A DNA stretch of 64,000 bases from a virus (taxonomy: Duplodnaviria > Caudoviricetes), in IMG/VR virus record IMGVR_UViG_2645728093_000001, positions 16,033-80,032 of that record; one strand, written 5' to 3'. Positions 1-64,000 of this stretch are shown here, in pieces. The notes under the pieces are model-generated. The model searched no databases and was not told the origin of the DNA. It worked only from the letters and a program-made list of their open reading frames with translations. How positions within the stretch are numbered: the first letter of the stretch is position 1; every line of letters begins with the position of its first letter. A program made the position numbers and the translations under genes.

Positions 1-193
1 TTGTGGAGGTGCGATGTCGAGATCGCCATCGCCTTTCGCGCGTTGATCTCGCCGGTCCTTGAGAAGCCCGACATCGACCACGCTTTGCCGCTCGCCAGCC
101 GGCCGCGCGCGAGCCAACCGTGCGTGCGTGCCGCATTGCATCGGCTCGGTGACGTAATGGTCTCGCCGTTGCTGAAGGTCGCGACGTAACGCG

Positions 194-427
194 TCAACAT
201 TCGGCGTCCTCCAAAACGGGACGGCCGAGGGCCTTCATCGCCTGCTGGGCGGCATGGCGGAAGCCATGGCAGAGGAGCGTGCGCCCGGCGTCGTCTAGGG
301 CGTTCTCGAGCTCCCCGCACCGCTCGCGAAGGTATTCTTTCTCGCTCCCATTGATCAGGGAGCAAACGACGTAGCCGATGCTGCCGGCGATAATCGCACA
401 GGAGGGGTAGAGGATAGCCTCGATCAT
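194..427 (-). CDS. Small hypothetical phage protein with N-terminal hydrophobic segment
   Basis: MIEAILYPSCAIIAGSIGYVV; start overlaps the stop of the upstream ORF at 424-427. Confidence 0.5.
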   Translation of the reverse strand: MIEAILYPSCAIIAGSIGYVVCSLINGSEKEYLRERCGELENALDDAGRTLLCHGFRHAAQQAMKALGRPVLEDAEC

Positions 428-681
428 GCCGACACCCGGTCGGTCGAGATCTTGAGGGCGGCGATCGCGGCGGCGTCGGAGTTGAGGGCCCAGACTTGGT
501 CCTTCGTCCGCCAGGCCTTGAAGCCGGCGGCGCGGATCTCGGCAACGACCCGCAGGGTGATCTCGTCGACAAACCCATCGATCCAGATGATGCGGTCGCC
601 ACCGGCCCGGTACTGATCGGACGAATACTTCACGCCGGCTGAGTTCCGGCGGTTCGTCGCGATGGTCGGGGTGGTGGTCAT
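424..681 (-). CDS. Hypothetical protein, first gene of leftward early operon
   Basis: ATG at 681 preceded by GGGAGA SD-like sequence, downstream of the PL-like promoter. Confidence 0.6.
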   Translation of the reverse strand: MTTTPTIATNRRNSAGVKYSSDQYRAGGDRIIWIDGFVDEITLRVVAEIRAAGFKAWRTKDQVWALNSDAAAIAALKISTDRVSA

Positions 682-720
682 TGTCGTCAGATCTCCCGTG
701 GCAGAAAAATCGATACATGG

Positions 721-777
721 TGTAGCGATTACTGTCAACACACCTTGTAGCGATTTTTTAGACGGGGTATGTAGCGA
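721..777 (-). promoter_or_regulatory. PL/OL-like leftward promoter with three TGTAGCGA operator half-sites
   Basis: TGTAGCGA at 721, 746, 770; minus strand reads GTGTTGACagtaATCGCTAC, matching GTGTTGACtatcATCGCTAC at 3172-3191. Confidence 0.7.
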
Positions 778-833
778 CATAACGTGGCGCTGCCGGATCG
801 GGCGCCGGACGCTTTCTCAGGGAATCATCGCCG

Positions 834-1703
834 TTGGCAGGTCGCGGCTACATCAAGCTCTACCGCTCGCTCTTCAGGCACGAGTTCTTCCGGCCTGCGG
901 CTTTCTCGGAGCGAGAAGCGTTTACCTGGATGATCGCGGAGGCGGCGTGGAAACCGCGCCAGCGCCGGTTCGGCCAATTCTTCGTTGATCTCGAGCGCGG
1001 GGAGCTCGCGGCTTCCCTTCGTTTTCTGGCCGAAACTTGGGACTGGAGCGTAGGAGCGGTGAGGGGTTACTTGGGTCGGTGCGAGAAAGAGGGAATGATC
1101 AGCACACGGTCCGACAAGGGGGTGACCGTAATAACCATCTGTAATTATGATATTTATCAGGGAGACGACCAGCCGGACGACACAGTCGACGACAACGTCT
1201 CAGCACAGTCCCAGCACAGTCCCAGCACAGCGTCAGCACACGACCAGCACAAAACAGAAGAAATAAAACATTCAAGAAAGGAAGAAGGGGAAGAGGGAAA
1301 GGGAGCGCTCGGCCAAGCGGCCGAGCCTCCCACCCAAGGCTCCCTCGTCCCGAAGGGGCCGACGGCGGTAAGACGGCAACGACAGCCGCGGATCCCGATC
1401 CCGCCCGATTGGTCTGCAGTTGGAGAGGACTGGCAATACGCGCTCGAGCGTGGCTTTACGGCGCAGACGATCCCGATCGAGGAGCAGAAATTCAGGCTGC
1501 ACTTCCTCAAAACCGGTGAGAAGCGACCCGGCTGGAGCCACTCCTGGAAAACCTGGATTTTGAAGGCGCTCGAGATCAGGGCCGAAAGGGCTGCCCGCAA
1601 TGGCTCGACGGGTCCGGCGCCGCGGCCTAGCCGCGCGGACTCGGCGGTTGAAGGTCTATTTTCCGATCTAACGCAGGAGGATTTCGGTGGGCGATCTCGT
1701 TGA
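834..1703 (+). CDS. Phage replication initiator (lambda O-like) protein
   Basis: N-terminal GYIKLYRSL...LERGELAASLRFLAETWDWS...TVITICNYDIYQ typical of phage replisome organisers; C-terminal IPPDW...F..HF...W...W.TW domain; internal iterons. Confidence 0.8.
   Translation: MAGRGYIKLYRSLFRHEFFRPAAFSEREAFTWMIAEAAWKPRQRRFGQFFVDLERGELAASLRFLAETWDWSVGAVRGYLGRCEKEGMISTRSDKGVTVITICNYDIYQGDDQPDDTVDDNVSAQSQHSPSTASAHDQHKTEEIKHSRKEEGEEGKGALGQAAEPPTQGSLVPKGPTAVRRQRQPRIPIPPDWSAVGEDWQYALERGFTAQTIPIEEQKFRLHFLKTGEKRPGWSHSWKTWILKALEIRAERAARNGSTGPAPRPSRADSAVEGLFSDLTQEDFGGRSR
1201..1300 (+). repeat. Iteron array and A-rich tract: probable lytic replication origin
   Basis: CAGCACA at 1201, 1212, 1223, 1234, 1245 (11-bp period) followed by an A/purine-rich stretch, inside the initiator gene as in lambdoid ori. 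Confidence 0.75.
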
Positions 1704-2199
1704 GACCGGGGGCGGAGCGCCCGCGCTGCCGCCAAATTTTGAGAAGTTGGACAAGGTCTGGGGACGGATCGACGAGGCGAGGACCGCGTCTGCCACGGCT
1801 TTCTCGCCCTCGGCGCAATTACTTTCCGATCTCGATGCCGTCATCGACCTGGTGGGGCGCCACGCCGGGGATATTCAAGCCGCCGCGGCTCCAATTTCCA
1901 AGGGCGATTTAGCCATCCATCTGGGTTTGCTCTTCAAATCCTTTCCGAACGCTGGTGTTCAGGATGCGAGGATCTTTGGCAAAATGATGCGGGACGATGT
2001 CCTGTCGCTACAGCCAACGGTCGGCGCGATCGATCTCGGCTGCCGGCGTTGGCGGCGAAAGTCCAAGTTTTTGCCCGCAATCGCCGAGATGATGGAAGAG
2101 GTTCGGTCCGCGCAATCTCAAATCGAGGGTGCCGTTGATTTCGTGCGGCGACTGCCGGCTCTGCGCGCCGATATGGCGAGAAAACTCAGTTCGCTCTGA
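1687..2199 (+). CDS. Replication accessory / helicase-loader-like protein
   Basis: Overlaps initiator stop; C-terminal WRRKSKFLPAIAEM resembles the F.P..AE motif of phage loader/inhibitor proteins. Confidence 0.55.
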   Translation: MGDLVETGGGAPALPPNFEKLDKVWGRIDEARTASATAFSPSAQLLSDLDAVIDLVGRHAGDIQAAAAPISKGDLAIHLGLLFKSFPNAGVQDARIFGKMMRDDVLSLQPTVGAIDLGCRRWRRKSKFLPAIAEMMEEVRSAQSQIEGAVDFVRRLPALRADMARKLSSL

Positions 2200-2396
2200 T
2201 TGGTAACGGCAGCGCACCGAAGGTGCCGTAGTTCGGCAGCAGCGTGCACATCCATCCGCCGGCGTCGAGCTGCAGGCAGGATGCCAGGATCTGGAGCGTC
2301 GGGTTTGGATCCGGGACGCGGATGTAGAACAGCTTGCGATCGCCGCGGCGAGGGCGGGGGTCGACCAAAACGCCAGGAAGACCAGCGCCGTGAGCC

Positions 2397-3137
2397 TCAT
2401 TCGACCGGTCTCGTCAGAAGTTTTGGCTGATGCTTCCGGCCGGCCTTTCGCCGCTCCGCGCGCTTAACCTGGTGCGCCGGGAAGCGGCAGAAGATTTCAC
2501 CGATCCACTCGAGCCGAACGTCCTCTATCGGATTGGAACCGTCCGAGCTGTGAAGATCGACCGTACGGCGGCTGCGACCTCGCATGATCTTCTTCAGAAG
2601 TCGGCGCCCATCGCTGGTCCGGACGACCGCGTCCTCACCGTAGAACGTGTCGAGGGGGCGGGTTGGCTCGGCGTAGACGACGACGATCTCGCCGGGTGCG
2701 AAGGCCGGCCGCATGGATTCGCCTCTCACCTCGAACGCCAGCATCTCGGCGGGCGGAGCGAAGGGAATTTCGATCTGAAAGAGCCCATCCGGAGGGACCT
2801 GCTCGTAGTCGGGGTCGATAACGGCGCCCGCGCCGACGTAACCGACGCCCCGGATCGAGTGGACCTCCTCGAAGGTTGCCTCGATCGCATCATCGCCATC
2901 GCCGTAGTGAATCTCCCGAGCCGTCACCTTGACGCCAAGTGATCGGAAGCGACTGACGTACCTCTGGGCATCGTCGTAGCCGATCGTGCGTGTTCCAGCC
3001 TCGTGAGCTCGATAGGTGCTCTCCGGCCAGCCGAACTCAATCGCCGCGGCGCGCGCCGAGCGAAAGCCGGCCTCAAGCCTGGCGGCAGCCAGACGCCGGC
3101 CCTGTTCCTTGGCGGCGCGATCGTTTTTCTGTGCCAT
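2397..3137 (-). CDS. CI-like repressor (XRE HTH plus S24 peptidase)
   Basis: RLAAARLEAGF...ESTYRAHEAGTR HTH; VGAG cleavage site; VRGESM Ser and LLKKI Lys of S24 domain; divergent from cro-like gene. Confidence 0.9.
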   Translation of the reverse strand: MAQKNDRAAKEQGRRLAAARLEAGFRSARAAAIEFGWPESTYRAHEAGTRTIGYDDAQRYVSRFRSLGVKVTAREIHYGDGDDAIEATFEEVHSIRGVGYVGAGAVIDPDYEQVPPDGLFQIEIPFAPPAEMLAFEVRGESMRPAFAPGEIVVVYAEPTRPLDTFYGEDAVVRTSDGRRLLKKIMRGRSRRTVDLHSSDGSNPIEDVRLEWIGEIFCRFPAHQVKRAERRKAGRKHQPKLLTRPVE

Positions 3138-3146
3138 AGCACACAG

Positions 3147-3203
3147 TGTAGCGACAGGAACGCTACATGCCGTGTTGACTATCATCGCTACCTCATGTAG
3201 CGA
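3147..3203. promoter_or_regulatory. OR/PR-like operator region between cI and cro
   Basis: Inverted repeats TGTAGCG-N7-CGCTACA (3147-3167) and TCGCTAC-N5-GTAGCGA (3185-3203) flank TTGACT at 3175. Confidence 0.75.
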
Positions 3204-3213
3204 TTTGGGCATC

Positions 3214-3492
3214 ATGACCGATGCTCCGCAGACTGAACCCCTCGTCCCGCAAAGCCACTCGGACGTCATCGACGCCTTCGGCGGCCCCGTGAAGTTCGGG
3301 ACCGCGGTCGGCATCAAGGACAGCCATGCCCGCACGATGAAGGCCCGGGACTCGATCCCGAGTGTCCGCTGGACGGATGTTGTCGCGGCGGCGGAGCGCG
3401 AGGGCATCGCGCTCATCACGCTGCAACTCTTGGCCGACCTGGATGCCGCGAAGCTGAAGACGAAGGCTGCCGAGAGCGAGGGTGCGTCCTAA
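3214..3492 (+). CDS. Cro-like small DNA-binding protein
   Basis: SDVIDAFGGPVKFGTAVGI...ARTMKARDSIP..RW pattern; divergent from cI. Confidence 0.75.
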   Translation: MTDAPQTEPLVPQSHSDVIDAFGGPVKFGTAVGIKDSHARTMKARDSIPSVRWTDVVAAAEREGIALITLQLLADLDAAKLKTKAAESEGAS

Positions 3493-3779
3493 TGGCCTGT
3501 GCGACGCTTCATCTCGGTGAGCGTATCCGGCGATGGATGCCAGGGGGCAGCATTCGCTGTAATTCCGCGCAGAGCGAACTGAAGCGTGTCGGGCACCTTG
3601 TCGATCGGCATGACGAGCTTCGAGACGACGAGATGTTCCGAACCCACGCCGCCGAGCGAGTCCTGGGCAGCGTAGAACCAAAACCGCACACAAGATCCGA
3701 GAATCTCTACCTTCCCGATCCCAGTTGCAAAAATGTCGGCGTGCGCGGTCAGTTCCACAAGTTGAATCTCGTCGCCCAT
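3489..3779 (-). CDS. Hypothetical protein antisense to early operon
   Basis: MGDEIQLVEL start with GGGGAAG SD; protein-like composition. Confidence 0.5.
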   Translation of the reverse strand: MGDEIQLVELTAHADIFATGIGKVEILGSCVRFWFYAAQDSLGGVGSEHLVVSKLVMPIDKVPDTLQFALRGITANAAPWHPSPDTLTEMKRRTGH

Positions 3780-3945
3780 TGTACTTCCCCAAGTGTTTTT
3801 GTTCTGTGGGTGCACAAGAGTACAGATACACGCAGACGTGGACCCCTATTTTCGTTGGTAGGTATTTGCACTTACGGACATTTCCCAAGACGACTCGCTG
3901 TTCGTCTTTACGGAAAATTCTCATCTCGACTTGAGCGGGTGACAT

Positions 3946-4296
3946 CTACGTGTGCAACCGAGGTGTTGCGCGTAGTGCGGATGCCTTCGCAGACAGCCGG
4001 CCGGCCTGGTCGAGCAACTCGGGCGCACGGATCGCCCAATGCGTATCGGTCCTGCCGCTCGCATGCATCAGCAACTTTTCGGAAAGGCGGTCGAGCATGA
4101 CCGCCGCGCATCCTCTCGGCACCAATCCGCTGTCGATCAGCATCTGCACGATCGCGTCGAAGGACTCCTCCGCGATCAGCATGCGCGTTCCCGCCAGGGC
4201 GGCGCGCGCCCAGTCGTCGTCTTTTGTCGTCGTCGTCGTCGGCGCCGTCGTGGCGTCGGCAAAATTTTTCAGTGCAGCGTAGGGAGGTTTCAGCAT
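3946..4296 (-). CDS. Hypothetical protein antisense to early operon
   Basis: ORF MLKPPYAALKNF..., helical composition; start uncertain. Confidence 0.4.
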   Translation of the reverse strand: MLKPPYAALKNFADATTAPTTTTTKDDDWARAALAGTRMLIAEESFDAIVQMLIDSGLVPRGCAAVMLDRLSEKLLMHASGRTDTHWAIRAPELLDQAGRLSAKASALRATPRLHT

Positions 4297-4714
4297 GGGA
4301 ACATTGTCACTCGACCTTTTGCAGCGTGCAAACAGAAGCGCTGAACAGTCGTTCGGTACACCGCGAACGAACGTGCGATGCGCGAAAATGACGTCTGAAA
4401 TCATGCGGTTGGCATACAAGCTGATCGCCGGGACGCGCAAAAACCTCGCCGAGCAGGCGAAGGTTTCTATTCGGACGATCGACAATTGGAAAAGCGGGGA
4501 CCGCACCGTTCGTCTCGAGGAACTGTTTCATCTTCTCGATGGCCCCGAGGGTGTCGCGTTCTTCCAGGCGTTCTGGGACCAAGTCCCAGAGTCGACCCGC
4601 GAGCGCTGGATCAAAGGCGAAATACTTCGCCGGCGCCTGGCCGAACGCGCGCTCGAGCGCGACCGCGAGGATCGCGAGATTGAACAACTTCGCATGGAAT
4701 TGAGTGGGCGCTGA
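4295..4714 (+). CDS. CII-like / HTH transcription regulator
   Basis: KNLAEQAKVSIRTIDNWKSG HTH; position after cro. Confidence 0.6.
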   Translation: MGTLSLDLLQRANRSAEQSFGTPRTNVRCAKMTSEIMRLAYKLIAGTRKNLAEQAKVSIRTIDNWKSGDRTVRLEELFHLLDGPEGVAFFQAFWDQVPESTRERWIKGEILRRRLAERALERDREDREIEQLRMELSGR

Positions 4715-4765
4715 CGGCGTGCGTGCCGCGCGTCACGCGGCGACTTCTGCATCACAGGCTTCGAC

Positions 4766-4963
4766 GTGTTCAATCTTCTAGCCGATTTTGCCAATGGTCT
4801 TGGGTATCTCTGCGCCGATTGGGCTGACTATCAGTCGGCGGCTTCCAAGCGCTGGGTTCGTCGCGGCCAGTATTGCCGCGACGTCGAGCTGTGGTTCCGG
4901 CTGCGCTGCTCGAAGCCGTTCGCCGAGATCCGCGCGGAAAGGTCATCGCGATGCCAGCCCTGA
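4766..4963 (+). CDS. Hypothetical protein
   Basis: Short ORF overlapping the start of the GcrA gene. Confidence 0.35.
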   Translation: MFNLLADFANGLGYLCADWADYQSAASKRWVRRGQYCRDVELWFRLRCSKPFAEIRAERSSRCQP

Positions 4964-5556
4964 CCTGGTCCGACGATCGCGTCGAGCAGTTGAAGAAGTT
5001 GTGGGAGGCGGGACTATCGGCCAGCCAGATGGCGGCCGAGATCGGCAACGTCACCCGCAACGCCGTGATCGGAAAGATCCATCGCCTTGGGCTCAGTGGC
5101 CGCACGAAGGGACACGAGACGAAGCCAAGGAAATCACGGACGCCGCGCCCGTCGTCGCCGGCGCCTTCCCGCCGCGTCCTTGCGCTCCGCCAGGCTATCG
5201 ACGCAGCTTCCGATGACACGCATGCCGCCAACCTCGAGGCTGCCGCCGAGTTCGATCCGGCGGCCATCTCGGTTTCCGATGCAGAGATCCCAGCCGAGGT
5301 GCGGGTGAAGTCGATCCTCGACCTCGGGGATGGGGACTGCCGCTTTCCAATCGGAGAGGTCGGCACCGAGGCGTTCTACTTCTGCGGCCGCGGCGGCAGG
5401 AAGCTTGATGGCCTGCCGTACTGCGCCCGGCATGCCCGTATCGCTTACACGAGCCCCGCGGAGCGTCGCGCCAGCATCTCGGACGCCGAGCTCGAGCGCC
5501 GCGCCGCCCTCGGCCGTCGCATGGCCGCGCGTGGTCGAAGCGGGAGGGCGGCATGA
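4951..5556 (+). CDS. gcrA: GcrA-family cell-cycle regulator homologue
   Basis: TWSDDRVEQLKKLWEAGLSASQMAAEIGNVTRNAVIGKIHRLGLSGR and C-terminal CRFPIG...FYFCG...PYCARHARIAY. Confidence 0.93.
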   Translation: MPALTWSDDRVEQLKKLWEAGLSASQMAAEIGNVTRNAVIGKIHRLGLSGRTKGHETKPRKSRTPRPSSPAPSRRVLALRQAIDAASDDTHAANLEAAAEFDPAAISVSDAEIPAEVRVKSILDLGDGDCRFPIGEVGTEAFYFCGRGGRKLDGLPYCARHARIAYTSPAERRASISDAELERRAALGRRMAARGRSGRAA

Positions 5557-5783
5557 GCCAGGTCATGCTCGATTATGCCCGCAAGGAGATCATCTGCTCG
5601 CTCGCGATCGTCGAGGCTGCCGGCGGCAAGGACGTCGCGAACCTGATGGTCGAGGCGCACCTCCAGGCGCTGTCAACCTATCTCCGCGGCTCGATCGGCT
5701 CGGAGGCTGCGTTCGAGGTCTTCTCGCGCTACGCGGACGAGATCATCAGGCCGACGGTTGATGCCAGGGCGGTGCGGTCGTGA
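5553..5783 (+). CDS. Hypothetical protein
   Basis: Translationally coupled (ATGA/GTGA overlaps) in the operon. Confidence 0.6.
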   Translation: MSQVMLDYARKEIICSLAIVEAAGGKDVANLMVEAHLQALSTYLRGSIGSEAAFEVFSRYADEIIRPTVDARAVRS

Positions 5784-6124
5784 CGCACGGTCTCACACCC
5801 AAACAGGCGGAGGTGTTTGGCTTCATCCGAACCCGGATCATGGAGACCGGGGTTTCACCGACCTATGCCGAGATCATGTCCGCGACAGGGTTGATGGCGA
5901 AAAGCCACGTCAACCGCATCGTGGTTGGGCTTGAGCAGCGCGGCGCAATTGTTCGCCTCGCAAGGAAGACGCGATCGATAGGGCTCGTCGACGGCATCAC
6001 GGTTAATCCCCATCCCGAGGTGCGCCGCGCGATCGACACTTATGCGGCTGAGCACAACATCAGTGTCGAGACCGCGTGCCATGAGGCGCTGCGCGCCTAT
6101 TTCGTGGAGGCGGCGGCGCAATGA
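5780..6124 (+). CDS. LexA-type winged-HTH DNA-binding protein without peptidase domain
   Basis: LTPKQAEVFGFIRTRIMETGVSPTYAEIM...GLEQRGAIVR. Confidence 0.8.
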   Translation: MTHGLTPKQAEVFGFIRTRIMETGVSPTYAEIMSATGLMAKSHVNRIVVGLEQRGAIVRLARKTRSIGLVDGITVNPHPEVRRAIDTYAAEHNISVETACHEALRAYFVEAAAQ

Positions 6125-6738
6125 GCGGCTGGTTCTTCGATCCTCTGCTTCCGTTCTGCGCTGACGTCGTCGACCCCCCGACGGAGTTCAAGTTGCGGTC
6201 TGAGAACGGCAACAAGAAATCCGCGTCGGCGCAATATGACATCATGTCGTGGGATGACCTTGCCAAGCTACCGGTGGGGCATCTCGTTCGAGGCAACGGC
6301 ATCATCACGCTCTGGGCCTGCCCGCCAACCCTCGACCAATCAATGTGGTTGTTGAAGCAGTGGGGAGCGCGTTTCAAGACCGAGTTGGTGTGGCCGAAGG
6401 GGCGCATGGGTACCGGGTACCGCTCGCGCGCGATGCACGAGTCGGTTTTGCTCGGCGTATTCGGCGACGAACATCAGATCCACGACGCACTGTATGGCGT
6501 GATCAAGGGCAAGGCGCGCGGGCATAGCCAGAAGCCGCGTGAGTGGTACGCGCACCTCCGCAAGAAAACGCCGGGCCTCGACCGGTTGTGCCTGTTCTCG
6601 CGCGAGAGCCACGAGGGCTTCACGCATTGGGGCAACGAGGTCGGCACCGTCGCAGTCGGCGCGAGCGTGCCTCCACGCCGAAAGAAGGAGAAGCCGACCG
6701 CGGCGGCCCCGCTCTTCGATGAAGGAGCGGCGGCGTAA
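6121..6738 (+). CDS. MT-A70-family adenine methyltransferase
   Basis: DPP motif, YDIMS, LWA, ELVWPK, MGTGYRSR..HE..L, HSQKP, LFSRE...WGNE. Confidence 0.85.
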   Translation: MSGWFFDPLLPFCADVVDPPTEFKLRSENGNKKSASAQYDIMSWDDLAKLPVGHLVRGNGIITLWACPPTLDQSMWLLKQWGARFKTELVWPKGRMGTGYRSRAMHESVLLGVFGDEHQIHDALYGVIKGKARGHSQKPREWYAHLRKKTPGLDRLCLFSRESHEGFTHWGNEVGTVAVGASVPPRRKKEKPTAAAPLFDEGAAA

Positions 6739-6787
6739 TCGACACCAATTCCCCCTCAGCAAGTGACTATCAGAACCGGAGAAGGAC

Positions 6788-7354
6788 ATGACGACAGCCC
6801 AGCAGAACGAGCCGACCCAACAAGCCCTCGATGCCTTCAATCTCGCCCGCATCCGTGCGGCACAGAAGGAAGCCGAATCCGTCAACGAGACCAACAACAG
6901 CGCGAAGAACAAGCTCCGCGGTGTTTTCGCGATCACGCAGGGGCAGGGCCTGCACAACGATGCCGCTCGCGAGGCGCTGAAGCTGGTCGAGGGTGGCGAG
7001 GCCGACATCGACGCCTTTTGCGAGAAGGTCCGCAAGATTGGTGTGTATGTCGGATTCCTCGGCAAGACCCTGACGCCGCGGCAGTACGAGCTCTTCGGCA
7101 TGCCGGCGGCAGGTCCGGCGCCTGAGGACGAGCGCGCCGAGAACGAAGGCCGCGCCGCAGGCTTCCGGATGGACGACGAGGCTGGCTCGAAGGAGCAGGA
7201 CAATCCGTACGAGGTCGGCTCGCAGAAAGGCCAGGCCTGGATCAAGGGATTCCGGAAGGGGCGTCCGGAGCGCAACACGCTGCTGTCGATGCAGAAGACT
7301 GAGCCGGTGCCCGGTGCCACTGCAGGCGACGCGAGGAGCGGCGAGGCGTCATGA
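6788..7354 (+). CDS. Hypothetical protein, GapR-like N-terminus with NPY...W..G C-terminal motif
   Basis: Helical N-terminus resembling GapR/DUF2312; DNPYEVGSQKGQAWIKGF. Confidence 0.5.
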   Translation: MTTAQQNEPTQQALDAFNLARIRAAQKEAESVNETNNSAKNKLRGVFAITQGQGLHNDAAREALKLVEGGEADIDAFCEKVRKIGVYVGFLGKTLTPRQYELFGMPAAGPAPEDERAENEGRAAGFRMDDEAGSKEQDNPYEVGSQKGQAWIKGFRKGRPERNTLLSMQKTEPVPGATAGDARSGEAS

Positions 7355-7998
7355 TCCTGGCGGGCCTCGATACCGGCACGACGTCGGGACTCGGATTGAT
7401 CCGAGGTGATCGGCTGATCCATGCCGAGTCCCGCCATTTTGACGGCGAGGACCCCGAGGCCTTCTTCAAGTATTCGCGCTGGCTCGATGAGGTCTTCCAG
7501 CGGTTTGACATCGCCGAGCTCGCCTTCGAGTCGCCGTTGCGCACCAACTCAACAGTGAAAACCGAAGAGATCGTCGATGACGAGCTCGTCAAGACCGAGC
7601 GGCCGATCGGCAACATGCGCACCTTCTTGCGCCTGTATGGCATCCGCGGTTGCACGCTCCTCGCGCTCCAGCGACACAAGGTCCGTCGTGCAGAGGCGGG
7701 CAGCGATTTCAACTTCCGCGAGGTCAACGTTCGAACCTGGCGCTCGCGGGTCTTTGGAAAGATCAGCCCGCCGGACACGGCCATCAATCGCTCGGCTTGG
7801 TGGAAGGAACAGGCGCTCGGCCGCTGCAAGATCCTGCAGTGGCCCGTCACGCAGAAGGACGCGGCCGAGGGCGCGATGATCGCGGAGTGGCTTCGCATCG
7901 CCGTGAAGGAAGAGCGCCTCGGAATTAAGGAGCGGAACGGAGAGCCGGATCTCTTCGAACCGCGGCAAACCGAAACACGAAAGGAGACTCCGTTTTGA
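7351..7998 (+). CDS. RuvC-like Holliday junction resolvase / nuclease
   Basis: MILAGLDTGTTSGLG, AFE acidic motif, DAAEG. Confidence 0.7.
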   Translation: MILAGLDTGTTSGLGLIRGDRLIHAESRHFDGEDPEAFFKYSRWLDEVFQRFDIAELAFESPLRTNSTVKTEEIVDDELVKTERPIGNMRTFLRLYGIRGCTLLALQRHKVRRAEAGSDFNFREVNVRTWRSRVFGKISPPDTAINRSAWWKEQALGRCKILQWPVTQKDAAEGAMIAEWLRIAVKEERLGIKERNGEPDLFEPRQTETRKETPF

Positions 7999-9122
7999 GC
8001 CAAGCATTCAAGGCAATCGTAGAGCAGGCGTCCCTCGTCAAGGCTCTTGCCCGCATCAAGAGTGTTGTCGAAAAGCGCAACACGATCCCGATCCTCAGCA
8101 ACGTCCTGATCGAGGTCGAGCAGGACAAGCTCCGCATGAAGGCGACGGACCTCGATCTCGAGGTGATCGACGTCGTGCCGGCTCAGGTTGCCGCGAAAGG
8201 CACCGCGACGGTCCCGGCTAGTCTCCTGAACGACATTGTCCGTAAGATGCCGACGGGATCGCAGATCACGCTGGAGCAGAATGACGCCGCCAATACCGTG
8301 GCTGTGAAGTCTGGCCGGTTCCGCTCCACGCTCCAGACGCTGCCGCCTCAGGACTTCCCCGATCTCAGCGCTGGAGACCTGACCCACAGCTTCGCGCTTA
8401 CGGGCGCGAATCTTCACCGGCTGATCCAGCGTGTCGAGTTCGCGATCTCGACCGAGGAGACGCGGTACTATCTCAACGGCATCTATCTTCACACCCGCAA
8501 GGACGGTAACCGCCACACGCTCCGCGGTGTCGCGACCGACGGTCACCGCTTGGCCCGCCTGGATGTCGATTTGCCGGAGGGTGCCACCGGCATGCCTGGC
8601 ATCATCATCCCGCGGAAGACCGTCACGGAAGTCAAAAACCTGTTCAACGTCGGGGACCAGGAAGTCCAGATCGAACTCAGCCAGAATAAGATCCGGTTCA
8701 TTGCCGGCGACCTTGTCCTGACGTCGAAGCTTATCGATGGGCAGTTCCCCGACTATGACCGCGTGATCCCGCAGAACAATGATCGCGTTCTGAAGGTGCC
8801 GCGGTCCGAGTTCTCGGCCGCAGCGGATCGTGTCGCGACCATTTCGAGCGAGCGCGGCCGGGCCGTGAAGGTCTCGCTGACCGGCGGAAAGATCACGTTG
8901 ACGGTCAGCAACCCCGATGCCGGCAGCGCGGTAGACGAACTCGATGCGGAGTATTCCGCCGACAGCATGGAAATCGGCTTCAATAGCCGGTACCTGCACG
9001 AGATCGTCACCCAGGTGCAGGGCGATAGCCTCGAGGTGAACCTCGCCGACCCTGGCTCGCCGACGCTGTTCAAGGGCAGCGACACGGATGCGCTCTACGT
9101 CCTCATGCCGATGAGGGTGTAG
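7995..9122 (+). CDS. dnaN: DNA polymerase III beta sliding clamp (phage-encoded)
   Basis: VVEKRNTIPILSNVLI, ATDLD, STEETRYYLNG, ATDGHRLA, KLIDGQFPDY, C-terminal VLMPMRV. Confidence 0.97.
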   Translation: MSQAFKAIVEQASLVKALARIKSVVEKRNTIPILSNVLIEVEQDKLRMKATDLDLEVIDVVPAQVAAKGTATVPASLLNDIVRKMPTGSQITLEQNDAANTVAVKSGRFRSTLQTLPPQDFPDLSAGDLTHSFALTGANLHRLIQRVEFAISTEETRYYLNGIYLHTRKDGNRHTLRGVATDGHRLARLDVDLPEGATGMPGIIIPRKTVTEVKNLFNVGDQEVQIELSQNKIRFIAGDLVLTSKLIDGQFPDYDRVIPQNNDRVLKVPRSEFSAAADRVATISSERGRAVKVSLTGGKITLTVSNPDAGSAVDELDAEYSADSMEIGFNSRYLHEIVTQVQGDSLEVNLADPGSPTLFKGSDTDALYVLMPMRV

Positions 9123-9127
9123 ACGAG

Positions 9128-9352
9128 ATGGCTGTTGATCATGATGCGCGCGCGCTGGAGCGGGAGCTTCAGCGCATCTTCGAAAGCCACGGTGTCCCGA
9201 CCACGGAGATCGAGGGCGTCCATCACGTCGGGCTGTGCTCGACACGCCAGGTCGGTGACAAGGGTGGGCGCTACGTCCCGAGCATGCCGTCGAAGTCGGC
9301 CGCTGTCGCTCTGCCGACGCTGGCCAAGGACATTCTGGAGGCGCTTCGTTGA
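9128..9352 (+). CDS. Hypothetical protein
   Basis: Fills the gap between dnaN and the methyltransferase; stop overlaps next start. Confidence 0.5.
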   Translation: MAVDHDARALERELQRIFESHGVPTTEIEGVHHVGLCSTRQVGDKGGRYVPSMPSKSAAVALPTLAKDILEALR

Positions 9353-11283
9353 GAAAGCGCAAGATCCTTGTTGCCGATCTTCTATGCGGGGCGGGCGGAA
9401 GCTCGACGGGTTGCGAGCGCGCATTGCGTGAGCTCGGCCTCGAGATGGAGTTGGTTTGCGTAAACCATTGGCAGACCGCGATCGACACCCACAAACTCAA
9501 CCATCCGGCGGCGCGCCATGTGGTCCAGGACATCGCCTCGGTCCGCCCGCATATCCTGGTGCCTGAGGGCTATCTCGATCTGCTGATGGCGTCGCCGAGC
9601 TGCACGCATCACAGCGTTGCGCGTGGCGGCAAGCCTACATCGGATCAGCAGCGCTCCGATCCCTGGCATATCATCACCTGGCTGACCGAGCTCCGCGTCA
9701 AGCGCCTCATCGTCGAGAACGTCTGGGAGTTCACATCCTGGGGGCCGGTCGATGCCCGCACCGGCAAGCCGATCAAGTCGCGCAAAGGCGAGTATTTTCG
9801 GGCTTGGATCAACACGATCCGGGCACTCGGTTTCGAGCCAGAGTGGCGCAAACTTAACGCCGCCGATTACGGTGACGCCACGACGCGCCAGCGATTCATC
9901 CTGATGGCCAGGAATGATGGGCGCTCGGTCTCTTGGCCGATGCCAACGCACATCAAGGCCAGCCCCGACAAGCTTCTTTTCCTCGGCATGAAGCCGTGGC
10001 GGCCGGCCCGCGACATCATCGACTGGGATCTCAAGGGACGATCTATCTTCGGTCGCAAGAAGCCGCTGGCACCAAAGACGCTCGCCCGCATCTATGCAGG
10101 TGCCGTCAAGTTCGGCTGGCCTGATCCATTCCTTGTCATCCTGCGCAACCACATGGACGGCAAGAGTGTGGATGGCCCGCTGCCGACTATCGCCGCCAAC
10201 GGGACACATATCGGGATCGCCCAGCCGACCATCAACGGCGAGATCGTCCCCAGTTTCGAGGAATGGTTCGCGGACACTAAGACGCTCGGGGGATCTCGCG
10301 AGGAATATGATCGGCTCTATCCGGTGCCGTTCGTCATGGCGCCAGGCAGCAGCGGTGCACCGCGTGCAACCCATGATCCGTTGCCCACCATCACGACCGG
10401 CGGCGCGGGAGTGGAGGAGCGGCCGGGCTGTGCGAGGCCCATGCTGGTCGAGCCTTTCATCCTTAACCGGCACGGTGACAACGGTGGCAACCGCGCCCAT
10501 GGCATCGACGCGCCGGCGCCGACGGCCAATTGTGATGGTGGCGGCTATCTCGTTGAGCCGTTCATCCTCTCCAGGCACGCCGAGGGCGCGCCGCGCTCGG
10601 TCGACGAGCCGACGCCAACTCAGGTAGCGAAACAGAGCCACATCCTGATCTCGCCCTATTACGGTTCTGGATCCGGCGAGACCTGCCAATCGGCCGAGGA
10701 GCCGCTCCCGACTGTGACCTCCAAGGGCAGGTTTGGCATGGTGGTGCCGGTCACCCACACCCATGGCGGCAACGCCGCGCGCGATGTCGCCGACCCACTT
10801 CCAACGCTGACAACCGCGAAGGGTGGCGAGTTCGCGATGGTCATGCCGGTAACCCATGCCGATCGGTCGGACCGAGTCCGCGACCCTGCCGAGGATCCGC
10901 TGCCCACCGTCACCGGCGCCAACCGCGGCGAGCTCGCGTTCATCGCGGCGCAATTTGGTGAGCGGGAAGGGCAGGCCCCGCGTGTCCATGACGTCGAGCA
11001 GCCCACCCCGGCGATCTGCGCAACGGGCCACATCAACCTGGTCGAGGCGACGCCGCAGTTCGACATCCTGTTCCGGATGCTGGAGCCGCACGAGCTCGCC
11101 GCGGCGATGGGCTTCAACAGCGAGGAAGCTGATTACGAATTCGCCGGCACCAAGACCGAGAAGATCAAGCAGATTGGAAACGCGGTATCGGTTGCGAAGA
11201 TGAGAGCCTGCGTGTCCGCCATCATGGGGGACGCTGCCGCCATTGAACAGACGAAGCCAAGCCAGCGACGGGCCGTCGCGTAA
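9349..11283 (+). CDS. C5-cytosine DNA methyltransferase with long repetitive variable region
   Basis: DLLCGAGG (motif I), SPSC (IV), ENV (VI), RQRF (VIII), RML...EL, QIGNAV (X). Confidence 0.92.
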   Translation: MRKRKILVADLLCGAGGSSTGCERALRELGLEMELVCVNHWQTAIDTHKLNHPAARHVVQDIASVRPHILVPEGYLDLLMASPSCTHHSVARGGKPTSDQQRSDPWHIITWLTELRVKRLIVENVWEFTSWGPVDARTGKPIKSRKGEYFRAWINTIRALGFEPEWRKLNAADYGDATTRQRFILMARNDGRSVSWPMPTHIKASPDKLLFLGMKPWRPARDIIDWDLKGRSIFGRKKPLAPKTLARIYAGAVKFGWPDPFLVILRNHMDGKSVDGPLPTIAANGTHIGIAQPTINGEIVPSFEEWFADTKTLGGSREEYDRLYPVPFVMAPGSSGAPRATHDPLPTITTGGAGVEERPGCARPMLVEPFILNRHGDNGGNRAHGIDAPAPTANCDGGGYLVEPFILSRHAEGAPRSVDEPTPTQVAKQSHILISPYYGSGSGETCQSAEEPLPTVTSKGRFGMVVPVTHTHGGNAARDVADPLPTLTTAKGGEFAMVMPVTHADRSDRVRDPAEDPLPTVTGANRGELAFIAAQFGEREGQAPRVHDVEQPTPAICATGHINLVEATPQFDILFRMLEPHELAAAMGFNSEEADYEFAGTKTEKIKQIGNAVSVAKMRACVSAIMGDAAAIEQTKPSQRRAVA

Positions 11284-11355
11284 TAGGCCAGGGAAAAGCA
11301 CTTCAGGCGAGAGAACCTCGCCTGAAAAAATTTTGGGCGGACAACGAATTTCAAG

Positions 11356-12135
11356 ATGAAGAAGCCGAAGCCATTCGCCACAGAAGCTGACCTTTGCAAG
11401 CGGTTCATCGCTGCGCTGCCGGAGGGATGGACGCCTTATGCCGAGCACGCGGGGTGGGACATTTTACTTGTGCGCAATGCAGACGGCTTCCAGATCGGTA
11501 TTGAGGCCAAGCTGCGGTTGAACAGCCACGTCATTACCCAGTCGCTCGAGGACTACGGCATCTGGTGTGCTGATCGAGCGGGCCCGGATTGCCGCGCTGT
11601 CCTGGTACCTTGGGGCGAGTTCGGCTTCGAGACGATCTGCAAGTATATCGGCATCACAATCATCCATGTGAAGCCTGCGTCCGACGACCGGCCGCGTTGG
11701 GCGCCGGCCTTCGATCCGTACTTGCCAGGCGAGAACCACGGCCGTGCCGAAGATTGGCCAGAGTGGGCACCGGCGCAACGCCATGTTCTCCCGGACTACG
11801 TGCCGGATGTAGTTGCGGGTTCTCCTTCACCGGTCCAATTGACGGAATGGAAGATTGCCGCGATCAAGATCGCTGTCATTTTGGAGAAGCGAGGCTTCCT
11901 AATTCGCGCCGACTTTAAACACGTCGGCATCGACCACCGCCGCTGGCTGCCGTCCGCCACTGGATGGTTGTCGTTGGACGCCGGACGCTACATTCAAGGG
12001 CCGCACTTTCCCCGATTCAAAAAGCAGCACCCTCGTGTCTATGACGAGATCGCCGCCGATTACGAGAGTTGGAAGCCAATCGACCCGATCGGTCCGTTAC
12101 CTCTACCTGAGCCGAAACAGGAGTCCCTCCTGTGA
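11356..12135 (+). CDS. Hypothetical protein with PD-(D/E)xK-like motif
   Basis: WDILLV...GIEAK. Confidence 0.65.
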   Translation: MKKPKPFATEADLCKRFIAALPEGWTPYAEHAGWDILLVRNADGFQIGIEAKLRLNSHVITQSLEDYGIWCADRAGPDCRAVLVPWGEFGFETICKYIGITIIHVKPASDDRPRWAPAFDPYLPGENHGRAEDWPEWAPAQRHVLPDYVPDVVAGSPSPVQLTEWKIAAIKIAVILEKRGFLIRADFKHVGIDHRRWLPSATGWLSLDAGRYIQGPHFPRFKKQHPRVYDEIAADYESWKPIDPIGPLPLPEPKQESLL

Positions 12136-12431
12136 TGGAAACAACGAAATGCTGCGTGCCGTACTGCGGGCGTTCGACCAAGGAACGGTACAGCGAATGG
12201 ATCTGCTCGGTGCATTGGCCGATGATCCCGAAGAGGACCCGTCAGCGGCGGTCGCAGGCCAAGAGGCTCTTGAAGCGCGCGCGGCAGCGGCTTGAGCGGC
12301 AGTACCAGCGACAGGGCTGTCAATTCACGTCGGCGCAGTGGGGGCGTGTCGAGGCGGCGCAGCGCCTCGTGGTCGCGTTGTGGGAGCGTTGCAAGCGCGA
12401 AGCGATTGAAGCCGCGGGAGGTCTGCGGTGA
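12132..12431 (+). CDS. Hypothetical Cys/His (Zn-finger-like) protein
   Basis: CCVPYC...ICSVHW. Confidence 0.6.
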   Translation: MMETTKCCVPYCGRSTKERYSEWICSVHWPMIPKRTRQRRSQAKRLLKRARQRLERQYQRQGCQFTSAQWGRVEAAQRLVVALWERCKREAIEAAGGLR

Positions 12432-13522
12432 TCCGTGACGACGCCGACGAGATCAAGGCAAGGCTGAACGAGCGGCTCGAGCAGGTGCTCGACAAGTTTT
12501 GGTCGGGTTGGAAGAAGCGCGGCAAGATTGCGTATTGCGCACCGGTCAACAACTCGGACCTCGGCTCGTTTCAGGTGTACCTCGGCAGGGTCAATGCCAA
12601 ATATGATCGCGGCGTCTGGGTGCGCAGTTCCGCTAGCATCGGCGGGGACGAGCTCAACTTGTATGCCTACGGCTTCACCGGGAGCCATCGGGCAACAGCG
12701 GAGGTCTTTCGCTCCGCGCGCGAGTTTGTCGGGCTCGACAACTCCCGGCCGGAAACTCCGGAAGAGGCGCGCCGCCGCGAGGATCTGGCGGCTGACCGGG
12801 CGGCAAAGCGCGAGGCGGACGAGCGCCGGGCGATCGAGCACGAGGCCGAGCGTCAGCGGAATGCCGTGGTGCTTTGGGGGGAGGTCACGCCGATCGCCGG
12901 CACGCATGCCGAAGCATACCTGCTCGATCGCGGAATCCCGGTCCCGCCTGGCGGCTGGGACGTCTGCCTCGGCTTCCATCCGCGGGTGATCTACGACCTC
13001 GACGAGAGATTGTCGTTCCCGACGCTGGTCTGCCGCGTCGATGATCAGTTCGGCGACATTACCGCGGTCTGGAAGATCCACCTCGACCCCAATAAGGCCA
13101 GCAAGGCTCCGGTGGAGAAAGCGAAGATCGGCGCCGGCGTCGCGGCCGGTGCGGCCGTCCAAATCGGCGGTATTGCTGCGCACATCGGTCTGGCCGAAGG
13201 GCTGGAGACCAGCCTCGCAGCCCGCGCGCTGATCAAATACCGCTATCCGGTCTGGGCCGCGCTCAGCACCAGCGGCGTGAGCGGCTTCGAGCCGCCGCTC
13301 GGGGTCGAGCACATCACCAGCTTCCCCGACGGGGACCGGCCCTGGCGCAAGCACGAGGGCGACCTGGTGCTCGCCGAGCCGCCGGGGCGTGCCGCGGTGC
13401 GCAAGCTGCATGAACGCATGGCGGCGATCGGCATCGGCCACGACAGCCAGCCGGAGCCGGCAATCCGCAGGGACTATCTCGATATCTGGAATGCGCGGAA
13501 GCGCTTGGAGGAGCGCGCTTGA
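12428..13522 (+). CDS. Phage primase (Toprim domain)
   Basis: GTHAEAYLLDRGI, AEGLETSL, VWAALS, FPDGD. Confidence 0.85.
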   Translation: MIRDDADEIKARLNERLEQVLDKFWSGWKKRGKIAYCAPVNNSDLGSFQVYLGRVNAKYDRGVWVRSSASIGGDELNLYAYGFTGSHRATAEVFRSAREFVGLDNSRPETPEEARRREDLAADRAAKREADERRAIEHEAERQRNAVVLWGEVTPIAGTHAEAYLLDRGIPVPPGGWDVCLGFHPRVIYDLDERLSFPTLVCRVDDQFGDITAVWKIHLDPNKASKAPVEKAKIGAGVAAGAAVQIGGIAAHIGLAEGLETSLAARALIKYRYPVWAALSTSGVSGFEPPLGVEHITSFPDGDRPWRKHEGDLVLAEPPGRAAVRKLHERMAAIGIGHDSQPEPAIRRDYLDIWNARKRLEERA

Positions 13523-14943
13523 CGACGCAGGAGACCACACCGCGCGCGCTGCGCAACATCCGCGCCGAAGAGGCCATTATCGGCAAGATCATTGGGTCGG
13601 CCGATGCCTATTGGCAGGTGTCGGACTATCTGTCCGCCGAGCACTTCGTGGTGCCGCACCATCGCGCCATCTTCGCCGCGGTCGCGGAATGCTGCGAGAC
13701 CGCCGGCGGCCCGGCGCTCAGTCTGCTGGAGTCGAAGCTGCCTCAGGAATTCGAGGGCGTCGGCTCGGTCGAGGCGGTGCTCCAGATCCTGATCGAGAAG
13801 GCCACGGACGTCAGCAGCGCGCTGGACTTCGTCGACGACGTGGTCCTGGCATGGCGTGAGCGGGCAGGCGTCGAGCTCGGCCGTCGAGCCTCGGAGCAGG
13901 GGAAGGGCTATGAGGAGCGCCGCGCCGCCGTCGAGGATCTCTTCCGCCGCGTCGACGACCAGGACCGTGCCAAGCATCCCGTGAAGGTGGGCGAGGCCGC
14001 CAAGGCCGCGATGCATCGCGCCGCCGAAGCCTACGAGCATCAGGGCAAGAAGTCGGTCGGTGTTGTCACCAAGATACCCGAGATCGACAAGGTGCTCGGA
14101 CCGCAAATCGGCGGCACCGCGATCATTCTCGCCGCGCAGTCTGGTCACGGCAAGTCGGCGCTACTGTCCCAGATCCTGCGGGCCAACGCCGGTCCGTCTC
14201 TGGATCCGTCGAGCATATACCCCTCACTGCTGATCAGCCTGGAAATGTCCAAGGAACAGATCGGCCTCCGGGACATCGCCGCGATGACCGGCATCTCAGT
14301 CCGGAAGCAGATCACCGGCGATCTGAGCCAAAAGGAATTCCTCGAGATCCGACGCGCGCAGGCCACCCTCGAGGCGATGCCGATTTTCATCCAGGACCGA
14401 TCGCCCATGACGACCACGCAGATCGTGAGAGAGGTGCGCATCGCCGTGCGGAGGTATGGCGTCAAGCAGATTGGCATTGACCACACGAAACTCGTCGAGC
14501 CGGAGAAGGAGCATTGGAACGAGATCCGGACTATCGGATACTTCACGTCCGCGATGAAGGCGCTGGCCAAAACAGAGGATATCGTGGTTTGGCAACTTGC
14601 CCAGCTGACGCGCGATGGCCAGAAGACTGGAAACTGGCGTTTCAAGAAAGGCGATATCTACGGCGGAGGTCTCATCGTCGAGAATGCCGACGTGGTGCTC
14701 GGTCTGGCTATCCCACGGGTTCATCTCAGCGAAAACAAGCCGGAACCGCCGTCCGACGATAAGCCGCAGAACCGCCCGATCTGGGACGGTTGGCTTAGGA
14801 GCATGGAAATTTGGAAGGGCAAGGCGGAGTTCGCCGCGCTGAAGGTGCGCAGCGGCGTCGGTGAGACCTGGAAGGAGATCGGCTTCGACGGGCCAAGCAT
14901 GACGTTCGGCGACGCTGCTGAGCGCGACGAGATTCCGTTCTAA
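13519..14943 (+). CDS. DnaB-like replicative helicase
   Basis: AEEAIIG N-terminus; Walker A AAQSGHGKS; SLEMS; IDH; LAQLTR; ENADVV. Confidence 0.9.
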   Translation: MTTQETTPRALRNIRAEEAIIGKIIGSADAYWQVSDYLSAEHFVVPHHRAIFAAVAECCETAGGPALSLLESKLPQEFEGVGSVEAVLQILIEKATDVSSALDFVDDVVLAWRERAGVELGRRASEQGKGYEERRAAVEDLFRRVDDQDRAKHPVKVGEAAKAAMHRAAEAYEHQGKKSVGVVTKIPEIDKVLGPQIGGTAIILAAQSGHGKSALLSQILRANAGPSLDPSSIYPSLLISLEMSKEQIGLRDIAAMTGISVRKQITGDLSQKEFLEIRRAQATLEAMPIFIQDRSPMTTTQIVREVRIAVRRYGVKQIGIDHTKLVEPEKEHWNEIRTIGYFTSAMKALAKTEDIVVWQLAQLTRDGQKTGNWRFKKGDIYGGGLIVENADVVLGLAIPRVHLSENKPEPPSDDKPQNRPIWDGWLRSMEIWKGKAEFAALKVRSGVGETWKEIGFDGPSMTFGDAAERDEIPF

Positions 14944-15260
14944 GGTGAAGGAAAAGGCGATGCTAAAGGAAGCCCATCTGGCCTTCGTTCTCACCGTATC
15001 GGGGCAACCCGGCGATGTCATCGCCTGCAAGCTGGTTGATGACGGCAAAACGGTTTCGATCGTCACGGCGATACTTGCGCCCGGAGTCACCGAGCAAACG
15101 CTTTATTTGTCGCCGCCACCAGGGCGAGATCCGTGGCGGATGGAGCTTTCGTGCGAGACGACCCGGGCTTGAGCCGCAGTTTTGAAGCCCAATTAGCCGG
15201 TGACGACCGAACGATTTTGCTCTTGCAATCGTAGGCAAATCACCTCCTGAAGTCATAAGC

Positions 15261-16184
15261 GTGATTCGTCCTTTCCTGCTTCCCGAGGGGTGCATGTTGG
15301 CTCGAGTCACGGACGTCGCACCGGTTTACGTCGACAAGGAGCGCGATCGCCGCGCGCGCGGCTTTGCCCGTGAGCTCCGCCGGGCGAGGGTGAAGGACGA
15401 GTACAGAGGCCGCTCGGTGGCGTCGCAACTCGCCTATGAAGCCGAGCGCGAGCACAAGCGCCAGATCCAGGAATGCATCGTCGACTGGATGATGGACTAC
15501 AAGACCCCTCGCGCCGAGCGCGTTGCGGAGTGGTTGAAGCGTGAAAAGCTCTACCTCCAGGGGTTCCAGAAAGCTACGGCAAAGGCCGGCGACCCGCTCA
15601 ATCTCCTCGGCAAGCCACTGACGAAGAAGCAACTGAAGGAGATCGCGGAGGAGGAGAGGCTCGCCAGCGGGAAGCGCAAGCACGTCATCCCGGATCCCGA
15701 CCACCCGATGCAGAACGTCCTGGTCGACACAGCGGCGAGCGCTCACATCAACCTTGTCGACCGGAAGAAGCTGAACGATCCAGAGGAGAAGATGCGACGT
15801 TCCGCGGCGGATCGCTTCAGGCGGGATTTTGACCTTTGCAGCTTCCATGGCTCGAAGGGCTTCGCGCTTGGCGACAAAGTCGATGGCGGCGGTGGCGGCA
15901 GCGCCTCGCATACGATCGCGCTCGAGGCTCAGTCCAGGCTGAACGAGATCAAACGCAGGATCGGCGAGCGCCAGTTCGACATTCTGCGCGCCCGGATCGG
16001 TTGCGATGCTTCGGCCGAGGACATGCACAAGCATGGCGGCCCCGACCATCGGTCGAGCAACATCGAGCTCAGGGTCGCGCTGAATGCTTTGGTCCAGGTC
16101 TACGACCACGTCACGATCGAGGATCGGACTTGGAATGCGGCGCGGCGGATCTTGGAGGCTGCCGGCATGGGGATGAAGCGCTGA
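15261..16184 (+). CDS. Probable late-gene regulator / antiterminator-position protein
   Basis: AADRFRRDF...KVDGGG...C-terminal helical domain; lies between replication and packaging modules; start uncertain. Confidence 0.55.
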   Translation: MIRPFLLPEGCMLARVTDVAPVYVDKERDRRARGFARELRRARVKDEYRGRSVASQLAYEAEREHKRQIQECIVDWMMDYKTPRAERVAEWLKREKLYLQGFQKATAKAGDPLNLLGKPLTKKQLKEIAEEERLASGKRKHVIPDPDHPMQNVLVDTAASAHINLVDRKKLNDPEEKMRRSAADRFRRDFDLCSFHGSKGFALGDKVDGGGGGSASHTIALEAQSRLNEIKRRIGERQFDILRARIGCDASAEDMHKHGGPDHRSSNIELRVALNALVQVYDHVTIEDRTWNAARRILEAAGMGMKR

Positions 16185-16369
16185 TGTCCCTCGGTCGATT
16201 TGCTCCCAATACTCGAGAGACCGCACCCGAGACGAAGGCCCGTGTCTGGCGCGAATACGGCTTGCTCGTTGTCGACGTCGACAAGGACCAACTGTCCTGG
16301 GATCAGCGAGAGATGCTGCGAGTCATCGGTCGGAAGATGTTCGGGCCGCGTAGAGAGGAAAAGCGATGA
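16184..16369 (+). CDS. Hypothetical protein
   Basis: Coupled TGATG start, MSLGRFAPNT. Confidence 0.55.
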   Translation: MSLGRFAPNTRETAPETKARVWREYGLLVVDVDKDQLSWDQREMLRVIGRKMFGPRREEKR

Positions 16370-16935
16370 GCAGCAATCTGGTCTGTTCGTCGTGTCGCGG
16401 CCCAAATGACAGATCAAGTCACCGGTATTGTCATGGATGCGCGGCGGCCTACATGCGCCGGCGTAGGCGCGGTGAATTGCCCGTGCGCGCTACGGTGTGC
16501 ACGGTTGCTGGTTGCGGGGAAAAGCAAAAGGCGCGAGGTTTTTGCAGCAAGCACTATTTGCGTTTTAAGCGCCGCGGATCGACTGACGAGCGCACTAGGA
16601 CCATAGCGTCGAAGCGGTATCGGTTGGTGGTTATACGTGGTCATCCGCTAGCACATGCCCGGACCGGCAGAGTATACGTTCATCGCGCCGCAATGTTCGA
16701 TCAGATCGGCCTCGGGCCAGTACCCTGCTTCTGGTGCGGAAGACCACTCCGATGGTCGACAGAGCACCCGCAGCCCGATGATGCGCTGTTGGTCGATCAC
16801 TTCGATCATGATCGTCACAACAACGATCCAACTAACCTTCGGCCTTCGTGCAATTCCTGCAACTGCGCTCGAAGCTATTGGCGCGCCAAGCCGTCTCTCG
16901 TTCCGGTGTATCAAGTGGCAGGTGTCGGCACATGA
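16366..16935 (+). CDS. HNH endonuclease with Zn-finger motifs
   Basis: CTVAGC...ARGFCSKHY; VHR; CFWCG; VDHFDHDRHNNDPTNLRPSCNSCN. Confidence 0.85.
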   Translation: MSSNLVCSSCRGPNDRSSHRYCHGCAAAYMRRRRRGELPVRATVCTVAGCGEKQKARGFCSKHYLRFKRRGSTDERTRTIASKRYRLVVIRGHPLAHARTGRVYVHRAAMFDQIGLGPVPCFWCGRPLRWSTEHPQPDDALLVDHFDHDRHNNDPTNLRPSCNSCNCARSYWRAKPSLVPVYQVAGVGT

Positions 16936-17210
16936 CAACCTCTCAATCGCCGCTCCGCGTCCTCAAGGCCCAGGCCAACAACATGGCCAGGATAATGAAG
17001 GCCATCGAGCGCGGCGAGAAGGTGACCGAAGATGTCGGCGGCAAGCTTGCGGCGTCGCTGGCCGTCGGCGTCGCCAAAGTGGCGATCGCGATGGACGACA
17101 AGGTGATCATCCTCGACATCGCATGGTCAACGGTAAAGACCTCAAGCGAGGTCGCGCTCGCCGAGTATGTCCTCGGACTCATGCGCGGCTCGCGCGAGAC
17201 GAAGCACTAA
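16932..17210 (+). CDS. Hypothetical protein
   Basis: ATGA-coupled ORF MTTSQSPLRVL. Confidence 0.6.
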   Translation: MTTSQSPLRVLKAQANNMARIMKAIERGEKVTEDVGGKLAASLAVGVAKVAIAMDDKVIILDIAWSTVKTSSEVALAEYVLGLMRGSRETKH

Positions 17211-17212
17211 CG

Positions 17213-17557
17213 ATGGCTCGAAATCGCATCCCGACACTGGGCTCCCGTATCGCGACGCTGGATACCCGCAAGGCCAAGCCGCTGCCGAAGAAGGCCGACC
17301 CGCACTATCAGACCGCCGAGCACGAGGAGTGGGCAGAGTTTGTTAAGCGGCGCGCCGGCTATCGCTGCGAGCACGTCGACGACGGCAAGCGGTGCTGGCG
17401 CAGTGCCGAAAAGGGGTACCGGATGTACGCCGACCACATCAAGGACATCAAAGACCGGCCAGATCTCGCGCTCGATCGCGACAATGGCCGCTGCGCCTGC
17501 AGCTCGCACAACGTCCGTGCAGGCATCCAGGCGCGAGCAAACCGCATGAAATCGTAG
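17213..17557 (+). CDS. Small HNH endonuclease, HK97 gp74-like terminase accessory type
   Basis: YQTAEHEEW...RAGYRCE...ADHIKDIKDRPDLALDRDNGRCACSSHN. Confidence 0.8.
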   Translation: MARNRIPTLGSRIATLDTRKAKPLPKKADPHYQTAEHEEWAEFVKRRAGYRCEHVDDGKRCWRSAEKGYRMYADHIKDIKDRPDLALDRDNGRCACSSHNVRAGIQARANRMKS

Positions 17558-17563
17558 GGGAGG

Positions 17564-17806
17564 GTGAGCATGAAGCTGAACGCGCGCGAACTCGAGCTTC
17601 AGGCGCTAAGAGTGCGCAGGTACGAGGCGGCGCAGGCCCTCAAGCGCGAGCTCGACGCCAAGGATGCCGCGGCGGTCGCGCAGGACGCGGCAGCCAAGCC
17701 CCCGGCGTCGGCGGCGAAGCCGGCCAAAAAGGCGGCTGCGAAAAGTAGGCGCAGCCGGGCCTCGAGCAAAATCGGCCGTAGCCGGGGATCTCGCAAGAAG
17801 TCGTAG
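17564..17806 (+). CDS. Small basic hypothetical protein
   Basis: GGAGG SD; Ala/Lys-rich; 3' end overlaps motif B copies. Confidence 0.45.
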   Translation: MSMKLNARELELQALRVRRYEAAQALKRELDAKDAAAVAQDAAAKPPASAAKPAKKAAAKSRRSRASSKIGRSRGSRKKS

Positions 17807-17814
17807 CCGGGGGA

Positions 17815-18024
17815 CTAACGGAGTCGCAGTTCGCGCTCGATCGCCGGTTGACGGTTCATGAGTTCCTGGACGCAGGGAGGGACGGGATCCTTCCGGCCCA
17901 GCGCGGCGCCGGTCGCCACCGCATCTGAGGCGCGGCGCGCAAGCTGCAGCCAACCGAATAGTGCAGCGGTCGGCATTGCCCGGATTTGGTCGAGATTAGG
18001 TGGCGTTGTCGTTGCAGTGAGCAT
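17815..18024 (-). CDS. Hypothetical protein, last gene of antisense block
   Basis: 69-aa ORF co-oriented with the block, ends next to motif B. Confidence 0.4.
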   Translation of the reverse strand: MLTATTTPPNLDQIRAMPTAALFGWLQLARRASDAVATGAALGRKDPVPPCVQELMNRQPAIERELRLR

Positions 18025-18072
18025 GCGCCGCTGGTGGCAGCAGGACTAGTCCGACAATCAGAGCCAGGCGCC

Positions 18073-18414
18073 TCATGCCTCTTCCTCGTCGATGTCGGCC
18101 GGCATCTGCCGAAGCTTCTGATATGGGAAGGCTCCGAGCTCGGGATGTAGCCGGTCCTCCTCGATCATCGCCGCGGCAGCCATTCGCGCCGTTCCCTTCG
18201 CCTCCGGGAGCGTCATCAACGTCAGCGCGATCGGCACCCAGGTCGGAATGTCCTGAAGCTTCCCGTCCGCTCCGCTCCGGCCCCATCGGTTCACGGTGAC
18301 AAGATTCTGGCACCATATCCTGGCGAAGGCTTTCCGTGTCAGGCCCTGCCGCTCAAGCTCGCGATCGAAATCCTCGCAGGCGATCTTCTTGTGTCTGAAG
18401 CGTGGCGGGGCCAT
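18073..18414 (-). CDS. HTH-like DNA-binding protein
   Basis: LERQGLTRKAFARIWCQNLVTVNRWG...IPTWV; AAGGAGG SD and variant motif A upstream. Confidence 0.65.
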   Translation of the reverse strand: MAPPRFRHKKIACEDFDRELERQGLTRKAFARIWCQNLVTVNRWGRSGADGKLQDIPTWVPIALTLMTLPEAKGTARMAAAAMIEEDRLHPELGAFPYQKLRQMPADIDEEEA

Positions 18415-18536
18415 CACGGTCCTCCTTTTCGGTTGGGCACAGTCGCCCGAAATCGGCCGTAGCCGAGGGTATGGCGGATAGGTGGAGCGGAGTCGAGTCC
18501 GCGCCGGGCCGGCAAAATCGGCCGTAGCCGAGGGGG

Positions 18537-18902
18537 TCAAAGCCCCTTGAGCGGTGACACGAAGGACTTACCGTCCATCGCGATGGTCGAGATCTCGCCG
18601 GGCCCTTCGATCATGCGCAGCCATTCCCCCTCGGATCCGGTGAAGCCTGGCCCGGCCTCGACGTGGTGCGCGGCCAGCCACTTCGCGAGATCGCGCGCCG
18701 AGGCGCAGGGCGGGGAAAGCGGCGTGCCGGCGGTCGTCGTCTCGTAAAGCTGCCAGTGCGTGCAGGCCTCCGCCGGCCAGGCGGGCATCCGCTGATCGGT
18801 TGCCCGCGCCAGCGCGTCGTCCGCCTTGCGCAAGGGGATGTAACGCCGGCCGTTCTTGGGGTGCTGCCAGTCTGCCGGCACTCGCCTAACCTGCCTGCCC
18901 AT
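18537..18902 (-). CDS. Hypothetical phage protein
   Basis: MGRQVRRVPADWQHPK...WQLYETTTAGTPLSP. Confidence 0.7.
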   Translation of the reverse strand: MGRQVRRVPADWQHPKNGRRYIPLRKADDALARATDQRMPAWPAEACTHWQLYETTTAGTPLSPPCASARDLAKWLAAHHVEAGPGFTGSEGEWLRMIEGPGEISTIAMDGKSFVSPLKGL

Positions 18903-19180
18903 CAGAATAACGCCCCCTGGGCGGGTGGCGGCTCTGCAGCGGCAGCCAGGCGGCCGAGATGCTCGACCGTCTCGGCGATGATCCGCTCGCGGTCGTCGTC
19001 GACCAGCAGCCAACCATCATCACTGCCGGCGGGATCGTAAACCACGAAGTTGCCGCCCCATTTCGCATGCACGCCTTCGGCAACCCGGCGGACGAATGGC
19101 GGGACGTCTGTAACCGCTTTGAAGTCGGCCCAAGACGCGATTTTGTAGCCGGCCGTGGCGATGATCTCCTCGGCGGTCAT
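18902..19180 (-). CDS. Hypothetical protein
   Basis: Coupled to both neighbours; GGAGG SD. Confidence 0.65.
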   Translation of the reverse strand: MTAEEIIATAGYKIASWADFKAVTDVPPFVRRVAEGVHAKWGGNFVVYDPAGSDDGWLLVDDDRERIIAETVEHLGRLAAAAEPPPAQGALF

Positions 19181-19365
19181 GATCCGCCTCCCTCTGCGCG
19201 TTCGAGATTGGCCTGAAGGTCCCAGGCCTCATAGATAGCCCGTCGTGCCTCCGTGAGTTTCGCTCGCACCTCCGGCAACAGCCGCTTGTCTTCGGCATCG
19301 ACGACGCGCGCGACGGCGTCCAAAAGTCTATTGTAGACGTCCCAGTGGAATGGATGCTTCCGCAT
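19177..19365 (-). CDS. Hypothetical protein
   Basis: MRKHPFHW with GAGGAG SD. Confidence 0.6.
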   Translation of the reverse strand: MRKHPFHWDVYNRLLDAVARVVDAEDKRLLPEVRAKLTEARRAIYEAWDLQANLERAEGGGS

Positions 19366-19428
19366 GCGGGATACTCCTCTCAAAAATCAGTCGTAGGGAA
19401 GGGGTGACGAAGTAGGCGCAGCCGGGGC

Positions 19429-19806
19429 TCAAATAAACCTGCCGCAATCGATGCACCGGCCGCGTCCGTCGTCGCGGTGCCGGCACGGCTTGAACGCTTC
19501 CGCCTCTGTGTCCGACCAAGCCCGCTCGGTTTCCGTGGCGATGTCCCAGCGCCCGCAGAACGAGGCGAGGTAAGCGCGCTGCTCTTCCGTCAGTTTTTCG
19601 TCGTGCAAGTGCTCGTCGGCGCTCCCCAGGTTGAGGCCTTGCTCCTGATTCCAGCGTGCATATTCCCGGATGAGCAGATTAATCGGGCCGTCGTCATTGC
19701 CTGGCAATTGCTCCGGTGCCGGCTTGGCATTGGCGCCGCCGAGCGCTTCGATGATGCCGGCGCGCGCGCCTTCGATTGGTCCGGAAAGCTTCTTGTTGTC
19801 GGTCAT
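19429..19806 (-). CDS. Hypothetical protein with C-terminal CxH...CxxC
   Basis: AAGGAGG SD; CRHRDDGRGRCIDCG. Confidence 0.7.
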   Translation of the reverse strand: MTDNKKLSGPIEGARAGIIEALGGANAKPAPEQLPGNDDGPINLLIREYARWNQEQGLNLGSADEHLHDEKLTEEQRAYLASFCGRWDIATETERAWSDTEAEAFKPCRHRDDGRGRCIDCGRFI

Positions 19807-19865
19807 GGTCGGAATCCTCCTTTTGCAAAATTGGCCGTAGGCGAGGGGAAGGCGCAGCCGGGGGA

Positions 19866-21812
19866 TTATCCCGGCGGCCCCTCGATCACGAGCAAGGCGG
19901 TATTCACGGAGGTCCCAGCATGCTTAAACGATCCCGCCGGGAGGTCGCGCCACTCCGAGGCAATCGGCATCAGCTTGTCCCGCTGGCGCGGACCGTTGGC
20001 GCAGATCGCGACGAGCCGGCCGCCAGGTTTCAAAAATTTGCGGGCGTGCTCGATATGCTGGATGTCCGCGCCGCGCTCGAACGGCGGGTTCATGATGATG
20101 CGGTCGAACTTATCGACCGCGCCGGCCATGTCCATGAAATCAGCATTGATGATGGTCACGCCCTGCTGTGATCGGCCGAGAGTTTGCGCAACCTGGTGAT
20201 TGATCTCAATCGCCACGATGTCGAGCGACCCGGCGCCATGGACGCGCGCGGCCTCGATGAGCGCACCCGTTCCCGCGCTTGGCTCCAAGATGCGATGGCC
20301 AGGCCTGATGTCGGCCAACTCTGCAACCTCGGCCGCGAGTTCGGGCGAAGTCGGGAAGAGTTGCGGCGCAACCACGACTTGCACGCCGCCGCCTTTCAGC
20401 ATGGCCCGCATTGCCTCAAAATCAGCCGTAGGCGAGGCCGCCGGCAAATCGGCCGTAGCCGGGAGGGAGTCGAGCGCATCGACCAAGACGGGGCGCGGTG
20501 CAGGCGCAACCGGGGCCAGGGTAGCAGCTGGCTCGGCCGTTTCCTGCGGCTCGCCCATGATCTCCGAAACCAGCGAAAGCGCGGCATCGAGATCGGCGTC
20601 CGGCGTCGCGACGTTCTCGCGGACGAATTCCGCCGGGCTTTGCGGTTGGCCGTGATCCTTGCTGTCAGTCAGATAGACCGCGACCAAAGAATGCTTGACC
20701 ATAGCTGTGCGGAAGCGGTGCGACTTGTCCGCGCTCCACCGCGCGCCCTTATAGTCTTTGTTGATGCGCGCATATTCAGCCTTGGTCATATCGACTTGCG
20801 GATAGGTGGTGGTCCGGCCGCGGTCGTACATATTCGTTGTCGTGATTTCTCCGCCAGGGGCGCGATAATTCAACAACGGCGGGAGTTCGCGACGCGGTTT
20901 CGGTGCCAGCAAGCCGGACGCGCCGGCCTCATCCAACATTGCGCGTTCATAGGCCAAGCGGTTTTCAAAATGCTCAATCCAGCGATCTTGATGAGGAATC
21001 GCGCGCTCATAACCCGGGATGGCGATGGCGGCGGCTTGCGCGGCGGTTATGACGTTACCGTCAATCGCTGACCAAAGCCCCATGGGGCCTTCATACTGCG
21101 AAGCGGGCGGGTCGCGCGGATAGTCGGCGAGCGGGAATGACATTGACCAATAGCCGCCCGCATTTGCAACGGTTAGCCCGACCGCGCGCTGCTTCTCAGC
21201 ATCATTGATGCCGGCCACGATTTGCCATGCCTTGATTTGCTTTTCGGCATTAGCCTTGCTGCGCTCGACCTTGCGCTTTTCCGCCTCAATGGTCTTGATG
21301 CGACGCGCGCGCACTTCGGGGAGTTCTTTGTATTTCGCATGTGCCAGAGCGCCGGCGGCGCGCCCGGTCCAATATTGCGACGTCCGCCACATCTGCACGG
21401 CTTTGCGCATGCCGGCGTCAATCTTCTCCTTGTCGCGGCGTGCATGCTTCTCCGAATGGTGCCCGACGAGGATCGGCCGACCAAACGGGATATTGTCCGC
21501 GATCTCGGCAACGGCTTTGCGCGCGCGTTCCGCGTCGGCCATGCGCTTTTCGCTGTAGTCCTCAAAGCGCTCGGCGCGCTGCTCGGCGCGATCGACCAGG
21601 CTTGTATCCTCGTCACCGATCTCGCCGCAGAGCTCAATCAGCAAATCCTCGGCGGCCGGCGACCAGGACGGCTTGACGAAGAGTTCCTGTTTCGGTGCCC
21701 ATTTGAAGCCGAGCGCCTCGACGCGTGCATAGGTCTCGGCGTCCAAGCGCTGCGAGGCGTACAGGCGCAGCTTGTTGTCATCGGGCGAGTAAGTGGCGGA
21801 ATAGGTGGTCAT
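19866..21812 (-). CDS. DUF3560-domain protein fused to an amino-methyltransferase domain
   Basis: ATYSPDDNKLRLY...IPFGRPILVGHHSE (DUF3560-like); ILEPSAGTG SAM-binding and IMNPPF catalytic motifs. Confidence 0.85.
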   Translation of the reverse strand: MTTYSATYSPDDNKLRLYASQRLDAETYARVEALGFKWAPKQELFVKPSWSPAAEDLLIELCGEIGDEDTSLVDRAEQRAERFEDYSEKRMADAERARKAVAEIADNIPFGRPILVGHHSEKHARRDKEKIDAGMRKAVQMWRTSQYWTGRAAGALAHAKYKELPEVRARRIKTIEAEKRKVERSKANAEKQIKAWQIVAGINDAEKQRAVGLTVANAGGYWSMSFPLADYPRDPPASQYEGPMGLWSAIDGNVITAAQAAAIAIPGYERAIPHQDRWIEHFENRLAYERAMLDEAGASGLLAPKPRRELPPLLNYRAPGGEITTTNMYDRGRTTTYPQVDMTKAEYARINKDYKGARWSADKSHRFRTAMVKHSLVAVYLTDSKDHGQPQSPAEFVRENVATPDADLDAALSLVSEIMGEPQETAEPAATLAPVAPAPRPVLVDALDSLPATADLPAASPTADFEAMRAMLKGGGVQVVVAPQLFPTSPELAAEVAELADIRPGHRILEPSAGTGALIEAARVHGAGSLDIVAIEINHQVAQTLGRSQQGVTIINADFMDMAGAVDKFDRIIMNPPFERGADIQHIEHARKFLKPGGRLVAICANGPRQRDKLMPIASEWRDLPAGSFKHAGTSVNTALLVIEGPPG

Positions 21813-21916
21813 GCTCGAAAGCTCCTTTCAGATTGCGCACAATCGCGCGGGGATGCGGTTCATAGGGGGCCCGCTGAATCTCGTCAACGGGAAAATCAGT
21901 CGTAGCCGAGGGGAAA

Positions 21917-22099
21917 TCAATCGTAGCCGGGAGGGCGCAACTCCGGGTGCACTCGGTAGAGCATCGCATAGGCGGCATCGCGCGACCGGTGCGCGGAAGT
22001 ACCGAGCTTGGTGATACTGAGCCAGTCGCCGGCCCATCGCCCGGGGACTTCACTGGCGAGACAGACGCGCGGTTTGTTGGCCTTGCTTTTCTTTGCCAT
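21917..22099 (-). CDS. Hypothetical protein
   Basis: MAKKSKANKP ORF ending in motif B. Confidence 0.45.
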   Translation of the reverse strand: MAKKSKANKPRVCLASEVPGRWAGDWLSITKLGTSAHRSRDAAYAMLYRVHPELRPPGYD

Positions 22100-22218
22100 G
22101 TGATCAGGCCTGGATTTCGTGGCTTTCGATGATGCAGGCACCATCGAAGGATTCTTCCCAAAGGGCGGAGATAGCCTCAGCGCCCAACGTGTCGAGATTG
22201 TCGGGCATCGGCTTAGCC

Positions 22219-22932
22219 TTATAGCCAGTCCGCAGCCTCGCGCGCGGCGGCGAGCGCTTTGGCTTCCGTCGCAAAGGCCTCCGTGCCAATCCCCATGTTG
22301 TCGCCGTCGGTTGTCAGCGTCCAAACCGTCACGCCGGAAGGCGCAACCGAGGGGGCCGCGGCGCCAGGCGGGAGCAAAGCGGCATACGCCTTGATCGCGC
22401 TCGCGACGGCATCCGCGGCGCGCGCCAATGCCTCGTTTTGCGTGCCGTCGTCGGTCGTCATTTCCGCCCGCATGGCGTCGCGGTGCGTCTCGGCGATGGA
22501 TTCCCATGAAGGCGCAGCCGGGGGAGTGTGCGCCTTGAGACGATCCGCGAGCGCTTCCCAGCGCGGAATCCATGCGCCGTCTGCAGCCGCGCGCGCGTGG
22601 CGGAGGCTGGATTCTACCGCCATCAACAAATGCTGACGTTCCGGCTCGGTGAGCGGCGAAGCGGCATCGGGCGCCGGCATGGGCCGCAGTGCCTCGCCTT
22701 CAAGGCTGATAGAGTCCTCCGGCCATTCCGTGCCGTCATGAGCGACGAAAAGCGATTTCCCGCGCGCGTCCGTCGTTGTGTGCTGGCCGTCCCAGCACAC
22801 TTTGGTTTCGTCCATGTGGTTGAATTCGAGCGACCCGTCAGGATTTCGGCCTGTGATCTCGCACCAGGCGTTGCCGGGGATGAGATCGGCGGTTGCAACG
22901 ATCTCGCTGCCGGTCGGTGAAAATGCTTTCAT
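22219..22932 (-). CDS. Hypothetical protein (possibly frameshifted, continuing to 22104)
   Basis: Motif A and GAAAGGA SD before MKAFSPTG. Confidence 0.7.
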   Translation of the reverse strand: MKAFSPTGSEIVATADLIPGNAWCEITGRNPDGSLEFNHMDETKVCWDGQHTTTDARGKSLFVAHDGTEWPEDSISLEGEALRPMPAPDAASPLTEPERQHLLMAVESSLRHARAAADGAWIPRWEALADRLKAHTPPAAPSWESIAETHRDAMRAEMTTDDGTQNEALARAADAVASAIKAYAALLPPGAAAPSVAPSGVTVWTLTTDGDNMGIGTEAFATEAKALAAAREAADWL

Positions 22933-23034
22933 GATGTTTCGTCCTTTCGCTTTGCGCACTATCGCGCGTCGGGAAATCAGCTGCAGCCGGGGCTGCGGGT
23001 CATCAACGGGAAATCGGCCGTAGCCGAGGGGCGG

Positions 23035-23313
23035 CTAGAGATTCACCTCGTGAAAGCCGGACGCGCCAGGAAGCTTTTTGAAACCAGGCGGGGAGCGATC
23101 GCGGCGGCCGATCCGCATTGACACAACGGCCGGCTTTCCGGTTGCCGCGACGTCGGCGCGGTAAGTCTCGAATTCGCGCGCGGCGTCCGCGGCGCGCTGT
23201 ATTTCGACGGTGCGGCCGGGGAACGGCAGCGCGTCGCCGGACAAGCAAAGATGAACCGAAACGAAAGCGCCGTTACGCTCGGCCGGATAGCTGCTCAGGA
23301 TCAATTTAGCCAT
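23035..23313 (-). CDS. Hypothetical protein
   Basis: Motif A and GAAAGGAG SD before MAKLILSSY. Confidence 0.75.
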   Translation of the reverse strand: MAKLILSSYPAERNGAFVSVHLCLSGDALPFPGRTVEIQRAADAAREFETYRADVAATGKPAVVSMRIGRRDRSPPGFKKLPGASGFHEVNL

Positions 23314-23397
23314 TGGGTTAGCTCCTTTCATGGTGCGCACGATTGCGCGTGAAATCGGCCGTAGCCGAGGGGTTGAGGAAATCAGACGTAGCCGGGA

Positions 23398-23811
23398 CTA
23401 GGCCGCCGCGGCGCGCTCCGCCGGCAACTCTTTGGTTTGCGCGACGTCGAAAACCGGGACCATGACGAAACGGACGGTTGGCGCCTCGGCCGCCTCCGCC
23501 GCGCCGGCTTCATTGCTCGGCGCCGAGGCCTCGGCCTTCCGCGCGCCAGTCGGCGCAAAGATGTAAAGCGCGCTTTGACCTTCCTGGACAACGCGACCGG
23601 CCGCAATCCATTGCTGGAAGCCGCCGACCATGGTTGCGGTCTGGCATTGCAGCGCGGCCAAAAGTTGATTGTTGCCGGACAACGCGCTGCCGTCGATTGT
23701 CAGGATCGGGACGCGCGCCAGCCATTGCGCCTTTTGTTCATCCGTCATGTTGGCAATCTGTTGCGCCAACTGGCGCGCCTTTTCTTTGTTCGGGTTCTCT
23801 TTCTTCCGCAT
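23398..23811 (-). CDS. ArdC-like N-terminal ssDNA-binding (antirestriction-associated) domain protein
   Basis: LSGNNQLL..LQ...ATMVGGFQQWIAAGRVVQEGQSALYIFAP...FVMVPVFDVAQT. Confidence 0.75.
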   Translation of the reverse strand: MRKKENPNKEKARQLAQQIANMTDEQKAQWLARVPILTIDGSALSGNNQLLAALQCQTATMVGGFQQWIAAGRVVQEGQSALYIFAPTGARKAEASAPSNEAGAAEAAEAPTVRFVMVPVFDVAQTKELPAERAAAA

Positions 23812-23866
23812 GTCGTTTGCTCCTTTCGATTTGCGCACAATCGCGCGATGGAAACGGCCGCGCCGA

Positions 23867-24064
23867 TTACTTCCAGGCCTTTGCGATGCGAAGTCCGCCG
23901 CCGTCGATAACGTCGCGGGGTTCAAGGCTGGCCAATCCCTCGGCCTCGAATTCGCGCGCCGCGGTTTCAAACCTATGGCCAGGGTAAAGCAAGACTCCGC
24001 CCGGCGCGGCTTGCTTCAATGCGCCAAACAACGCGTTACGTTCTTTAATCGAGGCCTTCCGCAT
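23867..24064 (-). CDS. Hypothetical protein
   Basis: GGAAGGA SD directly after a motif B pair. Confidence 0.6.
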   Translation of the reverse strand: MRKASIKERNALFGALKQAAPGGVLLYPGHRFETAAREFEAEGLASLEPRDVIDGGGLRIAKAWK

Positions 24065-24126
24065 TTCTTATCCTTCCGAAATTGGCCGTAGCCGAGGGGG
24101 ACGCAAAATCAGCCGTAGCCGAGGGG

Positions 24127-25188
24127 TTAGGCCGAGGCGCCAAATCGAGGCGCAACCGGGAGGCGCGCGATCGGCGCGCCGAGCGATGTTGACGCGAGAA
24201 AGCGCGCGGCCAGGCGAGGCGCCGCGGAACGCGCGGCCGGCGCGACGTCCGCCGCGGCCGGTTGCTCGGCCCGCGCCTCGGCCGCCGTTACCAGCCGGAG
24301 GCGCGGCGCCTCGGCCTCGGCCGCCGCAATCCGCGCGCGGCGCCTTTCGAGATAGGCCGCGACCCGCGCGGCCTTTGCCTCGGCCTTTGCGGCCGCCTCG
24401 GCTTGCCGGCGCGCCTCGGCCTCGGCTTTATCGATGGCACGGCGCCGCGCGCCAATCTCAAAATTGCACATGCCGGAAAGCCGGAGGCGGCAATCCTCAA
24501 CCGTTGCCGCCAGCTCGGCCGCGGGGGTTTCATCTGCGCCGGATTGCTCGGCCTCGGCCATCGCGATTCGGTAATGAACCCGCCAGAATTCGGCGCGCGT
24601 TACGGCACCGTCCGGCGCCTTCTCAGGTATTGCCTCGGCCTCGGCCGCAAGCGCGGTTGCGTCGAATGTGCCGCGGCGCGCCTCGGCCGTCCGTTCGCTG
24701 CAATCGGTAGCGTCGAATTCGGCGCCGTTGTCGCACGCGATGGAAGCGATTGCAGGGATTGTGACGATATCGGAATCAGCGGAAAAGGCGCCGGCCGTCC
24801 GAGCAATGCGCGCGCGGTAATAAGCGAAAGCAATCCGGAGGCCTCGGCCAATGTTTAGCGGCTTGCCAGGCAATGAAACGGCCGGCGCGCGGACAACGGC
24901 GCCGCATGCGAACGTGACAGTAAGCACGGGCGATTTACCAAGCCGCCGGCCGTTCGCGGATTGCGGAATGGCATAATCGGCCCATGGTGCGAAACGGCTT
25001 TCCGGCGCCTCGGCCGAGGCTTTGGGCGCGGCTTTGGTGGCAGGGATAGCCAATCGCAGCAAATCCGCAACGGCGCGCCAGTTAGCCGCGCCAGGATCCT
25101 GACAAGCATTGTCATAGGCGAGAATGGCCAGGCCTTTACGTTCGGAGGCTTTCGCCGCGCGCGCGGCCGTCAAATCAATCTGATGCAT
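24127..25188 (-). CDS. Ala/Arg-rich hypothetical protein with coiled-coil C-terminal part
   Basis: Motif A and GAAAGGA SD before MHQIDLTAA. Confidence 0.7.
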   Translation of the reverse strand: MHQIDLTAARAAKASERKGLAILAYDNACQDPGAANWRAVADLLRLAIPATKAAPKASAEAPESRFAPWADYAIPQSANGRRLGKSPVLTVTFACGAVVRAPAVSLPGKPLNIGRGLRIAFAYYRARIARTAGAFSADSDIVTIPAIASIACDNGAEFDATDCSERTAEARRGTFDATALAAEAEAIPEKAPDGAVTRAEFWRVHYRIAMAEAEQSGADETPAAELAATVEDCRLRLSGMCNFEIGARRRAIDKAEAEARRQAEAAAKAEAKAARVAAYLERRRARIAAAEAEAPRLRLVTAAEARAEQPAAADVAPAARSAAPRLAARFLASTSLGAPIARLPVAPRFGASA

Positions 25189-25255
25189 GGGAAACGTTCC
25201 TTTCGAGTTGCGCACAATCGCGCCGGTTGGATTGCTCGGCCGAGGCCGAGGCGGA

Positions 25256-25555
25256 TTAGCTCTGTAGTTTGGCCAGGCGCCGCGCGTCGATTGCGGCGCG
25301 AATCTCTTTCTTGAACCGGCCGGCATATTGGCCATGAAACGTGCGGGACGTTGCTACCGCGCGATCTAGCGCAAGCTTTGCGGTCCGGTAGCGCGGCGCG
25401 AATTTGATAGCATCGGGGGTCAATCCCATTGCACCGCGCGCGGGAATTCCGAGCTCGGCCGCCAATGTGTCCCGGATTGCGTCATGGCATGCCGTTGCGT
25501 CGCGCAAGGCTTGCTCTAGTGTGGCCGAGGCGGCTTGATACTCTGCAAACGTCAT
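25256..25555 (-). CDS. Hypothetical protein
   Basis: GAGGGG SD; RGAMGLTPDAIKF. Confidence 0.7.
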   Translation of the reverse strand: MTFAEYQAASATLEQALRDATACHDAIRDTLAAELGIPARGAMGLTPDAIKFAPRYRTAKLALDRAVATSRTFHGQYAGRFKKEIRAAIDARRLAKLQS

Positions 25556-25569
25556 TGCCTGGTTTCCCC

Positions 25570-25908
25570 TCAATAGCCGGCCGCCTCGGCCGCATAATCC
25601 CGCTGGCCAGTTTCGCCCGGTTGCCAATCGGGAAACCGCGCGCCGTTTTCCGTATCGTCATAACCGGCCGCCAATCGGTCCGCGGGACAATGGCAGCTGC
25701 CATGCTGGGTTAGCCGGCCGTCACAATCGGCGCCGTCTTTGCACCAATCGTTGACAACGGTCCGCCCGTCGAATGAAAACGCATTGCTTTCGCGGTGCCA
25801 TCCTTCGTCCGTGCGGCCGCCGTGCGAATGGTGCAAGGTCTGGCCGGACCGAATCTTGATCTTGACCAATCCAGACTTGTGATAATGCCAGAAGCGCGCG
25901 GTTTGCAT
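25570..25908 (-). CDS. Hypothetical protein
   Basis: GAAAGGA SD; TDEGW...DCDGR...QRDYAAEAAGY. Confidence 0.75.
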   Translation of the reverse strand: MQTARFWHYHKSGLVKIKIRSGQTLHHSHGGRTDEGWHRESNAFSFDGRTVVNDWCKDGADCDGRLTQHGSCHCPADRLAAGYDDTENGARFPDWQPGETGQRDYAAEAAGY

Positions 25909-25922
25909 GCGGCGGTATCCTT

Positions 25923-26264
25923 TCAAGGTAATGCGTTGAAATTGGTCCGATAGGTCGCGGCTTCCAAGACGCAACGTCGCGCGGCTTCCAGATTGATAAC
26001 GCGCCCCATGGGATAGCGTTGCGCGGTCCGCCTATATTCCGCCGCCCATGCCAAAGCGTCCACCGCCAACGCGCGCCTAGGCCGCTCAGAAAGGCGAGAT
26101 GTACGGAGGTAGTAGCGCGGCATGCGGCCGGGCGGACGTTCTGCCGTAATGATAAAGCGGACTCCGCCCGCAACGAAGTCGCGGCCGATTCCGTACTGTT
26201 GAACGGCCGCGCGGGTTTCCGCTCGCAAGCCTTGCATCAGTTTCCGATAAGCCGCGCGATTCAT
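25923..26264 (-). CDS. Hypothetical protein
   Basis: ATGA-coupled to upstream ORF. Confidence 0.6.
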   Translation of the reverse strand: MNRAAYRKLMQGLRAETRAAVQQYGIGRDFVAGGVRFIITAERPPGRMPRYYLRTSRLSERPRRALAVDALAWAAEYRRTAQRYPMGRVINLEAARRCVLEAATYRTNFNALP

Positions 26265-26659
26265 GCCGCTTGCTCCATTTCGCAAACCGGAGTCCAACCC
26301 GTGGCCACGTCATAAGAGGCCGCGCGCGCGATCATGGGCGGCCGGCGCAATTCATCGTCCGCCGCAATTATGCCGTAGCGTTCCGGCGCCGCGTCAAGTT
26401 TGGCCATTTGCGCCATGTGCTCGGCCGCGCGCCAGGCATTGAAGGCCGCGACGATATCAGCCGGCAATGGATCAATGCTGCGCACAAGCATTCCGATTCC
26501 CGTCCGCATGGCGCGGCGGACGTCGTCACCGTTCGCAATCGACAGCTCATAATCCGAGACGCTGTGACGGATTGAGGCCTCAAAGGTTTCGGTCGCGGTT
26601 GTGACGCGATAGTAAACCGTTCCCATGAATGAGCATTGCCATTTGAAACGTGGAGTCAT
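26261..26659 (-). CDS. Hypothetical protein
   Basis: Motif A and GAAAGG SD. Confidence 0.7.
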   Translation of the reverse strand: MTPRFKWQCSFMGTVYYRVTTATETFEASIRHSVSDYELSIANGDDVRRAMRTGIGMLVRSIDPLPADIVAAFNAWRAAEHMAQMAKLDAAPERYGIIAADDELRRPPMIARAASYDVATGWTPVCEMEQAA

Positions 26660-26696
26660 GGTCTAGCCTTTCGAGTTGCGCACAATCGCGCGGGTT

Positions 26697-26939
26697 CTAT
26701 TCGGAAAAATACGGTTTGCGGTCCCCAGCCTTGCGCGCCTCGGCCTTCGTTCTATTGTCAAGCCTTCCTTCGCACGCGCAAAGATGCATTAGGCAAGCGC
26801 CGAGTTCCGACGCGGCGTCACCGTAGTTAAGCCCGCGCTTTATTTGCTTTCCATACTGGACCGTGAATTGGTCGAATCCGGTTTGGATCAATCGAACGGG
26901 GAAGCCGGAGGAAAGCTCTTCAAAGCAAACATTTCGCAT
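26697..26939 (-). CDS. Hypothetical protein
   Basis: GGAGG SD; FTVQYGKQ...LNYGDAASELGAC. Confidence 0.7.
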   Translation of the reverse strand: MRNVCFEELSSGFPVRLIQTGFDQFTVQYGKQIKRGLNYGDAASELGACLMHLCACEGRLDNRTKAEARKAGDRKPYFSE

Positions 26940-26942
26940 GCT

Positions 26943-27140
26943 TTAGCCTCCCGTTGCTTCGTCAAAGCGCGCGGCTTCAAAATCGCGGCTAGCTTGCTCG
27001 GCCTCGGCGCCGGTCAACATGGCGCGGGAGGTAGGATAGTAGAAAACGCGCGTTCCCTTTGGGATGAAAACCCCTTTCCTATCACTGCCGGGATATTTGG
27101 TAATGATCCATCGCGGATCGCCGCCGACATGCTTTCGCAT
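26943..27140 (-). CDS. Hypothetical protein
   Basis: Motif A and GAAAGGA SD; GDPRWIITKY. Confidence 0.7.
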   Translation of the reverse strand: MRKHVGGDPRWIITKYPGSDRKGVFIPKGTRVFYYPTSRAMLTGAEAEQASRDFEAARFDEATGG

Positions 27141-27231
27141 TAGGTTTCCTTTCGAGTTGCGCACAATCGCGCGTTTGGTCCGCCGTGGCGTTCCGTTGTA
27201 CGGCGCAACGCGGCGCCCCACCGTCGGAACG

Positions 27232-27336
27232 TCAAAGGCAAGAATTCAGAAATGCACGCTTGCCGCTACGTGCGACCAATCGGCGAGTCCGCTTATCGTT
27301 CGGCTTGCGGTCAGTCTCATGACGGGCATAACGCAT
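27232..27336 (-). CDS. 34-aa basic peptide
   Basis: Motif A and GAAAGGA SD before MRYARHET. Confidence 0.6.
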   Translation of the reverse strand: MRYARHETDRKPNDKRTRRLVARSGKRAFLNSCL

Positions 27337-27429
27337 AGTCGTTTCCTTTCGTGGTTGCGCACAATTGCGCGGTTTCGGCGGTTTGCCGGCTAAGCCGAGG
27401 CGCTGCGGCCTCGGCTTAAACTGCAAACC

Positions 27430-27666
27430 TTAGCTGATACGCTCGCAAGCGCCGTTTTTGGGATTCCAGCTAATCAACATATCGCCAACCCGGACCGAAT
27501 AGCCGCGCGACATACGAACGGCGCGCGGTGCGGTCCGGCCGGTTTGCTGCAGCCAACGGCCGCAATCCCAAGCAATGCCCGATGCACTCGAATGATAGAA
27601 AGGATTCCGCGCCTCGGCCGGCGCCTCGAAACCCTGTTTTACCTCGGCCGTCAAATCGGTTGCCAT
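27430..27666 (-). CDS. Hypothetical protein
   Basis: GAGG SD; NPFYHSS...AWDCG...VRMSRGY. Confidence 0.65.
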   Translation of the reverse strand: MATDLTAEVKQGFEAPAEARNPFYHSSASGIAWDCGRWLQQTGRTAPRAVRMSRGYSVRVGDMLISWNPKNGACERIS

Positions 27667-27676
27667 GGTCGCGGCC

Positions 27677-27862
27677 TCAAATCGCGATTGCAACGGCAAG
27701 GCGCGCGGTGCGGATAGCGTCAATGCGGCGCGCCGGAATGGTGCGATCCGCCGCGGCGATCCGTTCGGCCAGGCTGATAAGACGGTGCGCGAGGCCGAGG
27801 CGGCCGAGCTCGATTGCGTTTGCAGCGTCTAGCAAAAGGCCTTTAACGGTATTGTTTCGCAT
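27677..27862 (-). CDS. Hypothetical protein
   Basis: Motif A and GAAGGA SD before MRNNTVK. Confidence 0.65.
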   Translation of the reverse strand: MRNNTVKGLLLDAANAIELGRLGLAHRLISLAERIAAADRTIPARRIDAIRTARLAVAIAI

Positions 27863-27906
27863 GGTCGTTTTCCTTCTGAGTTGCGCACAATCGCGCGGGT
27901 TGAAAC

Positions 27907-28065
27907 TTAGTAGCGGTTGCGGCGCCGATAGCTCGGCCGGCGCCTCCGGACCGGCGCGCCATATTCGACGGCCGCAAGCGCGAGCCAACCGACAACGGCC
28001 AGGCCGAAAAGAAACGTTGCCGGCAACATCGGGTTGGCGATGCAAAAGGCGATAAAGGCTTGCAC
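27907..28065 (-). CDS. Small membrane protein
   Basis: TAAGGGG SD, GTG start, one hydrophobic segment and a basic tail. Confidence 0.5.
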   Translation of the reverse strand: MQAFIAFCIANPMLPATFLFGLAVVGWLALAAVEYGAPVRRRRPSYRRRNRY

Positions 28066-28075
28066 GGTGCGCCCC

Positions 28076-28300
28076 TTAAGCAATCGGCCGCGATTGATCG
28101 GCAGAGACTTCGCACAAAACAACGCGATAGAAGGCGCGGGAATTGCGCGGGCGATCTCCGCCGCGAACGGCGGAGAAGGCAAGGCGCCGATACATTGCCT
28201 CGAAAGCATCAGCCGACGATTTGAGGAAAAGGCGCGCGGTCCAATCGCAACCGGTCAAGGTGCAGCGAAAGCGGATGTCAAAGGCTTGGCGGCGGGACAT
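28076..28300 (-). CDS. Hypothetical protein, first motif-A-led gene of the block
   Basis: Motif A and GAAAAGG SD. Confidence 0.6.
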   Translation of the reverse strand: MSRRQAFDIRFRCTLTGCDWTARLFLKSSADAFEAMYRRLAFSAVRGGDRPRNSRAFYRVVLCEVSADQSRPIA

Positions 28301-28339
28301 GTTCGGGCCTTTTCGGTTGCGCACAATCGCGCGTTTCGT

Positions 28340-28380
28340 GTCCCGCACATGCCTATATCAGCGGCCGGCCGTCAAGAGGG
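28340..28380 (-). promoter_or_regulatory. Putative sigma70-type promoter driving the antisense block
   Basis: CTTGACG at 28376-28370 with AT-richer DNA upstream; -10 element is weak or ambiguous. Confidence 0.4.
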
Positions 28381-28484
28381 AAAATGCAATTCAGTGAAAA
28401 GAATTTGCGAAAAGCCGGCAACGGCGCCGTTTATGTCACTATCTAGTGACGGCCGAGGCCTCTAGTAGTTCGGCCGCGGCTGGA

Positions 28485-28796
28485 TCATTCGCGCATTGCC
28501 TTATGCACTCGGCCGAGGCGCCGGACGTCCGCCCATGCATCCGCCGCGCCGATACCGGCAAGCACGGCGCGACATTTAAGGCCTAGCTCGGCCGTCCCGC
28601 CGTTCTGCCGTGCAGCTGTGACGGTATTCGGCGAGATGAATAGAACGGCCGCGGCCTCCCCATTGGAAAGGTCTAACTCGGCTTGCCATGCCTGGAATTC
28701 GGCCGCCGTGATTCGCAGTGCGGTGGCGGCCGAGGCATAGGCGCGGGACCGCGCCAGGGTTTTGCCGGTTGCGTGCTTTCGAGGCTTAGACGTCAT
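28485..28796 (-). CDS. HTH DNA-binding protein
   Basis: ITAAEFQAWQAELDLSNGEAAAVLFISPNTV; GGAG SD. Confidence 0.7.
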   Translation of the reverse strand: MTSKPRKHATGKTLARSRAYASAATALRITAAEFQAWQAELDLSNGEAAAVLFISPNTVTAARQNGGTAELGLKCRAVLAGIGAADAWADVRRLGRVHKAMRE

Positions 28797-29025
28797 TGCT
28801 TTTCACTCCGCCGTGACTCTTCCCAGGTATCTCAGCCGGCAACTATCACAAATCAGGGAATGGCCGAGGCCTCGGCTTGCAATCGTCCCCGGGTTTTGCG
28901 CGGAACCCGATTTGACAACCGACTCCGCAACTGATTCAGAATAGGCACGGTGATGGATTGTCACTGAAGCAAGCCCGCCAGGCACAAGCCGCGGCGGGCT
29001 TTGTGTTTGGCGGAGGCGCCAGCCC

Positions 29026-29292
29026 ATGGCAGAGCACGACAAGCCCGCCATTCTAACCCGCTATTGGCAGCCAACAGGCCGAACGCGTATGCGCACCGGA
29101 TGGTTTGGCTTGCTCGTTATCGAGGTGCTGCAGGAACGCGTTGCCATGGTGGGAAAGCGTTGCGAACATCAGGCACGCTGGCGCCGTGCATCGCGTGGCC
29201 AGGTCGTAACGTTCGGGCAGGGTAGCACGGTGCGCCCCCATGTCCTCGATACCGTCAACCCGCACCGTTACGACTTCGTCCGCCGTGGGTGA
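29026..29292 (+). CDS. Hypothetical protein
   Basis: GGAGG SD; TGRTRMRTGWFGLLVIEV...RWRRA. Confidence 0.5.
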   Translation: MAEHDKPAILTRYWQPTGRTRMRTGWFGLLVIEVLQERVAMVGKRCEHQARWRRASRGQVVTFGQGSTVRPHVLDTVNPHRYDFVRRG

Positions 29293-29684
29293 TATCGTCG
29301 GCTTTAGGCCGGCAGCTGGCCGGCCACATGATCGGCCGGCCTTAGAGCGCGGCGCCGTCGGTAGCGTTGTGGCACTGCCCGTTATCAGGATTGAGCGGGA
29401 CGCAACGGCCGACGCATGGGACGGCTTGCCAAGTGACAGCGCCCCGCACCATGCGGCGCTATGGCCAGAGCAGAGCTAGGCGCCGAGGCCTCGGCGCTTG
29501 CCTGCCACGTCAACCCGTCACTACCAGACAACGCTAGCCGTAGAGGCGAGGGATTGCCGCGCGGCGCGGCGCGCCGGCTTGCCAGGTACCACCATAGCCG
29601 CCTCGGCCAGGCCTTAGCATCGCATCAATCGGGCGAAACGAGGCAAAACAGCCCCAAACCCGGCCGTTTCGCCAGCAAAAGCCG

Positions 29685-29800
29685 CCCACCACCCCGGGGG
29701 GGGTGAATTCCCGGGCAAACCGCGGGGGGCCGACCGCCAGGGGTCTCATTTGGAGATTTTTTTGGGGCGGCCGAAATTTTGGGCTCTGGCGTCATTTTTG
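29685..29800. other. Candidate cos / packaging initiation region
   Basis: CCCCGGGGGGGGTG...GGGGGGCCGACCGCC...GAGATTTTTTT upstream of terS resembles cos regions of HK97-like phages; oligonucleotide usage switches here. Confidence 0.5.
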
Positions 29801-29826
29801 ACGATTTCGAGAAAAACGGGAAATCC

Positions 29827-30135
29827 ATGCGCAGCACCGGTCAGACGAAAGCGATGGTCGAAAAGCTGCCTGAGACCGGCTCGGTCGTCGTGGTGCATAC
29901 CGACCCGCTGCGATCGCATGTCCGCGACATGATCCTGACCCTGCGCGGATCCGAGGTGCTTGGACGCACTCGGATCGAGGTGATCAAGAACCGCGAGGCT
30001 GCGGATCGGTTGGTCGGCCTGCGCGTGCCCGTGTTCGTTGACCACGCCTTCGCCGACCATGTCAGCCGTGAGACCGCATCTGCGGTTCGGGCTTTGGCCG
30101 ACGGGACGAACTCGATGTTCCGGAAGGCCGGCTAA
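29827..30135 (+). CDS. Hypothetical protein
   Basis: ORF directly upstream of terS with late-gene codon style. Confidence 0.6.
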   Translation: MRSTGQTKAMVEKLPETGSVVVVHTDPLRSHVRDMILTLRGSEVLGRTRIEVIKNREAADRLVGLRVPVFVDHAFADHVSRETASAVRALADGTNSMFRKAG

Positions 30136-30146
30136 GGAATTCCAGG

Positions 30147-30659
30147 ATGGTTGAGCGTAAGGCCCGCGGCAAAGCTGCGAAGGCGAAGTCGCGCGGCAAG
30201 GCGGCCAAAAAGGGAAAGCGCAAAAGCGCCGGCCGGCCCGAGATCAAGGTCACCGCGTCTGATCGGGAAAAGGTCGAGATCCTGATCGGCGGCGGAATGG
30301 CGGTCGAGGAAATTGCGGCCGCAATGGATATGGCCGTGAACTCGCTGAAGAAGCACTTCGGCGCCGAGCTCAAGCGGGGGCGCTCAAGGAAGCAGGCCGC
30401 GATGCTCGAGGCGATGTTCAAGGCCGGCGTCGGCGGCAACGTTTCGGCGCAGAAGGCCTACATGCAGCACAGCCTGCTGGCGGCCGCCGACGACAAAGTC
30501 CAGGGAGCGGCCGAGCCGGCTCCGGCACCGCGCGCGCCGCGAGCCTACCAGGGCAAGAAGGACGCCGCCCAGGAAGAAGCCATGACGGCCGGCGCCGGAA
30601 CGGAGTGGGGCAGCGACCTCGATCCGTTGGCGCCGCAGCCCGGCGTGAAGCCGAACTAG
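30147..30659 (+). CDS. Terminase small subunit
   Basis: GRP...HTH (EEIAAAMDMAVNSLKKHF), GNVSAQK; directly before terL. Confidence 0.8.
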   Translation: MVERKARGKAAKAKSRGKAAKKGKRKSAGRPEIKVTASDREKVEILIGGGMAVEEIAAAMDMAVNSLKKHFGAELKRGRSRKQAAMLEAMFKAGVGGNVSAQKAYMQHSLLAAADDKVQGAAEPAPAPRAPRAYQGKKDAAQEEAMTAGAGTEWGSDLDPLAPQPGVKPN

Positions 30660-30662
30660 CCC

Positions 30663-32375
30663 ATGGGGTTGGTCGTCCGCGATTGGCGGACCGCGCTTCC
30701 CGACTGGGAGAGCCGGATACTCGAGCGGAAGTCGCTTATTCCGCCGAACCTGAGGCTATTCGACGCCGAGGCCGAGAAGGCACTCCGGATCTTCAAGCGG
30801 CTGAAGGTCCCCGACATCGAGCCGCACGCGAACGGCGAATATTGGACGCACGGAGAGGCGTGCGACGAGTGGGTGTTCGACCTGGTTCGGGTCGTCTTCG
30901 GTTCATACGACGCCTCGATCAGGCGGCGCATGATCCAGGAGTATTTCCTCCTGGTGCCGAAGAAGAACGGCAAGTCCTCCGTGGCGGCCGCGATCATGGT
31001 CACCGCGGCGATCATGAACCGGCGGCCGGAAGCCGAATTGCTGCTGATCGCGCCGACGAAGAAGATTGCCGACATCGCCTTCAAGCAGGCGCACGGCATC
31101 ATCAAGCTGGACACCGAGCTCAAGAAGCTCTTCCACCCGCAGGTGCACCAGCGGACCCTGACACACCGCCGCACCGGTGCGGTGATCATGATCAAGGCGG
31201 CCGACAAGGACGTCATTACCGGGTCGAAGGCGACCTTCATTCTGGTCGACGAGACGCACGAATTTGCCGCAAAAGCGAAGGCGGCAGACATCTTCACGGA
31301 AATCCGCGGTTCGCTGGCGTCACGGCCCGACGGGTTCATGATCCAGATCACGACCCAGTCCAAGGATCCGCCCGTCGGCGTGTTCAAGGACGAGTTGCAG
31401 ACCGCGCGCGATGTTCGCGACGGCAAGGTAGTGCTGCCGCTGCTGCCGATCCTGTACGAGCTCCCGTACAAGATCCAGGACAGCGAGGAATGGCAGGACG
31501 AGAAGTTCTGGCCGATGATCAACCCGAACTACGGGCGATCGGTCGACCCGGTGTTCCTGACCACACAATTGATCAAGGCGAAGCGTACCGGCGCTGCGGC
31601 GCTGGCTCTTCTCGCCTCGCAGCACTTCAACATCGAGGTCGGCCTGCGGCTTCGCTCCGATCGCTGGGCTGGCGCCGACTTCTGGGAGAAGACCCCGGAG
31701 AAGGTTTCCTCATTCGAGGAATTGCTCCGGCGGTCTGAAGTGGTTGTCGTCGGCATCGACGGCGGCGGGCTCGACGACTTGCTCGGTCTCGCCGTTCTCG
31801 GCCGTGAGCGAAAGACGGGCAGGTGGCTGCTGTGGTGTCGGGCCTGGGCGCACAAGATCGTCCTGGTCCGGCGCATGGAGATCGCGAACGCGCTCCTGGA
31901 TTTCGTCAAGGAAGGCACGCTGACCATCGTCGAGAAGCCGGGCGAGGATGTGGTCGCCGTGGCCGACATCGTCATGACGATCGAGGAAGCCGGTAAGCTC
32001 GCGGAAGGCCCCGCGATCGCGGTCGACGCCGCCGGCATCGGCTCCATCGTCGATGAGCTCACCAGCGAGGAGCGAGGCTTCGAAAAGGACCGCATCGTCG
32101 GTATCGCCCAGGGTTGGAAGCTCAACGGTGCCATCAAGGACACTGAACGCAAGGTCGCCGGCGGTGAACTGATCCACGACGGCTCGAAGCTGATGGCCTG
32201 GTGCATCGGGAACGCGAAGGCAGAGCAGCGGGGCAACGCCGTGGTGATCAACAAGCAGGCGAGCGGGACCGGCAAGATCGATCCGCTGATGGCCCTGTTC
32301 GATGCGGTCTCGCTGATGTCGATGAATCCGGAAGCCGCCGGCTCTGCCTACGAAGAAGAAGACGTTCTGGTGTGA
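30663..32375 (+). CDS. Terminase large subunit
   Basis: Walker A VPKKNGKS, Walker B ILVDETH, ITTQ, GIDGGGLDDL, KIDPLMA. Confidence 0.95.
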   Translation: MGLVVRDWRTALPDWESRILERKSLIPPNLRLFDAEAEKALRIFKRLKVPDIEPHANGEYWTHGEACDEWVFDLVRVVFGSYDASIRRRMIQEYFLLVPKKNGKSSVAAAIMVTAAIMNRRPEAELLLIAPTKKIADIAFKQAHGIIKLDTELKKLFHPQVHQRTLTHRRTGAVIMIKAADKDVITGSKATFILVDETHEFAAKAKAADIFTEIRGSLASRPDGFMIQITTQSKDPPVGVFKDELQTARDVRDGKVVLPLLPILYELPYKIQDSEEWQDEKFWPMINPNYGRSVDPVFLTTQLIKAKRTGAAALALLASQHFNIEVGLRLRSDRWAGADFWEKTPEKVSSFEELLRRSEVVVVGIDGGGLDDLLGLAVLGRERKTGRWLLWCRAWAHKIVLVRRMEIANALLDFVKEGTLTIVEKPGEDVVAVADIVMTIEEAGKLAEGPAIAVDAAGIGSIVDELTSEERGFEKDRIVGIAQGWKLNGAIKDTERKVAGGELIHDGSKLMAWCIGNAKAEQRGNAVVINKQASGTGKIDPLMALFDAVSLMSMNPEAAGSAYEEEDVLV

Positions 32376-32434
32376 TGCTGGCTGCCTCGGGCGCCGCGCG
32401 CCGGTAACCCGCAACTCATCAGGACAGATCGCCC

Positions 32435-34057
32435 ATGGGTTGGAGAGACACGCTCGCGGGCGCATTCGCTCCGCGATCACAACTCGATCGCTGGGCGGCC
32501 GACGTCACCGACGCGATTGAGCGCGATGATGACGACTTTTGGTACTCCGAGCTCGGCCGGAAATCGAAGGCCGGCATCCGCGTCACCGCTGATATCGCCC
32601 TGCGCGCCTCCGCGGTTTATTCGTGCGTCAAGGTGCTCGCCGAAACGATGGCATCGCTCCCGATGTCAGTCTATCGGGTGCAGCCCAACGGAGACCGCGA
32701 GGAGTTCAACTCGCACCCGATCGGCGAACTGATCCGGTATCAACCGAACGGCATCCAGACCGCGGTCGAGTTCTGGGAAACGACCATTTTGCATGCCGCA
32801 CTGCGCGGCGTCGGTTTCGCCGAGATCAAGCCTGGCGCGCGCGGTGCCGTCGACCAGTTGGTCTCACTGCACACCGACCGGGTGACGACCGAGGTCATCC
32901 GCGACGGCACGCTACGGTTCAAGATCACGGATCCGTTCACCGGCGCCACGCGGACGCTGTTGCAGGAGGAGATGTTCCGGATCCCGGGACTGTCCAGCGA
33001 CGGCGTCAACGGTTTGCGTGCGGTCGATATCGCCGCCGACGCAATCGGTCTCGGCATCGCCGCCGACAATTATGCTTCGAGGATCTTCTCGAACAATCTC
33101 AACATGGGCGGCTTCCTGTCGTCCCAGAAGAAGATGTCGCCGGAGGCACAGCGCCGGCTGATCACGAAACTGGTCGAGATGTTTGCCGGCGGCAACAACG
33201 TCGGCCGACCGATGATCCTGCAGGACGGGATCAAATACGAAAAGGCTTCGATGCTGGCCTCCGAGGCCCAGCTGCTCGAAGCCCGGAAGTGGCAACTGCT
33301 TGAGGTCGCGCGGTTCTGGCGCATCCCGCCGCACATGCTCGGCATCGACGACACCACGAACCGGTCAACGGTCGAGGAGCAGTCGCTCAACTTTGTCCGC
33401 TACACCATCCGGCCCTGGGCCCGCCGCATCGTCCAGGCGATCCGGCGCGATCTCATCCTCGCCAAGGGCGTCTACGAAGTCGCGTACGATTTCGACGATC
33501 TCGAGAAGGGCAATCTGCAGGCTCGTGCCGATTACATCTCGAAGGCGCTCGGCGCCGGCGGCACACCGGCCTGGCTGACGCAGAACGAAGCCCGGCAGTG
33601 GGAAGGCTGGAATCGGCGATCGGAGCCATGGGCCGACGTTCTGCCCCAGGGCACGAACCCCGGCGGCGGCGCAGCAGGTGCTAAGCAGCCAGCCGCACTA
33701 CCGGCCGAGACACCCGCGATCGAGGACAATTCGCCCGACGCCCGCGCGCGGCGTCTCGCCGACAAGGAAAATAAGGCCTTCGGCAAGGCGCTCGTCCGCC
33801 ATGCCGGCGATGCGGACGGCATGCGGGATTGGATCAAGGCCTTCTACGGCGGGCACGTCAGCAGCGTCATGAAGATGCTCGACATCCGTCGGGATGGAGC
33901 CCGCGCCTACTGCGAATTCCAGAAGCGCGAAGCGCTCGGAGCAAACGATTGGCACGCTCTCCTCGAGACGCGTGAAGAGAAACTCGCGGCAACGATCGCC
34001 GCCGTTCTGAAACAGCACGAGGTCGAACATGGGAACGATGCGCCGATTCAAGCGTGA
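32435..34057 (+). CDS. HK97-family portal protein with C-terminal extension
   Basis: AVYSCVKVLAETMASLP, QLLEARK...EVARFWRIPPHML, TQNEAR. Confidence 0.95.
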   Translation: MGWRDTLAGAFAPRSQLDRWAADVTDAIERDDDDFWYSELGRKSKAGIRVTADIALRASAVYSCVKVLAETMASLPMSVYRVQPNGDREEFNSHPIGELIRYQPNGIQTAVEFWETTILHAALRGVGFAEIKPGARGAVDQLVSLHTDRVTTEVIRDGTLRFKITDPFTGATRTLLQEEMFRIPGLSSDGVNGLRAVDIAADAIGLGIAADNYASRIFSNNLNMGGFLSSQKKMSPEAQRRLITKLVEMFAGGNNVGRPMILQDGIKYEKASMLASEAQLLEARKWQLLEVARFWRIPPHMLGIDDTTNRSTVEEQSLNFVRYTIRPWARRIVQAIRRDLILAKGVYEVAYDFDDLEKGNLQARADYISKALGAGGTPAWLTQNEARQWEGWNRRSEPWADVLPQGTNPGGGAAGAKQPAALPAETPAIEDNSPDARARRLADKENKAFGKALVRHAGDADGMRDWIKAFYGGHVSSVMKMLDIRRDGARAYCEFQKREALGANDWHALLETREEKLAATIAAVLKQHEVEHGNDAPIQA

Positions 34058-35462
34058 GATCCGCTCAGTCAACGGCCGGGTGCTTGCGTTTGACATGCGA
34101 AACGGTATTGGCGCCGCCATGACGCCGCTGCTGGAGCGGATTGTCCGCGGCAGCGTCGATGATGCCGAGCTGCGTGAGATGTTCCTGGACCGCACCGAGT
34201 CCGCGCGCAGCTTCTGTGTCGAGGACGAGGGGACCGACATCGAGGCGGCCCGGCAGCGCGCCGAGAAGATGGCTGCGCCGGTGATCGTGCCGGGCACCAA
34301 GACCGGTCGCTTTACCGCGCTGGTGTCGTGTCACGGCATCGCGATGTACGACGTCGAGTACCAGCCCTATGCCTTTTCGACCCTGCGCCTCTCGCAGGTC
34401 ATCGGCCGCCTGGCGGCGGATCCAAGCATCGAGACGATCTTCATCGATTGCGACAGTCCGGGCGGCTACGTCACCGGCACGCAGGAGGCTGCCGATGCGG
34501 TCTTCGCGGCCCGCAAGAAAAAGCAGGTCGTTGCGCTGATCAATCCGCTGGCGGCATCCGCGATGTATTGGATTGCGAGCCAGGCCGAAACGATCATCGG
34601 CGTCCCGTCGGCTGACGTCGGCTCGATCGGCGTCTTCATGTGCCACTACGACTGTTCCGCGATGCTGGCCGACATGGGGATCAAGCCGACGTACATCTAC
34701 GCCGGCGAGTACAAGACCGAGGGCAATTCGTCGGAGCCGCTGAGCGCCGAGGGCAAGGCTTTCTTCCAATCGCAGGTCGACGGCACGTATTCTGACTTCG
34801 TGAATGCCGTGGCGCGCGGCCGCGGCGTCACCGCACAGGTCGTCATGGACAAGTTCGGCAAGGGCCGCGTCTACGACGCCCAGATGGCGAAGAAACTGGG
34901 CATGATCGACGACATCTCCACCATCCAGGGCGCGCTGGCGAGCTGGGGGATCCCCGACATGTCACAGGAGGCCAATCGTCGGCGCGCCTCCGGCGACCAG
35001 ACTGCGGAGCTGGAGCAGGCCGAGCCTGCGGCGGAAGAGGCCGCGTACGATCCCAAGGCGCCGCTCAAGGTCGACATGGACGTGCTGCTCACAGAAGGAT
35101 GTGAAAGCCTGGTCTTCCGCCAGGTCAGTGCGCCCGGCGTCATCACTACCTATGCCGACGGCCCCTGGCCAGCGAAGGTGCGGATCGATCCCGAGGTCAT
35201 CAAGGGCGGGGCCGACCGATGCCTCCTCGAGGCCAACGGCACCATCACGATCGCTGTCGCCAATGGTGCCGCGGTCTACACCAAGATCCACGAGACGGCG
35301 TCTGGTGTGTGGATCTGCAAGCTGGAGGAAAACAGTTCCTTCACGCCGCCGCCTGGCGCTGAGCCGGAAGCCACGACGGAGCCCGAGGCGCCGGCGGAAA
35401 CGCCGGACAACAAGGCTGAAGCCGAGCGCGTTCGCGTCCGTCTCGCGATCCTCGCGGCCTGA
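34029..35462 (+). CDS. S49-family (SppA/ClpP-like) prohead protease with C-terminal extension
   Basis: DSPGG, AASAMYWIASQA, VGSIGV. Confidence 0.9.
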   Translation: MGTMRRFKREIRSVNGRVLAFDMRNGIGAAMTPLLERIVRGSVDDAELREMFLDRTESARSFCVEDEGTDIEAARQRAEKMAAPVIVPGTKTGRFTALVSCHGIAMYDVEYQPYAFSTLRLSQVIGRLAADPSIETIFIDCDSPGGYVTGTQEAADAVFAARKKKQVVALINPLAASAMYWIASQAETIIGVPSADVGSIGVFMCHYDCSAMLADMGIKPTYIYAGEYKTEGNSSEPLSAEGKAFFQSQVDGTYSDFVNAVARGRGVTAQVVMDKFGKGRVYDAQMAKKLGMIDDISTIQGALASWGIPDMSQEANRRRASGDQTAELEQAEPAAEEAAYDPKAPLKVDMDVLLTEGCESLVFRQVSAPGVITTYADGPWPAKVRIDPEVIKGGADRCLLEANGTITIAVANGAAVYTKIHETASGVWICKLEENSSFTPPPGAEPEATTEPEAPAETPDNKAEAERVRVRLAILAA

Positions 35463-35500
35463 TCGCCAAGCCCCATCACTCGCAGAAAACGGCGGTCATC

Positions 35501-36526
35501 ATGAACGCACCCATCCGGCATGCCGATCTCGAGGCGCTGGTTACCGCGCTGATCGCGTACGGCAACGGTCATCGCAACATCGAAGGGCTCGTACCGCAGG
35601 CGACTGCGACCGGCATCGGCGAGGGGCAAGCCTCGATCGGCGGCTTCCTCGTGCCGGAAACCGTAGCATCCGAGATCTGGATGCGGATCTATGCGACTGG
35701 CCGTATCATTAGGCACTGCGCGCCGCAGCCGATCACCCGCAGGGCCGGTGTGAAGGTTCCGGCAATCAGCGAGACCAGCCGAGTCGACGGATCGCGGTTT
35801 GGTGGCGTCCGGAGTTGGTGGGTCGATGAAGGCCAAGCCCCGACGGCTTCGAAGCCGAAGTTCGATCAGGTCGGGCTTCTGTTGAAGAAGCTTCTGACCA
35901 TCATCTATGCGACGGATGAGCTCACCGAGGATGTACCGGCGCTGAGCGCGTTCCTGGAGCGCGTTATGTCGCTCGAGATGCAGTTCACGATCGAGGACAA
36001 GATCATCAACGGTACCGGCGCCGGTGTGCCGCTGGGCGTTCTCAATTCAAGGGCGCTGATCGTTGTCCCGGCAGAGGGTGCCCAAGCCTCGCAATCCGTG
36101 TTGTATGCGAACCTCGCCAAGATGGTCGGCCGTCTGTGGCCCGCATCCTTTGCGACCGCCGTGTGGGTGATGAACAGCGACGTGTTCAATCTTCTGCTCC
36201 AGATGACCGATGCGGCTGGCGCTCCCGTTGTGGTCGCGGACGCCGCCGGCGTCATGCGACTTCTGACGATCCCGGTTGAGGTTTGCGAATACAACCCGAC
36301 CATCGGCAACATCGGCGACATCATGCTGTGCGATTTCGGCCAGTATCTGCTGTCGCAAGCCTCCGACCCGATCGAGCGCAGCATCCACGTCCAGTACGTG
36401 ACCGACGAGACAGCATTCAAGCTGCGCTACCGCGTCGACGGCAGCCCGGCCTGGATGACCCCGGTCACCCCAAGAAACGCGACGCTGACGCAGTCGCCCT
36501 TCATCGCGCTCGGCGCGCGCCCCTGA
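35501..36526 (+). CDS. HK97-fold capsid protein paralogue 1 (short N-terminus)
   Basis: GGFLVP, ETSRVDGSRFGG, IINGTGAGVPLGVLNS, SPFIALGAR. Confidence 0.88.
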   Translation: MNAPIRHADLEALVTALIAYGNGHRNIEGLVPQATATGIGEGQASIGGFLVPETVASEIWMRIYATGRIIRHCAPQPITRRAGVKVPAISETSRVDGSRFGGVRSWWVDEGQAPTASKPKFDQVGLLLKKLLTIIYATDELTEDVPALSAFLERVMSLEMQFTIEDKIINGTGAGVPLGVLNSRALIVVPAEGAQASQSVLYANLAKMVGRLWPASFATAVWVMNSDVFNLLLQMTDAAGAPVVVADAAGVMRLLTIPVEVCEYNPTIGNIGDIMLCDFGQYLLSQASDPIERSIHVQYVTDETAFKLRYRVDGSPAWMTPVTPRNATLTQSPFIALGARP

Positions 36527-36631
36527 TCTGACATCCGAATTCGCGGAGTAGGGGCGCTGTAGCGACCCCGATCTTCGCGTGCAAACGCGGGCTCTGTCGA
36601 GACCGCAACTTCCGACGAGTCCATCCCAACC

Positions 36632-36661
36632 AAGGCGCCCCGAACACGGGCGCCTTTTTTA
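36632..36661 (+). terminator. Hairpin plus T-tract just upstream of the major capsid RBS
   Basis: AGGCGCCC-cgaacac-GGGCGCCT-TTTTT. Confidence 0.6.
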
Positions 36662-36674
36662 TTGGAGACGCGAA

Positions 36675-38057
36675 ATGCGTATCAAAGTTCTTCGCCAGAA
36701 GAAGGCAGACCTCCTCGTCGAGGCCGGCGCTCTGGCAGCGAAGCTCGATGCCAACACCATCACGCCGGATGAGATGTCGCGGCTGAACCGCATCACCTCG
36801 ACGACCCCGGCCACCGCCACCTCCGCCGAGATCCCGAGCGAACTCGCGACGGTCAACGCCGAGATCGCCCGCGAGGAGTTGCTCATGGAAGAGCGTCGCG
36901 GCATGGAGTCGGCGAGCCATCTCAGCGCCGATACCCCGGCCGAGCGCGCCGCGCGCGTCCCGGCCGAGCCGAAGCAGCAGCCCGAGAAGTTCGGCTCCTT
37001 CGGCGAGCAGATGATGGCGATCGCGCGCGCCGGCATCCCCAACTCCACGCCCGATCGCCGCCTCGTCATGGTGCAGTCGGCAGGCCCGACCGGCGTCAAC
37101 GAGAGCGTGGGCTCGGAGGGCGGTTTCCTGGTGCAGAGCGATTTCCAGGATCAGTTGCTGGATGACCTCTACGCCGGCGGCGACATCCTGTCGCTGATCA
37201 ACCCGGGCAAGATCGGCCTCTCGGCCAACTCGAACGGCATCCGCCTCAACGGTGTCGACGAGACCAGCCGCGCCAACGGCTCCCGCGCCGGCGGCATCCA
37301 GGCGTTCTGGACCGGTGAGGCCCAGCAGAAGACCGCCACCCAGCCGAAGTTCCGTCAGATCTCGATGGAGCTCGATAAGCTGACCGGCCTCTGCTACGCG
37401 ACCGACGAGTCCCTCCAGGATGCGGCGGTCCTCGAGCCTTGGCTCAAGGAGGCGTTCAACACCGAGTTCACGTTCAAACTCGAAGACGCCATCGTGAACG
37501 GCACCGGTGTCGGTATGCCGCTCGGCATCCTGAACAGCGGCGCGCTGGTCACGGTCTCGAAGGAGGCCAACCAGGCGGCCAACACGCTGCTGTCGATGAA
37601 CATCCTCAAGATGTGGTCGCGCCTGCCGATGCGCAGCCGCAAGAACGCTGTGTGGTTGATCAACCCGGACGTCGAGCCGATGTTCGGCCAGCTCAGCATG
37701 CCGGTGTTCAACGTCGACAACTCGCAGATCGTCGGCGGTCTCCCGGCCTATGTGAGCTACACGCCGCCGACCGACAGCGCTTACGCCAAACTGCAGGGGC
37801 GTCCGGTCATCCCGACCGAGTACAACAACACCCTCAGCGGTCTCGGCGACATCATCCTGTTCGACCCGACCGCGTATCTCGCGATCGACAAGGGGCAGAT
37901 GCAGCAGGCGTCCTCGATCCACGTCCGCTTCATCTACGACGAGACCTGCTTCCGCTTCGTCTACCGCTTCAACGGTCAGCCGAAGTGGCGCACGGCGCGC
38001 ACCCCGTACAAGGGGTCGAACTCGCAGTCGCCGTTCGTCACCCTCCAGGCCCGCTGA
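36675..38057 (+). CDS. Major capsid protein (HK97 fold, with N-terminal delta/scaffold segment)
   Basis: Helical N-terminus, GGFLVQ, ETSRANGSRAGG, IVNGTGVGMPLGILNS, SPFVTLQAR. Confidence 0.93.
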   Translation: MRIKVLRQKKADLLVEAGALAAKLDANTITPDEMSRLNRITSTTPATATSAEIPSELATVNAEIAREELLMEERRGMESASHLSADTPAERAARVPAEPKQQPEKFGSFGEQMMAIARAGIPNSTPDRRLVMVQSAGPTGVNESVGSEGGFLVQSDFQDQLLDDLYAGGDILSLINPGKIGLSANSNGIRLNGVDETSRANGSRAGGIQAFWTGEAQQKTATQPKFRQISMELDKLTGLCYATDESLQDAAVLEPWLKEAFNTEFTFKLEDAIVNGTGVGMPLGILNSGALVTVSKEANQAANTLLSMNILKMWSRLPMRSRKNAVWLINPDVEPMFGQLSMPVFNVDNSQIVGGLPAYVSYTPPTDSAYAKLQGRPVIPTEYNNTLSGLGDIILFDPTAYLAIDKGQMQQASSIHVRFIYDETCFRFVYRFNGQPKWRTARTPYKGSNSQSPFVTLQAR

Positions 38058-38140
38058 TCGCGGCGGAAGGTCACTGATAGTCGGGGTCGCCGCGATCGGC
38101 GGCGGCCCTTCACCCCATCCCGAAATCTGGAGCCAAAAAC

Positions 38141-38635
38141 ATGGCGAAATTCACCTTCCCGGAGCAGTTTCAGATCGTCGAGGCGCTTGCCCCGGCGGCG
38201 GACGCTGCCGGTCGCGCGCAGGCCAACGCTGTCAGCCTCAAGAACTATTCGAAGGCCTGGCTCGTGGTCCACATCACTCAGGGCAACGCTGCCACCATCT
38301 TGCTGTCGATCCTTCAGGCGCAGACCGTCGCGAAGGCGGGTGGCAAGGCGATCACCAACCCCGTCCGCATCTGGACGAACCTGGACACGTCGCTTGGCGA
38401 CACCAAGACGCGCCAGGCCGATGCGGTCAACTTCACCACCGATGCGGCGGTCAAGAACAAGATGGTGATCTTCGAGGTCGATCCGGCCTACCTCGATATC
38501 AACGCGGCGATCCCGTTCGACTGCGTCTATATGTCGACGGGCGCCTCCAACGCGGCCAACATCACCCAGGCGTATTGGATCCTCAGCGGGCCGCGCTTCG
38601 CTTCCGCAACGCCGCCGTCGGCGCTCACCGACTAA
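38141..38635 (+). CDS. Probable head decoration / cement protein
   Basis: Follows the major capsid gene; beta-rich; strong SD. Confidence 0.6.
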   Translation: MAKFTFPEQFQIVEALAPAADAAGRAQANAVSLKNYSKAWLVVHITQGNAATILLSILQAQTVAKAGGKAITNPVRIWTNLDTSLGDTKTRQADAVNFTTDAAVKNKMVIFEVDPAYLDINAAIPFDCVYMSTGASNAANITQAYWILSGPRFASATPPSALTD

Positions 38636-38712
38636 GCGCGCAACGAACGAGTCGGGACCGCGTTATCGCGGTCTCGGCTGTTCGAGGGTGTAGCAGAACG
38701 GAGAAGTGAACC

Positions 38713-39384
38713 ATGTACGTGCTTCAACTCGCCGGCCGTCAGGACGGCCAGATTGTGGAAATGGATGCGGTCACAGCCAAGGCTGCGATCGCGCAGGAGA
38801 CGGCCAGGGTGCCGACGGACGAAGAGATCCAAGAGGCAGGTTTCTTGGCAAAGAACCGCGACGTTGAAGTGCCGCCGCGGCAGGTGCTGATTGGCTACCG
38901 CGTCGAGCCCAGCCTCGAAGGTCCCGGCTGGGATCTGTTCGATGCCGGCGGCGTCAAGCTGAACAAGGACGAGCCGTTCCACAACAAGCAGGAAGCGATG
39001 GACGCCGCCGAGAATTTTGGCCGGCGTGCCCGCGGACTGCCTGAAAAGGCGGACGTCTGGTCCAATCAGGGTGGCCAGGGCGACGGACAGGGGGGCGGCG
39101 AGCAGCAGCCCTACGACAAGATGAACGTCGAGCAGCTGCGCGCCGAATCCGACCGCCGCGGTCTCGACAGCAGCAAGGCCACCAAGAAGGCCGACTGGAT
39201 CGCGCTTCTGAAGCATGACGACGAGGTCAAGGCGGCGATCGCGGCCGGCAATTACGATGCCCTGACGGTCGACGAGCTCAAGGCCTTGGCCGATGCGCGC
39301 AAGGTCGACATCTCCGGCAAGTCTGCGAAAGCCGATCTCGTCGCCGCTCTCAAGGCGGCCGATGGACCGGTTGTCTCCGGCTAA
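38713..39384 (+). CDS. Virion-associated protein with two HeH/SAP-like repeats
   Basis: YDKMNVEQLR...KKADWIALL and YDALTVDELK...AKADLVAAL. Confidence 0.7.
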   Translation: MYVLQLAGRQDGQIVEMDAVTAKAAIAQETARVPTDEEIQEAGFLAKNRDVEVPPRQVLIGYRVEPSLEGPGWDLFDAGGVKLNKDEPFHNKQEAMDAAENFGRRARGLPEKADVWSNQGGQGDGQGGGEQQPYDKMNVEQLRAESDRRGLDSSKATKKADWIALLKHDDEVKAAIAAGNYDALTVDELKALADARKVDISGKSAKADLVAALKAADGPVVSG

Positions 39385-39448
39385 GCCGGCTCAGAACTCG
39401 CGAAGATCCCGGGGGCCGCGTGCCCCCGGACTGCTTTGAGAGGGCCGC

Positions 39449-40126
39449 ATGTTCACCGTAATCACGCCGGCGGCCAACAAGGACATCACGACCCTCGCCA
39501 ATCTGAAGGCGGATCTCGGCATCTCCGACGCCGACCATTCCGAGGACCCGTATCTCCAGCGGGCGATCAAGCAGATGACGTCGCGGATCTGCTCCTACAT
39601 GAACGTGCCGTACGCCCAGGACGGGACGCGGACGATCGGCTTCGAGACGCTCGAGCAGAAGTTTGCCCGGAGCCCTTGGATGCGGTCGCAGGGATGCGAG
39701 CTTGTCCTGGCGCGGAAGCCGGTGGCTGAAATCGCCTCGGTGATGGTTGGAGATACCGCCATCGCCGATACCGGCTATGAACTCGATGGACCGGCCGGCA
39801 TGCTCCGCCGCGTCTGGGACGGCAATTTGACCTCGCTATCATTCCAGCCGACGGATCGGACCGTCATCCGGTTCGATGCCGGCTGGAAGCTTCCTGGGGA
39901 CGCCAACCCGACGCTGCCGGAAGACATCGAGGCTTGCGTGATCTCGCTGATCAAGGCCACGCGCGCGGCGCGCACCCGCGACCCATTGGTCAAATCGCAG
40001 TGGGTGACCGATATCGAGCGCCTCGACTTCTGGGTCGGCGCAGTTTCCGGCGGCGGTGGTGATACCAGTGGGTTGCCGCCGGAATTGACCGGGCTGCTCG
40101 ATCCCTACTGTTACGAGCCGATGTGA
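39449..40126 (+). CDS. Head-tail connector (gp6-like)
   Basis: TTLANLKADLGI...FDAGW...LPEDIE...LLDPY. Confidence 0.8.
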   Translation: MFTVITPAANKDITTLANLKADLGISDADHSEDPYLQRAIKQMTSRICSYMNVPYAQDGTRTIGFETLEQKFARSPWMRSQGCELVLARKPVAEIASVMVGDTAIADTGYELDGPAGMLRRVWDGNLTSLSFQPTDRTVIRFDAGWKLPGDANPTLPEDIEACVISLIKATRAARTRDPLVKSQWVTDIERLDFWVGAVSGGGGDTSGLPPELTGLLDPYCYEPM

Positions 40127-40479
40127 TGGACCAGGCCGCCGCAGATCGCGCCCGCGAGGCTATCAACCGGCGTGGCCAGGTGATCAGCATCCGTCGGATG
40201 ACGAAGACCACGCCTCAGACTGTGGCGAGCCGCGCTGACCTTAAGGCGACGGTCAGGAACTACACGCCGGACGAGTTGGTCAAAGGCATCACGGCCGGGA
40301 TGCGTCTGATCACGGTCTCGAAACTTGAGTTGGCGGCGAAGGGCTTCCCGATCCCGCCGGTCAAGGGTGATCGAATTTATCTCGGTGACGCGTTCGTCAC
40401 TCCGACCACGATCGACACCGTGGATCCTGATCATCGCGAGTACCAGGGCTGCTACGAGCTCCGGACGACCGGCAGCTGA
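40123..40479 (+). CDS. Head closure / head-tail joining protein
   Basis: Position and size in the neck module. Confidence 0.65.
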   Translation: MMDQAAADRAREAINRRGQVISIRRMTKTTPQTVASRADLKATVRNYTPDELVKGITAGMRLITVSKLELAAKGFPIPPVKGDRIYLGDAFVTPTTIDTVDPDHREYQGCYELRTTGS

Positions 40480-41133
40480 ATGCCGCGGATATCGACCTTC
40501 GCCAAGGATCTGCAATTGGCCACGGCCGGCATCGCGCCGGAGAACATCGGCAAGGAGTTGGCCGCCTTCGCTCGATCCGAGCTCGCCAACGCGATCCAAG
40601 AAGGCGAGGGGTCGGAACGGTACGAGAGGTACGTCAACGGTCGCCTCGGCGCACAGGAAGAGACCGTCGTGCCGCCGGGCCCGATCCTGTACGTCTTCCA
40701 TTGGTGGCGCGAGATCGTAGAATTCGCGCTCCAGACCGCGGTGGAGCGATCGCCCGAGAAGTCCGGCGATTACAAGAAATCGTGGTTCATCATGACGCCC
40801 GGCGGCGTCGTGAAAAGCTTCGACGATATCCCGATCAACTCGACGGTGGTCCTGACCAACAATCGCCCGTATGCCCGTAAGATCGACGTCGGCCACATGC
40901 GGATGACGGTGCCGCCGGGCATCGTCGAGGACGTCCGCAAGGCGGTGATGGCGCGCTTCGGCAACTTCGTCATCGCGAAACGCACCATGATCCCGTTGCC
41001 GGGCGGCTATGTCCTGAAGGGGCGCTTCCGCCGCGGCTACCGGCCATTCGCGCGGACAAAGCTGCGGTCCGACACCATGGCCGGAGCTCAGATGACATAT
41101 CCGGCTCTGGTGTTGTCGATGAAGGTGCTCTGA
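40480..41133 (+). CDS. Neck / tail completion protein
   Basis: SPEKSGDYKKSW, NNRPYARKI. Confidence 0.7.
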   Translation: MPRISTFAKDLQLATAGIAPENIGKELAAFARSELANAIQEGEGSERYERYVNGRLGAQEETVVPPGPILYVFHWWREIVEFALQTAVERSPEKSGDYKKSWFIMTPGGVVKSFDDIPINSTVVLTNNRPYARKIDVGHMRMTVPPGIVEDVRKAVMARFGNFVIAKRTMIPLPGGYVLKGRFRRGYRPFARTKLRSDTMAGAQMTYPALVLSMKVL

Positions 41134-41606
41134 TGGCGTTCCCCGACGATCCGGTGTTCGCCGCCGTCCAGGCCTATCTCGGCTACACGGACCTGATCAG
41201 CGGGGCTTGGGTGCCGGGCGCATGGGATCCGGCCGACGGCACGCTGGTCTACGAGAACGAAAGTGATGGACCGCCGGCGGGTGATGTCTCGACCTGGGTT
41301 CTCGTCATGCTCAACAGCGAGCTTTACGGCCAAGAGTCGATCGGCGCCGGCGACCAAGGCTCGAACCGGTGGGATGAAGGCGGGACGCTCTGGCTTCATG
41401 TCTTCACGCCGCGCGGTACCGGCTCGAAAGAGGCACGCCGGCTCGCGAAGGGTCTTGCCAATCTCTTCCGCGGCAACAACACGCTGATGAGCGGACTCCT
41501 CGAGTTCATGGACGCCGATCTCGGCGCCGGCGACCCGGGGAAGGAAAATGCCAACTACTACCTGATGTCCGTCAGCATCGAATGGCGCGTCATCGACGCG
41601 CACTAG
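41133..41606 (+). CDS. Tail terminator protein
   Basis: G.LWLHVFTPRGTG; precedes the tail tube gene. Confidence 0.7.
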   Translation: MAFPDDPVFAAVQAYLGYTDLISGAWVPGAWDPADGTLVYENESDGPPAGDVSTWVLVMLNSELYGQESIGAGDQGSNRWDEGGTLWLHVFTPRGTGSKEARRLAKGLANLFRGNNTLMSGLLEFMDADLGAGDPGKENANYYLMSVSIEWRVIDAH

Positions 41607-41616
41607 GAGCCCGCCA

Positions 41617-41838
41617 ATGAAATACGACGTTCTGAAGCCTTTCAACTCGACCAACCGCCGCTTCAAGCCGGACGTCGAGGGAGCCAACACCGTCGAGGAG
41701 ACCGACGACGTGTCGCCGCACACCATCGAGACGCTCGAGCGGGGCGAATTCATCAAGGCGCAAACTTCGAAGCCTCCGGTCGCGCCTCCCGAGAACAAGA
41801 TGGTCGCGGCGCCGGCGGTTGCGGGCTCCGAGAAGTAG
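41617..41838 (+). CDS. Hypothetical virion-module protein
   Basis: AGGAG SD; PENKM motif. Confidence 0.6.
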   Translation: MKYDVLKPFNSTNRRFKPDVEGANTVEETDDVSPHTIETLERGEFIKAQTSKPPVAPPENKMVAAPAVAGSEK

Positions 41839-41866
41839 CCAGCCTCACAATTTCTGATCTCACGCA

Positions 41867-41892
41867 AGGCGCCTTCGGGCGCCTTTTTCTTT
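41867..41892 (+). terminator. Hairpin plus T-tract just upstream of the tail tube RBS
   Basis: AAGGCGCC-TTCG-GGCGCCTT-TTTCTTT. Confidence 0.65.
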
Positions 41893-41905
41893 GGGAGAGC
41901 GATCG

Positions 41906-43387
41906 ATGACGTCGGCCAATAGAACCCAGGTTGTCTGCGTGAGGGAGTCGACGCTGGGCGTGACGCCCAACACCCCGCGCATGCGCAAGATGCGCATTAC
42001 CGGCGAGTCGTTGAGCTTCGCGCCGACGTACGTGGATTCGGAAGAGCTCCGCGATGACCGCATGCTCGGTGATCCGATCAAGACCAACCAGGTCTCGCAG
42101 GGCGGCATCAACTTCGAGCTCTCTTACCCCGATGATCTCTCGCCGATGTCCGAGATCATCATGTCGGCATTCGAGAATGCCTGGGTGAACACGCCGCAGT
42201 TTTTCAACGACGGCACCGCGGACAGCATCATCACCGATGCCGGCACCGTGGCGAGCACGTATGCGGTGAACGCCGGCGGTACCGCGGTGAAGGTCGGCCA
42301 TCTCGTCCAGGCCAAGGGCTTTGGCCAGGCCGCCAACAACCAGATCTTCAGGGCGAGCGCATCGACGGCAACGACGGTTGTCGGTGCCACCGGCTTGGTC
42401 GCCGAGATGGCGCCTCCCGGCACGGCATCGCTTAAGGTCGTCGGTTTTGCTGGTGCGTCCGGTGACCTCACGGCGCTGGCCGACGGTCTGGGCTCGACCG
42501 CTCTCGACTTCACGACGCTTGGATTGGCAGTCGGGCAGGCAGTGAAGGTCGGCGGCAGTGCGGCTGGCACTCAGTTCGCTTTCCTGATCTCGGCCGGCAC
42601 CAAGGCGCGCGCGGCCGCGTACGCCCGCGTCACCGGCATCGCGGCCAACAAGCTGACGCTGGATAACCTCCCGTCGGGTTGGACGACTGACGCCGGTACC
42701 GGCAAGACGATTTGGGTGTTCTTCGGCGACCAGATCAAGAACGGCGTAACGAAAAACTCCCTCTCGATCGAGAAGGGGTTCCTGGCGCAGCCGGTGCCCT
42801 CCTACATCACCAACCTCGGCATGTGCGCGAACACCTTCAGCGTCGATATGACGAGCGGCGACAAGATCAAGGGCTCGGTCGCCTTTACCGGCATGGGTGG
42901 CGGCATCAGCACCACGACGCTGGATGCCGCGCCTGACGCCGTTACGACCGGCGTCGTGATGGCGGCGAATGCGAACGTCGGTCGCCTCGGCGTGAACCAG
43001 GTCCAGCTTGGCGCGCCGAATTGGGCGAAGGGGTTCACGCTCCAGATCAACAACAACCTTCGGTCCCGCGACGCCGTCGACTCCGATGCGCCGGTTGATA
43101 TCGCGGACGGCGAGTGCACCGTTACGGGTAAGCTGACGACGTACTTCGGCAGCAAGGACGAGGTCGAGGCCTTCTACAACGGCACGCCGCGGCAGATCAA
43201 TTCTCGCGTCACGAAGAACGGCCAGACCCTGTTCTTCCAGATCCCGCGGGCGATCTACCGCGGCGGCGGCAACCCGCAAGCCACGGCGAAGAACACCGAC
43301 GTGATGGCGGATTTCGACTGGCAGGCGGCCCAGGACGTGGCGACAAACGCCCACATCATCCTCGACCGTCTCCCCTACGTCGAGTGA
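41906..43387 (+). CDS. Major tail tube protein with inserted domain
   Basis: ESTLGVTP...RITGESL...SEELRDDR...GGINFELS; SIEKGF; VTGKLTTYF. Confidence 0.85.
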   Translation: MTSANRTQVVCVRESTLGVTPNTPRMRKMRITGESLSFAPTYVDSEELRDDRMLGDPIKTNQVSQGGINFELSYPDDLSPMSEIIMSAFENAWVNTPQFFNDGTADSIITDAGTVASTYAVNAGGTAVKVGHLVQAKGFGQAANNQIFRASASTATTVVGATGLVAEMAPPGTASLKVVGFAGASGDLTALADGLGSTALDFTTLGLAVGQAVKVGGSAAGTQFAFLISAGTKARAAAYARVTGIAANKLTLDNLPSGWTTDAGTGKTIWVFFGDQIKNGVTKNSLSIEKGFLAQPVPSYITNLGMCANTFSVDMTSGDKIKGSVAFTGMGGGISTTTLDAAPDAVTTGVVMAANANVGRLGVNQVQLGAPNWAKGFTLQINNNLRSRDAVDSDAPVDIADGECTVTGKLTTYFGSKDEVEAFYNGTPRQINSRVTKNGQTLFFQIPRAIYRGGGNPQATAKNTDVMADFDWQAAQDVATNAHIILDRLPYVE

Positions 43388-43421
43388 TGCGATCTCAACG
43401 AGACTTGCCTTTCGGAGGTAG

Positions 43422-43844
43422 ATGATGGCGCTGAATATCCCGCAATATCTGCGAACGGCGCTTGGCTTTGCTCCGTCGAGCAAGACCGAGGGGGCAATTC
43501 CTGTCGAGGACATCGGCCTCTATGCTGGCGCAAAAATCGTCTCCATAGCCGGCACGGCGGTGACGCTCGACAATGATGCGCACCACGCGAGGATATTGGA
43601 CTTTACGGCCGGATCTGCGGTTACGGTTTCAGTCCCTAACTCGCTACGACCCGACTTTTTCTGTGGCATCAGCCAAGGCGGAGCCGGGCAGGTGACTGTT
43701 GCGGTGGCCGCGGGGGCCGCAGGAGTCGGCGTCACACTCAACGAACCTAGCAACCAACTGAAGACGTCGGCCCAGTTCGTGATGCTTTCGCTCATCGCGT
43801 TCTCGCGCAACACATTCCGTCTCTTTGGTAGCACGGCCGCCTGA
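43422..43844 (+). CDS. Hypothetical tail-associated beta protein
   Basis: GGAGG SD; QGGAGQVTV motif. Confidence 0.65.
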   Translation: MMALNIPQYLRTALGFAPSSKTEGAIPVEDIGLYAGAKIVSIAGTAVTLDNDAHHARILDFTAGSAVTVSVPNSLRPDFFCGISQGGAGQVTVAVAAGAAGVGVTLNEPSNQLKTSAQFVMLSLIAFSRNTFRLFGSTAA

Positions 43845-43845
43845 A

Positions 43846-46548
43846 ATGCAGATCGGCGTTCCATCTCTTCTTCAGCCAGGCGCTTCCCTTGGGGGAGGGG
43901 TGCCAGCCAAGATCGCGCTGCTGCGGGCGAATGGGCTCGCGGCAAAGCCTCTTGTCGCGATGGTGTCGCCTCCGACCATCACGATGAACGCGACGGCGAA
44001 CGCCAATAGCTCGGTTGTCCCCGGCAACTACGACTCGAAGTACACCGCGACCGATCCGCTGTTCACCTATGTCGGTGGCGTGGTCGCCACGCAGGCGTCC
44101 TCCGGCCCTCCGGGAGCGTTCTGGGCAAAGGGCGCGGGCTCTAACTACGGCACGGGCAACGGCTATCAAGGCACAAGCTCGGTCTATTTTCAGACATCGG
44201 ATGCGGACGTTGATATCTCGTTCGTGGCGCAGCTCGGTACTCAATGCGCCTACCGCATCTCGATTGACGTTCTCGACGGCAACGGCTTCAAGGCAACTGC
44301 CTTGCAGCCGCGCACCGACATCCAGGCGCTGGCCGATTTCAGCGGCCATCGCGTCAAGATCGCCAACGGATCGGTGGCGCCGCGCCGGTACCGCATCGAG
44401 TTCGAGAACTTCCTGTTTTTTGCCGGCGTCGACGTCGCTGGCACCATCACGAAGTACGATCCGGGCGGGCCCAAGATCCTCGTGATTGGCGACAGTCATG
44501 TGGCAGGAACGGGCGCGACGTCGAACCTGCTCGGCATGGCGCACAGGCTCAAGGAAGCGCTGGGCGTGCACAACGTTCTGGCGCAGGGGCAGGGCGGCAC
44601 GGGCTATCTGACGACGAACATCGCCGGGACCGAGACGATGCGGGCGCGCATCCCGAACGAGATCACGCCGCGCAATCCCGACCTGATCATCGGTCTACCA
44701 GGGTACAACGATCAATCCCCGACGCCAGCAGCGCTGCAAGCTGAGGTAACGGCGTTTCTCAACGCTTTAGCCACGGCGCTCCCGGGGGTGCCTTACATTC
44801 AAGTAGGGCCGCCCCGCCGCGGCGTCTCGGGGGCCTTCACTCCGACGCAAGCCCGAGCCGACGCGATCAAGGCCGCCGTTCAAGCCGATAGCCGGTACGG
44901 TCGCTTGGTTTTCTTCGTCGATAGTTGGGCCGCCGACTGGGAACATGGCACGGGCCGCGTCGGCGCCACGACTGGCGACGGCAATGCCGACACCTGGGTC
45001 GGTACCGACAACGTGCATCGAACCGACACCGGCCATAACGGCTGGCAAATGCAGATGGGGCCTGCAATCCGCTCGGCGCTGGGCATACCGGAGGCGCCCG
45101 CGATCTCGATCCCGGCGACCAACCTTAAGGCGGTCTACTCCACCACTCGCCTTTCGACGTGGACGGGAAGTTGCATCCGGGTGCAGCGCGCGTCCGATAG
45201 CGCACAGATGGATATCGGCTTCGCCGGGAATATCGTTGACAAGGCGACGGCGGATAGCTTTGCGGCTGGGTCCGCCTTGACCATCGCCAAGGTCTACGAC
45301 CAGTCAGGCAATGGTCTGGATCTTGTCCAGGCGACCGACGCCAACCGTCCAATCTTCTCTCCGCTGAATGAGTGGGCGGGTATCCGGCCGATCACCTTCG
45401 ACACGTGGCCGCAGAGCGCGGTCGCGAAGTGGCTCGATACGCCGGTGTTGGCCGGCCTCAACCGGCAGGCCATCAGCGTCTACATGATGATGGTTGACCA
45501 CTGCCCCAACCAGCAGAACCTCATCTGGGAGGGTTTTTCCGACACGGGATTCGCCACCTCGAATTCGTTCCTGCTCGGCTCTGGTGGCGGTCTAGGTGCG
45601 AATTTCGGGAGTCTGATCTTCAACACGTATTTCCCGCGCAGCCATTTGCAGACGATCACGACCGTGTGCGGTGGATCCAACGTCCGTGCGCGGTTCGACG
45701 GTGTCGAGCGGACGTTCGCGACGGGCGCGATCTCGTCCTCTGCGATCCAAGGGATGCGCTTCGGCAAGAGCTCGCTCAACAACCAGTACAATTCGCAGAA
45801 CGACGTGTTCTGCATTGCTATCTATGCGCAAGCTGACGCCGCGGCGGCGAACCTGGTCGTCGAGAACGCGCTCAATGCTTCGTTCAATCCGGATCGCGCC
45901 GGCAACACCACCTGGACTTACCGACTTGTCGAGGACGGCAATTCTCTGATGAGCGGCGTCGGCGCAGCTTCGCTGCAGAGTGCGGGCTGGCAGGGCGGCT
46001 TTGGCCGTGGCCCGCAAGGCGACGTCCGCGCATGGGAATACTACAACATGGGGCTGGCCGGCCAGACTCTCGCGACAGCCTATACCAACCGCGCGCGTGT
46101 GCTCGGCCTGTTCGACGCGACCAAGTCCAAGAACGTCATCCACATCATCGATCCGACCAACGATATCGGTGTCATCACCTACACCAGCACGGCCGATGCC
46201 CAGACTGGCAACGCGATCTCTGCGCAGAACCTCTACAACAACTATTTCCTGCCATACGTGCAGGCTGCGCAGGCGGCAGGATTCACCAAGATCGTCACCT
46301 CGACAGTTCTCTCGCGGACCAACTTTGGCGTTGGGACTGGAAATTTCAGGGGTGATTGCCGCAACTATTATAACTCTCTGCTGATCGCGGGTGCAGCGGC
46401 AAATGGCTACGTCGTTGCCGACGTCGGGGCCATCTCGCAGCTCCAGAACACCGCCGATCTGACCTATTTCCTCTCTGACGGCATTCATCTAACCACAGCG
46501 GGGTATGCGCTGGTCGAGGCGGTTCGCAAGCCGCTGGAAATCGCTTAG
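43846..46548 (+). CDS. Large protein with two SGNH/GDSL hydrolase domains flanking a lectin/LamG-like domain
   Basis: IGDSH...GYND...DNVH; YDQSGNGLDLVQAT; DGNSL...TNDI...DGIHL. Confidence 0.8.
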   Translation: MQIGVPSLLQPGASLGGGVPAKIALLRANGLAAKPLVAMVSPPTITMNATANANSSVVPGNYDSKYTATDPLFTYVGGVVATQASSGPPGAFWAKGAGSNYGTGNGYQGTSSVYFQTSDADVDISFVAQLGTQCAYRISIDVLDGNGFKATALQPRTDIQALADFSGHRVKIANGSVAPRRYRIEFENFLFFAGVDVAGTITKYDPGGPKILVIGDSHVAGTGATSNLLGMAHRLKEALGVHNVLAQGQGGTGYLTTNIAGTETMRARIPNEITPRNPDLIIGLPGYNDQSPTPAALQAEVTAFLNALATALPGVPYIQVGPPRRGVSGAFTPTQARADAIKAAVQADSRYGRLVFFVDSWAADWEHGTGRVGATTGDGNADTWVGTDNVHRTDTGHNGWQMQMGPAIRSALGIPEAPAISIPATNLKAVYSTTRLSTWTGSCIRVQRASDSAQMDIGFAGNIVDKATADSFAAGSALTIAKVYDQSGNGLDLVQATDANRPIFSPLNEWAGIRPITFDTWPQSAVAKWLDTPVLAGLNRQAISVYMMMVDHCPNQQNLIWEGFSDTGFATSNSFLLGSGGGLGANFGSLIFNTYFPRSHLQTITTVCGGSNVRARFDGVERTFATGAISSSAIQGMRFGKSSLNNQYNSQNDVFCIAIYAQADAAAANLVVENALNASFNPDRAGNTTWTYRLVEDGNSLMSGVGAASLQSAGWQGGFGRGPQGDVRAWEYYNMGLAGQTLATAYTNRARVLGLFDATKSKNVIHIIDPTNDIGVITYTSTADAQTGNAISAQNLYNNYFLPYVQAAQAAGFTKIVTSTVLSRTNFGVGTGNFRGDCRNYYNSLLIAGAAANGYVVADVGAISQLQNTADLTYFLSDGIHLTTAGYALVEAVRKPLEIA

Positions 46549-46721
46549 TACAATCGGTCCGCCTTTCTCGCGGAGCCTCATCTCGTCACTGCAACGTGCA
46601 ACATCTACCCGCGATCTGGACCGGTTGGTGCCGGTAGAGGATTGGTGTCCTCAAGATCGCCGGCTTCATCGCCTGGCACCCTGGCCGGGCTTCCCTTGAC
46701 CCTCAAGGTGACACCAAGCCC

Positions 46722-47153
46722 ATGGAAACCTCCCCGGAAACTGCCTCTACCAAGAAAATCGTTCGTCTCGAGTCCCTCAAAGCCGACCTGCAAAAGGAGC
46801 GGGAAGGCGACTGGATCAAGGCGGTCGATCTCGATCCCAACATCCGCTGGTTCGTCCGGTCGACGAATTTCCCCGACTTCCGAACTTCCCGCGACGCGGC
46901 GATGAAGAAGCTTGGGGAGAAATACGGATCCGATCCCATCCCCGACGACGTCAACGCCGAGGTCATGGGCAAGCTCGCCGTCGAGCATCTGCTTCTCGGC
47001 TGGGAAGGCCTCGACGCCGAATACACCCCGGAAGCTGCGGCCGAGATCCTGACCGACGAGGCCTATCGGAAGGTCAGGTACTCGATCTACATCGCGGCCA
47101 GCCGTGTCGGCACCTCCGAGGTCCAGTACGTCGGCAACACCGCAAAAAACTGA
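46722..47153 (+). CDS. Tail assembly chaperone (gpG-like)
   Basis: LLLGWEGL; ends in slippery A AAA AAC TGA before the tape measure gene. Confidence 0.8.
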   Translation: METSPETASTKKIVRLESLKADLQKEREGDWIKAVDLDPNIRWFVRSTNFPDFRTSRDAAMKKLGEKYGSDPIPDDVNAEVMGKLAVEHLLLGWEGLDAEYTPEAAAEILTDEAYRKVRYSIYIAASRVGTSEVQYVGNTAKN

Positions 47154-47572
47154 GGGCCGCCCTTCGCTATGAGCTCGAGCAGAAGGGTAAGGACGAATGG
47201 CTCGCAGAGCTCGCTGAGGAAGATCCCGACGCCGCGGAGTTCTCCGGGGCGGCGGGTCGACCACAAGATGCCTTCGTGCCGCCAGGTGCGGAAATCTGCT
47301 GGCGGGCCTGGCACGCGCTGAGGTTCGATCGGCAGTACGGCGCCATGGGCGGCGAGTCGCCCATCATGTTCCTTTCGATCGATGCATATGCGCGACGGTA
47401 CCGCATCCGCGGCGCCGCCTTCGAGACGTTCCACGCCTTGGTCGGTGCCTTGGACGAGGAATACCTCGAGCATGTCCAGCGTAAGTCGGACGACGCCCGA
47501 CAGGCCGATGAAGAGCGCCGGCGGGTAGCCGCCCGCGGTCCCGCACCAAATCCCAATGAGGCCACATACTGA
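47144..47572 (+). CDS. -1 frameshift extension of the chaperone (gpGT-like)
   Basis: Heptamer AAAAAAC at 47144-47150; -1 frame is open to 47572 (AWHALRFDRQYGAMGG...LDEEYL). Confidence 0.75.
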   Translation, partial: KKLRAALRYELEQKGKDEWLAELAEEDPDAAEFSGAAGRPQDAFVPPGAEICWRAWHALRFDRQYGAMGGESPIMFLSIDAYARRYRIRGAAFETFHALVGALDEEYLEHVQRKSDDARQADEERRRVAARGPAPNPNEATY

Positions 47573-50500
47573 TGCCTGGCGTCGCTCTCTCATCGCTGAG
47601 GGTTACCTCTGATTTTGACGCCACGGCTTACACCCGTGGCGCTCAACAGAAGGTCGACGCCGACGCTCGCATGATCGCCAGCGACAAGGCGCTCAATGCG
47701 GCACTGGCGCAGTCCGACGCCGCGCTGGCGAAGATCCCCGGCGGCATGGCGTCGGTCAGCAAGTCGCTGCTCGATGGCTACGGAGCCGGCCAGCAGTTCG
47801 AGGCCTTGATCCGCCGCATCAACAACGCGGCCGATCGCGGTATGGGGCTGGACCGGGTCAACCTGCTTCTGGATGCGGCCTACCGGAAGTTTGGGCTGAC
47901 GGCGGATGCGGCAAATCTCGCCGCAACCGGCTACGTCTCGATCACGGCCGCGGTGAAGGAACTCAACGAACAGTACGAGATCCAGAACGAGGTGGCGGCG
48001 CGCGCTGCTGCTGCGATGGCGCAGGTCTCTACGGCGGCCGCGGCTCAGTCTTCGATCAACGCCAGGCTCGGTGTCGGCGGAGGCTCGGGCAAATCTGCCC
48101 AGGAGTCCGCTGACGCGTTCCTGGCACAATTCGGTGGGCTGGAGGGCATCGCTCGCGCGAAGGCGCAGGAAGCCGGCAACGCATTCGCCGCCGATCTTGA
48201 TGCTCGCATGGTCGCCGGCGCCGGGAAGTCCGCGCGCGACTCGGCAAATGCGTTCGACGCCGAACTCTCACGGCTGGACGAGATCGCAGGGATGCGTGCT
48301 CAGCAGGCCGGCACCAATTTCCAGCGCAGCCTGACCGAGGCTCTTGGCGGTGGCGGCGGCTCCGCGACATCCCGCGGCGCGACTTTCTCCGCCCTCGAGG
48401 AGCAGTTCAACAGATTGGAGGCTATTGCAGCCGCGAAGTCGACGCAAATCGCTCAGGCCACGCAACAAGGACTCCGCGATGCGTTCCGGATGGACACGCG
48501 CGCGACCGACTATCAACTGCCCGATGCTTTCGGAAAGACAAACGTAGCGACGGTCAGCGCTCTCGAAGAGATGGCCAAGGCGGAAGAGAAAGCCGCCGCG
48601 CAAGCCGCCGCACTGCGCGCCGAGATCAACCCGCTCGAAGCCGAAATGGTCAAACTCGGCAAGCAGATGGCCGAGTACCGGAAGATGCTCGACCAGGGCT
48701 TAATCTCGAGCTCTGAGTTCGAGCAAGCGCAGGGTATGGCGGCGAAGCGTCTTTCCGACGTCGACATGAACATGCGGGATGCGGCCACCGGCGGCCGCGT
48801 CCTTTCCGGCGAAATGGCCAATCTCGGCTACCAGGTCAACGACGTGGTCACCGGCCTGATGCTGGGCCAGCCGCTGTTCATGATCGCGGCACAGCAGGGC
48901 GGTCAGGTCTACCAGATCTTCTCGAGGTCCAAGGCCAGCGTCGGTGAGTTCGCCGGTTCGTACCTGAGCTCGCTCACCAGCATGGTGACGCCGACCCGGG
49001 CGGTGTTCGGCGGCATCGCGGCCGTGGTCACCACCGCGGCGATCGCGCTGAACAGCTACCTCGACAAGCAGCACCAGGTCAGCATGAGCCTCTTGGGCTC
49101 AGGGCGCGGTTCCGGCGCCAACGCGGCCGGCATCAACGGGATCGCGAATGCGGCCGCCACTCCGAACGGGCTCTCAGTCAGCGAGGCCCGCGAGTTTGCC
49201 TCGACGCTGGTCCAGACCGGCAAGATCGCGAACGACAATCTGCTGCCAATCGTCCAGATCGGCAAGGACATCACGCGCATCTATGGCATCGACGCCACCG
49301 AGGCGGCCAAGATGCTGGCCGACGCCTTCGCGGATCCGGAGAAGGGCGCCACCGAGCTCAACAACTGGCTCGGCTTCCTCGACGCCGGAATGAAGCGCAA
49401 CATCGATAATCTCGTTGCGCAGAACAAGCTATTCGATGCGCAGAAGGCACTTCTTGCGGGCGTCAAATCCGGCCTAACCGGCGTCAGCGAAGCCGTCTCG
49501 ACGTCCTCTACAGTGTGGACAGTCCTCGGGAATGCGGTCTCGAATGCGTGGGACGCGACCGGCGCCTTCATCGCGAAGCAGATCGGGCTGACCGACTCGC
49601 TGGAAGAGAAAATCGCGCGGGCGCGCCAGAACCTCGACGAACTGCGCCGGGGAGGATCGAATACCCAGAACGCCATGAGCGCCGCGACGGGCTTTGGCGA
49701 CATTCTCGGGATCGAGGACACCCCGGATCCGGGCAAGATTGCAGCCGCGGAAGAGGCACTCAATCGGCTCGTCGCGGTCCAGCAGAAGCTGGCTGCGGCT
49801 ACGGATGTCGCCCGCGCGGCCCAGCAGTCCTTCCTCCAGGAGTCCTTGGTCCGCGGACTGTCGCCCGAGATCTCCGCGATCGAGAAGCTCAACAACGACT
49901 TCACGGTGCTCGACGGCCTGATGAAGAGCATCGGCGGCGACGAGGCCGCCGGCGCCCGCCTCGCCGCGCTCGGCCTCAGCATGAGACAGGTGTCGGATGC
50001 TACCGAGGTCGCTCGCGAGAAAATCCGGTCCTTCAAGACCGACTTCGAGCAGTCGATCAGTCAGTCCAACACCGCGCTGCAGGCCATCACGGCGTTCTCG
50101 CCATCGGCCAAGGGCGGCATCGCGTATCAGCAGTCGATCGACTCCAACCGCAACGCGAACCTCACCGCGTCGCAGAAACAGGTCGAGGCCGAGCTCGCCT
50201 ACCAGATCGCGCTGAAGCAGGCCACGACCGCGATATCGGAGCAGGGGCGCGTCCGGCTGCTCACCGCAAACCAGAGCGTCCAGAGCACCCAACTCGAGAT
50301 TGAGCTCGTCGGGAAGTCGGTCGGGCAGCAGGCCGAGCTACGCGCCAATCTTCAGGCTCGCCAGCAGCTGGAGCAGGAAGCCAGCGCGAACCGGACCGCG
50401 TTTGATCAAAAGCAGTACGAGGATCTGAAAAGGATCAATGCTGAGCTTGGTCGCCGGACTGATCTGGCCGCGAAAGCTCAGATCAACCAGGACATCAAGT

Positions 50501-51327
50501 TTGGCAGTCAGACCGCACTGCTTTCACCCGATGATGTCCAGATCGCGCAGCAACTCAAGGGCAGCTATCCGGATGTCGCCACGGCCCTCGGTAGCGTCGA
50601 AGCGCAGGGGCTCCGCACCAATCAGGCCCTGAGCGGGCTGTCGTCGACGATCTCCGGTCAATTGACGACCGGGCTCGCCGACATCGTCGACGGCACGAAG
50701 TCCATAGGCCAGGGCTTCCAGGATATGTCGAGGCTCGTTATTCGCGCGATCGAGGAGATGATCATCAAGATCGCGATCATCCAGCCGATGATGCAGGCGC
50801 TCCAGATGGGGGCCAACAACTTGGGCCTCGGATCGGGGATCACGAACCTCTTCGGAGGAGGCAGCGCTGGACTCGCCAATACCGGCATGGCCGGTAGCGC
50901 GTTTTATGGTCCGGTCGCGCCCAGTGCGCTCGGCAACGTCTTCGCAGGCGGCAATATCATCCCCTTCGCGCGCGGCGGCGTCGTGCACGGTCCAACCATC
51001 TTCCCGATGGCGAATGGCGGTACCGGTCTCGCCGGTGAAGCCGGGCCGGAGGCGATCATGCCGCTACGGCGTGGCCCCGACGGCCGTCTGGGTGTCGCCG
51101 CCGGCGGCGCGGCCAACGACAACCGCTCTTCCGGCGGGGTTGTCGTCAACGTCATCAACCAAACCGGCGTTCAAGCCGAGGCCTCCACGTCTCGTAACGC
51201 CAACGGTGATCTCACCGTCACGCTGAAGAAGATGATGGACGACGCGGTTGGACAGTCACTCTCGTCCGGGAACGGCTCGCGCGTGATGAAAAATCAGTAT
51301 GGCGTCAGGCAGTTTATGGGGTCCTGA
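47572..51327 (+). CDS. Tail tape measure protein
   Basis: 1251 aa Ala-rich; NLGYQVNDVVT...QQGGQ; FARGGVV...GEAGPEAIMPL. Confidence 0.93.
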   Translation: MPGVALSSLRVTSDFDATAYTRGAQQKVDADARMIASDKALNAALAQSDAALAKIPGGMASVSKSLLDGYGAGQQFEALIRRINNAADRGMGLDRVNLLLDAAYRKFGLTADAANLAATGYVSITAAVKELNEQYEIQNEVAARAAAAMAQVSTAAAAQSSINARLGVGGGSGKSAQESADAFLAQFGGLEGIARAKAQEAGNAFAADLDARMVAGAGKSARDSANAFDAELSRLDEIAGMRAQQAGTNFQRSLTEALGGGGGSATSRGATFSALEEQFNRLEAIAAAKSTQIAQATQQGLRDAFRMDTRATDYQLPDAFGKTNVATVSALEEMAKAEEKAAAQAAALRAEINPLEAEMVKLGKQMAEYRKMLDQGLISSSEFEQAQGMAAKRLSDVDMNMRDAATGGRVLSGEMANLGYQVNDVVTGLMLGQPLFMIAAQQGGQVYQIFSRSKASVGEFAGSYLSSLTSMVTPTRAVFGGIAAVVTTAAIALNSYLDKQHQVSMSLLGSGRGSGANAAGINGIANAAATPNGLSVSEAREFASTLVQTGKIANDNLLPIVQIGKDITRIYGIDATEAAKMLADAFADPEKGATELNNWLGFLDAGMKRNIDNLVAQNKLFDAQKALLAGVKSGLTGVSEAVSTSSTVWTVLGNAVSNAWDATGAFIAKQIGLTDSLEEKIARARQNLDELRRGGSNTQNAMSAATGFGDILGIEDTPDPGKIAAAEEALNRLVAVQQKLAAATDVARAAQQSFLQESLVRGLSPEISAIEKLNNDFTVLDGLMKSIGGDEAAGARLAALGLSMRQVSDATEVAREKIRSFKTDFEQSISQSNTALQAITAFSPSAKGGIAYQQSIDSNRNANLTASQKQVEAELAYQIALKQATTAISEQGRVRLLTANQSVQSTQLEIELVGKSVGQQAELRANLQARQQLEQEASANRTAFDQKQYEDLKRINAELGRRTDLAAKAQINQDIKFGSQTALLSPDDVQIAQQLKGSYPDVATALGSVEAQGLRTNQALSGLSSTISGQLTTGLADIVDGTKSIGQGFQDMSRLVIRAIEEMIIKIAIIQPMMQALQMGANNLGLGSGITNLFGGGSAGLANTGMAGSAFYGPVAPSALGNVFAGGNIIPFARGGVVHGPTIFPMANGGTGLAGEAGPEAIMPLRRGPDGRLGVAAGGAANDNRSSGGVVVNVINQTGVQAEASTSRNANGDLTVTLKKMMDDAVGQSLSSGNGSRVMKNQYGVRQFMGS

Positions 51328-51329
51328 GG

Positions 51330-51701
51330 ATGGCACTACCATCATGGCCAGCGGTACCGTATCGGCCCGCCCGAGACAGCTTCCAGCCGATCAAGCCGTT
51401 TCTCGATCCGATCGCGACCGAGATGGAAGGCGGCAACATCCGTCAGCGGCCGCGGCCAGGCGACAACGTCGCAACGCTGGGCCAGTCCATCATGATGACG
51501 CCGGCTGAAGCCGAAACGTTCAAGACGTGGGTCAAGACGACGTTGGCGAACGGCACCGCGCGGTTCACGGCTCAGGTCTGGACTGGGGCTGCGTACGTCT
51601 CGAAGACCTGCCAGTTCGCAAAGGATGGCAAGCCGACATACGGCGCGTTTTCGGCGACCCGCGTCGTGGTTGCCATGAAACTGTTGGTCTACGATTTCTG
51701 A
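51330..51701 (+). CDS. Distal tail protein
   Basis: ATEMEGGNIRQR; F..WV...L.NG; follows tape measure. Confidence 0.7.
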   Translation: MALPSWPAVPYRPARDSFQPIKPFLDPIATEMEGGNIRQRPRPGDNVATLGQSIMMTPAEAETFKTWVKTTLANGTARFTAQVWTGAAYVSKTCQFAKDGKPTYGAFSATRVVVAMKLLVYDF

Positions 51702-52225
51702 TGCCAACACATAACGAAGCCCTGCTCGAGGCATACGCCTCGTGCCCGCCCAGCGCGCGTGTTTACTCCACGCTCGAGATCTGGCAGTCATCGTTTGACG
51801 AGCCGGCGCGCGTTGTCGCGAACGTCGGCGACGACATGGATTTTGGCATCGAAATCGGCGCGCCTCGTAATGGTGGCGAGACCGTCACCTTCATCGCTTG
51901 TCCGTTCGAAGCAAAGTATCCGGAACAGCGTGAGGGGCAGCCACCCTCGACCACAATCACGATCGACAACGTCGGCCGCGAGTTGGTGCCGAAGATCCGC
52001 GCCGCGCAGGGCGTGCGCGAATACATCTCGGTGCTGTATCGCGAGTATCTCAACAGCGATCTAACTGAACCGGCATACGGTCCCGTCGAGTTTGAACTGC
52101 GCGAAGTCAAAATGGTGGGGACGTCGCTGAGCGGAACGGTGGTCGTGAAGAACCTGCAGAACAAGCGGTTCCCGCGTATCACCAAAAACTATGACTACGT
52201 CCAATTCCCGAGTCTTCTGCCTTAA
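51701..52225 (+). CDS. DUF1833-like tail tip protein
   Basis: EAYAS...TLEI...FIACPF...IDNV...YREYL. Confidence 0.75.
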   Translation: MPTHNEALLEAYASCPPSARVYSTLEIWQSSFDEPARVVANVGDDMDFGIEIGAPRNGGETVTFIACPFEAKYPEQREGQPPSTTITIDNVGRELVPKIRAAQGVREYISVLYREYLNSDLTEPAYGPVEFELREVKMVGTSLSGTVVVKNLQNKRFPRITKNYDYVQFPSLLP

Positions 52226-52575
52226 CGGCTGACGGGCTGCAGCGGCACGTAGGAGCGATTTGGGCATCCAAACATCGTGTTGTCTTTGACCATGTTCACG
52301 ATGGCGCCCTTCGAGAGGAAGAACATCGAGAAGTCCGACGTCGCTGTCCATCCGTTGGCGCCGTTCGGGATATCGAGCCTGGCGCAAACCACGGTCTCGC
52401 CGCTTAGGGCTTGCCACTGATCAGAGATCGAGAAGTGCCGCTCCGCCGCGCTGAAATAGGACAGCCCGCGCGCGACCGTCTTGGCAACTTCGTCGGAAGG
52501 GGCTGCGGCGGCCTGGCCGCTGAGGCAGGACAGAATGGCCATCAAGCAAAGAACGAACGGGAAATGGTGGCGCAT
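52222..52575 (-). CDS. Antisense moron, secreted or lipoprotein-like
   Basis: GGAGGAG SD; signal peptide MRHHFPFVLCLMAILSC; VCARLDIPNGANGWT. Confidence 0.65.
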   Translation of the reverse strand: MRHHFPFVLCLMAILSCLSGQAAAAPSDEVAKTVARGLSYFSAAERHFSISDQWQALSGETVVCARLDIPNGANGWTATSDFSMFFLSKGAIVNMVKDNTMFGCPNRSYVPLQPVSR

Positions 52576-52611
52576 TGGGCTCCTCCAGCCGGATTGCCCC
52601 GAGACTAGGCG

Positions 52612-53049
52612 ATGACTATGGGCCCTGTCGATACCCAGCGCCGCGCTGGCTTCTTGGCGCCCCTGATCGGCGAGCCCTGGGCTTGGCAGTCCCGCAACTG
52701 CTGGGACTTCGCCCGCCACGTCCAGCGCGAACTGTTCGGCCTCGAGTTGCCTGGCATCGTCGTCCCATCTGACTTTTCGCGGCGTTGGGTGCTGACAGAG
52801 TTCGGCCGCCATCCGGAACGGGCGAGGTGGCAGGCCGTTCCCGATGGCCCCGGCGGCTTGGTGACGGCCGCGGATGGCGCCCTGGTGCTGATGGCACATG
52901 CGCGCTTTCCCGCGCATATCGGCGTTTGGCTGAGGCCTGAGGCGCGCGTGATCCACTGCGACGACAAGACCGGCGTCGCCTGCGAGGCGCCGCTCGCGCT
53001 GCGCCAGATGGGCTGGAAGAATCTGACTTTCTTCGAACCGAGATCCTGA
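52612..53049 (+). CDS. NlpC/P60-like tail peptidase
   Basis: IGEPW...NCWDF...HIGVW...VIHC. Confidence 0.8.
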   Translation: MTMGPVDTQRRAGFLAPLIGEPWAWQSRNCWDFARHVQRELFGLELPGIVVPSDFSRRWVLTEFGRHPERARWQAVPDGPGGLVTAADGALVLMAHARFPAHIGVWLRPEARVIHCDDKTGVACEAPLALRQMGWKNLTFFEPRS

Positions 53050-56000
53050 TGCACGGTACCGTGAGAAAATCTCCGGCGCTCCCCGCGCCGGCGCGCTCCA
53101 ACGCGCGTCGTGATCGCCGCGCCGACCGCGCGCGTCGTCCCGTGCTGCACCTCGTCATGCCCGGCCTCGAGGTCGCGCAGGCCGAGCCGCAGCCGCGCGA
53201 GACCGTGACGGCCTTCTTGCGGCGCACGGGTTGGGCGAAGCGGGATCGGGTCTACGGCTGGCAATTCCGGAAGGGATTGCCGACCGTCCTCGAGATCAAC
53301 GGCGAGGCGGTGCTGCGCAAGAGTTGGTCGCGCCGGCGCATCGCGGCTAACGACAATGTTCGGTTCGTCTCCTATCCGCTCGGTGGGGGCGGTGGTGGTG
53401 CCAAGCAAGTCATTGGCATGGTCGCACTCATCGCGGTCGCTGCATTTGCAACCGTGGTGACTGGAGGTGCCGCGGCCGGGCTGCTGGGTTCAGCATTCGC
53501 GGCCGGCACATCCGGCGCGGCGGCCCTTGGAGCTGTCGTCGGCGTCGCTGGATCGCTCCTCATCAATGCTTTGGTAATGCCCAAGGCCGGCGCGACCAAT
53601 ACGCCGGACGCGACGCAGGATCAGATCTATTCGGTCCAGGCGCAGGGCAACGCCGCAAAACTCGGCCAGCCGCTGCCGGTCTGGTACGGGCGGCTCAAGG
53701 CCTATCCGGATTTCGCGGCGACCCCCTGGGGAGAGTTCGTCGGCAACGATCAATTCCTCAATGTGCTGCTGGCGCCGACCATGGGCAGCATGGCCTATGA
53801 GGCACTCTACCTCGACGACACCGTGTTCTGGACGCCGGGTGGCGGTATCTCGGCCTCGTTCCCCGGCGCGCAGGTTGCGTTCTACGAACCAGGCGCGACC
53901 GTCACGCTATTCCCGACCAACGTCGACCAGTCGATCGAAGTCTCCGGCCAGCAGTTGCCCGACGGCGGTGGCGATGAGGGCGGCCAGTACGATGCCGGTT
54001 TCGGCCCGCTGACCTATGGTTCGCCGCTCGGCCCGTTCGTTTCCAACCCCGCCGGCACGCAGACGCAGACGCAGGCGATCGCGATCGACATCGTGTTTCC
54101 GGCGGGATGCTTCACGGTCAATCAGGACAACAGCAACTACGGCTACTCGAGATGCACACTCAAGGCCGAGTATGCGCCTTGCGACGATGCCGGCGTCCAG
54201 ACCGGGCCGTTCTCGACTCTGTTCGAGACCACCAAGCAGTTCAACTCAAACTCTCCTGTCCGTGACACCACGAAGGTAGATGTTGCTCCTGGGCGATACC
54301 TGGTGCGGCTCAGCCGCATGGGCATCAACTCGCAGTCGAAGTACGGCGTCGATACCGTGATTTGGGCCGGGCTTCGGTCCTTCCTCAAGGGCAACAATTC
54401 CTTCCCCGACGTCTCGACCGTGGCGATCCGGCTCAAGGCGTCGCAGTCGACGCAGGGCTCCTACAAATTCGGCGTGCTCGGAACGCGCAAGCTGCTGGTC
54501 TGGACCGGCTCCACGTTCGAGTTGCAGGCCACCCGCAGCAATGCATGGGCGTTCCTGGATGCAGCGACCAATTCGCAATACGGTTCCGGTCTGTCGATCG
54601 CCAAGGTCGATTTCAACGCCGTGGTCAATCATGCTGCTGGCTGCGCGTCCCGCGGCGATACCTTCGATTATCGGTTCTCGGCCGCGATCGCGGTGCCGGA
54701 GGCGCTCGACAAGATCCTGACTGCCTCGCGCGCGCGGCATTTCTGGCTCGGGGACACGATCTCGATCGTGCGCGACGAATGGCGCGACGTGCCGACCATG
54801 CTGCTCACCGATCGCGAGATCGTGCGCGACTCGACGCAGGTCGGGTTCACGATGCTGGGGGATGAGGACCCTGACGCGGTCATCGTCGAATATGTTGACG
54901 AGCAGACCTGGCTACCGGGACAAGTGCAGTATCCGCCGAACGGCGACGGCTTTGTCGCGGCGAATGCCGAGACCAAGCGCATCGACGGCGTCGTCAATCG
55001 GGCACACGCGTTTCGCGAGTGCGCGTTCTATTACCTTCAGTCGATTTACCGGCGCGAGACTGTCCAGATCGGTGTCGAATATGAGGGGCGCGCGATCACC
55101 TTCGGCCAGGTGCTCCGCGTCCAGTCCGAGTTGCCGCAGAATTACGGCTATGGCGGCGCGGTGGTCGATGTCAACGTCCCGACCCTGACCCTCGACCCTG
55201 CGCCGGCATGGGATACGGGGCCGTTCTATATCCGCCTGCGCCAACCGAGCGGTCAGTCGTTCGGCCCGGTGCTGTGCACTGAGGGCGCCGATCCCTCGCT
55301 CGCCGTGCTGAATGCGACCAGCCTGTCGGCTGCGGAAACGGCGCAGGCGACCACGTTGTCGGCCGTGCTGGCGCGCGAGGCTGGCGGCGAATATCCCTCG
55401 TTCGAGCTCGGCACCGGCGTCAGCGAATCCCGCCTCTGTGTCGTGCTGGGCGGCGTTCCCAGCGGGGAATTGTGCACGCTCTCGCTGGTGGTCGACGACG
55501 AGCGGGTGCACGCGACCGATCTCGGTGTGCCGCCTCTGCTGCCGTCGCCACAATTCCCGTCCGATAGCAAGGTGCCGCTGGTTGTCGGTATCAATGCTAG
55601 TTTCGGGCAGGGGATCGCCGAGCCGAAGCTCTCGGCGAGCTGGTTTCCGTCCGCCGGCGCCGAGTACTACGTCGCCGACATCTCCTATGACGCCGGTGAG
55701 ACTTGGGCGCAGGTGTATGAGGGCGCGGATAACAGGTTCGACCAGGTGGTCACGCTGGCGGCGCTGCGGGTGCGCGTCCAGGCAATCACGCCCGGCAAGC
55801 TGCGCGGCCCTTACGCGACAGCCGACGTCTCCGCCCCGACGATCACGATCGCGAACAACACGGTCGCTTTGGAGTCGCTGATCGAAGGCATCAGGTACCA
55901 GGTTACGGCGCTTCAGGACGCGTTGCGCGATGAGGTCAATGAAGCCCTGAACCGTATCGCGTCTGTTGCGTCTGACGTCGCCGCGCGCGCGCCGCTGGAT

Positions 56001-56930
56001 AAGCAGGATCTACGCTCGCAGCTCGCGGCGCGTTCGGCAGATGCGCTGGCGCAAATCGATGATGTGCGCGAGGTCGCGGTCACGACCGAGGCGGCCTATG
56101 CGTCGTTCTCGACGACCGCGAGCGCGACATGGGGGTCGACGACGGCGTTTGTAGAGAATAGCGCCGCCGCTATCGCCACGCTCGACGGCTATGCCGCGGC
56201 ATCATATGCGGTGACGCTCAACGTCGACGGTTACGTCACGGGCTTGAGCCTGGTGAACGGCGGCAGCGGCGTCTCCACTTTCACTGTCGTCTCCGACAAA
56301 TTCCAGATCCAGTTGCCTGCCTACAATGGCGGCGCGCCGGTGCCAGTGTTCACGGTCGGAACTCTCAACGGGGTTCCGGCAATCGGGATGAGTGGAAACC
56401 TGTACCTCGATGGCACCTTCAACGTGAAGGCCATCGGGGCAGGCCAGATCGACGTCATCTATCTGAAGGCAAACTCGATCGACTCCGCATCGGGCGTGAT
56501 CAAGGCTCTCGGCGTCAAATCGCTCAGCATCGGCGACAATGCGGTAACGGTGCCGGTCGTGCAGAACCTGGTGGCCAATCTTTTCGGCGGCGGGCTCAAA
56601 AACTATTTCAGCTTCAATGTATCAATCGACACGACAGGCTTGTCGGGAAAGCCGATCCCGCTCTTGGTTGTGCTCAATGCCAAGTGGGCGAACGGTGGTC
56701 CTGCTACTGAAACAGGTCAATTCGATCTAGTGGTCAACGGCTCTATTGTTGACACCTATACGGTAACCGTCGGTTCGGGGGCGTTCGCGTTCATTCTGTC
56801 TAGCGTCCCAGTTAATTTCACCGGCACCGGGGGCACGCTAACGATACCTGTCGTTGCCCGGTTCACCGCTGGCGTGAACACGGCGATGACGGCCGGCAGC
56901 ACGATCTCTGCAATGGCAGCGAAACGATGA
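53049..56930 (+). CDS. Central tail tip / host-specificity protein (J-like)
   Basis: GQPLPVWYG...YPD; 1293 aa; DUF1983-like region NVDGYVTGL...DKFQI. Confidence 0.88.
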   Translation: MHGTVRKSPALPAPARSNARRDRRADRARRPVLHLVMPGLEVAQAEPQPRETVTAFLRRTGWAKRDRVYGWQFRKGLPTVLEINGEAVLRKSWSRRRIAANDNVRFVSYPLGGGGGGAKQVIGMVALIAVAAFATVVTGGAAAGLLGSAFAAGTSGAAALGAVVGVAGSLLINALVMPKAGATNTPDATQDQIYSVQAQGNAAKLGQPLPVWYGRLKAYPDFAATPWGEFVGNDQFLNVLLAPTMGSMAYEALYLDDTVFWTPGGGISASFPGAQVAFYEPGATVTLFPTNVDQSIEVSGQQLPDGGGDEGGQYDAGFGPLTYGSPLGPFVSNPAGTQTQTQAIAIDIVFPAGCFTVNQDNSNYGYSRCTLKAEYAPCDDAGVQTGPFSTLFETTKQFNSNSPVRDTTKVDVAPGRYLVRLSRMGINSQSKYGVDTVIWAGLRSFLKGNNSFPDVSTVAIRLKASQSTQGSYKFGVLGTRKLLVWTGSTFELQATRSNAWAFLDAATNSQYGSGLSIAKVDFNAVVNHAAGCASRGDTFDYRFSAAIAVPEALDKILTASRARHFWLGDTISIVRDEWRDVPTMLLTDREIVRDSTQVGFTMLGDEDPDAVIVEYVDEQTWLPGQVQYPPNGDGFVAANAETKRIDGVVNRAHAFRECAFYYLQSIYRRETVQIGVEYEGRAITFGQVLRVQSELPQNYGYGGAVVDVNVPTLTLDPAPAWDTGPFYIRLRQPSGQSFGPVLCTEGADPSLAVLNATSLSAAETAQATTLSAVLAREAGGEYPSFELGTGVSESRLCVVLGGVPSGELCTLSLVVDDERVHATDLGVPPLLPSPQFPSDSKVPLVVGINASFGQGIAEPKLSASWFPSAGAEYYVADISYDAGETWAQVYEGADNRFDQVVTLAALRVRVQAITPGKLRGPYATADVSAPTITIANNTVALESLIEGIRYQVTALQDALRDEVNEALNRIASVASDVAARAPLDKQDLRSQLAARSADALAQIDDVREVAVTTEAAYASFSTTASATWGSTTAFVENSAAAIATLDGYAAASYAVTLNVDGYVTGLSLVNGGSGVSTFTVVSDKFQIQLPAYNGGAPVPVFTVGTLNGVPAIGMSGNLYLDGTFNVKAIGAGQIDVIYLKANSIDSASGVIKALGVKSLSIGDNAVTVPVVQNLVANLFGGGLKNYFSFNVSIDTTGLSGKPIPLLVVLNAKWANGGPATETGQFDLVVNGSIVDTYTVTVGSGAFAFILSSVPVNFTGTGGTLTIPVVARFTAGVNTAMTAGSTISAMAAKR

Positions 56931-57373
56931 ACATTCATTACAACGGCACGACCGGCCAAATCATGTCCTACGGTTTCGGGGCAGACCACGGCGACGGGTT
57001 TGAAGACAGTCATTTTCCCGGCTGCAAAGTTGCGATCATTCCAGATCAGCCGATCGATGCCAGGACGCAGAGATTTGACGCTGGCACGTGGAAAGTCGTC
57101 GACAAGGACGTGCCGGATCCTCCTCCGGATCGGATGTGGCAGGTGCGGGGCGCCGTGATCTCCGAACTGACCGAAACTGACAGGTTTGTCTTGCCAGATT
57201 TTCCGATCTCCGAGACGGCGCGCGCTGCCTGGGTTGACTATCGCAAGGCGCTCAGGGACTCGTCGAAGGGCCGCGCCACGCCGGCGGACGTACTCTCGGT
57301 CATTCCTTCCCGTCCGGATGGCGTCGACGGTTTTCAATGGCTGCGATCGCAACTAGCCGCGCCGGGCGCCTGA
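56927..57373 (+). CDS. Tail fibre assembly chaperone-like protein
   Basis: ETDRFVLPDFP...WVDYRKALRD. Confidence 0.7.
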   Translation: MNIHYNGTTGQIMSYGFGADHGDGFEDSHFPGCKVAIIPDQPIDARTQRFDAGTWKVVDKDVPDPPPDRMWQVRGAVISELTETDRFVLPDFPISETARAAWVDYRKALRDSSKGRATPADVLSVIPSRPDGVDGFQWLRSQLAAPGA

Positions 57374-57404
57374 TTAATTTCCAGTTCTCGAAAATGGTGA
57401 AGCG

Positions 57405-59090
57405 ATGACAGCGCTTGCGAGCTACTCGACCGGCACAGTTTCCGTAGCCTCTGGCGGAACGACCGTCACGGGCGTCGGCGCGATCTGGTCGGACGCGAAC
57501 GCGCGGCCCGGCGATATCTTGCAAATCGGCAACTTCCAGTCGGTCATTACCGATAAAACGGATACGACGCACCTAGTCATTCCGCCGTGGGGCGGCGGAG
57601 CGCAGGTCGGCGTCGCATACAAGATTTGGCAAGTCTCGCCGCAGCGATTTGCCGGCGCAGAGGCGATGGCGACGGTCAACAAACTGGTCGCAGCACTCGA
57701 TGCGCGCGAGATCCCGATCGTCGTCGGCGATGACGAGACAGAGCCGGATCCGTCGCTCGGAGAAGAGAGCCAGACCGCAATACAGCCGACGACCGGCAAA
57801 GTGTGGGTGATGACCGGCGGGGTCTGGGTTTTCCTCGGAATCTACAAGGCGTTCAGGCCGCGCGGCGCCTATGACAATGCCGCGACCTATTATTACGGCG
57901 ATGTGCAGACGACTTCGGGATCGTCCTACATCTATATCAACGAAACGCCGAGCGCCGGCCATGGGGCGCCGAACGCGACCTATTGGGAATTGCTGGCCGC
58001 GAAGGGTGATCCCGGCAGCACGGGCGCAACCGGCGCCGGTTACGGCGGCACCTCCGCGACGTCGCGGACGATCGGGACCGGATCGCAGGCATTCGCGACG
58101 CAGGCCGGCCTTGCCTATCAGAACGGGGCGCGGGTTCGGGCGACGTCGAACAGCGACACGACGAAATGGATGGAAGGCGTCGCGACCTACAGCGGCACGG
58201 CGCTTACCATCGCCGTCGACAATATCAACGGCAGCGGAACGTTCGCCGATTGGAATTTCAATATTGCGGGTCAGGTGGGGACTGCTGTGGGCGCTCTGCT
58301 TGCGGCCAACAACCTCGCGGACGTCGCCGACATCGCCGCTGCGTTTCGGAACCTCGGCGGCTTTGACCTGTCGACTGTGGTGAACCTGACCGCCGCCTCG
58401 ACTCTGACCGCGTCTGCCTTCGGTAAGCTGCATTTTATCACCGGGACGGCCGCCTTTGCCACGACACTGCCGACGCCGGTCGGAAATGCAGGCAAGTTGA
58501 TCGGCTTCATCGTCGGTGCGGTGGCGAGCGCGAGCAAGCTGTTCACACTGACGACGCCGGCCGGAGCGATCGGCCGCTCGGGCTCAAGTATCGTCATGTG
58601 GGCCAATGAGAGTGTGCTGCTGCGCTCTAACGGTTCGGATTGGGAGGTGCTTCAATCAAAGCAAATTCCGTTCGTTGGTAGCCTGTCGACCACAACTGAC
58701 GGGGCGATCTCGGCGACCTTCACGGCCTGCCAACTGACGACTCCCTCGGGCGACCGGACAGGTCTCAACCTAGCGTACGACGCCACGAATAAGACGTTCA
58801 AGGCTCCGCGCACGTCGTCGTATCAGTTCAACGGTTACGCCTACCAGACGCAGACCGGCGGCACCTCGACGAACCAGATGCAGCTGGTTGTGAGCGGAGG
58901 GGCGCTCGGCGGCGTCTACTCGTGGACGGGGAGCGTCAACGCAGGGACCATCTACGGATCTGCGCTGTTCTCCGTCAACGCCGGTCAGAACGTGTTGATG
59001 CTGGGCCGAGGCGACGGAAGCTCACCCAAGTTCGCGGCCTCTCTCGTTCCTGCGTACCTCGACTACGCGGAAATGTGCCCGTCATGGTGA
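57405..59090 (+). CDS. Tail fibre protein
   Basis: YSTGTVSV...VTGVG..W; short G-X-Y stretch KGDPGSTGATGAG; NNLADV. Confidence 0.8.
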   Translation: MTALASYSTGTVSVASGGTTVTGVGAIWSDANARPGDILQIGNFQSVITDKTDTTHLVIPPWGGGAQVGVAYKIWQVSPQRFAGAEAMATVNKLVAALDAREIPIVVGDDETEPDPSLGEESQTAIQPTTGKVWVMTGGVWVFLGIYKAFRPRGAYDNAATYYYGDVQTTSGSSYIYINETPSAGHGAPNATYWELLAAKGDPGSTGATGAGYGGTSATSRTIGTGSQAFATQAGLAYQNGARVRATSNSDTTKWMEGVATYSGTALTIAVDNINGSGTFADWNFNIAGQVGTAVGALLAANNLADVADIAAAFRNLGGFDLSTVVNLTAASTLTASAFGKLHFITGTAAFATTLPTPVGNAGKLIGFIVGAVASASKLFTLTTPAGAIGRSGSSIVMWANESVLLRSNGSDWEVLQSKQIPFVGSLSTTTDGAISATFTACQLTTPSGDRTGLNLAYDATNKTFKAPRTSSYQFNGYAYQTQTGGTSTNQMQLVVSGGALGGVYSWTGSVNAGTIYGSALFSVNAGQNVLMLGRGDGSSPKFAASLVPAYLDYAEMCPSW

Positions 59091-59112
59091 ATTCTATCAG
59101 TGGGGGGGCGCT

Positions 59113-60156
59113 GTGTTTTTCTTAGGGGCGCAACGCGCGATCGCGTCAGCCGGCGGCTCAGAATATCCGCCGCCGGGCTCGACACCTGGCAGCTACGCAG
59201 CGAACAATGCTGCGATCGCCTATACCGATTGCGTCGCGCCGACATTCGTGAACGGTTGGGCAAGATTCAGGCGGCCGATCGACGACGCGGGGTCCGATTA
59301 TCAGTATGCCATGCCTGGCGCGCGGCAGCGCTTTCGCTCGACTGCGCCAAGCGTGACGGCGAAGCTGCGCTGGAACGGCCTGATCACTCGGACCGATGCG
59401 CGCAATCTGATCGGTCACGTCTTTGTCGACGGCGTATTCAATCGGGATTTCCAGACGCCGGCTGCCATCAACGCCGTGACCGAGGGCGCGCTTGTGCTCA
59501 ACATGGGGACCAGCGCTGACCGTCTCTACGAAATAATCCTGCCTTACGCCGACGGCGTCGAATTTGGTGAGATCCAGATAGATCCTGCCTACGCTGTCAC
59601 GGCCGCCGCGGCTCGCACCGGGCCGCTCATGGTCTGTTTGGGGGACAGTATCACGCAGCCATTTTTGGCAACTGACGTGAGACGGGGCTGGCCGTTCCTG
59701 CTCGCGCAAGCGAGGGGCTACCGTTGCATCAACATGGGTTATGGCGGCCGTGTGGCCGTCCCTGGCGATGGGACGATCGTTGCGAACCTGAATCCCGACC
59801 TGATCACGGTGATGCTGGGAACGAACGAGTTCCTCAGTCAAATCGATCCCGCGACCTACAAAGCAAACTTGAAGGCGCTTCTGATGAATATCCACGCGGT
59901 TAAACCAACCGTCCCGGTGTGCGTTTCAGCGCCCATCTCGACGACGGCGACGCGCACCATCCCTTACAGCAGCTACGAGGCTGTTGCGGGCCAGTGTATC
60001 ACCGAGCTGGGTTACTCTCAGCTTATCGGCGTCGACAAAGCGACGCTGATCACCAACACGGCCACGCAGCTTGGTCCTGATGGGATCCATCCCAACGACG
60101 CCGGCAATGCTCAGATGAAGACCGGCTGGAACGCGGCAATCCCGGCGATCCCTTAG
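59113..60156 (+). CDS. SGNH/GDSL hydrolase
   Basis: LGDSIT, NMGYGG, LGTNE, DGIHPN. Confidence 0.88.
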   Translation: MFFLGAQRAIASAGGSEYPPPGSTPGSYAANNAAIAYTDCVAPTFVNGWARFRRPIDDAGSDYQYAMPGARQRFRSTAPSVTAKLRWNGLITRTDARNLIGHVFVDGVFNRDFQTPAAINAVTEGALVLNMGTSADRLYEIILPYADGVEFGEIQIDPAYAVTAAAARTGPLMVCLGDSITQPFLATDVRRGWPFLLAQARGYRCINMGYGGRVAVPGDGTIVANLNPDLITVMLGTNEFLSQIDPATYKANLKALLMNIHAVKPTVPVCVSAPISTTATRTIPYSSYEAVAGQCITELGYSQLIGVDKATLITNTATQLGPDGIHPNDAGNAQMKTGWNAAIPAIP

Positions 60157-60935
60157 TTCAGGGATGATCGGCCTGCGTCGGTCATGGGCTCGCACCCCAA
60201 GGCTTTCCGCATCCCGCGTACAACACTTGCCACCCAGATGTCATATGCCTGGCTGGAAAGATGAACTCCGTCGATCGTTGCGGAGGGAAGGTCCGCTTGA
60301 TCAATCGCGTCGCGAACGTGGATAAGGGTGGCGCCATATTTATTGGCGAGACGACCGACGTCAGCGTTCAATTCGGAGACGATACTTGGATCGAAGCCTG
60401 CCGCGTGCGTGAGCGGACCATCAGCTGCGATCGAAGGGACCGTCACAACAGCGAGGCGCGGCGAGAGGGCCGAGGCCTCCTTGAGCAATGCGTCGTAGCT
60501 GTTCGCGAAGCCGTCATCGCCCTCCGGGACCGGGTGAGCGTCGTTGGTTCCCAGGGCGAGCACGATCAGCGCTGGGGAGGTGCCATTGAGCAGGGCGCTA
60601 ATGGTCTTGGCTGCGAAATTCGCATCTGCTCCGCCAATGCCGGCGTTAACCACGGTATGACCGCAGATGGCTTTCGGCAGCGGCGCGGCTTCCGTGATGC
60701 TGTCTCCGAGCACGACCACGGGGCCAACCCGCCGAAGTTCTTGACGGATCATAAACTGTCGCACATCGGAATGCTCATGTCCGCTTGCCGGTTTGAGCCG
60801 GTCCAAGCGGTTGGTTAGGGCGACGATATCGCTTTTGGCTTTCCGAAGCTGATCACGCGACATGACGAGCCCGGTCGCGCCCAGGGCGACCGCTATGGCG
60901 ACACCGCTCAGTAGAATTGTTCGTCCCCAGCGCAT
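60153..60935 (-). CDS. Membrane-anchored SGNH/GDSL hydrolase (antisense moron)
   Basis: N-terminal hydrophobic segment; LGDSIT, NAGIGG, LGTND, DGVHL. Confidence 0.88.
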   Translation of the reverse strand: MRWGRTILLSGVAIAVALGATGLVMSRDQLRKAKSDIVALTNRLDRLKPASGHEHSDVRQFMIRQELRRVGPVVVLGDSITEAAPLPKAICGHTVVNAGIGGADANFAAKTISALLNGTSPALIVLALGTNDAHPVPEGDDGFANSYDALLKEASALSPRLAVVTVPSIAADGPLTHAAGFDPSIVSELNADVGRLANKYGATLIHVRDAIDQADLPSATIDGVHLSSQAYDIWVASVVRGMRKALGCEPMTDAGRSSLN

Positions 60936-61080
60936 TGCGGGGCGACACTATCCCACCACAACCCATCCGAGCAAGTGCGCCCGGGGCGCTCTCCACCATA
61001 AGTAGCAGGGTCGCCCGTTAACCAAGGTTAACGCGCTGCGCCGCTTCCGTTTTTCCCGACACCCGCTGGAGGCTTCCCAC

Positions 61081-62298
61081 ATGCTTGACTTGCATGGCAT
61101 TTCGCGTGCCGCGTTCGATCTCGTCGTCGCCGAGGAGGTGACGAGCCGGGACTGGTACGAAAAGAAGTACCGCCACGTGCTGGAATATCCCGGCCAGCAG
61201 TCCGGGCCGACCGGCGGCATCGGCTACGATTTCGGCACGCAGACCAAGGCGCAGATCCGGGCCGACTGGGCCGACAAGGTCGACGCCGGCATGCTCCGGA
61301 TCATGCTGGCGGCGTCCGGGGTGCGCGGCGAGGCGGCGAGGGCCTATTCGCGCCAGACGCAGGGGCAGGTCGATATCCCCTGGGACGTCGCGCTCGATGT
61401 CTTCAGCAATCACGACCTGCCGCGCTACCTCGGCATCCTGGACCATTACTGCCCCGGCGCGGACCGGCTCGGTCCGGACTGCCGGGGCGCGCTGTTCTCG
61501 ATCGCGCAGAACCGTGACGCCGCGGGTTTCGTCAAGGCCGGGGCGCGCTATGCCGAGATGCGCGAGATCCGCGCCTGCGTGGCGAGCGGCGATCTCGCCC
61601 GCATTCCCGGCCGGATCCGCTCGATGAAACGGCTGTGGCCGCCGACCAATGGCGTCTACAAGCGGCGCGAGCATGAGGCCGTTGAGCGCGGGCTCGCCGA
61701 ACATCATCCGGAGCAGCACGCAAGACTCGAGGTGACGCCGCCGGCGCCGGACCCGGACCTGGTCGTGCAGGTCCAGACGCGGCTGCGCGAGCTTGGCTAT
61801 TACGACACCGGCGCCGTCGACGGCCAGCTGGTGCCGAAGGGACGGACCGAGGCGGCCATCCTCGCGTTTCGCCATGAGCATGATCTGCCGCTCGTCCCCG
61901 GCATTGATGACGATCTGCTCGCCGCGATGGCGCGGGCCGAGCCGCGGCAGGTCTCCGAGATCCGCAGCAACGCGACCGCGAGCGATCTGCGCGAGCAGGG
62001 CTCGGAGACGATCGCCATCACCGACCAGGTCAAGGGCTGGGCCGGCAAGCTGTTCGGCAGCTCCTCGACGCTCGGCGTCACCGGCCTGCTGGCGTGGATC
62101 ACCGACAAGGCCACGGCGTTCTCCGGCGCCAAGGATGCGGTTGGCGGCCTCGGCATCCCGCCGGCGGCGATCGCCTGGCTGCTCGCGGCCGTCGTGGTGC
62201 TCGCGCTCGTCGCCGGCCTCGGCGTGCTGATCTGGTTCGTCGCGCACAAGGTCGAGATCAAGCGCGTCGCCGACTACCGCGCGGGCAAGAACACATGA
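61081..62298 (+). CDS. Endolysin: lysozyme-like domain, peptidoglycan-binding domain and C-terminal hydrophobic segments
   Basis: EE...YPGQQSGPTGGIGYDFG...KRREHEA; VQTRLRELGYY..GAVDG...T..AILAF. Confidence 0.85.
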   Translation: MLDLHGISRAAFDLVVAEEVTSRDWYEKKYRHVLEYPGQQSGPTGGIGYDFGTQTKAQIRADWADKVDAGMLRIMLAASGVRGEAARAYSRQTQGQVDIPWDVALDVFSNHDLPRYLGILDHYCPGADRLGPDCRGALFSIAQNRDAAGFVKAGARYAEMREIRACVASGDLARIPGRIRSMKRLWPPTNGVYKRREHEAVERGLAEHHPEQHARLEVTPPAPDPDLVVQVQTRLRELGYYDTGAVDGQLVPKGRTEAAILAFRHEHDLPLVPGIDDDLLAAMARAEPRQVSEIRSNATASDLREQGSETIAITDQVKGWAGKLFGSSSTLGVTGLLAWITDKATAFSGAKDAVGGLGIPPAAIAWLLAAVVVLALVAGLGVLIWFVAHKVEIKRVADYRAGKNT

Positions 62299-62804
62299 GC
62301 AGCGCCATCATCGCCACGATCGTGCGGCTCGCCGGACTTGCCGGCGTCAAGCTGTCGCCGTTTTGGGCCGGCGCGGCGCTCGCCGGCGCTCTCGCGCTGA
62401 TCGTCGTCGCCGGCGCCACGGCCGCCGGCGTGCATCTCTTCAACGCGGGCTATGCGGTCGCGGACGGCGCCTGGCGCGAGAAGGCGCTCGACGCGCAGCT
62501 CGCAGCCGCGCGCAAGGATCTCCTCGAGGCCAACCGGGCGGCGGGCGACGCCGCACTGCGGGTGAAGGCCATCGAGCAACGGGCGGAGCAGGAAAAGGCG
62601 GGGACCGATGCCTATGTCGACGAGCTGGAAAAACGGAATGCGGCGCTGGTGGCGGCCGGCAAGCCGAATGTGTGCGGCCTCACTTGCGATGATCTGCGCG
62701 GGATGCGCATCAAATCCGCTGCCTGCACCGCTCCACCGGGATCTGCCGGCGGTATCGGCGCAGATCTTCGCGCCCGTGCGCGATCCCTCCGCAAGCCTCA
62801 ATAG
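62295..62804 (+). CDS. Rz-like inner-membrane spanin
   Basis: N-terminal TM segment, coiled coil, C-terminal Cys; follows the lysin. Confidence 0.7.
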   Translation: MSSAIIATIVRLAGLAGVKLSPFWAGAALAGALALIVVAGATAAGVHLFNAGYAVADGAWREKALDAQLAAARKDLLEANRAAGDAALRVKAIEQRAEQEKAGTDAYVDELEKRNAALVAAGKPNVCGLTCDDLRGMRIKSAACTAPPGSAGGIGADLRARARSLRKPQ

Positions 62805-62925
62805 CGACGCGCGCGAGCGCCTGGCGCGCACGCGCGATGCGTTGAAAGAGGCGAATGACCGGCTCGAGCAGGCGCGCGCCTGGTACGACGGCGTGCGGCA
62901 GAGCTACAGCGAGGGGGCGAAGTGA
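62638..62925 (+). CDS. Rz1-like outer-membrane spanin lipoprotein
   Basis: Overlaps Rz in another frame; lipobox-like CAGC followed by Pro-rich segment. Confidence 0.65.
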   Translation: MRRWWRPASRMCAASLAMICAGCASNPLPAPLHRDLPAVSAQIFAPVRDPSASLNSDARERLARTRDALKEANDRLEQARAWYDGVRQSYSEGAK

Positions 62926-63293
62926 CCGAGGCTGAATCAACACAAGCGGCGCTTTTGAAGATGGCGCAGACGATCGGCGGTCTGGTGGCCTCGGTTGATA
63001 CGTTGACGCGGCAATGGCGCGACCAGGACGAGAAAGCCTCGCTGGGTCGACGCGATCTGCATCAGAAGATCGATGCTTTCGTCGGCGATCTGCGCCGTCT
63101 CGAGGGGCTGATCGAGAAGGCGATTACCGACATCGCGATCATGAAGCCGATCGTCAACGGCGTCGCCGAGGCCCGGCAGCAGATCGCCGGTGCTGCCAAG
63201 GCGGGGCGCTGGATCTATTGGGTAGCGACCGGCGGTGGCGGCGCGGCCGTGCTGTGGGTCGCCTCGCATTTCGTCACGGTGGGGTGGAAATGA
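62922..63293 (+). CDS. Holin-like / coiled-coil protein with C-terminal TM segment
   Basis: ASLGRRDLHQKID; C-terminal hydrophobic segment; in lysis module. Confidence 0.55.
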   Translation: MTEAESTQAALLKMAQTIGGLVASVDTLTRQWRDQDEKASLGRRDLHQKIDAFVGDLRRLEGLIEKAITDIAIMKPIVNGVAEARQQIAGAAKAGRWIYWVATGGGGAAVLWVASHFVTVGWK

Positions 63294-63529
63294 AAATCGA
63301 ACCGCAGATCCTGCGTCACGGCCTCGACCAGGCCGCGTTCGGCGTGGCCTCCATCAAGCTCCTGGTCGCGTTCGCGATCGTCATCGCGCTGCTGTCGTTG
63401 TTCGCGGCGATCGGCGAGCTGCGCCGGCAGCGGTCGAGCTCGGCCGCAGGCTGGCTCGCCGGCGCTGCGCTCGTGGCGGCAATGGGCGCGGCCATTCTCG
63501 TCGGCAGCGTGACGGCGACTTACGCCTGA
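63290..63529 (+). CDS. Small two-TM membrane protein
   Basis: ATGA-coupled; two hydrophobic segments. Confidence 0.55.
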   Translation: MKIEPQILRHGLDQAAFGVASIKLLVAFAIVIALLSLFAAIGELRRQRSSSAAGWLAGAALVAAMGAAILVGSVTATYA

Positions 63530-63585
63530 CTTTGTACGCGTCCGGCCGGCTGCGGGTTCGTTCCGTGAAAGGAGGGCGTCGTCGT

Positions 63586-63626
63586 AAAGCCCGACGGCGG
63601 GGTTCCCCTCGCCGGGTCTTTTTTCT
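63586..63626 (+). terminator. Probable intrinsic terminator of the late operon
   Basis: Imperfect GC-rich hairpin followed by TCTTTTTTCT. Confidence 0.5.
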
Positions 63627-63790
63627 AGCGCGGTTGCCTCGCGTGTGTGCGTCGCTCCAAGTGAACCCGCGACGCGGGCTATCGGGATCCTAAGGGTCTA
63701 ATGCAGAGACGACGCTATCCACCGCCTGCAATCCTGCGACTAGCTGGGATTTGTTCACTTTTACGTCGGGATCATTATGAACTGGATAGT

Positions 63791-64000
63791 AGAGCTGGCC
63801 CCGCAAATTCGGACAGTAGCTTGAGTGGATTTTCTGCCTGACAGCGGCGAGGATTCTTGCTGCGAATCAGGAGCGAAGATGACGAAGAAGAGCCGCCGGA
63901 CGCATTCTCCGGCATTCAAGGCGAAGGTTGCTTTGGCTGCGGTCAAAGGCGACAAGACACTGGCGGAGCTGGCGCAACTGTTTGATGTTCATCCGAACCA
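63791..64000 (+). mobile_element. IS3-family insertion sequence, left end (truncated by window)
   Basis: IR-like AGAGCTGGCCCCGCAAATTCGGACAG; OrfA from 63879 MTKKSRRTHSPAFKAKVALAAVKGDKTLAELAQLFDVHPN. Confidence 0.88.

Follow-up and report, generated by a model that had tools for sequence, protein, structure and literature searches.

Within the 64,000-nucleotide stretch of viral DNA that we analysed (the window), ~22 minus-strand genes form an array of ~11 kb that runs from position 28796 down to ~17815, between an HNH endonuclease gene (17213-17557, plus strand) and terS (start at 30147). Counted from the first gene, HTH103, to HTH114, the co-oriented genes number 22-23 and encode products of 34-648 aa; for 19 of 23, tblastn found homologues in one or more related proviruses. 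An earlier note on this DNA had described a 12-kb block of ~25 co-oriented minus-strand ORFs reaching from HNH to terS. The co-oriented array of small genes was confirmed, but its right limit lies ~1 kb further left, at 28796 and not 29800, because the minus-strand ORFs at 28803-29750 look non-coding and were not accepted as array genes, while two small plus-strand genes (88 aa, 29026-29292; 79 aa, 29240-29479; homologues in G5 and G1) occupy this space between array and cos. The divergent non-coding region between HTH103 and the 88-aa gene (28797-29025) shows nucleotide conservation with G2-G4. An 82-aa ORF within it was rejected as a gene, as its product does not look protein-like.

On the left flank, the HNH gene (114 aa; its Pfam HNH match, in the enclosing frame, is weak at E 0.0054) is followed on the plus strand by a 78-aa ORF (17570-17806; homologue in G2 only), the 3' end of which overlaps the last copies of repeat family B. 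Together with the DnaB gene (13519-14943, plus strand), these are among the last early or replication genes. A doubtful 69-aa ORF (17815-18024, minus strand) marks the left extreme of the array. On the right flank, a plus-strand 102-aa ORF (from 29827) precedes terS (30147-30659), the first gene named in the late operon, which continues with TerL (30663-32375) and portal (32435-34057), all on the plus strand.

HTH genes had been proposed near both ends of the block. HTH103 (28485-28796; 103 aa), a candidate regulator found in 5/5 relatives at 40-61% identity, carries a weak Xre-like HTH; HTH114 (18073-18417), the last conserved array gene (5/5 relatives, 67-78% identity), can be read as an HTH protein from its sequence only, and a Pfam search of it gave no match. 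Between them, all on the minus strand, lie genes for 74 aa (28076-28300; homologues in G2 and G3), 61 aa (27677-27862) and 78 aa (27430-27666; homologues in 3/5 relatives), and then m34 (27232-27336), which encodes an arginine-rich 34-aa peptide, occurs in 5/5 relatives and differs between orthologues mostly at third codon positions. A 65-aa gene (26943-27140) is 81-86% identical in 4/5 relatives. The most conserved protein without annotation is m132 (26261-26659; 80-83% identity in three relatives); the named ones among its 16 homologues come from Bradyrhizobium, and a fold search with its AF2 model (pLDDT 94) gave no match. Three unannotated genes (99 aa, 110 aa and Cys/His-rich, and 124 aa; 25256-26297) are followed by m353 (353 aa, 24127-25188), which has homologues from Bradyrhizobium and Rhodopseudomonas and whose AF2 model (pLDDT 79) gave no match in a Foldseek search of the PDB; both models count as confident folds. 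Further along are a 92-aa gene (23035-23313), a 237-aa gene essentially specific to this phage (22219-22932) and four unannotated genes of 125, 62, 92 and 121 aa (18537-19806), the last two present in 5/5 relatives. In all, ~18 array genes are without annotation, and searches of the unannotated genes against PHROGs (18 scanned), Pfam (17), NCBIfam (8) and PADLOC (8) returned no match.

The block had also been described as organised by two repeat families, and both are confined to the array when at most one mismatch is allowed across the whole 80-kb record (9/9 copies of family A and 11/11 of family B). Family A reads TTGCGCACAATCGCGCG on the plus strand; with up to 3 mismatches allowed, the window contains 14 matches where 1.36 would be expected. 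Of these, 11 are co-oriented on the minus strand at 18433-28333, as 17-mers starting at 18433, 21833, 22952, 23333, 23831, 25208, 26676, 27157, 27355, 27881 and 28317; the remainder are one reversed 3-mismatch match inside the block and two 3-mismatch matches outside it. Each co-oriented copy lies 18-22 nt ahead of an ATG or GTG with a GAAAGGA-type SD, as a separate 17-nt motif 3-6 nt upstream of that SD; genes behind it include those for 74, 61, 34, 65, 353, 92 (23035-23313) and 237 aa, and HTH114 has a variant motif (CGGGCG..GCCC). In the whole genomes of two Bradyrhizobium strains, 7/7 and 5/6 copies fall in one cluster.

At the RNA level, the proposed family A hairpin is GCGCG-AUUG-UGCGC, then AA. 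Its 5-bp stem is paired in 290/290 cells over 58 distinct copies, with CG to GC compensation in four rows; this compensation probably goes back to a single inherited event, and a DNA inverted repeat would explain it too. Family A might be an asymmetric DNA operator comparable to a 'stoperator', to which HTH103, HTH114 or the prophage repressor would bind so as to block transcription through the array, a tentative possibility that covers the mechanism of family A only. Stoperators of Cluster A mycobacteriophages are co-oriented copies within short intergenic spaces, as are the 11 copies here; the array contains two HTH genes, and the inverted-repeat arms suit a dimeric DNA binder. However, the spacing of the motif to SD and ATG is fixed, the inner pair, a G-U wobble in the consensus, is replaced by A-U in 16 rows, the A and G of the loop never vary, the flanks are asymmetric with an unpaired AA kept on one side only, and a sigma-70-like promoter pattern precedes the first copy.

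Family B (minus-strand consensus cccCyCGGCTACGgcCGATTT) has 14 copies at 17769-24126, and all 14 window matches are co-oriented on the minus strand, against 0.23 expected. The copies are often paired, 25-29 nt apart, 3' of stop codons; family B is not convincing as a hairpin. Two B-like repeats at 20419-20466 encode the linker of a fusion protein described below. A consensus promoter scan found no promoter, and the two sigma-70-like promoters on the minus strand, P1 and P2, are pattern matches. P1 (TTGACG, 17 nt, GCATGT; 28347-28375) lies ~40 nt upstream of the first A motif, and the pattern TTGAC(G/A), 17 nt, GCATGT stands ahead of the first A copy in 6/6 aligned proviruses. P2 (TTGACG, 17 nt, TATGAA; 21859-21887) has B copies on one side and the A motif of the fusion gene on the other.

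This gene, predicted earlier as a DUF3560-methyltransferase fusion, proved to be a single 648-aa ORF (19866-21812, minus strand) that joins DUF3560 (E 2e-35) to an N6-adenine-type (NPPF) methyltransferase. At least 5000 plasmid records, of which 4075 are typed conjugative, match the DUF3560 part. Its first 300 aa are 52.7% identical to a plasmid homologue, and DUF3560 plus SAM-MTase shows 41-47% identity over ~400-440 aa to two plasmid genes. On the IncFIA plasmid NZ_CP063484.1, DUF3560 and a separate SAM-MTase lie amid antirestriction, ssb, psiB, hok and DUF932 genes, beside traM; on pAOVO01, DUF3560 is fused to the MTase, with ssb and DUF932 adjoining. Judged from such sequences, DUF3560 and SAM-MTase are a standard gene pair of F-type leading regions, and the part of PMC11541004 available to us names orphan MTases as a hallmark of plasmid leading regions.

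The ArdC-like domain claimed earlier was found as well, in a 137-aa protein (23398-23811, minus strand) that has ArdC-N only (PF08401, E 1e-5, 26.2 bits against a cut-off of 22.6) and is without the ArdC protease domain. It matches phrog_7245, 'anti-restriction protein' (E 1.4e-4), and 36 plasmid records, many annotated as ArdC-like ssDNA-binding. In G5, DUF932 (E 4e-34) stands behind an A motif, as does a near-identical ORF of G9. With the DUF3560 and SAM-MTase pair in plasmids and DUF932 in the arrays of two relatives, the leading-region analogy is stronger than the earlier note had it. Homologues of ssb, psiB, ardA or hok were not found in the window, and an anti-defence hint attaches to only two of the ~22 array genes, the MTase and ArdC-N (anti-restriction).

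The assumption of a cos site near 29.7 kb is supported by a conserved cos-like element (29690-29790, plus strand), in which G runs are followed by TCTCATTTGGAGATTTTTTTGGGGCGGCCGAAATTTT, with a predicted cut near 29744/29745. The element is always on the terS side of the array, and two block-less phages have it too, between their HNH and terS genes; ~31 of 47 IMG/VR loci with its 18-mer have its extended context in common. Three independent metagenome contigs end inside it. The whole contigs L189 and L214 start 1 nt before the 18-mer, and the linear contig G008 begins, at its terS end, with G and then TCATGCGGAGGTTTTTT; at the other end of G008 are an HTH103 homologue starting ~490 nt from the contig end and an A-motif array, reading inward. 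A cos near 29745 is likely because the conserved terS-side element coincides with these contig ends, which represent three assemblies and are of a kind that G and T runs can also produce by breaking assemblies. The array does not begin right at the DNA end, as had been supposed: the first kb inside the predicted end holds two outward-pointing plus-strand genes and one regulator gene, and no array genes.

In the linear HK97 record, terS is the first gene and HNH the last, with GATTTTTTT at +22 to +30; HK97 small terminase binds +15 to +29, beside an A-tract, according to the part of PMC11331095 consulted. That text and our data place an HNH gene, a PF03354/PF20441-type TerL and a PF04860 portal in both phages, and both have a T-tract a few bases inside the left end, just ahead of terS. 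In contrast to HK97, with ~0.3 kb from HNH to cos, this distance is ~12.2 kb here (the ~11-kb array plus ~1 kb), and cos and terS are separated by an additional 102-aa ORF. The proximity of HNH to cos and terS expected for HK97-like phages was seen in HK97 and in the two isolated block-less phages, Labrenzia phage vB_LagS-V1 and Agrobacterium phage Rivra, where HNH is directly beside, and immediately before, terS.

An A-motif array lies between HNH and TerL in seven proviruses (G001-G005, G007 and G009) as well as in the window, and array and terS are at opposite ends of the 104.6-kb G008. The HNH protein is 64-84% identical to homologues in seven related proviruses. At least six genes form a conserved core present in 5/5 relatives, and array core genes are 55-86% identical as compared with 32-37% for TerS and 42-57% for TerL. 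This core argues against a fast-evolving arms-race island. Since synteny is kept in 8/9 array-bearing records and nucleotide identity across the lineage is 65-80%, the array is an old, vertically kept and conserved module and no recent insertion. Six-base palindromes are enriched in it (40.2 per kb versus 23.7-26.0 elsewhere; O/E 1.11 versus ~1.0), the opposite of what restriction avoidance predicts.

The earlier interpretation is partly supported as a whole. We propose, at about even chances for the whole explanation, that this is a conserved accessory operon array of an HK97-type cos siphophage lineage of Bradyrhizobium, located just inside cos, at the other end of the chromosome from terS, and working as follows. 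Phage DNA would be cut at the conserved element near 29745, as the contig ends support. Packaging would start toward terS, so that the array would be packaged last and, by the last-in-first-out rule, would be among the first DNA in the cell; the part of PMC10287942 available disputes that rule, either end of lambda being ejected first at ~50% in vitro. Host RNA polymerase would start at P1 behind the HTH103 gene and at P2 before the methyltransferase gene, and intergenic hairpins and family B elements would divide the long leftward transcript. Eleven cistrons would carry an identical 5'-proximal A hairpin at a fixed distance before the ribosome-binding site, through which a single trans-acting factor might set translation, mRNA stability or read-through in all of them. 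The products, ~18 small proteins besides the two named next, may serve establishment functions of the plasmid leading-region kind: the DUF3560-linked orphan adenine methyltransferase would modify incoming or replicating DNA, and the ArdC-N protein would act as an ssDNA-binding protein. HTH103 (array start) and HTH114 (array end) could exert control of the Aca or repressor type. With the array beside a probable DNA end, a phage counterpart of the plasmid 'leading region' becomes directly testable.

It is unlikely that the array is instead a set of morons expressed in lysogeny, which the prophage would transcribe in antisense direction to its lytic operons and which would benefit the lysogen, by superinfection exclusion or host fitness, and not an infecting phage. 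Its orientation, opposed to both flanking lytic operons, its own promoter patterns, its many intergenic stop-like elements and a cassette content that differs among relatives would all suit such a role. So would a codon usage unlike the rest of the phage (GC3 0.711 versus 0.799 in early and 0.816 in late genes); since GC3 is the lower in the array, nothing points to an adaptation to rapid translation. Nevertheless, the core shared by 5/5 relatives is better conserved than terminase, the genes in common belong to plasmid leading regions, which do their work as DNA enters, and PADLOC gave no defence match in the genes scanned apart from MTase models.

We see a similarly low probability for a common PL-like operon, leftward and delayed-early, that would provide for replication, recombination and host takeover and simply occupies an unusual place, with the proximity to cos bearing no functional meaning. 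Leftward genes are few in the immunity region, which means that such functions have to be encoded elsewhere; HTH regulators stand at both array ends, and an ssDNA-binding ArdC-N domain could serve recombination. Yet no recombinase, exonuclease or Gam-like family was found among the genes scanned, and the cos-adjacent position is kept in 8/9 array-bearing records even with terminase genes at 42-59% identity. Finally, an independent mobile element, which the earlier note had raised, or a plasmid leading region that the phage captured recently is very improbable despite the plasmid-type genes (DUF3560-MTase, ArdC-N and DUF932), the block-less relatives and the deviating codon usage: no integrase, relaxase or transposase was detected among the block genes scanned, the flanks showed no direct or inverted repeat beyond 12 nt of GC-rich sequence, only 2/26 block-gene queries (both halves of the DUF3560-MTase gene) match two compared plasmid regions, and the conserved synteny and nucleotide identity are those of an old module.

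The proposed establishment array has counterparts in several known systems. The T7 early (class I) and T5 pre-early regions are end-proximal and transcribed by host polymerase, their genes come into action ahead of the remaining genome, the long transcript is punctuated by RNA structures between genes, and anti-restriction is among the functions. By analogy, the array may resemble them in end-proximal early action, intergenic RNA structures and anti-restriction; however, its phage is a temperate HK97-type cos siphophage, and it has no sequence relation to Ocr or the T5 A1, A2 and dmp genes. HK97-type cos siphophages are not known to deliver their DNA stepwise. The anti-defence islands of plasmid leading regions, as far as described in the part of Samuel et al. 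2024 (PMC11541004) consulted, likewise have many small co-oriented genes in DNA predicted to enter first, and an orphan methyltransferase; real homologues in common are DUF3560 with SAM-MTase, the ArdC-N domain and, in relatives, DUF932. Unlike them, the array is phage-borne, its DNA enters double-stranded through the tail, it has no oriT or relaxase, and a short start-associated hairpin stands in place of Frpo/ssi-type long hairpin promoters.

Family A also resembles the SAS/ESAS of Cluster K mycobacteriophages in the portion of PMC3203893 available, which mentions the term stoperator: both are repeated just before start codons in a single orientation, are limited to non-structural genes, are kept across related phages ahead of unrelated genes and are absent from the host genome at large. 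SAS is described there as an asymmetric sequence of 13 bp with the SD inside it, 3-7 bp ahead of the start, and ESAS as inverted repeats of 17 bp; the authors saw little to support pairing of ESAS as RNA. By comparison, family A is separate from the SD, perfectly paired in 58 distinct copies and unrelated in sequence. The PeSL cassettes in hyperplastic regions of T4-type phages, as presented in the part of PMC2839356 consulted, share with the array small unannotated ORFs separated by repeated regulatory motifs, and a cassette content that varies between relatives. In contrast to them, only two sigma-70-like promoters were seen in the array, most units having none, and the family B stem-loop is weak, a conserved core dominating. 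Metagenome contigs also gave weak hints of array variants joining at repeats.

The array comprises 22 minus-strand genes and a doubtful 69-aa ORF, as delimited by codon scoring, by starts anchored on the 17-nt family A motif and by conservation. Its first gene is HTH103 (28485-28796, minus strand) and its last is HTH114 (18073-18417, minus strand). On one side lies the plus-strand early operon (~4.9 kb to 17.8 kb), with genes for a sliding clamp, a C5 methylase, a primase and DnaB; near its end is the 114-aa HNH gene (17213-17557, plus strand), followed by a 78-aa ORF. On the other side, the plus-strand late operon opens with terS (30147), TerL (30663) and portal (32435) and goes on to siphovirus tail genes. 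The array thus has a tailed-phage context, the window also encoding a tape measure and a GpJ-like tail protein; no tRNA genes are present. The minus-strand ORFs that the earlier note had placed at 28.8-29.75 kb look non-coding, and two small plus-strand genes with homologues in relatives (29026-29292 and 29240-29479) are found there instead. A 102-aa ORF between the predicted cos site and terS (29827-30135) has no homologue in the five aligned relatives.

To place the chromosome end, we compared the window with Labrenzia phage vB_LagS-V1 and Agrobacterium phage Rivra, the isolated phages whose TerL is closest (60% and 56% identity, respectively). Neither has the array, each carries HNH directly before terS, and in both the gap between the two genes holds G runs followed by TCAyyTrGAGATTTTTTT. 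The same element occurs in the window at 29690-29790, on the terS side of the array, and likewise in four relatives (G2-G5). Its 18-mer, TCATTTGGAGATTTTTTT, was found at 47 IMG/VR loci, ~31 of them with the extended context and 16 being unrelated AT-rich matches. Two whole contigs (L189, L214) begin exactly 1 nt before this 18-mer. In the linear contig G008, the terS/TerL end starts G|TCATGCGGAGGTTTTTT, and the other end is the G-run half of the element; ~490 nt from that end an HTH103 homologue begins, followed by A motifs reading inward. The model case is HK97, in whose linear record HNH is the last gene and terS the first. There, GATTTTTTT at +22 to +30 falls within or beside the small-terminase site mapped at +15 to +29 (PMC11331095).

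Based on the element shared with array-less phages, the contig ends and the HK97 case, cos probably lies near 29744/29745, and we hold this placement with fair confidence. The position near 29.7 kb proposed in the earlier note is thus supported by the conserved terS-side element and by the contig ends of G008, L189 and L214. By analogy with HK97 and lambda, the array end would be packaged last and, under the last-in-first-out rule, would enter the cell first. PMC10287942 calls this rule generally accepted and disputes it for lambda in vitro. The comparative and contig-end geometry agrees with an array beside the chromosome end, although the array does not occupy the first kilobase inside that predicted end.

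The packaging module itself is of the HK97 type, with matches of TerL to PF03354 (E 6e-14) and PF20441 (E 1e-13) and of portal to PF04860 (E 2e-88). It differs from HK97, the Labrenzia phage and Rivra, where HNH adjoins cos/terS, in that HNH ends at 17557, the predicted cos is at ~29745 and the array fills the gap. The ~75-nt element (29690-29790; loci L171-L217) has the order GGGGGGGTGGGTCGAAAGTCTGG, ~30 nt, CCCTC, TCATTTGGAGATTTTTTT and is common to ~31 IMG/VR contigs of GC-rich phages, in which it is probably a widespread cos site. No description of it was found in the literature searched, including searches for the cos 15-mer and for vB_LagS-V1 termini.

How widely the array is kept was assessed by an exact IMG/VR scan with the A 17-mer, which returned 22 loci on 12 contigs, nine of which were examined. 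Seven proviruses (G001-G005, G007, G009) carry 5-11 co-oriented A copies (≤2 mismatches), clustered between the HNH homologue and the TerL homologue. G008 has 4 copies at one end of the contig; the single copy in G006, which has no TerL or HNH match, is probably due to chance. The blocks share 65-80% DNA identity and are collinear for the most part; one cassette has changed place, and there are several gains or losses. Six genes (HTH103; m34, encoding a 34-aa protein; the DUF3560 part; two unknowns; and HTH114) are present in all five aligned relatives, and five further genes in four of the five. Identity among block proteins is 55-86%, compared with 32-37% for TerS and 42-57% for TerL. Judged from these sequence comparisons, the array is an old, conserved module. 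G008, which is linear, 104.6 kb long and rated complete, represents a much larger relative of different layout: besides its A-motif array it has a related TerL (59% identity), and its HNH-like gene follows TerL instead of preceding cos.

The hosts of the array are Bradyrhizobium and relatives; strains of Bradyrhizobium embrapense and Bradyrhizobium sp. C9 are among those that carry it. Clustered arrays (≥4 co-oriented A copies) occur in 3 of 201 sampled Bradyrhizobium genomes; the others have 0-3 scattered matches, with one background match in G027. In two complete Bradyrhizobium genomes, the A motif sits almost solely in one cluster (7/7 and 5/6 copies). A scan of genome contigs for the 17-mer gave mostly single chance matches; among the matches listed (120 stretches), two loci have clustered A and B (the second block repeat), both in Bradyrhizobium. 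Megablast and blastn searches of the phage collection gave no DNA match to the block among isolated phages. One exact copy of the A 17-mer, ahead of an SD and ATG, also occurs in an unrelated, AT-richer viral contig (L027, 655-700); it could be chance or a wider use of the motif. Contigs from two soil metagenomes span 28306-31500 and 28822-31500, as integrated or concatemeric DNA would. Joints near the A and B repeats in metagenome contigs are a weak hint of cassette exchange; they were seen at 90% likeness with short sides and possibly come from relatives or repeats. The four sequencing runs compared consist of contigs and are therefore silent on transcript starts, ends and expression.

The two repeat families reported in the earlier note are confirmed: family A has 11 co-oriented copies, where 1.36 matches are expected in the whole window, and family B has 14 against 0.23. 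Elsewhere in the 80-kb IMG/VR record, of which the window covers bases 16033-80032, neither occurs with ≤1 mismatch. About 40 nt upstream of the first A copy, TTGAC(G/A), 17 nt and GCATGT are found in all six aligned proviruses (in G5, TATGGT after 16 nt), and a second promoter-like pair (TTGACG, 17 nt, TATGAA) precedes the methyltransferase gene. As patterns, these pairs would place A inside the 5' leader, and the reading of A as the promoter itself was rejected given the sigma-70-like pattern upstream of its first copy. A consensus sigma-70 scan returned 0 promoters, and terminator-like sites were at chance (16 vs 15.9). No operator-like words common to the immunity region and the region upstream of the block were found, and Rfam gave nothing at gathering score across 17000-30300.

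We aligned 62 copies of family A (58 distinct) from six proviruses. The five pairs are intact in 290/290 cells; G-U became A-U in 16 rows, one G-C became G-U, and one CG-to-GC double change occurs in orthologous copies before HTH114. With so little variation, and a double change that probably arose once, A is well supported as an inverted repeat, but not proven as RNA. We favour an RNA element bound by a factor because AA is conserved on one side only, the loop ends do not vary and the spacing to the SD is constant.

Family B differs from A. Its best-kept core is GGCTACG...GATTT, and 21 of 67 neighbour distances are 25-29 nt. A mini-terminator was rejected as its main reading, since the 5-bp stem is complete in only 18 of 75 copies, with pairing in 273 of 375 cells. 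B could act as a stop, or it could be where processing or binding takes place.

Long GC-rich hairpins recur in the same intergenic positions in the promoter-proximal half of the array; two of them, at 27337-27429 and 27141-27231, directly precede A motifs. Relatives have a hairpin there too, though its inner stem sequence differs, and the one before m34 retains its shape. An N4-like virion RNA polymerase that reads hairpin promoters was rejected, as no polymerase was found among the large structural proteins. The m34 gene itself (27232-27336) encodes a 34-aa peptide with 12 basic residues and a KRTRR core, present in five proviruses with mostly third-position changes. This makes it a candidate nucleic-acid-binding peptide.

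The array encodes a 648-aa protein in which DUF3560 is joined to an NPPF-type methyltransferase, the NPPF motif starting at residue 575. Each of the six proviruses encodes it in one ORF, of 648-787 aa. Its matches include the MTS and Methyltransf families of Pfam, DNA methyltransferase families of PHROG and the PADLOC models for Type II and orphan methyltransferases. No nuclease family was found in the block. With a SAM-binding fold, a catalytic motif and no nearby cognate nuclease, the fusion has the predicted features of an orphan DNA N6-adenine methyltransferase. Within its ORF (19866-21812), two in-frame B-like repeats at 20419-20466 encode the linker (LPATADLPAASPTADF), as they do in each of the six proviruses. 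F-type plasmids carry the two halves as neighbouring, unfused genes, and the protein has the look of an old fusion made across an intergenic repeat.

Its DUF3560 part matched at least 5000 plasmid records, 4075 of them typed conjugative. On an IncFIA plasmid, DUF3560 and a separate SAM-methyltransferase stand among genes for a DNA methylase, antirestriction, ssb, ParB-like, psiB, hok and DUF932, adjoining traM; on pAOVO01 the two are fused and accompanied by ssb, DUF932, a C5 methylase and RadC. A Klebsiella CRISPR spacer paper (PMC6965323) puts the DUF3560 gene on ~1000 plasmids. A 137-aa array protein matches ArdC-N (PF08401) over residues 11-114 (E 1e-5, 26.2 bits vs a cut-off of 22.6) and is ~30% identical to plasmid ArdC-like relatives. 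In contrast to ArdC, it lacks the C-terminal metalloprotease domain; given its length and its end after the N domain, it is not a full ArdC. In two relatives (G5 and G9), a DUF932 gene lies behind an A motif.

The remaining block proteins carry no annotation, even the two whose models are confident. Scans against PHROGs (18 proteins), Pfam (17), NCBIfam (8) and PADLOC (8) gave only two PHROG families of unknown function and some matches below the cut-off, besides the methyltransferase models for the fusion. For m132 and m353 (array proteins of 132 and 353 aa), the ESM Atlas gave no usable match. Foldseek found nothing in the PDB at E ≤ 0.001 for the AF2 model of m132 (pLDDT 94), whose best VIA-align Z was 3.9, and no PDB match for that of m353 (pLDDT 79).

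The array resembles several known systems in part. Of the gene types that stand co-oriented in plasmid leading-region islands (orphan methyltransferase, SSB, anti-restriction, SOS-inhibitor or toxin-antitoxin genes), some are represented, by a DUF3560-fused orphan methyltransferase and ArdC-N, with DUF932 in relatives, while ssb, psiB, ardA, klcA and hok were not detected in the block. The array lies in a tailed-phage genome and not next to oriT in the first-transferred DNA of a conjugative element, and no relaxase family matched among the 23 block ORFs scanned. The Cluster K start-associated sequence (SAS) is a 13-bp GGGATAGGAGCCC-type motif that contains the SD, 3-7 bp before the start codon. 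Family A, by contrast, is 17 nt long and unlike it in sequence; it stands 18-22 nt from the start codon, with a separate SD in between. The likeness is one of behaviour only. PeSL units combine a strong sigma-70 early promoter with a terminator stem-loop, whereas promoter-like hexamers are found at 2 of the 11 A-bearing window junctions and the B stem is mostly incomplete. Overall, the array is a variant of phage early regions, plasmid leading regions and start-associated sequences, not a new category.

For T7, T5 and, more recently, conjugative plasmids, it is a well-established idea that the DNA entering first has to bring counter-defence genes with it. To our knowledge, temperate cos siphophages have not been described as having this built into their genome architecture, and no paper describing this array was found in the literature searched. 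The functional proposal, an anti-defence array that would be injected first, is plausible and has gained in motivation. The array described in the earlier note is confirmed, and comparison and contig ends support the geometry inferred there; several findings count against its full account. Six-base palindromes are commoner, not rarer, in the array (17815-28796), at 40.2 per kb against 24-26 per kb elsewhere in the phage; the TGCGCA and CGCG runs within each A motif account for part of this. The gene core is conservative, and codon usage is less host-like than in the rest of the phage. The competing view of the block as an independent element found no sign in its favour. A far bolder reading is that tailed phages and conjugative plasmids converged on, or exchanged, a leading region: an establishment and anti-defence operon with plasmid leading-region genes, fixed in this lineage at the first-entering end. 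A private RNA code, in which a boxB-like 5-bp A hairpin would be bound by a small array-encoded factor such as m34, with a KRTRR stretch reminiscent of the arginine-rich motifs of lambdoid N proteins, would then allow read-through of B stops or joint translation of all cassettes. We consider this reading unlikely.

A whole phage lineage keeps an 11-kb array beside a probable cos site, and this array holds DUF3560 and methyltransferase, a pair found in the leading region of thousands of F-type plasmids and whose function is still unknown. If the array is early and protective, the role of these very common plasmid genes could be worked out in a phage system that is easy to handle, and ~18 small conserved proteins would become candidates for new factors of anti-defence or host takeover. 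The start-associated hairpin offers a clear-cut test case for a cis-regulatory signal private to phages, a type of signal that has lacked an explanation since the Cluster K SAS were reported.

Outside the array, the rightward early operon encodes a second orphan methyltransferase, of the C5 cytosine type (644 aa, 9349-11283), beside the phage-encoded sliding clamp (7995-9122). In the structural region, the gene list contains two ORFs at 35501-36526 and 36675-38057. An 882-aa protein from the same region (43900-46548) combines a GDSL lipase/acylhydrolase domain with an arabinofuranosidase-like domain and may be a virion protein that modifies surface polysaccharides.

Follow-up and report, generated by a model that had tools for sequence, protein, structure and literature searches.

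A conserved, covarying hairpin upstream of the Shine-Dalgarno sequences of eleven accessory genes in a temperate phage of Bradyrhizobium-type bacteria: a possible common RNA operator

Results

Eleven hairpins in a leftward accessory-gene block

The window analysed here is a 64,000-nt stretch of an 80,032-bp virus record (IMGVR_UViG_2645728093_000001), the source of which is a temperate phage of Bradyrhizobium-type bacteria. Between positions 18435 and 28332 it carries 11 copies of a 14-nt hairpin, all on the minus strand. When the record was searched with a covariance model made from these 11 copies (filters off), they scored 37.6–48.2 bits and the next-best match 12.8 bits (E 0.09); the entire record holds 11 hairpins. 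The hairpin family of 11 genes reported in an initial annotation of this DNA thus exists, although the positions given there are about 2 nt off.

The block is read leftward, and all features below lie on the minus strand. Its first gene (28485..28796), which has no hairpin of its own, is a weakly Xre-like HTH gene (PF20432, E 0.0095, below cut-off). Hairpin 1, GCGCGATTGTGCGC (28319-28332), is followed by AA, a spacer, AAAAGG and the ATG of a 74-aa gene (module 28298..28332, 44.0 bits). Each subsequent module likewise consists of a hairpin, a Shine-Dalgarno sequence (SD) and an ATG: hairpin 2 (27883-27896; module 27860..27896, 47.6 bits) heads a 61-aa gene; hairpin 3, GCGCAATTGTGCGC, with an A-U closing pair (27357-27370; 27334..27370, 37.6 bits), heads the gene of a 34-aa arginine/lysine-rich microprotein (27232..27336); hairpin 4 (27159-27172; 27138..27172, 48.2 bits) a 65-aa gene; hairpin 5 (26678-26691; 26657..26691, 47.1 bits) a 132-aa gene; and hairpin 6 (25210-25223; 25186..25223, 45.2 bits) a 353-aa gene. 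The cargo further includes an ArdC-N-like 137-aa gene (PF08401, E 1e-5) behind hairpin 7 (23833-23846; 23809..23846, 47.3 bits), a 92-aa gene behind hairpin 8, GCGCAATCGTGCGC (23335-23348; 23311..23348, 40.0 bits), a 237-aa gene behind hairpin 9, GCGCGATAGTGCGC (22954-22967; 22930..22967, 40.8 bits), and a 648-aa DUF3560 + methyltransferase gene (PF12083, E 2e-35) behind hairpin 10 (21835-21848; 21810..21848, 45.0 bits). A variant, hairpin 11 (18435-18448; 18412..18448, 39.0 bits), precedes the last gene, which encodes a 113-aa HTH-like protein (18073..18414).

On the minus strand, which is the mRNA strand, seven of the 11 copies read GCGCGATTGTGCGC; one has the loop ATAG, position 5 is A in two, whose loops are ATCG and ATTG, and the variant reads GGGCGACTGTGCCC. 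Downstream of all 11 stems come AA (AC once), 3–6 nt, GAAAGG or a near variant, and ATG. The pattern GCGCRATNGTGCGC matches the record ten times, always on the reverse strand, and the same pattern reversed gives no match; a loose two-mismatch scan shows no enrichment in this GC-rich window (109 found, 137 expected). The hairpins had no match in an Rfam search, no paper was found to contain the motif strings, and in two Bradyrhizobium genomes every scored match lies within one prophage stretch of roughly 10 kb. The possibility raised at the outset that the motif is a known Rfam family or a host repeat was therefore checked with a negative result.

Hairpins keep a fixed distance from the SD and start codon

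In the window, the 11 stems end 18–22 nt before the ATG; the initial annotation was right that this distance is fixed but had put it at 17–21 nt. Among 112 distinct copies with a recognisable stem, the first SD-like tetramer lies 6–9 nt from the stem end in 97 and the start codon 18–23 nt from it in 92, and every copy has the orientation of its gene. On our own gene map, 37 nt or more separate the start of each of the 11 hairpin genes from the stop codon before it, and seven of the ten non-first genes that lack a hairpin overlap the previous stop or begin at most 14 nt from it, which is the range of translational coupling.

This layout could be explained by a module that acts only in cis, each hairpin serving for 5' protection or processing, or as an insulator that leaves the A-rich spacer and SD unpaired. 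Every cistron of a long polycistronic RNA would then have a stable, efficient and context-independent ribosome-binding site, and a specific binder would be unnecessary. The fixed hairpin-SD spacing, the unpaired A-rich spacer and the lack of pairing between hairpin and SD agree with such a module, as do the inability of hairpin-headed genes to be translationally coupled and their uniform SD, GAAAGGA, where other block genes have varied SDs. Stem-loops at 5' ends shield mRNAs from 5'-end-dependent decay, and intercistronic hairpins stabilise segments of the Rhodobacter puf mRNA. However, in the comparisons described below, A6, G9, U10 and the C4-G11 pair stay invariant amid a changing stem, which is unexpected of a purely structural element, and this loop invariance spans phages with no more than 39% identity in the HTH protein that they share. 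The distinct GGGC/GCCC stem of the last gene, a G-C flip, is moreover retained at the orthologous site in relatives, phage G006 included. We consider a purely cis-acting module unlikely.

The stem covaries on the sense strand and the loop is conserved

Pairing was first claimed to be under selection from the window's 11 copies, which do not establish covariation: they offer a single double change and two switches from G-U to A-U. Folding energies in five contexts of 61–71 nt are no better than those of shuffled sequences (z from -0.52 to +1.61), and the predicted fold takes a different register in one of the five. The claim is borne out instead by relatives, through changes in four of five stem pairs and through wobbles.

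Thirteen related (pro)phage or host records carry 2–12 copies each, on one strand and in one block. The proportion of paired cells, which is biased upwards because copies were picked by a model or filter that rewards pairing, is 99.6% in close relatives (91 distinct copies), 95.9% in distant phages (26 copies) and 95.5% in an ungapped alignment of 31 distinct hairpin types. The double change among close relatives, seen in 8 cells that all lie at orthologous sites, goes back to one event that was inherited. Among the distant phages, both sides have changed in four of the five pairs, and covariation is 0.314 against 0.102 in shuffled alignments, with none of 500 shuffles as high; the 31 hairpin types likewise show both-sided changes in four of five pairs, with 18 cells altered on both sides (0/500 shuffles as high). 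Of 577 scored cells, 72 are G-T wobbles on the sense strand and none is A-C. Phage G006 has loops of 3, 4 and 5 nt together, which upholds the earlier suggestion that intrastrand pairing on the mRNA-sense strand is selected and is hard to reconcile with a dimeric double-stranded DNA operator.

The loop region changes far less: C4-G11 and A6 are present in all 31 hairpin types, U10 in 30 and G9 in 29. The distant phage L309 retains the loop RATTGT on four different stems (CCTC/GAGG, GGAC/GTCC, GGGC/GCCC and CCGC/GCGG). Given the covarying stem, the strand-specific wobbles, the variable loop length and the fixed loop bases, the element is a sense-strand hairpin, most likely of RNA, that is apparently read specifically.

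A role in DNA has to be weighed against this, since the conserved, oriented 14-nt near-palindrome has the 5-4-5 layout of an HTH operator and the block is flanked by HTH-like genes at both ends. One possibility is a compact promoter that an unrecognised polymerase or sigma factor would use, perhaps, as in N4, in the form of an extruded single-strand hairpin; another is a stoperator-like repressor site keeping the block silent in lysogens. If transcription began just past the stem, the closeness of the SD would be accounted for. The wobbles confined to the sense strand, the outer stem covarying about a fixed asymmetric core and the three loop lengths in one phage argue otherwise, and hairpin 5 begins only 5 nt past the upstream stop codon. 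Sigma70_r2 and r4_2 domains were not found in the record, and 17400-30200 contains no sigma-70-like promoter; a search of the record for a T7-type RNA polymerase gave no match, the control of that search likewise matching nowhere. A single soil metatranscriptome contig (low depth, one run, could contain DNA) covers 17933-18456 without differences and so takes in hairpin 11 together with the 8 nt upstream, a weak hint of transcription through this hairpin and a correspondingly weak point against a DNA element. We judge a DNA-level element to be very unlikely as the explanation; however, Aca-type proteins bind one repeat both as DNA and as RNA (extracts of PMC13551039), so a role in DNA could coexist with one in RNA.

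Two candidate readers are encoded in the block

A member of the family of the last gene's HTH-like protein occurs in every hairpin-bearing record examined, among them eight provirus records and G006, G008, G007, G532 and G010, and it is the only block protein common to L309 and the window. This co-occurrence represents about two independent lineages, the clade with GCGC-type stems and L309. The HTH label of the 113-aa protein is putative, based on Atlas look-alikes and our reading of the sequence. No Pfam family matches the protein at an E of 0.01 or better. Nor does any PDB sequence at an E of 1 or better, which includes those of any solved Aca structure in the bank; its AlphaFold model is poor (mean pLDDT 58.4). 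The other candidate is the microprotein, whose 30–34-aa Arg/Lys-rich family is conserved at eight of nine related loci (six by tblastn; G006 and G008 by ORF scan); in L309 the microprotein was not established, a 44-aa ORF there aligning with an hhalign probability of 2.2%. Neither candidate has a recognised RNA-binding domain.

A basic peptide encoded near 5-bp stems with 4-nt loops recalls lambda, where N contacts boxB through an arginine-rich motif and boxB is likewise a small-loop hairpin with a 5-bp stem in nascent early RNA. The hairpins might accordingly be nut/boxB-like sites at which the microprotein, on nascent RNA, lets polymerase read through the terminator-like family-B elements between cassettes, and family-B repeats do lie 2–23 nt upstream of several hairpins. 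But boxB has a GNRA-like pentaloop, is accompanied by boxA and is present in about two copies per phage, whose distance from an SD is not fixed; antitermination needs no set distance from the SD and one or two sites per operon are enough, whereas here there are 9–12 hairpins, each 6–9 nt from an SD. The peptide, at only 34 aa, showed no relationship in any test run. Terminators are not enriched (15 found, 15.6 expected), two B copies lie within the DUF3560-methyltransferase reading frame, and the 5' half of the block has hairpins without B repeats. Antitermination is thus, in our estimation, highly improbable.

A possible translational operator and its precedents

We tentatively favour, at a probability of about 0.45, the reading that the hairpin is a common operator in RNA, read by one phage-encoded factor and acting on translation. 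A protein-bound translational operator was the first of the options listed in the initial annotation; RNA folding, protein binding, the binder's identity and the translational output are what we infer in preferring it. The hairpin would be part of the leftward block's mRNA leader or intercistronic RNA, with a 4–5-bp G+C stem, a loop whose first base is A and whose last is G, U as the closing base on the 3' side, and an unpaired AA after the stem. It would stand 6–9 nt upstream of a strong SD (GAAAGGA) and 18–23 nt upstream of the start codon. Given the extent of the 30S footprint at a ribosome-binding site, a factor occupying roughly -33 to -20 would be at the 5' edge of the 30S site, and could in this way switch the block's cistrons jointly in translation and perhaps also in stability; those under joint control would be all the independently initiated ones. 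The reader may be the last gene's conserved HTH-like protein, as a dual DNA/RNA binder of the Aca2/Aca1 kind, or alternatively the arginine-rich microprotein. If this is true, eleven accessory genes are controlled together in translation by one phage factor.

Aca2 and Aca1 are HTH regulators whose RNA targets are hairpins in 5' UTRs, and RNA motifs between genes have been predicted in anti-defence operons (extracts of PMC13551039). These motifs are the closest precedents: as described there, they are small structured RNA hairpins adjoining the ribosome-binding site of early counter-defence genes, the HTH regulator gene is in the same operon, motifs between operon genes are also predicted, and the proposed output is translational repression (PMC13551039). 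The phages here differ in having 9–12 copies each, against up to three clustered motifs in those extracts (PMC13551039), in a hairpin sequence that is not theirs, in an HTH-like protein that lacks a match to solved structures at E 1 or better, and in having no identified acr gene. In Cluster A mycobacteriophages, stoperators are also many oriented short sites through operons, served by one phage regulator, but are described as asymmetric duplex-DNA sites without a pairing requirement (extracts of PMC9283540); here pairing covaries and wobbles are strand-specific.

Two loose analogues named in the initial annotation proved not to include this element, which lacks their defining features. SAS and ESAS of Cluster K mycobacteriophages resemble it as one-orientation repeats directly 5' of start codons, at non-structural genes only, which are kept across subclusters before different gene families and are suspected of a role in translation initiation (extracts of PMC3203893). 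SAS, however, is asymmetric, 13 bp long and inclusive of the SD, and lies 3–7 bp from the start, and ESAS consists of 17-bp inverted repeats with a variable spacer for which, in the extracts, the authors found little RNA-pairing support (PMC3203893); here a 14-nt hairpin lies upstream of the SD, with compensatory changes, in phages of unrelated hosts. PeSLs of T4-type phages are likewise short conserved regulatory units beside small accessory early genes which mark points of gene-content difference between relatives, but each comprises an early promoter and a terminator stem-loop (extracts of PMC2839356 and PMC4122927); here there is no sigma-70-like promoter, and the hairpin is tied to the SD instead.

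Some hairpins coincide with cassette boundaries

The initial annotation had also suggested cassette shuffling, and boundary behaviour is indeed seen. Among 57 blastn alignments of at least 150 nt between the window's block and eight related loci, 15 end between -6 and +12 nt from a hairpin's upstream edge (about 0.9 expected), at five distinct hairpins, although identical sites turn up again in related genomes and so make these ends dependent on one another. No alignment among the 57 begins at a downstream edge, and gene content is mosaic among blocks. A conserved 26-nt unit might thus serve mainly as short homology for cassette swaps, with regulation secondary; to this we give the least credence, as homology needs no compensatory stem changes, fixed loop or fixed SD distance, and 23 of the 57 alignments extend through a hairpin with over 30 nt aligned to either side of it.

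The hairpin repeat and its background

The leftward block occupies window positions 18073-28796, with a replication module on one side of it and packaging and head genes on the other, all of them rightward. The window covers bases 16033-80032 of an IMG/VR record of 80,032 bp that is linear and estimated to be 89% complete. The block holds about 22 mostly small genes, 11 of which have a hairpin in front. On the mRNA strand the motif reads GCGC(G/A)-A-N-N-G-UGCGC, followed by AA, 3-6 nt and the Shine-Dalgarno (SD) sequence GAAAGG(A), with ATG 18-22 nt past the stem. A covariance model constructed from the window's copies and run with filters off recovered exactly 11, all on the minus strand and scoring 37.6-48.2 bits (next match 12.8 bits), and found no copies elsewhere in the record. 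This confirms the copies and the placement described in the initial annotation, whose sequence variants were all correct and whose coordinates were about 2 nt off. A strict pattern gave 10 of 10 matches on the minus strand (reversed control, 0). As a loose scan with two mismatches found no enrichment in this 62-65% G+C DNA, and the hairpin folding energies were not better than those of shuffles, it is repetition, placement and comparison that make the case, and not thermodynamics.

Distribution of the hairpin

The initial annotation had considered that the motif might match a known Rfam family or a host repeat, and both checks came out negative. Rfam 15 gave no match in the window at the gathering score, and at E <=1 over 17500-29900 it gave only two unrelated sub-threshold matches, neither of them on a hairpin. 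Two Bradyrhizobium genomes have 9 and 11 matches among the 150 first-look candidates scored, out of about 6,500, confined in each to one stretch of about 10 kb; a REP-like repeat spread over the host genome was rejected because these copies are not scattered over the chromosome. Among 121 genomes from the same bacterial family, one has a multi-copy array, three have a single match and 117 have none. Since the arrays are confined and one genome in 121 is multi-copy, the hairpin is not a host-wide repeat.

We found the exact 16-mer in multiple copies in eight IMG/VR provirus records. The covariance model yielded 11, 11, 9, 10 and 12 copies in five proviruses (108-132 kb), in each case on a single strand and within about 10-12 kb, nine copies in a sixth provirus (G009), and nine, two and ten in the more distant phages G006, G007 and G008, respectively. 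The hairpin belongs to the accessory block of a temperate-phage clade. Among the matches listed, those of the exact 16-mer in genome contigs were mostly single and at chance level; matches of the A-variant 16-mer in viral contigs were mostly chance singles, and just 5 of the 75 new loci had an SD context. No match to the block turned up among 50,697 phage records searched by megablast, and in the text of 8.4 million papers and preprints the motif strings returned one irrelevant match (a primer-like string in a paper on mitosis). The loop complement CACAATYG showed no occurrence outside the hairpins suggestive of a trans-acting RNA; its strays, two outside the block and one in a coding region, are chance-like.

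Pairing on the sense strand

In the window alone, covariation amounts to a single C-G to G-C flip plus two changes of G-U to A-U, which is thin evidence. Close relatives supply 91 distinct copies, with 99.6% of cells paired. The sole double change there is the same C-G/G-C flip, in 8 cells that all precede the last gene at orthologous positions and so count as one inherited event. In the 26 copies of G006, G007 and G008, four of the five pairs are changed on both sides and 95.9% of cells are paired; they score 0.314 for covariation (shuffles, 0.102), and 0 of 500 shuffles are as high. Single variants in these distant phages are UGGCA..UGCCG, UCGCA..UGCGG, UCGCA-AUUC-UGCGA and UGCGA-AUUU-UCGCA, and G006 alone has loops of 3, 4 and 5 nt. 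An even more distant phage (locus L309 of record G532; 67 kb, with terminal repeats), reached via its HTH protein, has five copies on one strand, each 7-9 nt upstream of an SD, in which the loop (G/A)AUUGU is unchanged on the stems CCUC/GAGG, GGAC/GUCC, GGGC/GCCC and CCGC/GCGG (twice).

We then combined 31 distinct hairpin types in an ungapped alignment, having filtered for at least four of five pairs, the C4-G11 pair (numbered along the 14-nt hairpin) and a loop starting with A; the 14-mer at L177:2354-2367 (minus), which has no SD context (E 0.075), was left out. In this set 95.5% of cells are paired, a percentage biased upwards because the filter required pairing. The diversity of stems is free of this bias, and comprises 18 both-side changes in four of the five pairs. 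The covariation score of the 31 types is 0.442, compared with 0.166 in shuffles, and none of 500 shuffles reached it. On sequence comparison, it is the distant phages that decide for what appears to be a selected structure. Selection on a single-stranded structure had been proposed in the initial annotation from window evidence that was too thin, and the covariation among relatives bears the proposal out.

All 72 of the paired non-Watson-Crick cells are G-T on the sense strand, and A-C, which equals G-T on the other strand, occurs in none of the 577 scored cells. This strand-specific wobble, together with the variable loop and an outer stem that covaries round a fixed asymmetric core, indicates pairing within the sense strand and not a dimer operator in duplex DNA. 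The same features, with loops of variable length, argue against a promoter or operator acting at the DNA level, which we consider quite improbable. The paired sense strand being the mRNA, the hairpin is most naturally read as RNA. A contig from a soil metatranscriptome spans 17933-18456 with 0 differences, and so includes hairpin 11 (18435-18448) and 8 nt upstream of it; coming from one run of low depth, as contigs and not reads, and with DNA carry-over possible, it is a weak hint that the hairpin is transcribed. In the same run 0.10 of the block's sampled words are present, and contigs cover only parts of 17.9-22.9 kb and 29.2-29.6 kb, the uncovered parts being uninformative.

Placement and proposed function

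In 97 of 112 copies 6-9 nt separate the stem end from the SD, and in 92 of 112 the start codon lies 18-23 nt past the stem. The hairpin thus lies at about -33 to -20 relative to the start, which is the upstream edge of the 30S footprint. On the gene map, all 11 hairpin genes begin at least 37 nt past the preceding stop codon, whereas, of the ten others that are not first in the block, seven overlap the preceding stop or begin within 14 nt of it, and can be translationally coupled. This indicates that the hairpin marks sites of independent initiation. There is no pairing between the hairpin and the SD, so any control would be exerted via a hairpin binder or mRNA stability.

Over the 31 types, C4-G11 (31/31) and A6 (31) are invariant, and U10 (30) and G9 (29) nearly so; the unpaired AA past the stem is kept in the GCGC-type clade. 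That these loop and C4-G11 positions are fixed across phages whose shared protein is 39% identical argues against a purely structural spacer. That it acts in cis only, as a stabiliser or insulator, is unlikely in our estimate, as a spacer of this kind would not hold C4-G11, A6, U10 and G9 fixed. The best explanation, to which we would give a probability of roughly 45% going by sequence, is a protein-bound translational operator, the role listed first in the initial annotation.

A possible but doubtful extension of the operator reading is a phage-wide post-transcriptional regulon, in which about a dozen identical operator hairpins would be read by one small factor. This phage factor would gate translation of a swappable array of early counter-defence genes; it could be a 34-aa arginine-rich peptide or an HTH protein with added RNA binding. 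The regulator's own gene would have a deliberately different operator, with the GGGC/GCCC stem, leading to autoregulation, and the hairpin module would double as the plug-in junction for incoming cassettes. If one factor does read the hairpins, they would form the largest known set of RNA operators within a single phage operon, and RNA binding by HTH proteins of the Aca type, recently found at one or two sites in an operon, would be extended to an entire array of accessory genes. A single reader would also account for the swapping of unrelated counter-defence genes under one timed control, as each new gene would either bring this hairpin-SD module along or be placed behind one. As a practical marker, the motif points to early accessory (candidate anti-defence) genes in Rhizobiales prophages, and the module is a compact, portable candidate part for translation control.

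Candidate readers

The first candidate reader is the 113-aa HTH-like protein encoded by the block's last gene (18073-18414). This gene is the best conserved in the array and is found in eight of nine related loci at 54-78% identity. Its family numbers 163 clusters at E <=0.001 among 1.84 billion representatives, and a member is found in every hairpin-bearing record examined (eight proviruses, G006, G007, G008, G010 and G532); in L309 it is the only protein in common with the window's block. A class-level genome search for the family matched 6 of 401 genomes, G010 alone at full length and the rest in weak partial form. No match was found by tblastn of the protein against phage and plasmid collections, and scans with a single protein or small alignments yielded nothing among more distant loci. 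The protein looks like the Xre/HTH_3 type by its Atlas look-alikes, which carry HTH_3/Xre-like families (score 0.92). Its predicted model is helical and of low confidence (pLDDT 58.4), it has no Pfam family at E <=0.01, and its profile matched no PDB sequence at E <=1, hence no solved Aca structure in the PDB. The first gene of the block (28485-28796, minus), which has no hairpin of its own, is weakly Xre-like, below the cut-off.

The hairpin of the last gene is always GGGC/GCCC, with a related GGC form in G008. The variant would be in keeping with an autoregulatory operator that differs in affinity, but it is also explained by simple inheritance. At L309:6240-6320 the HTH-family gene has, in place of the common hairpin, an 8-bp stem upstream of it, CCCTTCGC...GCGAAGGG, whose 3' arm holds the gene's own SD-like GAAGGGA.

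The second candidate is a 34-aa arginine/lysine-rich microprotein (27232-27336, minus) with no Pfam family. Its relatives, of 30-34 aa, Arg/Lys-rich and with a C-terminal AFLNS-like motif, are recognisable in eight of nine related loci, including G006 and G008, each of which has a second paralogue; family members lie at 1898-1996 and 2292-2390 of L176 (G006:C1:1-18000) and at 2311-2403 and 2646-2744 of L177. A 44-aa ORF in L309 is similar by eye, with a non-significant hhalign probability of 2.2%. Arginine-rich peptides that bind small hairpins exist, lambda N among them. Antitermination of the N/boxB kind, as the function of the hairpin itself, is in our judgement very improbable.

Comparison with known systems

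The hairpin is not a member of SAS, PeSL, boxB, stoperator or any Rfam family. In one report (PMC13551039), Aca2 and now also Aca1 are described as binding promoter DNA and structured 5' UTR RNA, Aca2 binding as obstructing the ribosome-binding site, and RNA motifs as predicted between genes within anti-defence operons. Like these motifs, the hairpin lies close to the SD (6-9 nt in 97/112) and has a covarying stem (4/5 pairs); unlike Aca2 and Aca1, the last-gene protein matches no described Aca family when compared via PDB sequences and Pfam. As a translational operator, the hairpin would come closest to the Aca RNA motifs in its mode of action, at a far greater scale and through a protein unrelated to theirs.

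The SAS of Cluster K mycobacteriophages, named in the initial annotation as a loose analogue, is an asymmetric 13-bp sequence, GGGATAGGAGCCC, which includes the SD and lies 3-7 bp from the start (PMC3203893). Membership of SAS/ESAS was rejected, as the hairpin differs in sequence and precedes the SD, with 18-22 nt between its end and the ATG. The second analogy of the initial annotation, with the PeSLs of T4-type phages, holds in part. PeSLs combine an early sigma-70 promoter with a terminator stem-loop, and membership was rejected because 17400-30200 has 0 promoter-like sites, versus 2.5 in shuffles, and AA instead of a T run follows the hairpin; what the two share is that they mark boundaries of gene insertion or replacement between relatives. 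Sigma-70 domains were not found, nor were sigma-70-like promoters in the block (17400-30200). Promoters of the N4 type are template-strand DNA hairpins used by a single-subunit virion or phage RNA polymerase; the wobble pairs here suit the sense strand and not the template strand. A search with PF00940 (T7-type polymerase) gave no match, and its control likewise matched in no genome.

Cassette junctions and gene content of the block

Fifteen of 57 long alignments to relatives stop between -6 and +12 nt from the upstream edge of a hairpin, where about 0.9 would be expected by chance; these stops are spread over five distinct hairpins, and no alignment begins at a downstream edge. This suggests that the hairpin moves together with its downstream gene and marks the junctions between cassettes. 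That it is a mere recombination landmark has, in our view, very little probability.

A second repeat, family B (core CTACGRCYGATT), has ten copies on the minus strand at 17781-24118, only in the 3' half of the block. They are often paired in tandem behind a stop codon, and lie 2-23 nt upstream of some of the hairpins. Some copies only can form a UCGGC-UACG-GCCGA hairpin, and relatives keep the core sequence, not the pairing. Two copies at 20431-20470 (minus) lie inside the open reading frame for a 648-aa DUF3560 and methyltransferase protein (PF12083, E 2e-35). They fall in the interdomain linker, for which they encode ...TADL... and ...TADFE.... This suggests that a fusion of two cassettes, across what used to be a junction, gave rise to the gene.

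The block also has an ArdC-N-like gene (PF08401, E 1e-5). The remaining block proteins scanned gave no Pfam family, the sole further matches being two far below Pfam cut-offs. Gene content varies among relatives, and the genes carried are in line with an early counter-defence set. In the 5' half (24000-28800) the genes were missed by a GC3-based gene caller, and the lowest G+C of the window is in the 26-28 kb bin (0.601); the composition of these genes is atypical for this phage. No tRNA genes were found in the window.

Past the first HTH-like gene, at 28340-28480 (minus), there is a palindrome, AACGGCGCCGTT, with a T-run, followed by an A+T-rich stretch; the same interval contains CTTGAC...TATAGG with a spacing of only 13 nt. 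Directly upstream of the first hairpin is TATAGGCATGTGCGG, which is kept in relatives. The interval may be the main promoter or operator region of the block. Between the block and the packaging genes, about 1 kb (28797-29778) has few genes and many short repeats, with a C/G homopolymer palindrome at about 29689-29702 and a sub-threshold match to Rfam Bp2_287 at 28968-29079 (29.4 bits, against a gathering score of 70); cos and divergent promoters could lie here. In G006 (104.6 kb, classed as linear and 100% complete) the array begins 847 nt from the left end of the contig, which would fit a block at the genome terminus.
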